From the NCBI RefSeq assembly GCF_000014785.1, contig NC_008340.1:840001-872000 (forward strand): 32,000 bases of DNA. The letters are read 5' to 3'. The notes beneath the pieces were generated by a model, which saw only the letters and a list, made by a program, of their open reading frames with translations, was not told where the DNA came from and made no database searches. Positions 1 to 32,000 of this stretch are shown here, piece after piece. Position 1 is the stretch's first letter. Every line of letters begins with the position of its first letter. Source of the DNA: Alkalilimnicola ehrlichii MLHE-1 (GTDB lineage: Bacteria > Pseudomonadota > Gammaproteobacteria > Nitrococcales > Halorhodospiraceae). The position numbers and the translations under genes were made by a program.

Positions 1-58
1 CCGCGCCGGTGATCATCCATATCGGGTGGTGGCCGGTCCGGCCTTGCCGGTGGTGCGA

Positions 59-724
59 TCAGTGCTCCTCCACCGGCAGGCCCGCCGCCCGCCATTCCGG
101 GTAGCCGTCGGCCAGGCGCCGGGCCTGCAGCCCGTGTTCGCGCAGCACCCGCACCGCCTTGTGGGCGAGGGCGCAGTAGGGGCCGCGACAGTAGGCGACG
201 ACCTCGCGATCCGGCGGGAGGTCGCGCAACCGGCGCTCCAGCTCCGCGGCGGGGATGTTGATGGCCCCCGGCAGGTGCCCGGTCCGGTACTCCTGCTCGG
301 GCCTGACGTCGAGCAGGGTTACCAGGCCGTCACGAAGGCGCGCGGTGAGGTCGTCGGCGTGGATCGCCTCCAACGTCTGTGACCCCTCGAAGTAGCTCTC
401 GAGCAACTGCTGCATCTCCACGATATTGTGTTCCGCCACCCCACGTAATGCCGCCAGCAGGCCGACCACGTTGTCGTCGGTGATGCGGTAGTGGACGTAC
501 TTTCCCTCCCGCCGTGGCCGGACCAGGCCGGCCCGGCGCAGATGTTGGAGGTGTTGCGACACCGTGGCCACCGGCAGCCGGGTGAGCTCGGTCAGTGCCT
601 CCACGGTGCGTTCGCCCTGGGCCACGTACTCCAGCAGCTCCAGGCGGTAGGGGTGCCCCAGGGCCTTGCCCAGGGTGGCCAGCTGTTCGAGGAGGTCGCG
701 CTTTTCTGGGCGGATACGGGACAT
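59..724 (-). CDS. ArsR/SmtB-family transcriptional regulator fused to a C-terminal rhodanese (sulfurtransferase) domain
   Basis: From ORF 59..787 (-). I place the start at the internal ATG (722-724), giving MSRIRPEKRDLL. The N-terminal half has the ArsR winged-helix signature (LGHPYRLELLEYV...TVEALTELTRLPVATVSQHLQHLRRAGLV...GKYVHYRI). The C-terminal half is a single rhodanese domain (LLDVRPEQEYRTGHLPGAINIP) with the active-site Cys loop VVAYCRGPYCALA. Confidence 0.85.
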   Translation of the reverse strand: MSRIRPEKRDLLEQLATLGKALGHPYRLELLEYVAQGERTVEALTELTRLPVATVSQHLQHLRRAGLVRPRREGKYVHYRITDDNVVGLLAALRGVAEHNIVEMQQLLESYFEGSQTLEAIHADDLTARLRDGLVTLLDVRPEQEYRTGHLPGAINIPAAELERRLRDLPPDREVVAYCRGPYCALAHKAVRVLREHGLQARRLADGYPEWRAAGLPVEEH

Positions 725-785
725 GGGGGCTCTCACGGGTGGTGTTCGGCGTGTGGGATCGCATACGCTGGCATTATTATAATAC

Positions 786-802
786 ATTCCAGAATATGAA
801 AT
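786..802. promoter_or_regulatory. Candidate operator: imperfect inverted repeat ATTCCA-N5-TGAAAT
   Basis: It lies in the only AT-rich patch (ttattataatacattccagaatatgaaatac) of the 257-bp divergent intergenic region 725..981, between the ArsR-rhodanese gene and the rubredoxin-reductase gene. The arms match 5 of 6 positions. Function is inferred from position only. Confidence 0.25.
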
Positions 803-981
803 ACAGATGCCGGCGGCGCCGCTTGCCCGTCATTAACGGGGTCGGCTCATCAGCACCGCATCGACATCATGCGCGCGATGCGTGAGACTCAGGGGCGCGT
901 CAACCGCTATTTGGGCAAGCATTTTGGGCCGCTGGGTGAGGAGCTGGAGCGCCTCGGGGCCACCTGACCGAGGGAGGAGCC

Positions 982-2391
982 ATGGGCAGACCCTACCGAC
1001 GCTACCTGTGCCGCGTCTGCGGTTATATCTACGACGAGGCCAAGGGCGATCCTGACGGGAGTCTGCCTCCCGGCACCCGCTTCGAGGACATCCCGGATGA
1101 CTGGGAATGCCCCGACTGCGGGATGCGCAAGGTCGAGTTGGATCTCCTTGAGGAGGGCGACGACGGCGGGGGCAGCCCCAAGATCCGCACGGGGTCGGCG
1201 CGCCCACAGGATCCGGGGCCGGGTCAGGACCCGCACCCGGTGGTTATTGTCGGGGCCGGTATGGCTGGTTGGGCGGTGGCGGAGGGGGTGCGGGCCCAGG
1301 ACGAGGGCCGCGCCATCACCCTCGTGACCCAATGTAACGGGGACGTCTATTACAAGCCCCAGCTGTCGGCGGCGGCCGCGCGTGGGCGGGGCCCGGATGA
1401 GCTCATTCAGGCGACCGGCGAGGACAAGGCCCGGGCCCTGGGGGTGAATCTGCTGGCCCGTACCCGGGCGTTGCGCATCGACACCGACCGGCGCCGCCTG
1501 ATCACGCCGCGTGGCGGTATCCCCTTCGGTGACCTGGTCCTGGCCTGCGGCGCCCGCCAGCCCCGCCCGAGGCTGGCGGGGGACGCGGCCGGCGACGTGC
1601 TGCAGGTGAACGACCTGGCCGATTACCGGCGGCTCCGTGAACGGGTGGATGTCCACGACTCGGCACGGGTCTTTATCCTCGGTGCCGGGCTGATTGGCTG
1701 CGAGTTCGCAGAGGACCTCTCCGGCGCCGGCCATGCGGTGACTCTGGTGGACATCGCCGAGCGGCCGCTGGCGCGGCTGCTGCCCGTGCCCCTGAGCGCG
1801 GACCTGGCATTGGCGCTGGATGACAAGGGCGTGGCGCTGCACATGGGCCGGACCGTGGACGCGGTGGACCGGGCCGCGGATGGGGGCTATCGGGTGATGC
1901 TGGACGATGGTGGGGTCGTGGCCGCGGACGTGGTGGTCAGTGCCCTGGGCCTGATCCCAAACACCTATCTGGCGACCCGGGCCGGGCTGTCGGTGGGGCA
2001 GGGGATCCAAGTGGACGGTCAATTACGGACCAGCGACCCGGGGATACGGGCGCTGGGTGACTGCAGCGAGCACACCGGCCACCTGCTGCCCTATGTGCAG
2101 CCGCTGAAGGCCCAGGCGCAGGTGATCGCCGCCTGCCTGGCAGGCGAGCGCGACCACTACACCCCGGAGCCCGGCACGGTGCGCATCAAGACGCCCTCCT
2201 GCCGGTTGGCGGTCTGGACGCCGTGGCAGGAGGGCGTCTGGCGCGAGGAGGCGCACGATGAGCAGGGCCGCACCCTGGTGCACTACAGCGGCGAGGCCGT
2301 CACCGGCTTTGCCTTGTCCGGCCGCCATGTGCGCCAGGCCCCGAAGCTCGAGCGACAGGTTCAGGCCGGCCGCGACCGGGGTGTGGCCTGA
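982..2391 (+). CDS. Rubredoxin domain fused to an FAD/NAD(P)H-dependent rubredoxin-reductase-like oxidoreductase
   Basis: A GGGAGGAG Shine-Dalgarno sits at 972-979. The N-terminal ~55 aa is a canonical rubredoxin with two CxxC knuckles ([12 protein letters not shown]...[12 protein letters not shown]). A Gly/Pro/Asp-rich linker follows, then a two-dinucleotide-fold flavoprotein with GxGxxG twice ([12 protein letters not shown] and [14 protein letters not shown]). Confidence 0.85.
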
Positions 2392-3347
2392 TCCCGGCCG
2401 ACGATGGCCTGCAGCGGAGCCAGCAGGACCTCGGCCCCGAACAGCACCCGGCCGTCGCGGAGCAGGCCCAGGCAGCGATGGCGGTGCTGCTCCGGCGCAC
2501 GCCCGTGCAGCCCCCCGCCCGGGGTAAGCACCTCCGGCTCATCCACCAGGATGTGCAGCCGGTCGTTGCTGCGCAGCACCCGCGCCAGGGCCTGGTCGAC
2601 ACTGATGTGGTGGGCGGTGTAGACCATGGGGTCGGCGTAGAAGTTGAAGCCGATGCTGTCGGCCCGTTCCAGCAGCGCACAGGAGATCAGCGAGGCGGGC
2701 ACCATGTCCGGGAAGTTGATCCGGTGTTCGATCTCGTCAAAGTACCAGGCCTGATCCCCCAGTGAGGCGGAGATCAGGTTCTTGGCGTTACCGTTCATCA
2801 GGTACTTGCGCTTGAGAAACCAGCCGCTGTCGGCCAGCGGGCGGCGGTCGGGGGCGTGGTTCAATTGCCCGGGGCTGGCGCCCACCAGGTCGAGCCCGCT
2901 CCGGGCCACCGAGCATTGTGGCGTGGCGCTGTCGCGGATGGTGCCCATCAGGGCCAGGCCCCCACTTTTGCGGAGGAGCACCCGGTTGGTCCGGATGGGC
3001 CGGCCCGCCTCATCCTGGCTCTCCCGGGTGGGTTTCACCTCCGGGGTGAAGGCCTCGCCCGGACGGAGCACGTCGGCGAACGTGAACTGATAATTGCGAA
3101 AGCCGGACGTGGGGGTGGGGTACCCCTCCTCCGCGCGCAGTCGCGTGACCCGGTACTCCATCAGGCACTCCATCTGGAAGCCCAGGGCGATGGGGCCCGC
3201 GAAGGGGTTGCCGCGGATCAGGCGCCATTTGCGGCTGTCGTGGAACGGGTTGAAGTCATCGCTGGCGTTGCGCGCCACGTCGATGTGGATCTGCTCGAAG
3301 CGATAGGGCTCCGGCGGGGCGGTGATCTCCAGGGCGGCACTGGCCAT
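2361..3347 (-). CDS. MaoC-like (hot-dog fold) dehydratase-family protein, function unknown
   Basis: 328-aa ORF starting at ATG 3345-3347. It has an N-terminal hydratase-like motif, SDDFNPFHD (D-x-N-P-x-H-x-D pattern of MaoC/(R)-hydratase folds). Its size fits a double hot-dog. Its 3' end overlaps the convergent 982..2391 gene by 31 nt, so one of the two C-termini may be mis-set. Confidence 0.55.
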
Positions 3348-3444
3348 AGGCGGTTCCCTTCATCGGCGCGGGCAGCTCCCGTGGGCCACCCCATGGACTT
3401 TAGACCAGTCTAAAGGAATAGTCCGGTCGTGGGGCAATCGCGCC

Positions 3445-5601
3445 CTACATCGGCGCTGCCAGTCGGAACTCGCCCCGCTCGCCTTGTTTAACGACGTACA
3501 TGGACTGGTCGGCCAGGCGCAGCAGGGTGTCGGGCTCCGTGCCGTGATCGGGGTAGAGGCTAATGCCCACACTGGCGCTCAACCGGCACTCAATGCCATC
3601 CACCACCACCGGCTGGGAGGCCGTCGCCACCACCTTATGGGCCACGGCCTCGGCGTCCCGGGCGGTGGTGATGTGCTGTAACAGCAGCACGAACTCATCA
3701 CCCCCCAGGCGCGCCACGGTATCGGAGCCCCGCACCAGGCGCTCCAATCGTCGCGCCATTTCACAGAGCACTTGGTCGCCAAAGGCGTGGCCGTGACGGT
3801 CGTTGACCGGCTTGAAGTGGTCCAGGTCGACGAACAGCAGGGCCACCCGCTGCTGTTGACGGCGGGCGAGCTCGATGGCCTGGTGCAGGCGGTCCTGCAG
3901 CAGCCGCCGATTGGCCAGTCCGGTGAGGTTGTCATGCAGCGCCAAGTGGCGGATGCGCTCTTCGGCCTGCTTGCGCTCGGTGATGTTGTAGGCCAGCCAG
4001 ACCACCGCCGGGTGTTCATGCACATCGGCGGGCAGCGGATAAATGCGCGCCTCGAACCACTGGGGTCCCTCCGGGCCCTGGTCGGCGTCGATGCCCTCCA
4101 CGTTCTGGGGGGCAAGGGTGTACTCGTAGGTGATCTGCCGGTTCTCGGCGATCGCACGGTGGATCTGTTGCAGGAAGCCGTCGGCCTGTTCTGGTGGCAG
4201 GACCTCGTGCAGGGTGCGGCCGCACAGGTGCGGTCCCTTATGGTACAGCGCACTCTCCTGGCCTCCGAAGACGTCCACGTAGAGGCCATGTTCGTCCAAT
4301 ACGAAGCCGATATCGGGGATGGCGTGGATGATGGCTTCGAGCTGACGGGAGACCCGGCGCAGGTCCAGCTCGGCCTGGCGGCGGCGGGTCTGGTCCTGGC
4401 CCACGCTGAGAATCTCCCGCACCCGGCCATCGGCACCACGCAGGGCGTGGTTGGACCACATCATCCAGAGGCGGGAGCCGTCCTTGCGCATGACCTCGTT
4501 CTCGTTCAGGGCATGGGCCTCGGGATCGCGCTGAATGGCTTGCATCAGGGCGGCCAGGTCCTGGCCGCTGGTGTCCTCGGGGGGCACCACGGTGCCGATG
4601 ACGTTGCGCCCGATCAGCTCGCCGTTGCGGTAGCCGAACAGCCGCTCGCCGTGGGCGTTGATAAAACGGATGCGGCCGTCGGCCCCCCAGCGCAGGACCA
4701 CGCCATTCACCCCCTGAACCAGTTCGCGGAAATGCTGTTCCGATGCCCGCAGGGTCAGTGACTGGCGAGTGAGTAGCCAGGTGATCATTGCGGCCCCGAG
4801 TGCTGCCGCCGCCCAGGTGATCGAGCGCCAGGCGGGCAAGGCACTCGCTACGGCCCAGCCCCCCTCGGGCGTGGCGGCGATCTGCCATTGATTGCCGACG
4901 AAGGAGACCGTTTGAACCACGGTGTCGTCATAGAAGAGCCGCTCGTCGCCGAGAAAGGTGGCGCCCTCCGCACCGAGGCCGTCATAGCCCCGGATGGCCA
5001 GCTCCAGGCGTTCGCGGGCCGTATCCACCCCGGCCCGTCGGTAAAGGTCCTCCAGGTTGACGGGCACGCTGGCCAGGCCCCAGTAGTCACCATTGGTATA
5101 GACCGGCGTCCGTACAATCAGGGCGGTGCCGCCCTGGACCAGCTCCACCGGTCCGCCAACGATCGTGCGTTTCTCGGCCATCACCCGCCGCACCGAGGGG
5201 CCTTGCTCCGGATGGGCCGCCAGGTCGGTGCCCAGGGCGGCTTCGTTGCCTTCGAGCGGGTAGGCGTGGGTGATGACATTGTCTGGCGCCAGGGTAATGT
5301 GGCGCAGGGCGCTGTCCGGTTCCAGGGCCTTGCGGGCCATCGTCCGGAAGCTGGCCTCGTCGATCTCGGGGTGGGCAGCCACGTAGTGGGCCAGGCCGGT
5401 GACCAGGTAGGCGTTGGCATTGAGCTCCCCCTCGAGCCGGGCCCGCAGCGCCGAGACCTCGGCGGTGACCTGGGCACGGACGCGCTCCAAGCTCCGCTGC
5501 TCGGCCAGGCGCTCCACCCACGCACCACCGGCAGCCACTACCCCACCAGCCAGCAGGGCGGCGGTCCAGGGCAGCAGCTTTCTCACGGGCAGGTTGGTCA
5601 T
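3445..5601 (-). CDS. Membrane sensor diguanylate cyclase (CHASE-like periplasmic domain, two PAS-like modules, GGDEF)
   Basis: 718 aa. There is an N-terminal TM helix (LLPWTAALLAGGVVAAGGAW). A CHASE-like segment follows (LAPDNVITHAYPLEGNEAALGTDL...GGPVELVQGGTALIVRTPVY), then a second TM helix and PAS-like repeats. The C-terminal GGDEF domain has an intact RLGGDEFVLLL and an RxxD I-site (RGSD) five residues upstream. No EAL domain is present. Confidence 0.9.
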   Translation of the reverse strand: MTNLPVRKLLPWTAALLAGGVVAAGGAWVERLAEQRSLERVRAQVTAEVSALRARLEGELNANAYLVTGLAHYVAAHPEIDEASFRTMARKALEPDSALRHITLAPDNVITHAYPLEGNEAALGTDLAAHPEQGPSVRRVMAEKRTIVGGPVELVQGGTALIVRTPVYTNGDYWGLASVPVNLEDLYRRAGVDTARERLELAIRGYDGLGAEGATFLGDERLFYDDTVVQTVSFVGNQWQIAATPEGGWAVASALPAWRSITWAAAALGAAMITWLLTRQSLTLRASEQHFRELVQGVNGVVLRWGADGRIRFINAHGERLFGYRNGELIGRNVIGTVVPPEDTSGQDLAALMQAIQRDPEAHALNENEVMRKDGSRLWMMWSNHALRGADGRVREILSVGQDQTRRRQAELDLRRVSRQLEAIIHAIPDIGFVLDEHGLYVDVFGGQESALYHKGPHLCGRTLHEVLPPEQADGFLQQIHRAIAENRQITYEYTLAPQNVEGIDADQGPEGPQWFEARIYPLPADVHEHPAVVWLAYNITERKQAEERIRHLALHDNLTGLANRRLLQDRLHQAIELARRQQQRVALLFVDLDHFKPVNDRHGHAFGDQVLCEMARRLERLVRGSDTVARLGGDEFVLLLQHITTARDAEAVAHKVVATASQPVVVDGIECRLSASVGISLYPDHGTEPDTLLRLADQSMYVVKQGERGEFRLAAPM

Positions 5602-5720
5602 GGGCCGGGTGGTTCCTGAGGCGGCGGAGCGGATGCCATTATCCGGTCAGGGCGTTATAACGGCGTATGTTAACGTCATAAGGGGTAGGGTTATAGCCAA
5701 GGCGGGTGGTACCCGCGGGG

Positions 5721-7208
5721 TCAGCGCCCCGTGTCGTAGGCCGGGCGCAGCGCCCCTGAGCCGGTTGCGTCATAGCAGGCCACCTGGTGCTTCCCAGCCC
5801 GCTTGGCCTGATACAGGGCCTGATCGGCCTGTTGGAGCAGACCGTCCACCGTCCGTGCCCCTTGGCGGATATGGGCGCAGCCCACGCTCATGCCCACATC
5901 GACGGTCACCGAGCGGCCTTCCTCCCCGAGCACAGTGATCGGGGCATCCACCTCCCGCATCAGACGCCGGCCCACGGCGTGCGCGGCGTCCAGATCCTCA
6001 CAGTCCTTCAGCAGCAGGACGAATTCATCGCCACCGTAGCGGGCGGCAAGGTCCCCCTCCTTGAGGCTGTGGCGCAGCCGGGCGGCGATCACGCGCAGTA
6101 CTTCATCCCCAGCGTGGTGGCCATGGCGGTCGTTGACCGGTTTGAAGGCATCGAGATCCATGAGCAGGACGGCGAAGGGCGCGCCTTGGCGCTGCCAACG
6201 CACCATCGCTTCACGCAGGGCCTGAAACAGGTGGTGGCGGTTGCTCAGGCCGGTGAGCATGTCGCGGTAGGCCAGCCGCTCCAGGTTGACGCGATGGGCC
6301 CGGTAGGCCACCGCCTCCTCCAGGTTGCGCTGGGCGTTGGCGATCAGCAGGGCCATCAGACCGAAGGCGAGGATGTGCGCGCCGGTGTTCCAGACCGGCA
6401 CCGCGTGCTCGGGCATGAGCTGGTTAATGGTCAATGCGCTTAGGGTCAGTAGCGACAGGGCCGTGCTGGCACCGGTCTCGCGCAGGAAGACGCTGGCCCA
6501 GAGGAGTAGCGGGAGGGCACCGTAGAACAGGGCCTCCACCGGGCTGCCGCGGCTGAGCTGATAACCCAGGATGAGGCCCACCGGCAGCAATAGGGCGCCG
6601 AGGACCATCAGGGCCTCCCGCCGCTGGCCGTGAAAGCGGGGCAGGCCGTGGGTCAGCCAGCTGTGGGCCAGGGGCACCACGCAAACGATGCCGAACACCA
6701 CGCTCAACCACCAGTTGCGGGCCATCAGCAGGTACTGCTCCGCCGGTGTGGTGCCGGTCAGCCACAGCCAGGTGGCGGCCAGCAGGGCGCCCCCGCCCGG
6801 CACCAGCAGCAGGCAGATCAGGGCGAAGCGGGCGGTGCCGGCGATGTCGAAGACCAGGAGGCGCCGGCGTCCCGGGCCGGCCAGCAGCCGGGCGGCGGCG
6901 GTGATCTCGGCGACCGCAATCAGCCCAAGGCCGGCGCTAACCAGGGCGGGGGCCTCTCCCAGGGACGGACTGACCAGCCAGTGGGTGGCGAGCAGGACCG
7001 GTACCAGCCAGTAGCCCCAGACCAGGACGGCGACCAGGCCGATCCCGCTGGCAAGCCAGATGGTGCTGATCTGCAGGGAGAGTTCGGCGATGAGCAGGCC
7101 GGCGGCCACTGCCAGGCCGTAGCTGAGGGCCACCACCCCCGCTACCCGCCACCGCGGCTGCCGCGTCAGCCAGTTGGGGTATCCCTGAGAGGGGTTGTGT
7201 ACTTCCAT
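5721..7208 (-). CDS. Polytopic-membrane diguanylate cyclase (GGDEF)
   Basis: From ORF 5721..7280 (-). I prefer the start at ATG 7206-7208 (MEVHNPSQ), which is preceded by GGAGG about 13 nt upstream. Roughly 300 aa of multiple hydrophobic helices precede a GGDEF domain (RYGGDEFVLLL). The I-site position reads KEGD, so the RxxD arginine is missing. Confidence 0.8.
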   Translation of the reverse strand: MEVHNPSQGYPNWLTRQPRWRVAGVVALSYGLAVAAGLLIAELSLQISTIWLASGIGLVAVLVWGYWLVPVLLATHWLVSPSLGEAPALVSAGLGLIAVAEITAAARLLAGPGRRRLLVFDIAGTARFALICLLLVPGGGALLAATWLWLTGTTPAEQYLLMARNWWLSVVFGIVCVVPLAHSWLTHGLPRFHGQRREALMVLGALLLPVGLILGYQLSRGSPVEALFYGALPLLLWASVFLRETGASTALSLLTLSALTINQLMPEHAVPVWNTGAHILAFGLMALLIANAQRNLEEAVAYRAHRVNLERLAYRDMLTGLSNRHHLFQALREAMVRWQRQGAPFAVLLMDLDAFKPVNDRHGHHAGDEVLRVIAARLRHSLKEGDLAARYGGDEFVLLLKDCEDLDAAHAVGRRLMREVDAPITVLGEEGRSVTVDVGMSVGCAHIRQGARTVDGLLQQADQALYQAKRAGKHQVACYDATGSGALRPAYDTGR

Positions 7209-7351
7209 GTTGTGGCGTCCACCTCCGGCATTCGCTGGGGGAACGGCGAACCGGTCCCTCAGGCGGGGGCGGGATCGCACCCCGAATGGAACGGATGTTG
7301 GCGAACATACTAGCAGGAAAGAATGGCCTTGCCCGCGGCGGGCAGGGCCAC

Positions 7352-7396
7352 TAAAAAGAAAACGGGCCAGTCACCAGGAGATCGGTGACTGGCCCG
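7352..7396 (-). terminator. Rho-independent terminator downstream of tRNA-Pro
   Basis: A 13-bp GC-rich stem (cgggccagtcacc / ggtgactggcccg, 7363-7375 and 7384-7396) with an 8-nt loop. On the minus strand it is followed by TTTTCTTTTTA (7352-7362). A shorter T-run on the plus strand could make it bidirectional. Confidence 0.7.
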
Positions 7397-7407
7397 TTTT
7401 CGGGGTC

Positions 7408-7484
7408 TGGTCGGGGTGGCAGGATTCGAACCTGCGACCACCTGCACCCCATGCAGGTGCGCTACCAGGCTGCGCTACACCCCG
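7408..7484 (-). tRNA. tRNA-Pro (anticodon GGG)
   Basis: The hand-folded cloverleaf is complete. Acceptor CGGGGTG/CACCCCG; D-arm GCGC-AGCCTGGTA-GCGC; anticodon arm CCTGC-AUGGGGU-GCAGG with GGG at positions 34-36. The variable loop is TGGTC, the T-arm is GCAGG-TTCGAAT-CCTGC, the discriminator is A, and CCA is encoded. Confidence 0.95.
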
Positions 7485-7498
7485 TTGCGAGAGCCGAG

Positions 7499-7527
7499 AT
7501 ACTACAACAGTCACCCCGTCCTTGCAA
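7499..7527 (-). promoter_or_regulatory. Sigma70-type promoter for tRNA-Pro
   Basis: On the minus strand: TTGCAA (7522-7527), a 17-nt spacer, then TAGTAT (7499-7504). A GC-rich discriminator (ctcggctc) follows, and the tRNA 5' end is about 14 nt downstream. Confidence 0.5.
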
Positions 7528-7539
7528 TTGCCGTTGGGC

Positions 7540-7896
7540 TCAGCGCTTGAGGATGTGGAGCACGCCCTCCAGCTCCACCCGGATCTGGCGAATGACCTGC
7601 TGGGTCTGGCTCACGTCCTCCTTGGCCCCCTCGCCGGAGAGCTTCTGCCGTGCACCGCCGATGGTGAAGCCCTCCTCGTAGAGCAGGGCGCGGATCTGGC
7701 GGATGACAATCACGTCCTGGCGCTGATAGTAGCGGCGGTTGCCCCGGCGTTTCACCGGCTTGAGCTGCGGGAACTCCTGCTCCCAGTACCGCAGCACGTG
7801 GGGTTTGACCGCACACAGCTCGCTGACCTCACCGATCGTGAAGTAGCGCTTGGCCGGTATCGGCGGCAGCTCAAGATTGTTTGACGTTTCCAGCAT
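7540..7896 (-). CDS. MerR-family transcriptional regulator (conserved ihfA-downstream type)
   Basis: 118 aa with a MerR HTH ([27 protein letters not shown]...[13 protein letters not shown]). Its start overlaps the ihfA 3' end by 26 nt. The order pheST-ihfA-MerR-tRNA-Pro is the one I recall from Pseudomonas-like genomes. Confidence 0.85.
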
Positions 7897-8176
7897 AGGC
7901 CTCTACCCGGCTCTTGAGCTTTTGCCCGGGACGGAAGGTCACCACCCGCCGGGCGGAGATGGGTATCTCCTCGCCGGTCTTTGGGTTGCGGCCCGGGCGC
8001 TCGTTCTTGTCGCGCAGGTCGAAGTTGCCGAACCCCGAGAGTTTCACCGGCACGCCATCCTCCAGCGCCTGGCGGATCTCCTCAAAGAACGACTCGACCA
8101 GCTCCTTGGCCTCTCGTTTGTTCAGGCCTACCTCCTCGAAAAGACGTTCGGCCATGTCGGCCTTGGTCAGCGCCAT
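7871..8176 (-). CDS. ihfA: Integration host factor subunit alpha
   Basis: 101 aa: [38 protein letters not shown]...[41 protein letters not shown]. This is a textbook IHF-alpha/HU fold sequence, and the gene sits immediately after pheT. Confidence 0.95.
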
Positions 8177-8180
8177 GCCG

Positions 8181-10574
8181 TTACTCCCCCCTCAGTACTG
8201 CACCGGCTTCCTGAGCCAGACGCTCGACCACGCGCCCCAACACGCGGTCCATGTCCTCATCAGTAAGCGTGCGCGAAGAATCCTGTAAAATCAAGCCCAT
8301 GGCAACGCTTTTCCGGCCTTCCGGCACACCCTTCCCGGCGTAGACGTCGAATAGCCGGATGTCGACCAGTTGCTCCCCCCCGGCGGCACGGGCTACGTCC
8401 ACCAGCGTCTGCGCCGGGACCTCATCCGCGACCAGCAGCGCCAGGTCCCGCCGGTTGGCCGGATAACGCGACAACGGGCGGAAGGCGGGCAGATGCCCGG
8501 CCTGCACGGCGCTGAGGTCCAGTTCGAACAGGAATACCGGTCCCTGGATGTCCAACTCGCGAGCCCGGGCGGGGTGCAGGGCGCCCAGCCAGCCGACCGG
8601 GCGGTGGTCGTGGTCGCTGTCCAGGATGCGCGCCGTCTGGCCCGGATGCAGCGCCGGGTGATGGTCGGCCTGGAACCGGAAGGCGCCGGCCCGCCCCCCG
8701 GCGGCCAGCAGGGCCTCCACATCGCCCTTGACGTCGTAGAAGTCCAGGGTGCGCCCGGGCTCCGCCCATTGCTCAGGGTGGACCGGCCCGAGGGCCAGCC
8801 CGGCGATGCGCGGTTCCTGGCGCAGGTCGCCGGCCTCGCCAATGAACCGCAGTCCGGTCTCGAACAGCCGGATACGCTGCACCTGTCGGTTCTGGTTGTG
8901 ACGGGCGGCCTGGACCAGGCCGGGCCAGAGGCTGGTCCGCATGACCGCCAGATCGGCGGAGATGGGGTTGGCCAGCGCCAGGGCCTGGTGCTCCGGATCC
9001 AGCGCCTGCTGTGCCTCCGCCGCCACGAAGGAGTAGCTGATGGCCTCGTGGTAACCGCGCTGGACCAGCGCCTGACGCAGCCGCGGCAGGCCGGTGAGCG
9101 TCTCGGGGGCCTGACCCACGGTGAGCGGGATGGGCGGGCGCCGGGTGGGCAGCCGATCGTAGCCGTAGAGGCGGGCCACTTCCTCGATCAGGTCCTCTTC
9201 GCGTTCGATGTCGAAGCGCCAGCTCGGTGGGGTGACCCACCAGACTCCTTCCCCTCCGGTCTCGACGCGCATGCCCAGCCGTTCCAGCATGCCAATAAGG
9301 GTGTCCCCGGCGATCTCCGTGCCCAGCACCAGGCGGATGCGTTGGCGCCGCAGTCGGACTGGATGGCGCCGGGGCAGGTGCTCCTCGGCGACCGCCTCCT
9401 GCACCGGTCCGGCCTCACCCCCGCAGATGGAGAGCAGCAGGTGGGTGGCGCGCTCCATGGCGCGATGCTGGCCGGCCGGGTCGACACCGCGTTCGAAGCG
9501 GTGGGAGGAGTCGGTGTGCAGACCATGGGCGCGGGCGCGGCCGGCGATGGCGGTGGGAGCGAACCAGGCGCACTCCAGCAGGATGTCGGTGGTGTCGTCG
9601 CCGACGCTGGACGCCTCTCCGCCCATGATCCCGGCCAGGGCCAGGGGGCGCTCGTCATCGGCGATAACCAGCTGGTCGGCGCGGAGTTCGATGGTCTCGC
9701 CCCCGATCAGCGTGAGGGTCTCACCCGGTCGCCCCCAGCGGGCATGGATGCCGCCCCGGACCTGGCTCAGGTCGAAGGCGTGCATGGGCTGACCCAGTTC
9801 CATCAGCACGTAGTTGGTGACGTCCACCAGCGGCCCGAGGCTGCGGAGGCCGGCCCGGCGCAGCCGCTCGCGCATCCACACGGGGGTTTCCGCGCGGGGG
9901 TCCAGGCCGCGTACGACCCGGCCCAGGTAGCGGGCGCAACCGTCCGGGGCATCGAGGGTCACCCGGACCGCATCGCTGATCCGGGCGCGCTCCGCCGGCA
10001 TGTCCGGGGTGTGCACCGGCTGCGCCAACAGGGCGCCCACCTCGCGGGCCACGCCCATCATGCCCAGGCAGTCCGCCCGGTTTGGGGTCAGGTCCACCTC
10101 GATGACGGTGTCATCCAGGGTGAGGTAGTCACGCAAGTCCCGGCCCACCGGGGCGTCGGCCGGCAGCTCCATCAGGCCCTCGGCGTCCTCGCTGAGGCCC
10201 AGTTCCCGGGCCGAGCAGAGCATGCCGAACGAGGCCTGGCCGCGCAGCTTGGCGCGCTTGATCGTCAGGCCCCCCGGCAGCTCGCCACCGACGGTGGCCA
10301 GCGGGGCCATCAGCCCCTCGCGGGCATTGGGGGCGCCGCAGACCACCTGCAGCGGTTCGCCCTGGCCCGCGTCCACCTGGCAGAGGCGCAGCTTGTCGGC
10401 ATCGGGGTGCGGCTCGCAGCGGACGATGCGGGCCACCACCACGCCGGTAAAGGGCGGGGCGGCGGGTTCCACGCCGTCCACTTCCAGGCCGGCCATGGTC
10501 AGTTGGTGGGCCAGTTGTTCCGTGGGGCCGGTGTCGGCCACCCATTCACGCAGCCAGTGTTCGCTGATTCGCAT
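8181..10574 (-). CDS. pheT: Phenylalanine--tRNA ligase beta subunit
   Basis: 797 aa. The N-terminus [12 protein letters not shown] is typical of PheT. The tRNA-binding, B3/4 and B5 architecture is implied by length, and the gene lies directly downstream of pheS. Confidence 0.97.
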
Positions 10575-10628
10575 GGATCAGTCCCGTCCTTGTCCGGGGC
10601 AGGGGTCGCCGGGCCGGCGTCGGCCGGC

Positions 10629-11846
<1,218 letters not shown>

Positions 11847-12206
11847 TCAGGCGGCGAGGGCCTCGCGGGCCTTCTCGGCCAGCGCGCCGAAGGCCGCCTT
11901 GTCGTTGACGGCCAGGTCGGCCAGCACCTTGCGGTCCAGATCGACCCCAGCCTGCTGCAGGCCGTTGATGAACCGGCTGTAGGACAGGCCGTGCTGGCGG
12001 GCACCGGCGTTGATCCGCTGGATCCACAGGGCCCGGAACTGGCGCTTGCGCTGCCGGCGGTCGCGATAGGCGTACTGGCCGGACTTGATGACGGCCTGGC
12101 GCGCAATGCGGAACGATTTGCGGCGGGCGCCGTAGTAACCCTTCGCCTTCTTCAGCACCTTGTTGTGCTTGGCGCGGGCAGTGACTCCTCGCTTGACTCT
12201 GGACAT
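11847..12206 (-). CDS. rplT: 50S ribosomal protein L20
   Basis: 119 aa: [67 protein letters not shown]. This is a canonical L20 sequence. Confidence 0.97.
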
Positions 12207-12236
12207 GACTTGATAACTCCCGGCGAACGGTAACGC

Positions 12237-12434
12237 TTAGCTGTAAGGCATCATGCGGCGGATCATGGGGGTGTCCGCCTCGGCGACCAGCGCATCGGCG
12301 CGCAGCTTGCGCTTCCGTTTGCTGTCCTTCTTGGTCAGGATGTGGTTGTGGAAGGCATGGGCGCGCTTGTAGCGGCCGCTGGCAGTGGCCTTGAAGCGCT
12401 TGGCCGCCCCACGGTTGGTCTTGATCTTGGGCAT
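12237..12434 (-). CDS. rpmI: 50S ribosomal protein L35
   Basis: From ORF 12237..12512. The true start is ATG 12432-12434, giving the 65-aa protein [42 protein letters not shown] Shine-Dalgarno sits just upstream. Confidence 0.95.
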
Positions 12435-12445
12435 TCCAGACTCCC

Positions 12446-12493
12446 TAAATAACAAACAAAGACGCCACCCCCGGTACTGACCCCGGGGTGGCG
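12446..12493 (-). terminator. Hairpin plus U-tract between infC and rpmI (terminator/attenuator or L20-operator-region structure)
   Basis: On the minus strand: GCCACCCCGG, an 8-nt loop, CCGGGGGTGGC (one bulged G), then TTTGTTTGTTATTTA. The rpmI Shine-Dalgarno follows immediately. Confidence 0.5.
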
Positions 12494-12512
12494 CCAGGGG
12501 ATCGGGTGGCAA

Positions 12513-13067
12513 CTATTTGCCCTTGCGAGGGCTCATCATCATGACCATCAGCCGGCCTTCCATCTTGGGCCGCTGGTCTACGGTGGCTATGTCCTCCAGG
12601 TCTTGCTCGACCCGGTTAAGCAGCTTCAGCCCCAAGTCCTGGTGGGCCATCTCGCGCCCCCGGAAGCGTAGGGTGACCTTGGCCTTGTCCCCATCCTCCA
12701 GGAAGCGGCGGAGGTTTCGCAGCTTGACCTTGTAGTCGCCCTCGTCGGTGCCGGGCCGGAATTTGACCTCTTTGACCTGGATCTGCTTCTGCTTTTTGCG
12801 CGCCGCTTGAGCCTTCTTGCTCTGCTCAAACTTGAACTTGCCGTAATCCATGATCCGGCAAACCGGCGGCTTTGCATTGGCATCCAGCTCGACCAGGTCC
12901 ATCCCGGCCTCTTCGGCCCGTTCAAGAGCCTCTTCGGTGGGGACGATGCCCACCTGATCGCCCGTCTGGTCTATCAGCCGAACCTCCGGAACCCGGATGG
13001 CGCGGTTGAGCCTGCGATCGTCCGAGGGGGCGTTGCGCCCACCTCCTCTTTTTGGTCTGACAGCGAT
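12513..13067 (-). CDS. infC: Translation initiation factor IF-3, with predicted non-canonical AUC start
   Basis: The track ORF (12513..12953) begins at an internal GTG. The frame stays open upstream to the TAA that is also the thrS stop. It reads (I)[47 protein letters not shown], which matches the IF-3 N-domain (E. coli ...INGEIRAQEVRL...). The first codon after TAA-AGG is ATC (13065-13067), 8 nt after the GGAGG at the thrS 3' end. No ATG, GTG or TTG lies in frame upstream of the conserved EVRL segment. Confidence 0.85.
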
Positions 13068-13070
13068 CCT

Positions 13071-14996
13071 TTAATCCTCCGAGTTGCTGCGTCCCAGCCG
13101 CGCGATCTCGGACTCCAGGCGCTGCAGGAAGTCGTCGACTGCCATGGAGCCCAGGTCCTGACCCTCTCGGGTGCGCACGGCCACCGTGTTGTTTTCCACT
13201 TCCTTGTCCCCCACGACCAGCATGTAAGGGACCTTTTGAAGCGTGTGCTCGCGGATTTTAAAGCCGATCTTCTCGTTTCTCAAGTCGGCGTCGACCCGCA
13301 AGCCCCGCTCACGGAAGCGCTTTTCGATCCGACGGGCGTATTCGCCCTGCCGATCCGTGATATTAAGCACGACTGCCTGCACCGGTGCAAGCCATGGAGG
13401 CAGGGCGCCGGCGTAGTGTTCGATGAGAATCCCGATGAAGCGTTCCAACGAACCGAGGATCGCCCGGTGGAGCATCACCGGCACCTTCTTGCTGCCGTCC
13501 TCCGCCACATAGGTGGCGCCCAGGCGCCCGGGCATGGAGAAGTCCACCTGAATGGTGCCCAGTTGCCAGGTGCGGCCCAGGCAGTCCTTCAGGGTGAACT
13601 CGATCTTCGGGCCGTAGAAGGCCCCCTCACCCGGCTGCAGTTGCCACTCCAGGCCGGCGCGGTTCAGCGCCTCCTCCAGCGCGTGTTCCGCCTTGTCCCA
13701 GAGGGCGTCCTCGCCCACCCGTTCATCGGGGCGGGTGGACAGGGCGATGATGACGTCGTCGAAGCCGAAATCGTTGTAGGCCTTGAAGACCAGGTCGATG
13801 AAGTCGGCAACCTCCTGCTGGATCTGGTCCTCGGTGCAGAAGATGTGGGCATCGTCCTGCACAAAGTTGCGCACCCGCATCAGCCCGTGCAGCGTGCCCG
13901 AGGGCTCGTTGCGGTGGCAGGAGCCGAATTCGGCCAGGCGCAGGGGCAGGTCACGGTAACTCTTCAGGCCCTGGTTGTACACCTGCACGTGGCAGGGGCA
14001 GTTCATGGGCTTGACCGCGTAGTCCCGGGACTCGGACTCGGTGATGAACATGTTGTCCTGGAATTTGTCCCAGTGCCCGGATTTCTCCCAGAGGCTGCGG
14101 TCCACCAACTGCGGGGTGTGGATCTCCTGGTAGCCGTGGCCGCGGGTGAGCCGGCGGATGTACTCCTGCACCTCCAGGTAGATCTGCCAGCCTTTCGGGT
14201 GCCAGAAGGCCATGCCCGGGGCCTCCTCCTGGAGGTGGAACAGGTTCTGCGCACGGCCGATGCGGCGGTGATCGCGCTTCTCGGCCTCGGCCAGGCGGTG
14301 GAGATAGGCCTTGAGCTGCTTCTTGTCCGGCCAGGCGGTACCGTAGATGCGCTGGAGCATCTCGTTGTCGGACTTGCCGCGCCAATAGGCCCCCGCCACC
14401 TTCTGCAGCTTGAAGGCCTTGAGCTTGCCGGTGTTGGGCACGTGCGGGCCGCGGCACAGATCGAGGAAGTCCCCCTGCTTATAGACCGAGATGGTCTCGT
14501 GCTCGGGCAGGTCCTCGATGATCTCGGCCTTGTACTGCTCACCCTGTTCCAGGAAGAACCGGATTGCCTCATCGCGGTCCCAGACCTCGCGGTGGACCTC
14601 GAAGTCCTGTCGGGCCAGCTCCTCCATCTTTTTCTCGATGGCCTTGAGATCGTCCTCGGTGAAGGGGCGCTTGTAGGCAAAGTCGTAGTAGAAACCGTTC
14701 TCGATCACCGGGCCGATGGTGACCTGGGCCTCCGGAAACAACTCCTTGACCGCCTGCGCCATCAGGTGGGCGGTGGAGTGGCGGATCATGTCCACGCCGT
14801 CCGGATCGCGGTCGGTGACGATCTCCAGTTGCACGTCGTCGTCGATGCGATGGCTGAGATCGACCAGTCTGCCGTCCACCCGGCCGGCCAGCGCGGCACG
14901 CGCCAGGCCCTTGCCGATGGACTCGGCGACGTCACGTACCGTGACGGGATGATCAAACTCGCGGCGGGAGCCGTCGGGGAGGGTGATTGCAGGCAT
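13071..14996 (-). CDS. thrS: Threonine--tRNA ligase
   Basis: 641 aa. It has a TGS-domain N-terminus ([28 protein letters not shown]) and editing plus class II catalytic core motifs ([29 protein letters not shown]). The order thrS-infC-rpmI-rplT is classic. Confidence 0.97.
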
Positions 14997-15014
14997 GGAT
15001 CACTCCTGACAGTG

Positions 15015-15035
15015 GTGGCCTATACGAGGGGCCAC
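15015..15035 (-). promoter_or_regulatory. Candidate thrS translational operator: tRNA-Thr anticodon-arm mimic
   Basis: The mRNA-sense sequence is GUGGCC-C-CUCGUAU-A-GGCCAC. That is a 6-bp stem whose loop contains U-CGU-A in the 33-37 register of a tRNA-Thr(CGU) anticodon loop. The hairpin ends immediately 5' of the AGGAG Shine-Dalgarno (15005-15009) and about 18 nt from the ATG. Confidence 0.4.
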
Positions 15036-15108
15036 GTGTATGTGGGCACTCGGAAGAAGAGGTGCCGGCGATTTCAGCCGGGCATTCTTGCAAAGCTGCT
15101 GATTTTTC

Positions 15109-16101
15109 TCAAGCCCCGGGCTCGGGTTTTTGCGCGGCACCAAAGATGCGTTGGGCGAAGGCGACCCGAGCTGCGGGCGGGTAGAGCGTGTCGTCCTGCT
15201 GGCGGATGCGCTCGCGCTCATGGGCGTCGATGTGCGCCACCCGGGGCGCGAGCCCGCACCGGTTGGCCATCTGGATGGCCAGTCCGGGCCGGGCGTTCAG
15301 CTCCAGCAGCAGCGGCCCGCGGTGGCGGTCCAGCACCATGTCGGTGCCCAGGTAGCCCAGGCCACTCATCTCGTAGCAGCCGGCGGCCAGCTCCAACAGG
15401 CGGGTCCAGTCAGGGATCTGGAGCTCGTTGAGGCGGCGGCCGGTGTCGGGATGGTGGTGCACCGGTCGGTCGTATTGCACCGCCTGGGTGGCCCGGCCGC
15501 TGGCCAGGTCCAGGCCGACGCCGATGGCCCCCTGGTGCAGGTTGGCCTTGCCGTCGGAGGCGTGGGTGGACAGCCGCATCATGGCCATCAGCGGATAGCC
15601 CCGGTAGACCACCACCCGGATGTCCGGCACCCCCTCGAAGGTGAAGGACTCGAAGTGTTCATCGAACTCGATCAGCGCCTCGATCATCGCCACGTCCGGG
15701 CTGCCGCCCAGGGTGTAAAGCCCCGAGAGCAGATTGGAGAGGTAGCGCACCACATCGCGCCGGCTCACCCAGAGCCCGCTGCCCTTGCGGAACCAGCCGT
15801 CCTTGTGTTCCAGGATGACCAGGATGCCCTTGCCGCCGCTGCCCCGGGAGGGCTTGATGGCGAAGCCCCGGCCAGGCTGGATGATGGACTCCAGCCGGCG
15901 AATCTCACCCTGGCTGTGGATCACCCCCAGCAGTTCGGGACTGGCGATACCGTACTTGCGCGCCAGCAGCTTGGTCTTCAGCTTGTCATCCACCAGCGGG
16001 AATCGCTCGCGGGGATTGTGCCGGTTGATGAGGCTGAGATTGCGCTCGTTCAGCCCCACGATACCCTGCTCGCGCAGGCGCCTGGCCCAGCGCAGCAGCA
16101 T
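15109..16101 (-). CDS. RimK-related ATP-grasp ligase (alpha-L-glutamate-ligase-like protein)
   Basis: From ORF 15109..16146. I prefer the start at ATG 16099-16101 (MLLRWARRLREQGIVGLNERN), which forms an ATGA overlap with the stop of the upstream gene. ATP-grasp motifs are present (FAIKPSRGSGGKGILVI; LGYLGTDMVLD...GPLLLELNARPGL). Confidence 0.85.
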   Translation of the reverse strand: MLLRWARRLREQGIVGLNERNLSLINRHNPRERFPLVDDKLKTKLLARKYGIASPELLGVIHSQGEIRRLESIIQPGRGFAIKPSRGSGGKGILVILEHKDGWFRKGSGLWVSRRDVVRYLSNLLSGLYTLGGSPDVAMIEALIEFDEHFESFTFEGVPDIRVVVYRGYPLMAMMRLSTHASDGKANLHQGAIGVGLDLASGRATQAVQYDRPVHHHPDTGRRLNELQIPDWTRLLELAAGCYEMSGLGYLGTDMVLDRHRGPLLLELNARPGLAIQMANRCGLAPRVAHIDAHERERIRQQDDTLYPPAARVAFAQRIFGAAQKPEPGA

Positions 16102-17621
16102 CAGGTGCGGCCCCCGGCCGGTGTCAGGAAGGGGCGGAAACGCCACAGCTCCAGCAGCCGGTACCCGGTGTAGCTGCCCAGCAGTACGATGCCGGCCAGC
16201 ACCACCAGCTGCAGCCCAAGGAAGTTGAACATCAGGTGCTGAACCCAGCCCAGCTGCATCAGCCAGAAGGCGGCGATCGCGGTGATCAGACTGCCTGCCC
16301 CCTGCTTGAAGACATCCCGCGGGCCCTCCTCCTCCCAGAGGATGGACATGCGCTCAATGGTCCAGGCCAGGATGATCATCGGAAACAGGGCCACCTTGAG
16401 CCCCGAGGTGAAGCCCAGGTGGAAGCTCAGCACCGAGAGCAGTGAGATCAACCCGATGACGCAGACAATGACCACGGAGACGCGGGCCACCAGCAGCAGG
16501 TTGAGGTGGGCCATCGCTTGGCGCATCAGCAGGCCGCCCCCCACCACCAACAGGAAGGTGATCAGACCCGGCAGCAGGTTCATCTCCAGAAAGGCGAGGG
16601 CGATGAGCACTGGCATGAAGGTGCCGGAGGTCTCCAGCCCCACCACGACGCGGAAGAAGACCACCACCAGCGCACCCAGCGGCAGCAGCAGGATGCTTTG
16701 AAAGATGGCCTGCTCGGACAGCGGCAGGCTGTGGATGGAGAGGTTGAACACCGCATCGGTTACCGTACCCTGCTCCCCCAGACCGGCGGCGGACTGCCGG
16801 GTCTCCAGCATGGAGAAGGTCACCCGCGAGTTGCGCCCGCCCTCCACCACCAGCACCGGGCCCCCCGCCTGCTCCCAGAGCAGTACTTCCTCGTCCTGCA
16901 CCTCCGTGCCCCCCTTGGGGTCAAACAGCCGCCAGGCGTCGCCCTCGAAGACCTGGACAAAGGGTTGCAGCGACTGCCGGCGGCGACCGTCCTCCAGGAC
17001 CAGGCCGTGGACGGTGCGGGCCGGCACCTCCGCCTGATTGAGCAGGCGGACCAGGGTGGTGCTGGGGGGGTATTCACTGAGTAGCAGCTGGGCATTCTGA
17101 TTGTCGGCATCGGCCAGGCGGCGGACGAGGGCCCGGGCCAGGCTGAAGCCGTCGGCGGACTGCAGGTAGGCATTCCGCAGGACCTGAGCGGAGGCCACCT
17201 GCAGAGACGGGCTCCAAGCGATGCGCCGGATCTCCGGTGGGTGGCCCACGTGGCGCGAGCCCAGGGTCGGGTCGACCTGGAACTGCGCCCGGTAGTACAG
17301 CACCTGCGGCCCGACCGCCTCGCGGGTGGTCCACTCGGCGTGCCGGTGGCCATTATCGACGAAGCTCAGGCCGTAGCCGGGGGAGGCCGTGTGCTCGGCG
17401 ACGCGCTTGAAACCCGGCGCATCGCCGGGCACGGCCAGCCGGACGCGTACGGGGTCGCCGCTGGCGTCCAGCCGCACGGTGGCCTCGATATCCCAGAGCG
17501 TGTCAGTGGCGCCGGGGAACCAGGGGACGCCGTGTTCCAGGTGGCGGTGGACACTGTGGGCGATGCCCACCAGGATCAGCACCGCGGCGATCCAGAACAG
17601 CGAACTTCGGGCTAGTTTCAT
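16101..17621 (-). CDS. Inactive-transglutaminase-like extracytoplasmic domain fused to a 7-TM module
   Basis: 506 aa. An N-terminal anchor helix (SLFWIAAVLILVGIA) is followed by a soluble region of roughly 280-300 aa. That region contains no cysteine at all, so it has no transglutaminase nucleophile. A C-terminal block of about 7 hydrophobic helices follows. The architecture and neighbours match the family usually annotated as 'inactive transglutaminase fused to 7 TM helices'. Confidence 0.8.
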   Translation of the reverse strand: MKLARSSLFWIAAVLILVGIAHSVHRHLEHGVPWFPGATDTLWDIEATVRLDASGDPVRVRLAVPGDAPGFKRVAEHTASPGYGLSFVDNGHRHAEWTTREAVGPQVLYYRAQFQVDPTLGSRHVGHPPEIRRIAWSPSLQVASAQVLRNAYLQSADGFSLARALVRRLADADNQNAQLLLSEYPPSTTLVRLLNQAEVPARTVHGLVLEDGRRRQSLQPFVQVFEGDAWRLFDPKGGTEVQDEEVLLWEQAGGPVLVVEGGRNSRVTFSMLETRQSAAGLGEQGTVTDAVFNLSIHSLPLSEQAIFQSILLLPLGALVVVFFRVVVGLETSGTFMPVLIALAFLEMNLLPGLITFLLVVGGGLLMRQAMAHLNLLLVARVSVVIVCVIGLISLLSVLSFHLGFTSGLKVALFPMIILAWTIERMSILWEEEGPRDVFKQGAGSLITAIAAFWLMQLGWVQHLMFNFLGLQLVVLAGIVLLGSYTGYRLLELWRFRPFLTPAGGRT

Positions 17622-17631
17622 GGGCCGGGGG

Positions 17632-18432
17632 TCAGTCGTCCTCGGGGCGTGGGTGGAGGTAGGTCTCCGCCACGTCGATCACGGCGATGTCCATCAGCAG
17701 GTCCCGGCCCACCAGGGTGGCGTAGGTCAGGTGCCCGCGGTCGGACAGCGTGAAGCGAGCCTCATCCTCAATGGGGCCCAGCCGCACCGGCAGGCGCACC
17801 ACCAGGCGTTCCTCCCGGCCAGCGGCCTGCCGTATGGTGATACGACTGTCCAAGGGGGCCTCGAGTTCAACCTCGCGGTTGTCCTCCTCGTCATCGTCGC
17901 CGGGCCGGCCCGGCGGGTAGCTCACGGTGAAGCGCACCCAGGTCTCACCGTCGCGCTCGAACTCGCTGATACCGGTGGCGTTGAGCGACGAGCTGGCGGC
18001 CCCGGAATCCACCCGGGCGGCGATCACCATGCCGTGCTCGGGGAAGGCGAGCCACTCGACGGCGCCCAGGACCACCTTGCCCTCCAGGTCGTCCTCGCGG
18101 TCGCCAGAGGGTTGGGTCTGGGCCAGCGGCAGGGGGGAGGGGGTTCCCGTGCCTCGGGCCTCCAGGTCGGTCAGGCGCTGGTCAATGCTGCCGAGGCCTT
18201 CGCCGAGGGCGCTCAACTGCTGTTGCTGGCGGTTCAGGCTGGCGCCCAGGGTGTCCAGGGCCTCCAGCAGTGCCTCGGTCTGGGCGGTTTGCTGCTGCTC
18301 GAAGGCCGAGACGGAGAGTTGCTCCTCCTGGGGGAGGGTCTGGCACCCCGCCAGCAGGCCCAGTACGGCCAGCATGGCCAGCGCGGGCCGGCGCGGGACG
18401 GTTCCCTGTCTGCGCTCGGGTCTTGGGGTCAT
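17632..18432 (-). CDS. Lipoprotein with C-terminal retropepsin-like ('ATP-dependent zinc protease', DUF785-type) aspartic protease domain
   Basis: From ORF 17632..18615. I prefer the start at ATG 18430-18432, with GGAG 8 nt upstream. This gives MTPRPERRQGTVPRRPALAMLAVLGLLAGC, a lipobox L-A-G-C. A Gln/Leu-rich linker follows, then a domain with the retropepsin signature ARVDSGAASSSL (D-S-G-A) and LVGRDLL near the C-terminus. Confidence 0.8.
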   Translation of the reverse strand: MTPRPERRQGTVPRRPALAMLAVLGLLAGCQTLPQEEQLSVSAFEQQQTAQTEALLEALDTLGASLNRQQQQLSALGEGLGSIDQRLTDLEARGTGTPSPLPLAQTQPSGDREDDLEGKVVLGAVEWLAFPEHGMVIAARVDSGAASSSLNATGISEFERDGETWVRFTVSYPPGRPGDDDEEDNREVELEAPLDSRITIRQAAGREERLVVRLPVRLGPIEDEARFTLSDRGHLTYATLVGRDLLMDIAVIDVAETYLHPRPEDD

Positions 18433-18648
18433 AGTCGCACTCCGTTGCTTTGTTCGCGTTCGAAGTATCATGCGGTGGATTGTACGTGGTTTTCGCCCGG
18501 CGTTGACCCGTCTGCACTCACTCCCCCATGAAACAGAGAGGTCCGCGAGGGGCGTGTTTCGCCTCCGGGCTGTTAAAGTGGCGCCTGAGCCCACGCCGGC
18601 TGCTCGCGGGGGCATCGCGCCGCCATTATATTGCCCGGGAGATCATCA

Positions 18649-19374
18649 ATGACCTATTGCCTCGCTGCATCCCTCAAGGCGGGCCTGGTCTTCGCCGCCG
18701 ATACCCGCACCAACGCCGGCCTGGATCATGTGAATAGCTTCCGTAAGATGCACAGCCTTGTCTGGGAAGGGGACCGGGTACTGGTGTTGCTCAGCGCTGG
18801 CAACCTGGCGACCACGCAGGCTGTGGTAACCCACCTGCAGCGCGAGGCCGAGAGCGGGGGGCCGTTGAGTGAGGTCCGGCACCTGAGTGACGCCGCCGAT
18901 CACGTGGGCCAGGTCAGTTTGCAGGTCCAGCGTAAATACCGCGCTGCCGAGGATATGAGTGCCGTATCGCTGGAGGCTACCTTTATCCTGGGCGGGCAGA
19001 TCGGTGACGAGCCCACGGGGGCGTTCCTCATCTATCCGCAGGGCAATTTCATCACCTGCTCCGAGGAGCAGCCCTTCCTGCAGATCGGCGAGACCAAGTA
19101 CGGCAAACCAATCCTGGACCGTATTATCGAGCCGGGGTTGAGCCTGGAGGATGCCGCGCGCTGCGCCCTGGTCTCTATCGACTCGACCATGCGCTCCAAC
19201 CTGTCGGTGGGCCCACCCGTCGATCTGGCCATCTATCCGGCGGGCGCGCTCCAGCGCCCCCGTATGCTGCGCTACAAGCACAACTCGCCCTATTTTGCCT
19301 CCGTCCGCAAGCACTGGGGCGAGGGGCTGCGCCGTCTCTTTGACGACCTGCCGCGGTTCGATTGGGAGGGCTGA
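18649..19374 (+). CDS. Anbu-type proteasome-like Ntn peptidase (ancestral beta subunit)
   Basis: From ORF 18631..19374. The start is at ATG 18649, giving MTYCLAASLKAGLVFAADTRTNAGLDHVNSFRKM. Thr immediately follows Met and would be the N-terminal nucleophile after Met removal. Asp17 and Lys32 (mature numbering) sit at proteasome-beta catalytic positions. The length of 241 aa is typical of Anbu. Confidence 0.85.
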   Translation: MTYCLAASLKAGLVFAADTRTNAGLDHVNSFRKMHSLVWEGDRVLVLLSAGNLATTQAVVTHLQREAESGGPLSEVRHLSDAADHVGQVSLQVQRKYRAAEDMSAVSLEATFILGGQIGDEPTGAFLIYPQGNFITCSEEQPFLQIGETKYGKPILDRIIEPGLSLEDAARCALVSIDSTMRSNLSVGPPVDLAIYPAGALQRPRMLRYKHNSPYFASVRKHWGEGLRRLFDDLPRFDWEG

Positions 19375-19396
19375 CCGGGTCGGGCGCGGGTCAGCC
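19369..19396. terminator. Hairpin spanning both convergent stop codons (possible bidirectional terminator)
   Basis: GGCTGACC (19369-19376) and GGTCAGCC (19389-19396) form an 8-bp stem with a 12-nt loop. No U-tract is present on either side, so the call is weak. Confidence 0.25.
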
Positions 19397-20449
19397 CCCC
19401 GGGGGGCGCCGTTCGCCGGTGACCACCGCGTGAACCTCCCGGTGCACGGCCTCGAGTTTCTCGGCGACGGTGGGTGTGATCGTGAAGGGATACATGTCCG
19501 GTGACCCCATGCTCCGGCTCATGCTGTTCATTGCCATGGTCAGTTTGACCCAGGCGTTGAGCAGATACTGGAAGTCATCCCGGTCGGCGAAACTGACGGC
19601 CTTGCCCTCGTCCTCCAGGACCAGTCCGAGCCCTTCGGCGGTCTCCAGCGCGTCCCGCATGTGCAGGTAGTGGGCCCAGGTCTCTGCCCAGTCCTCCCAG
19701 GGGTGGCTGCTGGCGTACCGGCTGATGTGCTGTTCCTGCCAGTACCGGTTCGGCTGGTTGTAATGCTGCCTCAGCGCCTGTCCGTAGTCCTGGCGCTCGT
19801 CGCCGAACACGGCGCGGAAGGTGGGTTGCCGACCGGTGTCGGCAAAGAACCGCTCCCAGAAATAGTGCCCGCTCTCATGGCGGAAGTGACCGAGCAGGGT
19901 CCGGTAGGGCTCGCCCAGCTTCTCCCGCACCGCCTCCCGCCGTACCGGGTCGGCCTCGCCGATATTGATGGTGATCAGCCCGTTGGTGTGACCGGTGGAG
20001 ACGGACTGTCCCTCGATCGGATCGGCGAGAAAGGCGAAGGCCAGGCCGGAGGGGTCTCGAGGGGTTCGGCCGTGGATCGGCAGGCCGATGTGCAGCAACT
20101 GGTAGATCAGGCGGCGTTTGGCCGCCTCCAGCTTGCCCCAGCGTTGCCAGTTTACGGGCACCGAGAGGTCCGGGATGACATGGTTCAGCCGGCAGGCCAG
20201 GCAGTGCGGGTTGGGGTCCTCCGCCGGCACCATCCAGTTGCACACCCCCGAGTGCTCGTAGTGCGCGCACTGGCGGTAGCGGCGCTGGCCGGCCTCGGGA
20301 TTCAGCGCCGTCCAGAGGCCGTCCCGGTCCTGGCGCAGTGCGGAGACGGTGAGCCGATCGGGCAGGAAACCCAACTGATGGTGGCAGTTGAGGCAGTAGG
20401 TGTTGTCAAAGTACAGGTGGTTGCCGCACTGGCACTGGAAGCGTCTCAT
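19391..20449 (-). CDS. Zinc-ribbon domain fused to a putative HExxH zinc metallopeptidase
   Basis: From ORF 19391..20965. The real start is ATG 20447-20449 (MRRFQCQCGNHLYFDNTYCLNCHHQLGF), which overlaps the alpha-E stop as ATGA. The N-terminal Cys-rich ribbon has CxC...CxxC and further Cys/His residues. The central motif FRHESGHYFWERFF contains HExxH. 352 aa. Confidence 0.8.
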   Translation of the reverse strand: MRRFQCQCGNHLYFDNTYCLNCHHQLGFLPDRLTVSALRQDRDGLWTALNPEAGQRRYRQCAHYEHSGVCNWMVPAEDPNPHCLACRLNHVIPDLSVPVNWQRWGKLEAAKRRLIYQLLHIGLPIHGRTPRDPSGLAFAFLADPIEGQSVSTGHTNGLITINIGEADPVRREAVREKLGEPYRTLLGHFRHESGHYFWERFFADTGRQPTFRAVFGDERQDYGQALRQHYNQPNRYWQEQHISRYASSHPWEDWAETWAHYLHMRDALETAEGLGLVLEDEGKAVSFADRDDFQYLLNAWVKLTMAMNSMSRSMGSPDMYPFTITPTVAEKLEAVHREVHAVVTGERRPPGG

Positions 20450-21381
20450 GGTGTGAACCGGAAGTAGGCGTGCACCACTTCGCCGTGCAGGTTCGCGAAC
20501 CCCTGCTGCAGACTGTCGATGAAATCGTGCATCTCCTGCGGGGACAACCCGGACAGGTTGGCGTCCGCCAGTACCGACTGCAGCTCGGTCAGACGGGCGA
20601 TGGGGCCCTCCCGGGCAGGGAGCTCCCCCAGGCACTGGCGTATTCGCGACAGGGCGAAGCCCACGGCGCGCGGGAAGCGTTCGCCCTGTAACAGGTAGTG
20701 CACCACGTCGCGACCGCGGACCAGCCCGTGGAGGTCTTGGCGATACATCTCGTAGGCGCTGAGCGAGCGCAGGACGCTGATCCAACAGACCGAGGAGTAG
20801 TAGGCATCGCCGTCGTCGCCATCCACCGGGAAGAGGCTGGCATAGCGGACGTCCAGTATCCGCGTCGTCATGTCGGCCCGCTCCAGGTAACGGCCGAGGG
20901 CGATGAACTGATACCGCGGCCCCCGGCTGACAGAGCCATGCAGCACGCCCTGTATCTGCTGGCACTGGGCCACGACGGCGGCCAGCAGATCATAGCGCCG
21001 GCGCCGGCTGGCGATGCCGGCCTCATGGGCCTGGACCAGGTGATGAAGCCCGTTGATGGCCTCCCAGGCCTCGCGGGGCAGAAGATCGCGGGTGACCCGG
21101 GCGTTCTCCCGGGCGCTGTGGGCGCTCGAGGCGATGGAGCCGGGGTAGCCGGTGTCGCTGATCAGAAAGCGCATGACGGTGGGCTCGTTCTCCGAGCCAT
21201 GCTCTGCCCGGTACGGCTCGCTGGCGCCGAGGATCTCCAATAGCGACTGCCAGCTCATGGGCATGCCGGCGGGCAGATCCATCTGGATCTGCGCCGAGGC
21301 CAGCAGCAGTCGCGCGGTGTCCTCGGTACGCTCCAGGTAGCGCGCCAGCCAATAGATGTTCTCGGCCAGTCTCGACAGCAT
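20446..21381 (-). CDS. Alpha-E domain protein (DUF403 family)
   Basis: 311 aa. The N-terminus MLSRLAENIYWLARYLERTEDTARLL is the hallmark of the alpha-E family. It is translationally coupled to both neighbours, with TGATG at 21379-21383 and ATGA at 20446-20449. Confidence 0.85.
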   Translation of the reverse strand: MLSRLAENIYWLARYLERTEDTARLLLASAQIQMDLPAGMPMSWQSLLEILGASEPYRAEHGSENEPTVMRFLISDTGYPGSIASSAHSARENARVTRDLLPREAWEAINGLHHLVQAHEAGIASRRRRYDLLAAVVAQCQQIQGVLHGSVSRGPRYQFIALGRYLERADMTTRILDVRYASLFPVDGDDGDAYYSSVCWISVLRSLSAYEMYRQDLHGLVRGRDVVHYLLQGERFPRAVGFALSRIRQCLGELPAREGPIARLTELQSVLADANLSGLSPQEMHDFIDSLQQGFANLHGEVVHAYFRFTP

Positions 21382-22850
21382 CAGCCCGCCACCCCGTTGG
21401 CCGTATCCTCCCCGGTATCCACCACCCAGGTGTCCTTGCTACCACCCCCCTGGGAGGAATTGACAATCAGTGAGCCCTTGCGCAGCGCCACCCGGCTGAG
21501 CCCGCCGGTGGTCACGTTGAAGCCCTTGCCCTGGAGCACGAACGGGCGCAGGTCCACGTGACGTGGTTCGATCTCCCCGGCGCAGAGGGTGGGGCAGGTG
21601 GAGAGGCTCAGGGTGGGTTGGGCGATGTAATTGCGGGGGTTGGCCCGGATGAGTTCGGCGAACTGGGCCCGTTCGTCGTCGGAGGCGTTGGGGCCGATGA
21701 GCATGCCGTAACCGCCCGATTCATTGGCCGGTTTGATGACCAGTTCGTGCAGGTGGTCGAGCACGTAGGCGCGGGCCTCGGGGTCGACGCACTGCCAGGT
21801 TGGGACGTTCGGCAGTATCGGTTCCTCGCCGAGAAAGTAGCGGATCAGGTCGGGTACATGGGCGTAGACCACCTTGTCGTCGGCCACGCCGGCGCCGGGG
21901 GCGTTGGCGATGGCCACGTGCCCCTTGCGCCAGGCGCGCAGCAGCCCCGGCACACCCAGCGTGGAGTCGGCGCGGAAGGCCTCCGGGTCGAGGAAGTCGT
22001 CATCGATCCGGCGGTAGATGACGTCCACCCGCTCCAGCCCGTGGATGGTGCGCATGTAGACGTGGTCGTCATCACTGACCACCAGGTCGCGCCCCTCCAC
22101 CAGCTCCGCCCCCATCTGCTGCGCCAGGTAGCTATGCTCAAAGTAGGCGGAGTTATAGATGCCCGGGGTCAGGACCACGATTTCCGGGTTGGGGGTGTCC
22201 GGTGCCAGCGAGGCGAGGGTGTCGAGCAACTGGCCCGGGTAGGCATCCACCGGCATGATCCGGTTGTGCTCGAACAGTTCGGGGAATATGCGTTTCATGA
22301 CATGCCGGTTCTCCAGCATGTAGGACACCCCCGAGGGCACGCGCAGGTTGTCCTCCAGAACGTAGAGGGTGCCGTCCTTGTCGCGCACTAGGTCGGTGCC
22401 GCAGACGTGGGCCCATACCCCGTGCGGCGGCGAGATGCCCCGGCATTGCGGCCGGAAGTCGCGGGACTGAAGCACCACGGACTCGGGCACCACGCCGTCG
22501 CGCAACGCCCGCTGGTCGTTGTAGATGTCGTTGATGAATAGATTCAGGGCGCGCAAACGTTGGAAGAGCCCGGCCTGGATGGTCGCCCACTCCTGGCGTT
22601 CGATGATCCGCGGTACGAAATCGAACGGCCAGGAGCGGTCGATGTTCTGGCCGTCAGAGTAGACAGTGAAGGTGATACCCATCGCCCGGATGGTGGCATC
22701 CGCGGCCTGGTGGCGGTCCGCCAGTTCCTCCACCGACAGTGACTTGAGGTACTCGAGCAGGTGCCCGCAGCCGGGCCGGGGCTGACCACTGGCATCCACC
22801 AGTTCGTCGTAGTATCCGTTGCCGGGCCGGTAGCCGTTCCATCGCTGCAT
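21381..22850 (-). CDS. Circularly permuted type-2 ATP-grasp protein (DUF404/DUF407 family)
   Basis: From ORF 21381..22970. I prefer the start at ATG 22848-22850 (MQRWNGYRPGNGYYDELVD), with GGAGG about 9 nt upstream, giving 489 aa. Family-typical segments are present (RAMGITFTVYSD...DRSWPFDFVPRII; VIKPANESGGYGMLIGP; VNSSQGGGSKDTWV). Confidence 0.85.
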   Translation of the reverse strand: MQRWNGYRPGNGYYDELVDASGQPRPGCGHLLEYLKSLSVEELADRHQAADATIRAMGITFTVYSDGQNIDRSWPFDFVPRIIERQEWATIQAGLFQRLRALNLFINDIYNDQRALRDGVVPESVVLQSRDFRPQCRGISPPHGVWAHVCGTDLVRDKDGTLYVLEDNLRVPSGVSYMLENRHVMKRIFPELFEHNRIMPVDAYPGQLLDTLASLAPDTPNPEIVVLTPGIYNSAYFEHSYLAQQMGAELVEGRDLVVSDDDHVYMRTIHGLERVDVIYRRIDDDFLDPEAFRADSTLGVPGLLRAWRKGHVAIANAPGAGVADDKVVYAHVPDLIRYFLGEEPILPNVPTWQCVDPEARAYVLDHLHELVIKPANESGGYGMLIGPNASDDERAQFAELIRANPRNYIAQPTLSLSTCPTLCAGEIEPRHVDLRPFVLQGKGFNVTTGGLSRVALRKGSLIVNSSQGGGSKDTWVVDTGEDTANGVAG

Positions 22851-22998
22851 GTGCGGGCGCCTCCAGGGGGCCGGTGCCCCGAACAGGACGCCAACGCGCG
22901 TTGCCGGGGCTGCAGGCCCTGTTGCCATCGGCCTGAGTATAGGCCAGTCTTGTGTTTTGCAGTGCAACACAGGGTGGCGGGCTTTGCAACTCCCCGGC

Positions 22999-23013
22999 TG
23001 GCACGCGCATTGC
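22999..23013 (+). promoter_or_regulatory. Candidate sigma54 (-24/-12) promoter upstream of the transglutaminase gene
   Basis: TGGCAC-GCGCA-TTGC matches the TGGCAC-N5-TTGC core exactly. It is on the plus strand, with the -12 GC about 37 nt upstream of ATG 23050. Confidence 0.4.
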
Positions 23014-23049
23014 GCGCAGCCCCGCGCCTACGAACCAGGAGATTCGAGA

Positions 23050-23850
23050 ATGTGGCTACGCACGGCTTGCGAGATCCAGTTTCACGAGAGCGTGCCCGCT
23101 CCCTTCGTCCTGATGCTCCGCCCGCGAAGCGGCAAGCATCAATGGGTCGGGCGTGAGACCTATGTGCTGCAGCCCAACGTGCCGGCGGTGGAGTACACGG
23201 ATGCCTACGGCAATCTCTGCCAGCGGCTGGTCTCCCCGCCCGGGGCGTTCCTGATCCGCACCTCGGCGGATGTCTATGTGCCCGACCAGGGTGCTGATGC
23301 CACGGGGGCGCCCTTCGTCGAGGTGCAGGACCTGCCCGATGACGCGCTGACCTACCTCTTGCCCAGCCGTTACTGCGAGTCGGACCGTTTTCTGGACATG
23401 GCCTGGTCCATCGTGGGTGACGCGCACCCCGGCTACGACCAGGTGGCGCGGATAGAGGCGTGGATCCGCGAGCATGTCCACTTCAACCCGGACTCACCCC
23501 ACTTTCAGTTGTCCGCCGTGGAGCTGAACCAGGCGCGGGAGGGCGTATGCCGGGAATTCGCCCACCTGGGCATCGCGCTCTGCCGGGCGCTGTGCGTCCC
23601 CGCGCGGATGGCGGTGGGTTACCTGCACGGGCTCCAGCCCATGGATTTTCACGCCTGGTTCGAGGCCTATGTCGGCGGCCGCTGGTGCGTGTTCGACGCC
23701 ACCCAGCCCCCGGGGCGTCGTGGCCGGGTGACCGTGGCCTACGGGCGGGATGCGGCCGATGTCGCCATCTACAACCAGTTCGGCCCGCCGATGTACCCGA
23801 CGCGGATCAGCGTCACGGTGGATCGCCTGGAGGGGCCGCCTGCGGTGTGA
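23050..23850 (+). CDS. Transglutaminase-family protein with intact Cys-His-Asp triad
   Basis: From ORF 22849..23850. The start is at ATG 23050 (MWLRTACEIQF), with AGGAG 8 nt upstream. The core motifs are REGVCREFAHLGIALCRAL (nucleophile Cys), MDFHAWFEAYV (His) and WCVFDATQ (Asp). The N-terminal beta-rich region is typical of bacterial transglutaminase N-domains. Confidence 0.85.
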   Translation: MWLRTACEIQFHESVPAPFVLMLRPRSGKHQWVGRETYVLQPNVPAVEYTDAYGNLCQRLVSPPGAFLIRTSADVYVPDQGADATGAPFVEVQDLPDDALTYLLPSRYCESDRFLDMAWSIVGDAHPGYDQVARIEAWIREHVHFNPDSPHFQLSAVELNQAREGVCREFAHLGIALCRALCVPARMAVGYLHGLQPMDFHAWFEAYVGGRWCVFDATQPPGRRGRVTVAYGRDAADVAIYNQFGPPMYPTRISVTVDRLEGPPAV

Positions 23851-23852
23851 TT

Positions 23853-24323
23853 CTAAAACTCGACGGTGGCCGTGATGGTGTCGTCGTAGACACCGGCTGC
23901 CACATTCTGGTCGGCGAACACCCGTCCGTAGACCGGGTAATACCGGGTCACGGTCAGCACCCCCAGCGTATAACTATCGGTCACCGTCGCCGTATCGTCG
24001 GTGCCGTCGCCCCAGATCTCGGTGCGGGCAGTATCTACATAGAGGTTGTAGTCCAGGGTGTCGGTCGCGCTGCTCAGCGCGCGGGGGTGGTAGCTGCCCC
24101 CGGTGCCGGGATCCAGGCTGATCTCGTATGACACCAGCAGGCTCACCAACCCCAGCAGACTGCAACTGACGCTGACCTCGCTGGCCCCATCCACCTGGGC
24201 CCCGGTGATCGGGTCGTATTGGCCGAAGGCCAGCGGGTCGGCGCTGATAGAGCAAGTATAGGCCTGGGCCGATCCGGACCCGGCGGCGACGAGGAACAGG
24301 GAAAGCCCGATAGCTCGCTTCAT
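23853..24323 (-). CDS. SCPU (spore coat protein U) domain pilus subunit, distal gene
   Basis: From ORF 23853..24407. The start is at ATG 24321-24323 (MKRAIGLSLFLVAAGSGSAQA/YTCSISADPLAFGQYDP), forming an ATGA overlap with the usher stop. It has a signal peptide, a conserved Cys pair (TCSI...VSCS) and a C-terminal ...ITATVEF beta strand. Confidence 0.8.
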   Translation of the reverse strand: MKRAIGLSLFLVAAGSGSAQAYTCSISADPLAFGQYDPITGAQVDGASEVSVSCSLLGLVSLLVSYEISLDPGTGGSYHPRALSSATDTLDYNLYVDTARTEIWGDGTDDTATVTDSYTLGVLTVTRYYPVYGRVFADQNVAAGVYDDTITATVEF

Positions 24324-26656
24324 TCCGGCGGTACCTCCTTGCAGGTGACGGGACCGATGCGCGGCTGCGGCCCGGCATCGGCGGGACGGGTGATCTGCGC
24401 GGTGCACGCGCGCCCGTCCCAGCGGGCGGTGAGCCGGGCGGTGTCCCGGAGGCCGGTCACGTACACCCAGCCATGGTGCGCCACCGGGAAGCGTTCGTCA
24501 TGCTCCGCCAGGCGCACCGTACTGCCGGCCGGTAGGGGGTCCCCCTGCTCATCCACCAGTTGCACCAGGGCGCCGTAGGCGGGGGCGATGTCGAAATGGG
24601 CCAGCACGCCGCTGCGGCGCCGGGGAACCACCACCAGTTCCGGGCTGTCGATGCGGGCCTCCAGGGGGATGTCGTCCAGTTCAATGGCGAGCCGTTGCGC
24701 CTCGTAGGCACGCAGCCGGGGCACCAGGGCCATGGCGCGCTGGTTGCTGCGGGCCACCAGGTGGTTGTTGCGGTAGATCCCCACCCCCGGGTACTCGCCG
24801 GTGCGCACCACTGCGAAGCCGTCGTCGATACGGCGCGAGGCGAACAGGCCGCCATCCATATAGGCAAAGCCGCCGCGCAGTCCGGCGCGGTAGGCGGTTA
24901 CCCCGGCGCGTTGGGCGGCCGCCACGTCGAAGCTGGTTACCGCGGTATTGCCCCGCAGGCGGGCCTCCAGGCGTTCATTCGGCCCGTCCTCGGCCAGAAC
25001 CCGCCAGCCGATACCCGGGCCGGGCGGTGGGCTGCGTTGCAGGCTCACGCCCTGGCGGCGGCTGTCGCCGTCGCGGGAGTGGTAGGCGCTTCCGGAGGTC
25101 CGTGTGCCCAGCCGGCGGGTCAGGGTGATGCGGATGCTGTGATCGCGGTCCCCCAGCTCCGTCCGGGTCAGGGAGATGGACAGGGCCGTGTGTTCACCCA
25201 GTCGGCGCCGGTGGCTGAGGGTGTAGGAGCGAAAGGTGCGGCTCTCACGCGGCTCCCGGTAGAGGGTGGAGGCGGCCCAGGAGCCGTGGCGGCCGAAGGA
25301 GCGGCTGACGTGGGCTTGGGCCTGGTAGCGCGGCAGGGCCCCGGGCGGCGCACCCAGTTGGGTGTAGTGGCGGCTGGCGTGGCTCAGGCGCAGCCCGAAG
25401 CTGTAAGGCCGGGCCTGGCGTAGCAGTCCGGCGCGGGCAAGCTGGCCCTCGCCCGCGTCGGACTGGCTGACGGCCAGGGTGAGATCTGCAACGGCCCAGT
25501 CCAAGAGCAGGTGACTCAGTGAGAACCCGCCGGTCTGTTGATCCTCGGCGATCTCCAGGCGGCCCTCGCCGGTCAGCGTGGGGCTGAGCCCATGGCGAAT
25601 CAGCCCGGCACCGAAACCGGTACCGTAGCGGTGGCTTTCCCGGCCGAAATCGCGGCGCAGTTGGCCCAACGCCAGGTGATAATCCGTCAGCCCCGGTTTC
25701 AGCAGCCGTGGGTTGGCGTGATAGGGCTGGGTCACCACCTGTTCCCGGCCCAGCAGGTCGCGGATCACCAACTGCATCTCGCCTTCCCCGGTGACCACCG
25801 GTGGGTCACGGATCTCGAAGGGGCCGGGCGGGACGTCCCGCCGGAGGGCAAGCCGGTTGTCCACGTAGAGTTCCAGTGTGGAGGGCAGGGGGGTCTCGCC
25901 GGCCACGGTGGGCGCCGCCGTGGTGCTGAAGTAGGGGTCCAGGGAGAAATCCGTGCCCCATTGGATGCCGCCGAAGCGCATGGGCGAGCCCCAGGCCCCG
26001 GGCCGGGTGGTGCCGTCCCCGATGCGCAGGCGCCGGCGCTGTTCCGGTTGGTCCACCGTCCACTCCGTCTCCAGGCGGACCCACTCCCGATCATCGCCAA
26101 AATCCTGCAGCAGCCATGTCCCGCCGCCACTGCCACCGGCCCCGAACAGCCGGGTTTCGAACAAGCCACTGGTATCCACGTGCCCGGAACCGCGCTGCTG
26201 GGCGTGCAGGTCGTAGTTGAGAAAGGCGCCGCCGGGGCCGGGCGAGGGCGGATGCCGCCGGGGGGTGGGGCTGATCCGGTGGGGGCGGAATATCGAGGCC
26301 GGCCCGCTGATGTGCAGTTCCTGTTGCGGCTCGTCGATGCGGTATTCCAGTTCCGCGATCGCGTCCAGGGGGTAGTGGGGGCTCCCGCCGCGGATGAGCG
26401 GGGCGCTGTCGGGCAGGCGCAGCCCCAGTCGCTCAATGTCATCGCGCGGTAGATAGACCAGTCCATCCAGCTTCAGCGCGAAGGCGCAGAATGGCGCCAA
26501 CTGGCCATTGACCCGGGGTACCAGCAGCACCAGTTCGGCATCCGCAGCGACCGGGCAATCGGGCAGCGTCTCCGCCCGTGCCGGTGCGGCGGCCATCAGT
26601 GCCGCCATCAGTATCAGGAGGTGGAAAAGTGGGATCGCGCACCGGGGCAGGCCCAT
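24320..26656 (-). CDS. Fimbrial outer-membrane usher
   Basis: 778 aa with a signal peptide (MGLPRCAIPLFHLLILMAALMAAAPARA). Its composition is Gly/Arg/Tyr/Ser-rich, as in beta-barrels. Its size and its position between the chaperone and a subunit gene are diagnostic of a chaperone-usher operon. Confidence 0.8.
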   Translation of the reverse strand: MGLPRCAIPLFHLLILMAALMAAAPARAETLPDCPVAADAELVLLVPRVNGQLAPFCAFALKLDGLVYLPRDDIERLGLRLPDSAPLIRGGSPHYPLDAIAELEYRIDEPQQELHISGPASIFRPHRISPTPRRHPPSPGPGGAFLNYDLHAQQRGSGHVDTSGLFETRLFGAGGSGGGTWLLQDFGDDREWVRLETEWTVDQPEQRRRLRIGDGTTRPGAWGSPMRFGGIQWGTDFSLDPYFSTTAAPTVAGETPLPSTLELYVDNRLALRRDVPPGPFEIRDPPVVTGEGEMQLVIRDLLGREQVVTQPYHANPRLLKPGLTDYHLALGQLRRDFGRESHRYGTGFGAGLIRHGLSPTLTGEGRLEIAEDQQTGGFSLSHLLLDWAVADLTLAVSQSDAGEGQLARAGLLRQARPYSFGLRLSHASRHYTQLGAPPGALPRYQAQAHVSRSFGRHGSWAASTLYREPRESRTFRSYTLSHRRRLGEHTALSISLTRTELGDRDHSIRITLTRRLGTRTSGSAYHSRDGDSRRQGVSLQRSPPPGPGIGWRVLAEDGPNERLEARLRGNTAVTSFDVAAAQRAGVTAYRAGLRGGFAYMDGGLFASRRIDDGFAVVRTGEYPGVGIYRNNHLVARSNQRAMALVPRLRAYEAQRLAIELDDIPLEARIDSPELVVVPRRRSGVLAHFDIAPAYGALVQLVDEQGDPLPAGSTVRLAEHDERFPVAHHGWVYVTGLRDTARLTARWDGRACTAQITRPADAGPQPRIGPVTCKEVPPE

Positions 26657-26707
26657 GGGGGTGAGATCGGGGCGCTCAACCGTACCGCTCAGGTATCCGG
26701 TCTGCCC

Positions 26708-27460
26708 TCACTCCATTTCGATTTCCGCATTCAGGGCCCCTCGCGGGGTGATGGCGGACAGGTCCAGCCTGGCGGCGTCGCCCCAGTCGGCCTCCTGACC
26801 GAGGTGCCAGTGGGAGGACTGGCCGGGGAGCAGGTAGCGGTGGGTGCCCAGCGTGGCCACCTGTTGTTCCCCGGTTTCGGGATCGCGGGTGGCGACCCGC
26901 AATTCCTGTACATGGGCGTGGATGTTGCCCAGGTTCTCGGCCCGGATCTCCAGACCGCCCGACTCAAGGGCGTGGACCGTCCAGCGCAGGTCGGGCCTTT
27001 CACCGCCCTCCGGCGCCACGAACAGCGGCACCCCCAGGCGCAGGATCACCTGCAGCCGCGCACCGTCACCCTCGGTCGGTGGGGGGCTCTCCTGCAAATA
27101 GATGCGGTAGGCCTGTTCGACCGCTCTGGTGGAATCGGCATTCCGGCCGGCGTGGGCCACCCGCACCACCTGGCTCTCACCGGGCTCCACGGTGAAGATG
27201 GGCGGGGTCACCAGTACCTCATCTGTGGGCGCGTGGATGTCCTCGCCCTCCTCCTGGGTCCAGTGCACCACCTCCGTCTGGATCACCCGGGACCGGTCGC
27301 CGTGATTGCGCAGGGTCAGCGCGGCGGCCGGCGTGTCTTCGTCCAGATGCACGCGCAACGGCGTCACCTGCAGCCCGGAGGCCGCCGACAGGGCGGGCAG
27401 GGACAACAGCAGGCCGGCCAGAAGGGCGGCCGTCCAGAGTACGGGGTTCCCTTTGCGCAT
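26708..27460 (-). CDS. Periplasmic pilus chaperone (PapD-like Ig fold)
   Basis: From ORF 26708..27490. The start is at ATG 27458-27460 (MRKGNPVLWTAALLAGLLLSLPALSAASG), preceded by GGAGG. The mature N-terminus LQVTPLRVHLDEDTPAAALTLRNHG...VTPPIFTVEPGESQVVRV is the typical chaperone beta-strand pattern. Confidence 0.8.
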   Translation of the reverse strand: MRKGNPVLWTAALLAGLLLSLPALSAASGLQVTPLRVHLDEDTPAAALTLRNHGDRSRVIQTEVVHWTQEEGEDIHAPTDEVLVTPPIFTVEPGESQVVRVAHAGRNADSTRAVEQAYRIYLQESPPPTEGDGARLQVILRLGVPLFVAPEGGERPDLRWTVHALESGGLEIRAENLGNIHAHVQELRVATRDPETGEQQVATLGTHRYLLPGQSSHWHLGQEADWGDAARLDLSAITPRGALNAEIEME

Positions 27461-27483
27461 GTGTGCCTCCCTTCGGGGTCCGC

Positions 27484-27975
27484 TTACCATTTAACCGTGA
27501 CTTCGATCGTGTCTACGTAGTTACCGACCGCTACGCTCTGTTCGGCGAAGATGCGCCCATAGACAACGTAGGATTGTTCAGAGCCAGTGCCGGACAGGCC
27601 GGTGAGCTCGGCGCCGGAGTCGATGTCGCCCCAGCTGGTCCCTCCGTGGTTGTCATGGTAGAGGTCGTATTCCAGGAAATCGGACTCGTCCGCAAGGGCC
27701 ATGCGGCGTTCGCCCTCCGCGCCGGTATTATCCCCGTCATCCAGCCCGATGTCGTAGGGCGTGTCGCTGGTGCATTGCACGCGGATCTCGCTGTTCTCGT
27801 CGAGAGGGGTATCCGAGAAGGGGTCGTAGGTGCCGAACACCAGGTTGTCGGCATCCACCGTACAGGTTGGGTCCACCGTAGCAGTGACGTCGAAGGTGGC
27901 GGTGTCGGTTTGGGCCACGGCGGTCATGGAGGCGGGGTACAGCGCCGCGAGGGCGAGCAGCAGGCGGAATTTCAT
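27484..27975 (-). CDS. SCPU-domain major pilus subunit (first gene of operon)
   Basis: From ORF 27484..28005. The start is at ATG 27973-27975 (MKFRLLLALAALYPASMTAVA/QTDTATFDVTATVDPTCTVDADNLVFGTYDP). It has the SCPU hallmarks C-x-V...FG-x-YDP and IRVQCT, and a C-terminal DTIEVTVKW. Confidence 0.85.
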   Translation of the reverse strand: MKFRLLLALAALYPASMTAVAQTDTATFDVTATVDPTCTVDADNLVFGTYDPFSDTPLDENSEIRVQCTSDTPYDIGLDDGDNTGAEGERRMALADESDFLEYDLYHDNHGGTSWGDIDSGAELTGLSGTGSEQSYVVYGRIFAEQSVAVGNYVDTIEVTVKW

Positions 27976-28272
27976 GACGGGTGGATCCCTCTTCGGCTGA
28001 ATCAAGGTCGGTATTTGATAACCGTTTCTCGATTATCAGTGCCTTATGCCAAGAATAGCACAGAGGTAGGGCGTCGACTGGGTCAACGTGCGGGCCGCTT
28101 CGTGTGTTTGCGCCAGCCAGGCCGCCTTGCCGGGTCGGCGCGGACCAGGCGGCTGCGGCATATCCCATGACGCCGTGGGATATGCCTGGGTTCTCCCGGC
28201 TTACCTGGGCCGCGTTGCACCACTGCCAGGCGCCATCGGGGTTCGCCTGGCAATGGAGGTGCCACGATGAGA

Positions 28273-28299
28273 CTATATAAAACAGCATGTTTTATATAG
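28273..28299. promoter_or_regulatory. Perfect 11-bp inverted repeat CTATATAAAAC-N5-GTTTTATATAG (candidate operator/UAS)
   Basis: The repeat can be read directly. It sits in the sharply AT-rich core of the 428-bp divergent intergenic region between the pilus operon and the TonB-dependent receptor gene. TTTT follows on the plus strand. Confidence 0.4.
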
Positions 28300-28340
28300 T
28301 TTTGGATTGCATCTAGTTCTTCCTCCAGGTTTTTCTCTGT

Positions 28341-28355
28341 TGGCATGGTCATTGC
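28341..28355 (+). promoter_or_regulatory. Candidate sigma54-type promoter upstream of the TonB-dependent receptor
   Basis: TGGCAT-GGTCA-TTGC matches 9 of 10 core positions of TGGCAC-N5-TTGC, with correct GG/GC spacing. It lies about 49 nt upstream of ATG 28404. Confidence 0.35.
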
Positions 28356-28403
28356 CAACCTCTCTGATCGACGACCCGCGATAACAGAGAGAGAAAGCAG
28401 ACC

Positions 28404-30677
28404 ATGATCAATGCTGCACACAGGCGGATCCGGCCACCCCTTCCTGCCCTTGGCGCAACCGCTGCGCTGCTCACTATTCAGCCCCTTGCCACCACCGACG
28501 CCGGTGAGCCGCCGGAATTGCCGCCCATACGGGTCGAGTCCACCACCATCGACGACCGCTTCGCCGGTGACGAGACCAATCCCACCGCCACCTCCTTCGT
28601 CCGCGGTGACGAGGTGGACGCCGCCGCCGCCGAGCATATCGAGCAGGTCCTGCGCCGTATCCCGGGGCTGACCGCCGACACCCGCACCGGCTCCGATGAC
28701 GCGGTCAAGATCAAGCTGCGGGGCGTCGAGGGCCAGCGCTACATGGGCGAGGACCCGGGGGTGGCCATCATCATCGATGGCGTGCCGGTGAAGGAGGACA
28801 CCGGCCGGGTCAATATCGATATGGATAACATCGAGTCCATCCGGGTGATCCGGGGCAGCGCCTCTTACCTCTACGGTGAAGACGCCCTGGCCGGTGCCGT
28901 GGTGATCACCACCAAGCGCGGGGCCGACATGGCCGGCTTTCGGACCGAGGGGGCCCTGGGCAGCCACGGGACGCAGCGCTGGTTGGGCCGGGCGGGGTAT
29001 GCGGACGAGCGGTTCAATGCTTACCTGCAGGCCTCGCACCGGGAGTCGGACGGCTGGCATGCCCGCGCCGGCTACGAGGCCGACTACCTGAACGGCAAGC
29101 TGCAGTACTACCTCGACGACTACAGCGATATCACCTTCAACTTTGAGCACACGGACCGGTTTCGCGATGAAACCGGCACGGTCCGTGGCCGCAGCCAGGC
29201 GGAGCGCGATCCGCGTAACCGGGAGGCGCAGCGCGGCTCCTACACCCGTAACTTCCACCTGGACCTGGCGCGCTACTCGGTCACCTACATGCGCGACCTG
29301 CGCGCCGCCGGCGAACTGACCCTGAGCGGTTACCGCTTCACCGACGAGACCTGGAACTGGTACGCGCCCATGCGCTACGACGGCGACGGCAACGCGGTGA
29401 ACGACGCCGATCTCTACGAGAGCCGCAGCGACAAGGAGCAGGTGCAACGCGGGCTCAAGGCCGAGTGGCGCAACGACGGCCAGCGGTTCGCCGGGCTGTT
29501 GGGGCTGGACCTGCGCGAGAACACCTACGAGCAGGAGAACCATTACATCAATGACAACAAGCCGAGTCCGTCGCCCTTTGCGCCGGTGCGGGAGGCGGGG
29601 ACGCGGAGCGCGGACCACGAGACCGATGAGACCATCCGCGCCGCCTATGGCGAGTTGAAGTGGCGGCTGGCCCCGCGCTGGACCCTGACCGGAAACGCCC
29701 GCTTCGATCACACCCGCCTGGAGCACAGCGACCACATGGAGGGCCGGTCGCTGGACCGCAGCTTCAACGTCTGGTCCTGGCGGGCGGGCAGCGCCTTTCA
29801 GGCCAGTGACCGGCTGACCTTCTTTGCCAACGCCTCCACCGGGTTCCGCAACCCCACCGTGGGCCAGTTGTTCGCTGGTGGCTTTGAGGACGACACCGCC
29901 GGCAACCCCGACCTGGACCCGGAGGAGGTGATCAACCTCGAGCTGGGGCTGCGTGCCCGGACCCGCTGGCTGGGGCAGCCGGTGCGCGCCGAGCTGACCC
30001 TGTTTCAGATGGACCGGGACGACTTCATCCTCCGCCAGGCCGGGCAATACGCCACCACCGCCGAGGAACAGGAGGCCCGATACGAGAACATCGGCGGTGC
30101 CCGCCACCGCGGTCTTGAACTGGCCCTGAGCGGCGAGGCGGGGCAGCGGGTGAGCTGGGGGGCGGCCTACACCCTGCTCGATGCCCGGTTCACCGATTAC
30201 GACAATTTCAACCTGGCGCTGGGGAACGCCCGCGGGGAGTTCCTGGGCGAGTGCGACCAGGTCACCCTGGACGACCCGCGCAGCCAGTACTGCGTGGAAC
30301 GCCACGACAACAGCGGCAACCGCATCCCGCGGGTACCGCGCCACACCCTCAACCTGCTGGTGGATTTCCACCTGACCCCGGCCTTCACCCTGACCACGGA
30401 GAGCCACACGGTCTCCTCCTGGTTCGCAGATGAACTCAACGAGTTCGAACTCTCCGGTCACACCGTCTTCAACCTGGTGGGCAACTACCGCCAGCGCCTG
30501 GGCCGGGTGGATCTGCGCGCGTTCCTGCGCGTGGACAACGTCTTCGACCAGTGGCACTACGAGCGCGCCTCGGCCTTCTACGACAACAACCAGGACGGCG
30601 AGTACGACTGGGAGGACGTCACCTTCCTGGTGAACCCCGGGCGCACCTGGACCGCCGGTCTGGAGGCGCGCTTCTGA
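28404..30677 (+). CDS. TonB-dependent outer-membrane receptor
   Basis: 757 aa. Plug-domain motifs are present (IEQVLRRIPGLT...KIKLRGVEGQR...IIIDGVPV...IESIRVIRGSASYLYGEDALAGAVVITTKRG). The barrel is Tyr/Asp/Arg/Asn-rich, and the terminus NPGRTWTAGLEARF ends in Phe. The antisense 824-aa ORF is rejected (see below). Confidence 0.9.
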   Translation: MINAAHRRIRPPLPALGATAALLTIQPLATTDAGEPPELPPIRVESTTIDDRFAGDETNPTATSFVRGDEVDAAAAEHIEQVLRRIPGLTADTRTGSDDAVKIKLRGVEGQRYMGEDPGVAIIIDGVPVKEDTGRVNIDMDNIESIRVIRGSASYLYGEDALAGAVVITTKRGADMAGFRTEGALGSHGTQRWLGRAGYADERFNAYLQASHRESDGWHARAGYEADYLNGKLQYYLDDYSDITFNFEHTDRFRDETGTVRGRSQAERDPRNREAQRGSYTRNFHLDLARYSVTYMRDLRAAGELTLSGYRFTDETWNWYAPMRYDGDGNAVNDADLYESRSDKEQVQRGLKAEWRNDGQRFAGLLGLDLRENTYEQENHYINDNKPSPSPFAPVREAGTRSADHETDETIRAAYGELKWRLAPRWTLTGNARFDHTRLEHSDHMEGRSLDRSFNVWSWRAGSAFQASDRLTFFANASTGFRNPTVGQLFAGGFEDDTAGNPDLDPEEVINLELGLRARTRWLGQPVRAELTLFQMDRDDFILRQAGQYATTAEEQEARYENIGGARHRGLELALSGEAGQRVSWGAAYTLLDARFTDYDNFNLALGNARGEFLGECDQVTLDDPRSQYCVERHDNSGNRIPRVPRHTLNLLVDFHLTPAFTLTTESHTVSSWFADELNEFELSGHTVFNLVGNYRQRLGRVDLRAFLRVDNVFDQWHYERASAFYDNNQDGEYDWEDVTFLVNPGRTWTAGLEARF

Positions 30678-31354
30678 TGGCAGGCGGGGTTGGCGGGCTG
30701 GTGGCCGAGGGGCTCACCGGCATGACGCTGCCGGCTGCGCTGGCGCTCGGACTGGTCTACGGGGTCAGCGCCTGCGCCGTGGTCTGCCTGCCCTTTCTCG
30801 GGCCGGTGCTGTTCGCCACCGGTGAGGGGCCGGGGCGCGCCTGGCGCCGGCTGCTGCCCTTCTCGCTGGGCCGGATCGCCGGTTACGCCGGGATGGCCGG
30901 CCTCTCGGCACTGGTCGGGGCGGTGCTGCTGGAGGGGCTCGGCCGGTGGCCCGCCTGGCTGCTGGGCGGTGCCGCACTGGTGCTGGCCGGTTACCTGGCC
31001 TGGGGCGGGGGCGGCGCCAGTGATCGGGGTTGTGCCCGGCGCGGCGGTGCCGGCGCCGTACCGATGACCGGCGGGCTCTTCGTGCTGGGCCTGGGTATGG
31101 CCCTCAATCCGGCCTGCGCGTCCCTGCTGCTGGTGTTGCTCTCCGCCGCCGCCATGGGGTCGGTCAGCGAGGGGGTGTTATTGGGCCTGACTTTCGGGCT
31201 GGGCGTCTCGGTGGGGCCCTTTCTGGTCTTCGGTGTGGTCTTCGCCCAGCTCGGCGCGGCGGTTCATCAATGGCTCTGGCGCTGGCGCGTGGCGCTGCGT
31301 CGCGGTGCCGCGCTGCTCCTGGGGAGTTTCGGTGCGGCCACCGTCTGGTTATAG
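30677..31354 (+). CDS. DsbD_2/CcdA-superfamily-like polytopic membrane protein (possible metal/thiol transport role)
   Basis: From ORF 30551..31354. I prefer the start at ATG 30677-30679, which overlaps the receptor stop as TGATG. It has about 6 hydrophobic helices. Cys motifs lie in TM1 (GVSACAVVCLPFLGP) and in the second half (ALNPACAS), recalling the two-repeat DsbD_2-type fold. The family call is tentative. Confidence 0.55.
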   Translation: MAGGVGGLVAEGLTGMTLPAALALGLVYGVSACAVVCLPFLGPVLFATGEGPGRAWRRLLPFSLGRIAGYAGMAGLSALVGAVLLEGLGRWPAWLLGGAALVLAGYLAWGGGGASDRGCARRGGAGAVPMTGGLFVLGLGMALNPACASLLLVLLSAAAMGSVSEGVLLGLTFGLGVSVGPFLVFGVVFAQLGAAVHQWLWRWRVALRRGAALLLGSFGAATVWL

Positions 31355-31411
31355 GGGCGTGGGGCTAGGCCCCATCACCCAACACACATTGAAATGGGGG
31401 GATTGCTTGCG

Positions 31412-32000
31412 ATGTCTGTCTCTTGGCCTACCCGTCTGTGGGGGGCGCTGGTGTTACTGGCGCTGTTGGGCCCGTGGGGCGCGGCCCAGCCGGTGGAGGA
31501 GGCCGGTCCACTCTGGTTGTCGGATGCCCCGCCCAATGAGGCCTATGCGCAGCGGCTGCGCCGCAGCCACGGCGGTGCGGTGGAGATGGGCCGGGGCGGC
31601 AGCACCGCCAAGCGGCTCTGGCTGCGCCATGGCGCGGTGCCGGAAACCGCCGGCTACACGGACGAGGCGGCCGCGGAGGGGTTCGATTTCCGGGTGACCA
31701 CCCCGGCGGGGGAGGCCGAGCGGCTGCGCCCCTTTGTCGACGAGGCCGGGGTGGGGCTGCACTTTCCGATACCGGAGGAGGGCTTCTATAACGTCTACGC
31801 CACCCGCCGACAGGTCCGGGACGGGGTGCTGGCGGTGGAGGTGGTCAAGCATGAGTTGCTGCGCCACCTTTGCTCCGAGGGCCACGACTATCCCATGACG
31901 CTGGTGGCGCCGCGCCACCTGCCGGAGCTCCCGCTGGAGATCATCCGGCTGCGCCAGCCGGATGAGGATTTCCATACCCGGCTCCACTCCGGTGACACCC
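31412..32000 (+). CDS. Secreted hypothetical protein, 3'-truncated by window end
   Basis: This open frame is not in the track because it has no stop before the window end. ATG 31412 gives MSVSWPTRLWGALVLLALLGPWGAAQP (a signal peptide); an alternative in-frame ATG is at 31394. GC3 stays high throughout, and the frame continues ...GFYNVYATRRQVRDGVLAVEVVKHELLRHLCSEGHDYP. I recognise no family. Confidence 0.6.
   Translation, partial: MSVSWPTRLWGALVLLALLGPWGAAQPVEEAGPLWLSDAPPNEAYAQRLRRSHGGAVEMGRGGSTAKRLWLRHGAVPETAGYTDEAAAEGFDFRVTTPAGEAERLRPFVDEAGVGLHFPIPEEGFYNVYATRRQVRDGVLAVEVVKHELLRHLCSEGHDYPMTLVAPRHLPELPLEIIRLRQPDEDFHTRLHSGDT

Follow-up and report, generated by a model that had tools for sequence, protein, structure and literature searches.

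A stalked, predicted lipoprotein form of the retropepsin-like protease in a conserved rloABC operon of Alkalilimnicola ehrlichii MLHE-1

The closest described system is rloABC of Pseudomonas aeruginosa (PA14_41690/41710/41730, corresponding to PA1768-PA1767-PA1766), an operon that has been characterised genetically (Lormand et al. 2025, mBio; PMC12239564). Structures of RloA orthologues are available as well. In vitro, RloA cuts runs of at least eight alpha-glutamates, and P. aeruginosa lacking all three RloA paralogues shows no growth in low-salt medium; deletion of rloB or rloC, which are epistatic to rloA, rescues the triple mutant (PMC12239564). The reported phenotypes concern cell shape, beta-lactam sensitivity and growth failure under hypo-osmotic conditions, and the orthologues of V. 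cholerae are induced by the cell-wall-damage regulator VxrAB (PMC12239564). In Shewanella, disruption of a gene for an inactive-transglutaminase::7TM protein alters the production of membrane vesicles (PMC12096838).

With the RimK/RimB(/RimA) system, the locus described here shares a homologue of the ATP-grasp alpha-L-glutamate ligase and a DUF785/PF05618 retropepsin-like peptidase that trims poly-glutamate. RimK and RimB both work on ribosomal protein S6 within the cytoplasm, whereas here the protease is exported, a membrane-protein gene lies between the two and the ligase falls below the cut-off of the RimK family model. Predicted amidoligase systems were reportedly collected by Iyer, Abhiman, Burroughs and Aravind in 2009 (Mol Biosyst), the work that is said to be the source of the ATPgrasp_ST, Transglut_i_TM and 7TM_transglut families; we take the present locus to be an instance of their ATP-grasp / inactive-transglutaminase-7TM / peptidase triad, without differences. 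Gram-positive PgsBCA/CapBCA with PgdS/CapD likewise combines an amide ligase (cytoplasmic or membrane-bound), an exported anionic glutamate polymer and an extracytoplasmic hydrolase. However, the protein families are unrelated (PgsB is Mur-ligase-like) and the linkage is gamma, while the RloA substrates assayed were alpha-linked; the likeness to Rlo would be one of function only.

Within the window, a stretch of 32,000 nucleotides of Alkalilimnicola ehrlichii MLHE-1 (NC_008340.1:840001-872000), a clear copy of the rloABC operon was found (Table 1). A preliminary description had placed three tightly packed genes on one strand at 15109-18432; the open reading frames are present as described, on the minus strand, and all three family assignments were confirmed by HMM searches, with scores far above those expected by chance.

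Table 1. Features of the rlo locus, with positions counted from the first nucleotide of the window.
Feature	Position	Strand	Description	Basis
rloA orthologue	17632..18432	-	266 aa; exported retropepsin-like aspartic peptidase, predicted lipoprotein	
RloA signal peptide and lipobox LLAGC	18343..18432	-	Cys30, Gln at +2	read from sequence
RloA alpha-helical stalk	18151..18312	-	residues 41-94, followed by a disordered linker, 97-112	AF2
RloA retropepsin-like beta domain	17644..18078	-	residues 119-263	HMM, PDB matches, conservation, AF2
RloA active-site DSGA	17998-18009	-	residues 142-145	sequence
rloB orthologue	16101..17621	-	506 aa; N-terminal TM anchor, periplasmic Cys-less transglutaminase-like domain, 7TM domain	
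RloB extracytoplasmic domain	16722..17531	-	residues about 31-300; beta-sandwich and Cys-less transglutaminase-like core	AF2
RloB 7TM domain	16125..16721	-	residues about 301-499	HMM, AF2
rloC orthologue	15109..16101	-	330 aa; cytoplasmic ATP-grasp, alpha-L-glutamate-ligase-like	
Divergent intergenic region, rloA / Anbu-like gene	18433..18648	.	presumed rlo promoter site	position only

The three genes are tightly coupled. Inspection of the junctions bore out the 10-nt gap between rloA and rloB noted earlier (CCCCCGGCCC, 17622-17631), while the overlap of rloB and rloC that had been given as ATGA at 16101 is correct in position but not in type: the junction reads ...ACC TGA TGC..., i.e. TGATG, and since the A at 16101 is common to stop and start codon, the overlap amounts to 1 nt instead of 4 nt. 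The rloA start at 18432 is preceded by GGAG 8 nt upstream of the ATG and is identical to that of the NCBI 266-aa protein of this strain (P0121; 100% identity and coverage). A longer reading frame up to 18615 was rejected, as it would bury the signal peptide, and both the Shine-Dalgarno sequence and the NCBI start favour 18432. A promoter scan gave no match to the sigma-70 consensus in the divergent intergenic region. Scans of 12-20 kb detected neither RNA elements (Rfam) nor a terminator between rloC and thrS, and the sole promoter-like match in this range, 15112-15084 at the end of rloC, probably serves thrS. Next to the operon lies an Anbu-type cluster encoding a circularly permuted ATP-grasp, Alpha-E, a transglutaminase, the proteasome-like Anbu and Peptidase_Mx.

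RloA of A. ehrlichii comprises a PF05618 domain (1.3e-30, residues 121-262) and matches the solved proteins 9g59, 2pma and 9g58 in the PDB. Its scores against the NCBIfam models stay below the equivalog cut-offs for RloA1, RloA2 and RloA3, with the best value for RloA3 (99.8 bits against a cut-off of 210), and the same holds true for RimB (78 bits). Several of the named RloA and RloB models are of the 'exception' type, and we suppose that the high RloA1-3 cut-offs were set to suit the three paralogues of P. aeruginosa. By operon context the protein belongs to the RloA family, and it is not an equivalog of any single paralogue. The two sequence motifs noted earlier, the lipobox LLAGC and the retropepsin D-S-G-A, were both found, at residues 26-30 and 142-145. 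The lipobox follows an Arg-rich n-region and a hydrophobic h-region, and LAGC with Cys30 at the end of the signal peptide agrees with the pattern [LVI][ASTVI][GAS]C; from this pattern the protein is predicted to be a lipoprotein. A lipobox is present in 70 of the 80 operon-linked RloA orthologues, none of which carries Asp at +2.

A difference from P. aeruginosa lies between the lipobox and the protease. The Pseudomonas RloA proteins are short, with NCBIfam models of about 159-178 residues, and carry an annotated type I export signal, whereas in the 266-aa predicted lipoprotein the catalytic domain is preceded by a helix of 54 residues and a disordered linker. The helix was modelled with a pLDDT of about 87-94 by AF2, and the stalk region is rich in Leu, Gln and Glu with a net charge of -11. 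Among the orthologues, the distance from the Cys to the active site is conserved in length (median 116 aa) but not in sequence, and operon-linked RloA outside Pseudomonas is usually a predicted lipoprotein of ~245-310 aa with such a long helical stalk. The active site reads DSG here and DTG in P. aeruginosa. Shared with P. aeruginosa are the catalytic Asp and the poly-glutamate-coordinating arginines. In P. aeruginosa RloA, poly-glutamate is coordinated by K46, R114 and R137 (PMC12239564). R209 and R232 of the A. ehrlichii protein are invariant across 16 homologues, and a basic residue, R140, stands two positions ahead of the catalytic Asp. The spacing D142-R209-R232 (67 + 23) resembles that of D48-R114-R137 (66 + 23), which places R140, R209 and R232 at the positions of K46, R114 and R137, an equivalence that is derived from spacing and not from a direct alignment to the P. 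aeruginosa sequence; the same residues appear in the alignment with 9g59. Judged in this way, the catalytic Asp and the coordinating arginines are conserved.

For RloB, at least 5673 homologues were obtained. The protein matches PF14400 (2.5e-50) and PF14402 (7TM_transglut, 1.2e-99), whereas the NCBIfam RloB model, a narrow 'exception' model whose cut-off we take to be tuned to Pseudomonas proteins, gave 308 bits over its full length against a cut-off of 900. The assignment as RloB is based on both Pfam domains, the absence of cysteine from residues 1-386 and the fold of the extracytoplasmic domain. This domain was modelled with a pLDDT of about 80-90, and its best fold match in the PDB is 3isr, a transglutaminase-like putative cysteine protease (probability 1.0, TM 0.52 by target). 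The preliminary description had stated that the first ~300 residues contain no cysteine; this is true and extends to residue 386, the single cysteine being C387 within the TM region. No Cys is invariant among 13 homologues. A comparison with the active Transglut_core protein of the window gave only a weak hhalign alignment (43 columns, E 0.047, low probability), which for orientation places Gln219 at the position of the His, while the Asp is kept as D234. A Cys-His-Asp triad, which would have contradicted the earlier reading of this protein, was not found, as the extracytoplasmic domain is devoid of cysteine. Because of the Cys-free residues 1-386, the 3isr-like fold and, in the weak alignment, the Gln at the His position, the transglutaminase-like domain lacks its nucleophile and is predicted to be catalytically dead. 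Invariant in the homologues are R213-R214-R215-Q216 and an E76/T78-G82 motif.

The membrane part of RloB consists of one N-terminal and seven C-terminal TM helices, the latter modelled by AF2 between residue 301 and about residue 494, in agreement with the about seven helices that had been noted after the domain. The AF2 confidence is moderate in this half (pLDDT about 50-80). The fold search of the model yielded no convincing match to a transporter-like fold; matches to RND pumps with a TM of about 0.1 were dismissed as noise, and a sequence search against the PDB returned only spurious GPCR matches. Within the 7TM domain, a loop at residues 420-434, WTIERMSILWEE.GP, is invariant. From helix counting and the positive-inside rule, on which the topology is based, this loop is predicted to face the cytoplasm.

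RloC was identified as a cytoplasmic ATP-grasp protein of the TIGR02291 / ATPgrasp_ST type, with 435 bits on TIGR02291 (cut-off 314) and 7.7e-88 on PF14397, and with neither a TM segment nor a signal peptide. The ATP-grasp motifs are intact (DKL, IKPxxGxxGxG, DIR, NLHxG, D...ELNxxPG) and align with the solved RimK structures 7qys, 5zct and 4iwx at a marginal E of 0.01-0.02, the PDB matches to RimK reaching E-values of only 0.01-0.05. The earlier label 'RimK-like' is a loose one; the protein fits ATPgrasp_ST and TIGR02291 best. No further literature was found under TIGR02291, UUP1 or the Pfam names.

The homology of RloA and RloC to RimB and RimK could also indicate an ordinary S6 glutamylation system with rloB as an unrelated neighbour. 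Against this, RloC reaches only 30.7 bits with TIGR00768, the family model of RimK, whose cut-off is 143.4, rloB is co-conserved in all loci compared, and RloA is exported and therefore cannot reach S6. Furthermore, rimB and the rloA genes do not interact genetically in P. aeruginosa (PMC12239564). Given the curated cut-offs and the signal peptide of RloA, a bona fide RimK/RimB system was ruled out, and we assign this explanation a negligible probability.

The conservation of the operon was determined for 80 genome loci retrieved with an RloB homologue, including Nitrincola, Marinospirillum, Halomonas, Vibrio, Aeromonas, Methylophaga, Azoarcus and others. All 80 loci carry rloA, rloB and rloC co-oriented and in this order, an arrangement that P. 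aeruginosa shares together with the three Pfam architectures, and the conserved cassette comprises these three genes only. A ligase that clusters with true RimK beside partners that are not co-conserved, which would have spoken against the earlier reading, was not observed. The immediate vicinity of the divergent Anbu-type cluster, which like the cassette is a predicted amidoligase/peptidase system, might suggest one larger peptide-modification island. However, genes of the Anbu cluster occur within 6 kb in 0/80 rloB loci, and a relative with 87% RloB identity has kept the cassette with different upstream neighbours, namely thiS-thiG-usp. A functional link was rejected on these grounds, and a joint island is very improbable.

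Altogether, we consider it fairly probable that the three proteins make, export and trim an acidic peptide in the service of envelope homeostasis. RloC, as a RimK-related cytoplasmic ligase, would build this peptide, most likely poly- or oligo-glutamate in alpha linkage, as a free molecule or bound to a carrier. In the inner membrane, the highly conserved 7TM half of RloB would pass or present the product at the periplasmic face, where the dead, Arg-rich transglutaminase-like domain may hold it. RloA, a putative lipoprotein retropepsin on a long helical stalk and probably dimeric, as retropepsins are, would cut the poly-glutamate chain. Signs of poly-anion handling can be seen in R140/R209/R232 of RloA and in the invariant RRR at 213-215 of the periplasmic domain of RloB. 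If the P. aeruginosa phenotype may be carried over to A. ehrlichii by analogy, the system would serve osmotic tolerance, shape and beta-lactam tolerance, and the product of RloB and RloC would be harmful when the protease is missing. The preliminary description had already proposed a poly-Glu-like peptide that is processed extracytoplasmically, with the dead transglutaminase serving as its binder or conduit, and this proposal matches the experiments on the P. aeruginosa orthologues (PMC12239564).

Instead of producing a free polymer, RloC could polyglutamylate a specific protein, for example RloB or one that is exported or located in the membrane, with RloA reversing or editing the modification. 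In RloB, the invariant cytoplasmic WEEEGP loop could accept side-chain branches like those made by TTLL enzymes. The nearest characterised relative, RimK, has a protein target, and the longest invariant run of RloB includes E430-E431-(E432). The loop is, however, predicted to be cytoplasmic while RloA is exported, and the compartments therefore do not fit for RloB as a substrate. No obvious acceptor is encoded within the window, and although the authors of the P. aeruginosa study keep the option open, no periplasmic substrate candidate with an acidic run was found in that organism (PMC12239564). We regard a protein target as rather unlikely.

Since Pfam calls the PF14397 family 'Sugar-transfer associated ATP-grasp', a non-peptide acceptor is possible as well, and the cassette could act on a cell-surface glycan, on peptidoglycan or on a lipid-linked precursor. 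RloC would then attach an amino acid to the carboxylate or amine of a sugar or muropeptide, RloB would position or flip the precursor, and a peptide stem would be processed by RloA. The phenotypes of P. aeruginosa concern the cell wall, and the V. cholerae orthologues are under VxrAB (PMC12239564). On the other hand, no glycosyltransferase or polysaccharide gene belongs to the conserved cassette in the 80 loci, RloA needs at least eight consecutive glutamates and has conserved the residues coordinating them, and RloC has kept the RimK-type NLHxG motif. Such a role in glycan or precursor modification appears distinctly improbable.

Returning to acidic-peptide synthesis and export, a further-reading version can be formulated, which we offer as a doubtful speculation. 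The stalked lipoprotein would be the standard form of RloA, its coiled-coil stalk would dimerise the retropepsin over the Arg-rich domain of RloB, and RloC would dock on the cytoplasmic loop of RloB, resulting in one synthesise-export-trim machine that supplies the periplasm with oligo-alpha-glutamate, to act there as a fixed-anion or osmotic buffer. If true, periplasmic oligo-alpha-glutamate would be a previously unknown polymer of Gram-negative bacteria with a role like that of the osmoregulated periplasmic glucans.

The preliminary description was correct, yet the system it described is already known: the triad is no longer a prediction only, since rloABC has been named and genetics and RloA structures are available. 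Beyond small additions, nothing fundamentally new results from the locus. One concerns the operon-linked protease, which is usually a predicted stalked lipoprotein, in contrast to the short Pseudomonas proteins of the published work. In P. aeruginosa, the Rlo system affects cell shape and biofilm formation as well as osmotic and beta-lactam tolerance, and it is widespread in Gammaproteobacteria; the present locus shows it as a strictly conserved three-gene unit well beyond Pseudomonas, in this case in a haloalkaliphilic organism that depends centrally on osmotic homeostasis.

The preliminary description had recognised a cassette of three genes on one strand, and both the ORF listing and direct reading agree with it and show this to be the minus strand, direct reading also confirming the 10-nt gap between the first and the second gene at 17622-17631. 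Only the type of overlap has to be corrected: instead of a 4-nt ATGA overlap, the junction of the second and third gene reads TGATG, with a single A at 16101 common to stop and start. The start of the first gene at 18432, with GGAG located 8 nt upstream, agrees with the 266-aa NCBI protein of Alkalilimnicola ehrlichii MLHE-1 (100% identity). The G+C content of the window, 67%, is compatible with this organism. In the Pfam searches, PF05618 was found in the first gene product (1.3e-30, residues 121-262 only), PF14400 Transglut_i_TM (2.5e-50) and PF14402 7TM_transglut (1.2e-99) in the second, and PF14397 ATPgrasp_ST (7.7e-88) in the third. Among the NCBIfam models, RloA3 (99.8 bits) and RimB (78 bits) were nearest to the first protein, each under its own cut-off, while the second reached 308 bits over the full length of the RloB model against a cut-off of 900, this model being of the narrow 'exception' type. 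The third protein scored 435 bits with TIGR02291 'alpha-L-glutamate ligase-like protein' (cut-off 314). The three genes are almost certainly the orthologue of rloA-rloB-rloC of Pseudomonas aeruginosa (PA14_41690/41710/41730; Lormand et al. 2025, mBio, PMC12239564), equivalent to PA1768-PA1767-PA1766, which encodes a retropepsin-like protease that is secreted, a 7TM protein carrying an inactive transglutaminase, and an ATP-grasp protein (PMC12239564). The interpretation given to the cassette beforehand is supported. The system has been described and named before, and the window holds an ordinary orthologue of it from a genome already sequenced.

Coordinates of the rloABC cassette and its neighbours (window positions) and of protein regions in the AF2 models (residues)
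Feature	Position	Strand	Remarks
rloA orthologue	17632..18432	-	266 aa; ORF listing and direct reading
rloB orthologue	16101..17621	-	506 aa; ORF listing and direct reading
rloC orthologue	15109..16101	-	330 aa; ORF listing and direct reading
thrS	13071-14996	-	downstream of rloC
Anbu-type cluster	18631-23850	both	upstream of rloA, divergent
Proteasome-like Anbu gene	start probably ATG 18649	+	MTYCL...
Zn_ribbon_DZR_6 + Peptidase_Mx	start about 20446	-	1 nt common with Alpha-E stop
Alpha-E	in 18631-23850	-	
Circularly permuted ATP-grasp	in 18631-23850	-	
Transglut_core	in 18631-23850	+	
Chaperone-usher pilus genes	24320-27490	-	Usher with PapC_C, PapD-like chaperone; beyond Anbu cluster
RloA signal helix	residues 15-27		AF2
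RloA single continuous helix	residues 41-94		AF2; pLDDT ~90
RloA disordered stretch	residues 97-112		AF2
RloA confident beta domain	residues 120-257		AF2
RloB N-terminal TM helix			AF2
RloB beta-sandwich	residues 39-116		AF2
RloB helical and beta core	residues 138-277		AF2
RloB disordered linker	residues 278-303		AF2
RloB helical membrane domain			AF2

At E < 1e-10 the RloB family comprises at least 5673 proteins; among the named relatives, those of Marinospirillum (~60%) and Halomonas (~53%) are closest. Scanning genomes with a profile built from 13 sequences gave 80 loci, which belong to Nitrincola, Marinospirillum, Halomonas and relatives, Vibrio, Photobacterium, Aeromonas, Oceanisphaera, Zobellella, Methylophaga, Psychromonas, Azoarcus and others. 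In all 80, homologues of the three genes share one strand and the gene order of the window; thrS was found within 6 kb in none of them. The same holds true for the genes of the Anbu cluster, the proteasome-like group adjoining rloA, and a functional link between this cluster and rloABC was therefore rejected. In GCA_001564335.1, the closest available relative (RloB 87% identical), rloABC is followed by thrS and preceded by thiS-thiG-usp. The constant association in the 80 loci together with the changed upstream genes in this relative indicates that the three genes act as a self-contained cassette. A comparison of its locus (9174-12504) with window positions 15109-18432 showed an identity of 87% each for RloB and RloC and of only 60% for RloA. 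Accordingly, the protease diverges fastest of the three, and this divergence sits mainly in its stalk.

Downstream of the cassette, pheS and pheT lie beyond thrS on the same strand. No terminator-like site was found in the 112-nt gap between rloC and thrS. As the close relative likewise has thrS after rloC, transcription may read through from rloABC into thrS. The only sigma-70-like match of the region (15084-15112) overlaps the last rloC codons, and no Rfam matches were obtained in 12-20 kb of the window. The usual Anbu operon is co-linear; the cluster found here is split over two strands and comprises a notable extra Peptidase_Mx gene.

For RloA, direct reading located both features noted earlier, namely the lipobox LLAGC with Cys30 after an Arg-rich n-region and a hydrophobic core, and the retropepsin motif DSGA at residues 142-145. 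Solved structures matched by sequence (9g59 with 2.6e-12, 2pma and 9g58) cover residues 119-263 only. In an alignment of 16 sequences the invariant residues include D142, G144, A145, R209, R232 and R243, and the residue two before the catalytic Asp is basic in all of them. P. aeruginosa RloA uses K46, R114 and R137 in the cleavage of poly-Glu and cuts runs of at least eight alpha-linked glutamates in vitro (PMC12239564). Its D48-R114-R137 spacing of 66 + 23 residues mirrors the D142-R209-R232 spacing of 67 + 23 in A. ehrlichii. Based on this match and the invariance, the poly-Glu-binding residues appear to be kept.

By a simple pattern test on the sequence, 70 of the 80 operon-linked RloA orthologues were lipobox-positive (two of the negatives are truncated at contig ends), with a median distance of 116 residues (range 103-145) between Cys and active site; the +2 residue after the lipobox Cys was never Asp. 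In contrast, Pseudomonas RloA is a short form with NCBIfam models of 159-178 aa annotated as 'type I export signal', and PMC12239564 makes no mention of lipoproteins. The frequent lipobox and the long spacer indicate that the stalked lipoprotein is the common form, and that the short Pseudomonas RloA is atypical for the operon. In the AF2 model (mean pLDDT 81), the long helix may be a coiled-coil stalk that would aid assembly of the obligate retropepsin dimer and set its distance from the membrane. The active site reads DTGA in 56 and DSGA in 22 of the 80 orthologues, the latter in the Halomonas, Marinospirillum and Nitrincola group.

An acidic insert, GDDDEEDNRE (residues 177-186, window 17875-17904), was observed in an inter-strand loop of the protease domain that may be the flap region. 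Only the closest relatives have it, Halomonas orthologues having acidic C-terminal tails instead. It could be a candidate substrate-mimicking, auto-inhibitory segment of a poly-Glu-binding protease.

The extracytoplasmic region of RloB had been described as free of cysteine. This was confirmed, since the sole Cys, at position 387, lies inside a TM helix and residues 1-386 contain none; without Cys in the transglutaminase-like domain, the catalytic triad is absent. In the AF2 model (mean pLDDT 73, extracytoplasmic domain 80-90), the sole significant PDB fold match was with the transglutaminase-like putative cysteine protease 3isr (probability 1.0; target-normalised TM 0.52). A weak profile alignment with the active Transglut_core protein of the window (E 0.047, for orientation only) lines up VPAR...G and W..FD and puts Gln219 where an active enzyme has its catalytic His, and D234 where it has the Asp. 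About 49% of the columns are invariant in the membrane half compared to about 22% in the periplasmic half. The longest invariant run among RloB homologues is W420-P434 (WTIERMSILWEE.GP, window 16320-16364). According to helix count and the positive-inside rule, the N-terminus, with K2 and R5, and the C-terminus, which is rich in Arg, would lie inside, which would make the 420-434 loop cytoplasmic; this suggests a candidate site where RloC or its product could dock or enter. In the periplasmic domain, R213-R214-R215-Q216 is invariant (window 16974-16985), and the basic R213-R215 patch, predicted to be periplasmic and suited to a polyanion, suggests a candidate polyanion-binding site.

Direct reading of RloC revealed neither a signal peptide nor a TM segment. 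The ATP-grasp signatures DKL, IKPsrGsgGkG, DIR, NLHqG and D...ELNarPG are present and align with the RimK structures 7qys, 5zct and 4iwx, at E-values of just 0.01-0.02. Intact signatures combined with marginal E-values characterise RloC as a catalytically plausible, distant relative of RimK. It is not a RimK orthologue; the Pfam RimK domain gave just 1.8e-6, and the NCBIfam RimK model 30.7 bits, below its cut-off of 143.4. By the curated cut-offs and the export signal of RloA, a true RimK/RimB system, as known for glutamylation of ribosomal protein S6, was rejected.

In P. aeruginosa, a triple protease mutant does not grow in low-salt medium, is also defective in cell shape, biofilm formation and beta-lactam tolerance, and is rescued by deletion of rloB or rloC (PMC12239564). 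This epistasis shows that the output of RloB and RloC is harmful unless RloA processes it. In an independent screen in Shewanella, disruption of a gene encoding an inactive transglutaminase-7TM fusion altered membrane-vesicle production (PMC12096838). The best-supported model is synthesis, export and trimming: RloC would make an acidic product in the cytoplasm, probably alpha-poly-Glu, RloB would pass or present it at the periplasmic face, and the lipoprotein RloA would cut it. The specific chemistry is proposed tentatively. RloC could instead polyglutamylate a protein substrate, which is considered unlikely; more doubtful still is that the cassette modifies a precursor of a glycan or of peptidoglycan, a reading to be set beside the shape and beta-lactam phenotypes. 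For the identity of the RloC product and the role of RloB, the locus in the window offers no better handle than the Pseudomonas system. What it adds, modestly, is the stalked lipoprotein as the usual form of the operon-linked protease.

Follow-up and report, generated by a model that had tools for sequence, protein, structure and literature searches.

The locus of Alkalilimnicola ehrlichii MLHE-1 described here is probably a chromosomal, lineage-specific layout of a circularly permuted (CP) ATP-grasp/Alpha-E amide-ligation system, in which the metallopeptidase Mx is co-translated with the ligase pair and flanked by two hydrolases, an Anbu-1 and a transglutaminase-like protein (TGase). The Anbu/ATP-grasp/Alpha-E/transglutaminase cassette is already known; the A. 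ehrlichii locus has it in rearranged form, with Mx added. Far from being a one-off insertion, Mx is widespread and recurs as a partner of CP-ATP-grasp/Alpha-E systems in many bacteria, whether or not these include Anbu or TGase. Table 1 lists the features of the locus in the 32,000-nt stretch analyzed (the window).

Table 1. Genes, junctions, and candidate regulatory elements of the A. ehrlichii locus
Feature	Position	Strand	Description
Anbu (Anbu-1 type proteasome-like Ntn peptidase)	18649-19374	+	241 aa; monocistronic, convergent with Mx
Anbu/Mx convergent junction	19375-19407	.	16-bp spacer, then GC palindrome
Mx (double zinc-ribbon + zincin-like HExxH metallopeptidase)	19391-20449	-	352 aa; operon gene 3
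GC palindrome	19394-19407		GCCCCCCGGGGGGC
Alpha-E	20446-21381	-	311 aa; stop overlaps Mx start
ATGA junction	20446-20449		Alpha-E/Mx
CP ATP-grasp (predicted amidoligase)	21381-22850	-	489 aa; operon gene 1; stop overlaps Alpha-E start
TGATG junction	21379-21383		ATP-grasp/Alpha-E
Divergent promoter region, ATP-grasp/TGase	22851-23049	.	199 bp
Conserved block	~22930-22971		~40 nt
Palindrome TTGCAgTGCAA	22957-22967		inside conserved block
Sigma-54 consensus	22999-23013	+	TGGCACgcgcaTTGC; 36 nt before TGase ATG
TGase (transglutaminase-like Cys/His/Asp protein)	23050-23850	+	266 aa; monocistronic, divergent from ATP-grasp operon

Identity of the five proteins

The sequence-only reading had named the correct family for all five proteins, as judged by Pfam profiles and by phmmer against solved structures. 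On these comparisons the genes are strong family matches, and chance ORFs are excluded. Anbu matched the solved Anbu structures 5loy (an Anbu-1 consensus design; E = 1e-75), 5nyw (3e-64), and 5lox (2e-60). Its N terminus is MTYC, and the Thr right after Met (Thr2) aligns with Thr1 of the solved structures; Asp17 and Lys32 (mature numbering) are in place and do not vary among 20 homologs. The proposed placement of Thr, Asp, and Lys at the proteasome catalytic positions thus agrees with the structures, and the protein is of the Anbu-1 type. The S1-pocket residues are T20, F30, S48, L52, and T55; the published Anbu-1 pattern is T20, F30, T48, L52, and S55 (PMC5666114).

The CP ATP-grasp matched PF14403 (6e-173), PF04174 (6e-148), and the solved structure 3n6x (E = 2e-166); a Shine-Dalgarno sequence (GGAGG) lies 9 nt upstream of its ATG. 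Alpha-E matched PF04168 (1e-83) and has two invariant ER motifs, E17-R18 and E167-R168. The likely TGase start is the ATG at 23050, which is preceded by AGGAG; the ORF-maximal start is 22849. TGase matched Transglut_core (PF01841, 1e-22) and 3isr (E = 1e-43), and the catalytic triad said to be intact was found as Cys167, His201, and Asp216 in the motifs GVCREF, DFHAWF, and VFDAT, which are nearly identical in 3isr.

Mx comprises Zn_ribbon_DZR_6 (PF10005, 3e-32) and Peptidase_Mx (PF15887, 2e-101). The HExxH motif (191-195) and eight cysteines (6, 8, 19, 22, 61, 70, 83, and 86) are all invariant in 67 homologs, and the motif HPWEDWAETWAH is likewise invariant. No signal peptide is apparent on reading the N terminus, and the AF2 model has a pLDDT of 92.6. 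No solved structure close to Mx was found, and fold searches for Mx and Alpha-E gave no functional lead. The best matches of Mx were weak and below significance (Foldseek probability 0.60 to 4l7a; hmmsearch E = 0.064 to 9urd); these belong to Peptidase_Mx1, the SusD-associated zinc metallohydrolase lipoproteins of Bacteroides. Mx has the HExxH zincin core in common with them and with anthrax lethal factor and MtfA-like zincins, but it differs in being cytoplasmic and in having an N-terminal double zinc ribbon. DUF2248 has been tied to lethal factor by FFAS (PMC3650047).

Gene order and related cassettes

The TGATG and ATGA junctions were checked and are real, which bears out the translational coupling of ATP-grasp, Alpha-E, and Mx. 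The stop codons of the convergent Anbu and Mx genes are 16 bp apart, and the gene next downstream of TGase lies on the opposite strand. With three strand changes there must be at least three transcription units, in line with the proposed split into three.

The canonical Anbu operon is co-directional, ATP-grasp (COG2308) > Alpha-E (COG2307) > transglutaminase (COG1305) > Anbu, with examples in Pseudomonas aeruginosa (Anbu = PA1733), Y. bercovieri, and Ralstonia (Valas & Bourne 2008, PMC3235984; Iyer et al. 2009; PMC6376114; PMC5666114). We checked this order in a Ralstonia sequence, whose ATP-grasp is 56% identical to that of A. ehrlichii. The two loci have the same four families, an Anbu-1 type Anbu, and tight ATP-grasp/Alpha-E coupling. 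In A. ehrlichii, however, the genes lie on both strands: Mx takes operon slot 3, TGase (28% identical to that of Ralstonia) stands alone and diverges from the operon, and Anbu has the reverse orientation, converging on Mx. The claimed departure from the four-gene operon is therefore sound against the Ralstonia operon and the literature (PMC6376114, PMC3235984). As a trait of one genome it does not hold: only one of the 39 most similar Anbu loci has the canonical layout, so that "rearranged" describes the whole clade.

The same five-gene layout is found in Alkalispirillum-like contigs (81-90% identity), where the outer flanks differ. Among the loci surveyed, the exact layout with both TGase and Mx was found only in Alkalilimnicola and Alkalispirillum, which have the fullest gene set of such systems. 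Four-gene modules occur in uncultured Gammaproteobacteria and a Nitrospirota MAG, either as <Alpha-E <ATP-grasp Anbu> <Mx (L015, L023, L036, L044, L046, L065, and L099-L136) or as Anbu> <Mx <Alpha-E <ATP-grasp (L158, L169, and L182), the latter being identical in order to the window, ATGA overlap included. In these modules Mx is likewise convergent with Anbu, and the type-1 ATP-grasp is 62-70% identical to that of A. ehrlichii. They differ in that no TGase was detected, though the L158 and L182 contigs end too near ATP-grasp for its absence there to be judged; compared with them, A. ehrlichii and Alkalispirillum have an added divergent TGase.

A second, paralogous cassette, [TGase-DUF2126 amidoligase] > [CP ATP-grasp-Alpha-E fusion] > TGase, has a terminal Mx in L089 and L027; Mx closes this operon in Achromobacter and an Acetobacteraceae MAG. 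The Pfam description of PF04174, which cites Iyer et al. 2009, names the components of this cassette. It has the same ATP-grasp, Alpha-E, TGase, and Mx domains, and Mx is again translationally coupled to the preceding gene, overlapping TGase; it differs in having no Anbu, an extra giant amidoligase, and only 33-40% (fused ATP-grasp) and ~26% (Alpha-E) identity to the A. ehrlichii proteins.

Recurrent linkage of Mx

The surveys covered the best 80 of at least 574 and the best 80 of at least 590 candidates, and the frequencies therefore apply to relatives of the A. ehrlichii locus, not to whole families. Of the 70 Anbu loci (best matches) that could be assessed, 20 have Mx as the next gene downstream, in convergent orientation. 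Among the best 80 Mx loci, 24 of the 61 with enough flanking DNA adjoin a CP-ATP-grasp cassette gene or Anbu. In the best 80 GTDB Mx loci, a type-1 ATP-grasp or Anbu lies within 4 kb in 14, and the paralogous cassette or a TGase lies alongside in 10; the rough chance expectation for such linkage is <1%. The linkage is kept through at least four different gene orders and recurs in distant Mx lineages (40-81% identity), and the cassette-linked Mx sequences form coherent clades. The ATGA overlap was found in all Alpha-E > Mx loci examined: the window, L008/L172, L009/L180, L083, L158, and L169 (at least five Mx lineages). ATP-grasp-Alpha-E-Mx occurs without Anbu (L009, L180, and L035), and Mx-Anbu without ATP-grasp (L030). 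The extra HExxH peptidase is indeed in operon slot 3, although it is not peculiar to this locus.

Candidate regulatory elements

Separate regulation of the parts had been suggested, and TGase alone is preceded by a perfect sigma-54 consensus; no similar site was found upstream of ATP-grasp or Anbu within the window. The site is absent from the Alkalispirillum-like loci, the nearest relatives, and is a hint only. A different block of the same intergenic region, containing a palindrome, is conserved with Alkalispirillum. Sigma-54-like sites precede ATP-grasp in ~10 of 35 related loci, and ntrBC adjoins Anbu in A. caldus. The Anbu operon of P. putida is induced by nitrogen limitation (PMC3235984, PMC5666114); the sigma-54 consensus before TGase, the sigma-54-like sites in related loci, and the ntrBC neighbors are hints that fit a nitrogen link. 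At the Anbu/Mx junction, the GC palindrome lies within the nonconserved 3' end of Mx, is not conserved in L008, and may form a bidirectional stem-loop; the terminator scan called no U-tract terminator there.

Proposed function and alternatives

The cassette was described as conserved with its function unsolved, and the literature that could be searched gives no function. Most likely, the locus encodes an ATP-dependent amide-ligation module (ATP-grasp and Alpha-E) together with up to three hydrolases. ATP-grasp enzymes work by acyl-phosphate chemistry; that of the Yersinia operon frees orthophosphate from ATP (PMC6376114). Here, we propose that ATP-grasp would convert a carboxylate to an acyl-phosphate and, with Alpha-E as a specificity or scaffold subunit, would form an amide or isopeptide bond on a protein or peptide. 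Mx, a predicted cytoplasmic zinc-ribbon zincin made with Alpha-E via the ATGA overlap, would process the substrate or tag, or reverse the modification; it may be a general, exchangeable "output peptidase" of CP-ATP-grasp/Alpha-E systems. Modified products would then be degraded or trimmed by Anbu and the TGase-like enzyme, putative further hydrolases in separate single-gene units, possibly under nitrogen limitation, to which the system is tied in relatives. The catalytic motifs of Anbu, Mx, and TGase are intact by sequence comparison. The "two proteolytic outputs" suggested earlier, Anbu and Mx, are retained here, but this may be an undercount, as the papain-like Cys/His/Asp enzyme could be a third hydrolase. 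Weighing against this proposal, Anbu showed no peptidase activity in vitro and formed no stable complexes with its operon partners there (PMC6376114).

It is unlikely that ATP-grasp/Alpha-E instead makes a free amide-linked metabolite, such as a conjugate of gamma-glutamyl or polyamine type that stores nitrogen or protects against stress, and that Mx, the TGase-like enzyme, and Anbu would recycle with no protein tagged. Induction by nitrogen limitation (PMC3235984) and the inactivity of Anbu on proteasome peptide substrates, together with the cleavage of non-peptide amides by other Ntn hydrolases (PMC6376114), would suit such a pathway. The closest solved ATP-grasp homolog, 3n6x, was deposited as a putative glutathionylspermidine synthase, and Anbu adjoins an Amidoligase_2 and Peptidase_C26/GATase pair in two relatives. 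However, the double zinc ribbon of Mx is a module expected in macromolecule binding, and a single small amide would hardly seem to call for three distinct enzymes of peptidase fold. The large dodecameric split ring of Anbu and its binding of proteasome inhibitors (PMC5666114) also argue for polypeptide substrates.

It is less probable still that Mx is a passenger with its own housekeeping role, whose place after Alpha-E is due to synteny by descent or to neutral rearrangement. Mx stands alone in 37 of the best 80 species-level loci (flanks of 4 kb or more on each side), including the related Ectothiorhodospira and Pseudomonas, and may therefore have a cassette-independent role; in Ectothiorhodospira, Puniceicoccaceae, and another MAG it is surrounded by genes unrelated to the cassette. 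Mx is present in 135 Ralstonia megaplasmid records, and in the one examined it is solitary, the canonical Anbu operon having no Mx within 8 kb. These solitary Pseudomonas and Ralstonia copies, however, are in taxa with the cassette elsewhere. The recurrent linkage in several gene orders and distant lineages, the Alpha-E overlap kept in all Alpha-E > Mx loci examined, the Mx/TGase overlap in the paralogous cassette, and the existence of loci in which Mx has only Anbu, or only the ligase pair, as its partner also speak against a passenger.

Ligase-plus-peptidase modules do occur in conflict systems. An anti-phage defense or toxin-like system with ligase and peptidase effectors is nevertheless very improbable here and is already weakly refuted: PADLOC matched none of the five proteins, the neighborhood is core chromosomal (pheST, thrS, an Rlo system, and chaperone-usher pili), there is no obvious local deviation in base composition, the flanking ORFs scanned included no mobile-element genes, and the literature ties the operon to nitrogen limitation.

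For the proposed amide-ligation system, RimABK and the neighboring Rlo systems, in which an ATP-grasp RimK-type glutamate ligase accompanies a retropepsin-like protease (PMC7343187, PMC11957791, PMC12239564), are the best characterized working analogy. There, too, the genes for an ATP-grasp amide ligase and for a dedicated protease go together, the protease countering or processing the modification; the ATP-grasp subfamily and protease folds are unrelated to those of A. ehrlichii, and the RimK target is RpsF.

Gene organization and family membership

The locus is real and the sequence-only reading described it correctly; it is a variant of a known system. Five intact genes lie between positions 18649 and 23850, a span of 5.2 kb. 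The Mx, Anbu, and Alpha-E proteins are 100% identical to those of Alkalilimnicola ehrlichii MLHE-1. The genes for the circularly permuted (CP) ATP-grasp, the Alpha-E protein, and the zinc-ribbon HExxH protein (Mx) are joined by stop/start overlaps, TGATG at 21379-21383 (ATP-grasp/Alpha-E) and ATGA at 20446-20449 (Alpha-E/Mx), and the junctions claimed for these coupled genes were found at exactly these positions when the sequence was re-read. Anbu and Mx are convergent, with stop codons 16 bp apart, and ATP-grasp and the transglutaminase-like gene (TGase) are divergent, with 199 bp between them. The ORF map agrees with the earlier placement of Anbu, of TGase, and of a second peptidase in the third operon slot. 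The strand changes impose at least three transcription units, the number proposed previously. Anbu and TGase, both flanked by genes on the opposite strand, form monocistronic units. A 14-nt perfect GC palindrome, GCCCCCCGGGGGGC, occupies 19394-19407, within the last Mx codons, where this gene meets the convergent Anbu gene; it is without a U-tract and is not kept in the relative compared.

Genes of the locus, the neighboring ligase/protease system, and the paralogous cassettes that carry Mx
Feature	Position	Strand	Remarks
RimK-related alpha-L-glutamate ligase-like (TIGR02291) + RloB-like + RloA3/RimB-like retropepsin	15109-18615	-	
Anbu	18649-19374	+	241 aa, intact
Mx, zinc-ribbon HExxH (Zn_ribbon_DZR_6 + Peptidase_Mx)	19391-20449	-	352 aa, third operon gene
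Alpha-E	20446-21381	-	311 aa, second operon gene
CP ATP-grasp	21381-22850	-	489 aa, first operon gene
TGase	23050-23850	+	266 aa from likely start 23050, AGGAG before start
Paralogous cassette + Mx	L089, 2885-11086		Achromobacter marplatensis
Paralogous cassette + Mx	L027, 3018-11053		Acetobacteraceae MAG

Profile searches upheld the family assignments of all five proteins. Anbu matched the solved Anbu structures with E = 1e-75 to 1e-55, the best being 5loy, an Anbu-1 consensus design; the phmmer alignment with 5loy (E = 1e-75) extends over query residues 2-240 against 1-240 and includes the C-terminal H5 extension. The N-terminus, MTYC, has no propeptide, and Thr2 is aligned with residue 1 of 5loy, 5nyw, and 5lox. 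In precursor numbering, the residues at the catalytic positions are Asp18 and Lys33, which become 17 and 32 on maturation; both are invariant in 20 homologues. The Thr after Met, Asp17, and Lys32 that were read earlier as proteasome-like do align with the solved structures, and the protein belongs to the Anbu family. Its S1 pocket (T20, F30, S48, L52, and T55) differs by conservative changes from the Anbu-1 pattern of T20, F30, T48, L52, and S55 (PMC5666114) and is compatible with it. Anbu assembles into dodecameric split rings (PMC5666114).

The ATP-grasp scored 575.5 bits (cut-off 32) against CP_ATPgrasp (PF04174/PF14403) over model positions 1-374 of 374, and matched the structural-genomics entry 3n6x with E = 2e-166; it is a member of this family and a predicted ligase. 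The family reportedly has inactive members (Pfam text). Alpha-E scored 281.6 bits against PF04168, and its two ER motifs (E17-R18 and E167-R168) are invariant in 59 homologues. The AF2 model of Alpha-E is all-helical (pLDDT 91.8), and a fold search with it returned only spurious helical-bundle and membrane-protein matches. TGase (PF01841) matched 3isr with E = 1e-43. Its Cys167, His201, and Asp216 lie in the motifs GVCREF, DFHAWF, and VFDAT, which are aligned with near-identical motifs of 3isr; from the family, these residues probably occupy the papain-like triad positions, in keeping with the intact triad noted before.

The zinc-ribbon peptidase

Mx scored 338.6 bits against Peptidase_Mx (PF15887) and 111.7 bits against Zn_ribbon_DZR_6 (PF10005), both above the gathering score. 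In the homologue alignment, His191, Glu192, and His195 of the HExxH motif (191-195), Cys residues 6, 8, 19, 22, 61, 70, 83, and 86, and the block HPWEDWAETWAH are invariant. Mx is predicted to be a zinc-dependent peptidase. No signal peptide is apparent on reading the N-terminus of Mx or that of TGase. The AF2 model of Mx (pLDDT 92.6, pTM 0.92) consists of a strand-rich N-terminal zinc-ribbon region and a helical zincin-like body. A Foldseek search of the PDB with this model gave nothing below E = 1e-3; at the top were 4l7a (probability 0.6), a Bacteroides Peptidase_Mx1-type protein, and anthrax lethal factor. A profile search of the PDB found no significant match to Mx, and no near relative has been solved. 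The Foldseek result agrees with an older FFAS prediction for DUF2248, which pointed to anthrax lethal factor (PMC3650047), and the functional lead from the modeled fold stops at "zincin-like." A literature search yielded no paper tying the Mx family to Anbu or CP ATP-grasp, with Iyer et al. 2009 as a possible mention. For DUF2248, PF10005, and PF15887, it yielded only a zincin survey without context analysis.

Comparison with the canonical operon

The Anbu/ATP-grasp/Alpha-E/transglutaminase cassette occurs widely among bacteria, and it has figured in discussions of how the proteasome arose. The predominant operon has four co-directional genes in the order ATP-grasp, Alpha-E, TGase, and Anbu (PMC6376114, PMC3235984, and PMC5666114). 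This order is present on a Ralstonia solanacearum megaplasmid, with no Mx within 8 kb. The window holds the same four families, but they are distributed over three strand segments and depart from the co-directional four-gene pattern: Mx is inserted as the third operon gene, TGase stands alone in a divergent unit, and Anbu is inverted. An identical five-gene layout was found in three Alkalispirillum-like loci (L008, L172, and L173), with protein identities of 81-90%. Among the loci surveyed, TGase and Mx both adjoin a type-1 (window-like) cassette only in the window and these Alkalispirillum-like loci, and the exact five-gene arrangement is not a common one. The order Anbu> <Mx <Alpha-E <ATP-grasp, with TGase not detected, occurs in L158, L169, L170, and L182, and also, interrupted by a 2-kb gap, in L083; the contigs of L158 and L182 end too near ATP-grasp to judge the presence of TGase. 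The earlier view of the locus as a distinct variant holds for its departure from the canonical layout but not for the Mx partner, which recurs in other loci. It is this recurrent association of a zincin with CP-ATP-grasp/Alpha-E/Anbu modules, apparently undescribed previously, and not the rearrangement itself, that is of wider interest.

Linkage of Mx to ATP-grasp, Alpha-E, and Anbu

Two surveys were performed by tblastn with the window proteins, both ranked by similarity to these proteins. In the Mx-centered survey (best 80 of at least 574 species-level genome loci), a type-1 ATP-grasp (at least 50% identity) or Anbu lay within 4 kb of Mx in 14 of the 80 loci, and a paralogous ATP-grasp (33-40% identity) or TGase lay near it in 10. 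In 37 of these best 80 loci, both flanks of Mx reached 4 kb or more and Mx was solitary; in the remaining 19, a flank was too short for a call. The Anbu-centered survey, a check proposed with the sequence-only reading, covered the best 80 of at least 590 metagenome loci, whose contigs are short. Of the 70 among these best 80 that extended far enough downstream, 20 had Mx as the next gene after Anbu, in convergent orientation. For 39 of the best 80 loci, both flanks reached 2 kb or more; of these, Mx was found in 12, TGase in 4, and the canonical co-directional order in 1. Partners were detected by tblastn thresholds, with which the Ralstonia TGase (28% identical) was still caught (E = 8e-11).

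The linked genes occur in several orders. The commonest is <Alpha-E <ATP-grasp Anbu> <Mx, and Anbu> <Mx <Alpha-E <ATP-grasp is found as well. The others are Mx> ATP-grasp> Alpha-E> (Marinobacter and Bermanella), Anbu> <Mx ATP-grasp> Alpha-E> (L110), ATP-grasp> Alpha-E> Mx> with Anbu absent (L009, L180, and L035), and Mx> <Anbu with no ATP-grasp within 10 kb (Aquisalimonas and L030). The ATGA overlap is kept in all Alpha-E > Mx loci examined (the window, L008/L172, L009/L180, L083, L158, and L169), among which Mx identities range from 40 to 81%. Mx also belongs to a paralogous (type-2) cassette of four co-directional genes, [TGase-DUF2126 amidoligase, ~1150 aa] > [CP ATP-grasp-Alpha-E fusion, ~860 aa] > TGase > Mx, in which it comes last, as Anbu does in the canonical operon; in A. 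marplatensis it overlaps the TGase gene by 4 nt. Taken together, the survey counts, the several gene orders, the ATGA overlaps, and the position in the type-2 cassette make chance adjacency of Mx very unlikely. With one to three such ATP-grasp genes per genome, a random gene would, by a rough estimate, fall within 4 kb of any of them with a probability well under 1%.

In an approximate NJ tree without support values, the cassette-linked Mx proteins formed one large clade, the window's clade, and a deep third one, and the remaining linked copies were scattered among solitary ones. Unlinked Mx genes occur in Ectothiorhodospira, Pseudomonas, a Puniceicoccaceae MAG, and one Ralstonia record. In Ralstonia (the megaplasmid record examined), the canonical Anbu operon is present away from Mx, and in Pseudomonas it is present elsewhere in the genome according to the literature.

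Several loci showed other contexts. The contig with the ATP-grasp > Alpha-E > Mx operon of L035 (3022-6525) was assigned to a Candidatus Methanomethylophilaceae archaeon MAG; either the genes reached an archaeon by horizontal transfer or the binning is wrong. In L176 (5705-8723, Aquisalimonadaceae MAG) and L174 (4690-8738, Natronocella), Anbu is 76-77% identical to that of the window, lies apart from ATP-grasp/Alpha-E, and adjoins a divergent pair of Amidoligase_2 (PF12224) and Peptidase_C26/GATase genes; in the assembly of L176, ATP-grasp-Alpha-E-Mx is on another contig (L009). This pair was looked for in the window and is absent. An Acidithiobacillus caldus megaplasmid (L178, NZ_CP005987.1, 20262-36984) has two Anbu paralogues, with 56% and 47% identity to the Anbu of the window, which flank IS elements beside glnL-ntrC (ntrBC). 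An 842-aa transglutaminase-family gene, ATP-grasp, and Alpha-E come next; Mx is absent. A PrkA/YeaH/SpoVR neighbor downstream of Alpha-E, seen in L015, was considered as a conserved neighbor and is not conserved.

Proposed function

Based on analogy to ATP-grasp chemistry and to the RimK/RimB ligase-protease pair, we propose a mechanism of amide ligation and hydrolysis. ATP-grasp and Alpha-E would form an amide or isopeptide bond on a protein or peptide. In the second step, Mx, co-translated with Alpha-E, would process or reverse that modification. The products of the modification would then be acted on by Anbu-1 and the papain-like TGase-fold enzyme. Among the surveyed loci, Mx stands in place of TGase in most type-1 relatives and in Anbu's slot in type-2 cassettes, and it accompanies both TGase and Anbu only in the window's clade. 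This modular pattern of occurrence suggests a single ligase pair with exchangeable hydrolases. It is possible, though on balance rather doubtful, that Mx belongs to the core of CP-ATP-grasp/Alpha-E systems as an unrecognized hydrolase that could replace or complement Anbu and the TGase-like enzyme. If so, the convergent Mx-Anbu pair would mark a direct functional hand-off, for example with Mx processing or activating the substrate or tag of Anbu, and Mx, possibly together with Alpha-E, could be what the failed in vitro reconstitutions of Anbu activity lacked.

The main rival to a protein or peptide modification is a small-molecule amide pathway, to which the deposited name of 3n6x (putative glutathionylspermidine synthase) and the inactivity of Anbu on peptide substrates both point; purified Anbu had no peptidase activity, and no partners were seen (PMC6376114). 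That Mx is a passenger gene, sharing the position of the ligase genes without sharing their function, is disfavored by its conserved coupling. An anti-phage defense system is likewise disfavored, as PADLOC gives no match for any of the five proteins and the genomic context of the locus is a core one. The recurring predicted zinc peptidase coupled to Alpha-E is a concrete new component for work on the cassette. The compact five-gene loci of A. ehrlichii and Alkalispirillum are candidates for such study, although the locus alone does not solve the question.

Genomic surroundings and regulation

Immediately upstream of Anbu, and transcribed away from it, is a second, separate ligase/protease system, which matches the osmotic-stress system Rlo of P. 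aeruginosa (PMC12239564). Its RloB-like protein is of the inactive-transglutaminase 7TM type, and its retropepsin has an apparent lipobox, LLAGC, if read from an internal Met. The Rlo/Anbu adjacency is not conserved, because the outer neighbors of the Alkalispirillum-like loci differ from those of the window. Further upstream are thrS and pheST; the downstream side has SCPU genes for a chaperone-usher pilus and a gene for a TonB-dependent receptor. The base composition has no obvious local deviation at the locus, and no mobile-element genes were seen among the flanking ORFs scanned.

Scans of 18300-24000 for sigma-70 promoters and intrinsic terminators gave nothing above shuffled expectation. 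A perfect sigma-54 consensus, TGGCAC-N5-TTGC, is present at 22999-23013, 36 nt before the TGase start, and the 32-kb window has just one other exact match; the upstream regions of ATP-grasp and Anbu in the window have no comparable site. The site before TGase is absent from the Alkalispirillum-like loci and was rejected as a conserved element; a permissive GG-N10-GC scan of L008 was uninformative. A block of ~40 nt (~22930-22971) is nearly identical in A. ehrlichii and the Alkalispirillum-like loci, and the rest of the promoter region has diverged. Within it are the palindrome TTGCAgTGCAA and TATAGG (minus strand, TATACT), and the block is a candidate for the operator or promoter of the ATP-grasp operon. 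Of 35 related divergent loci, about 10 have sigma-54-like sites before ATP-grasp, with the exact consensus in L105 and L106; in these two and about eight others, the sites are directed towards ATP-grasp and precede its start by 60-120 nt. Such an arrangement fits NtrC/sigma-54 control for some members of the family. The Anbu operon is induced under nitrogen limitation (PMC3235984 and PMC5666114), and the sigma-54-like sites and the ntrBC neighbors in A. caldus hint at compatibility with such induction, the regulation in the window being putative. The other exact consensus in the window (28250-28264, minus strand) lies upstream of the gene for an SCPU (spore coat protein U-type) pilin (27484-28005) in the chaperone-usher cluster and suggests that a pilus promoter there depends on sigma-54.
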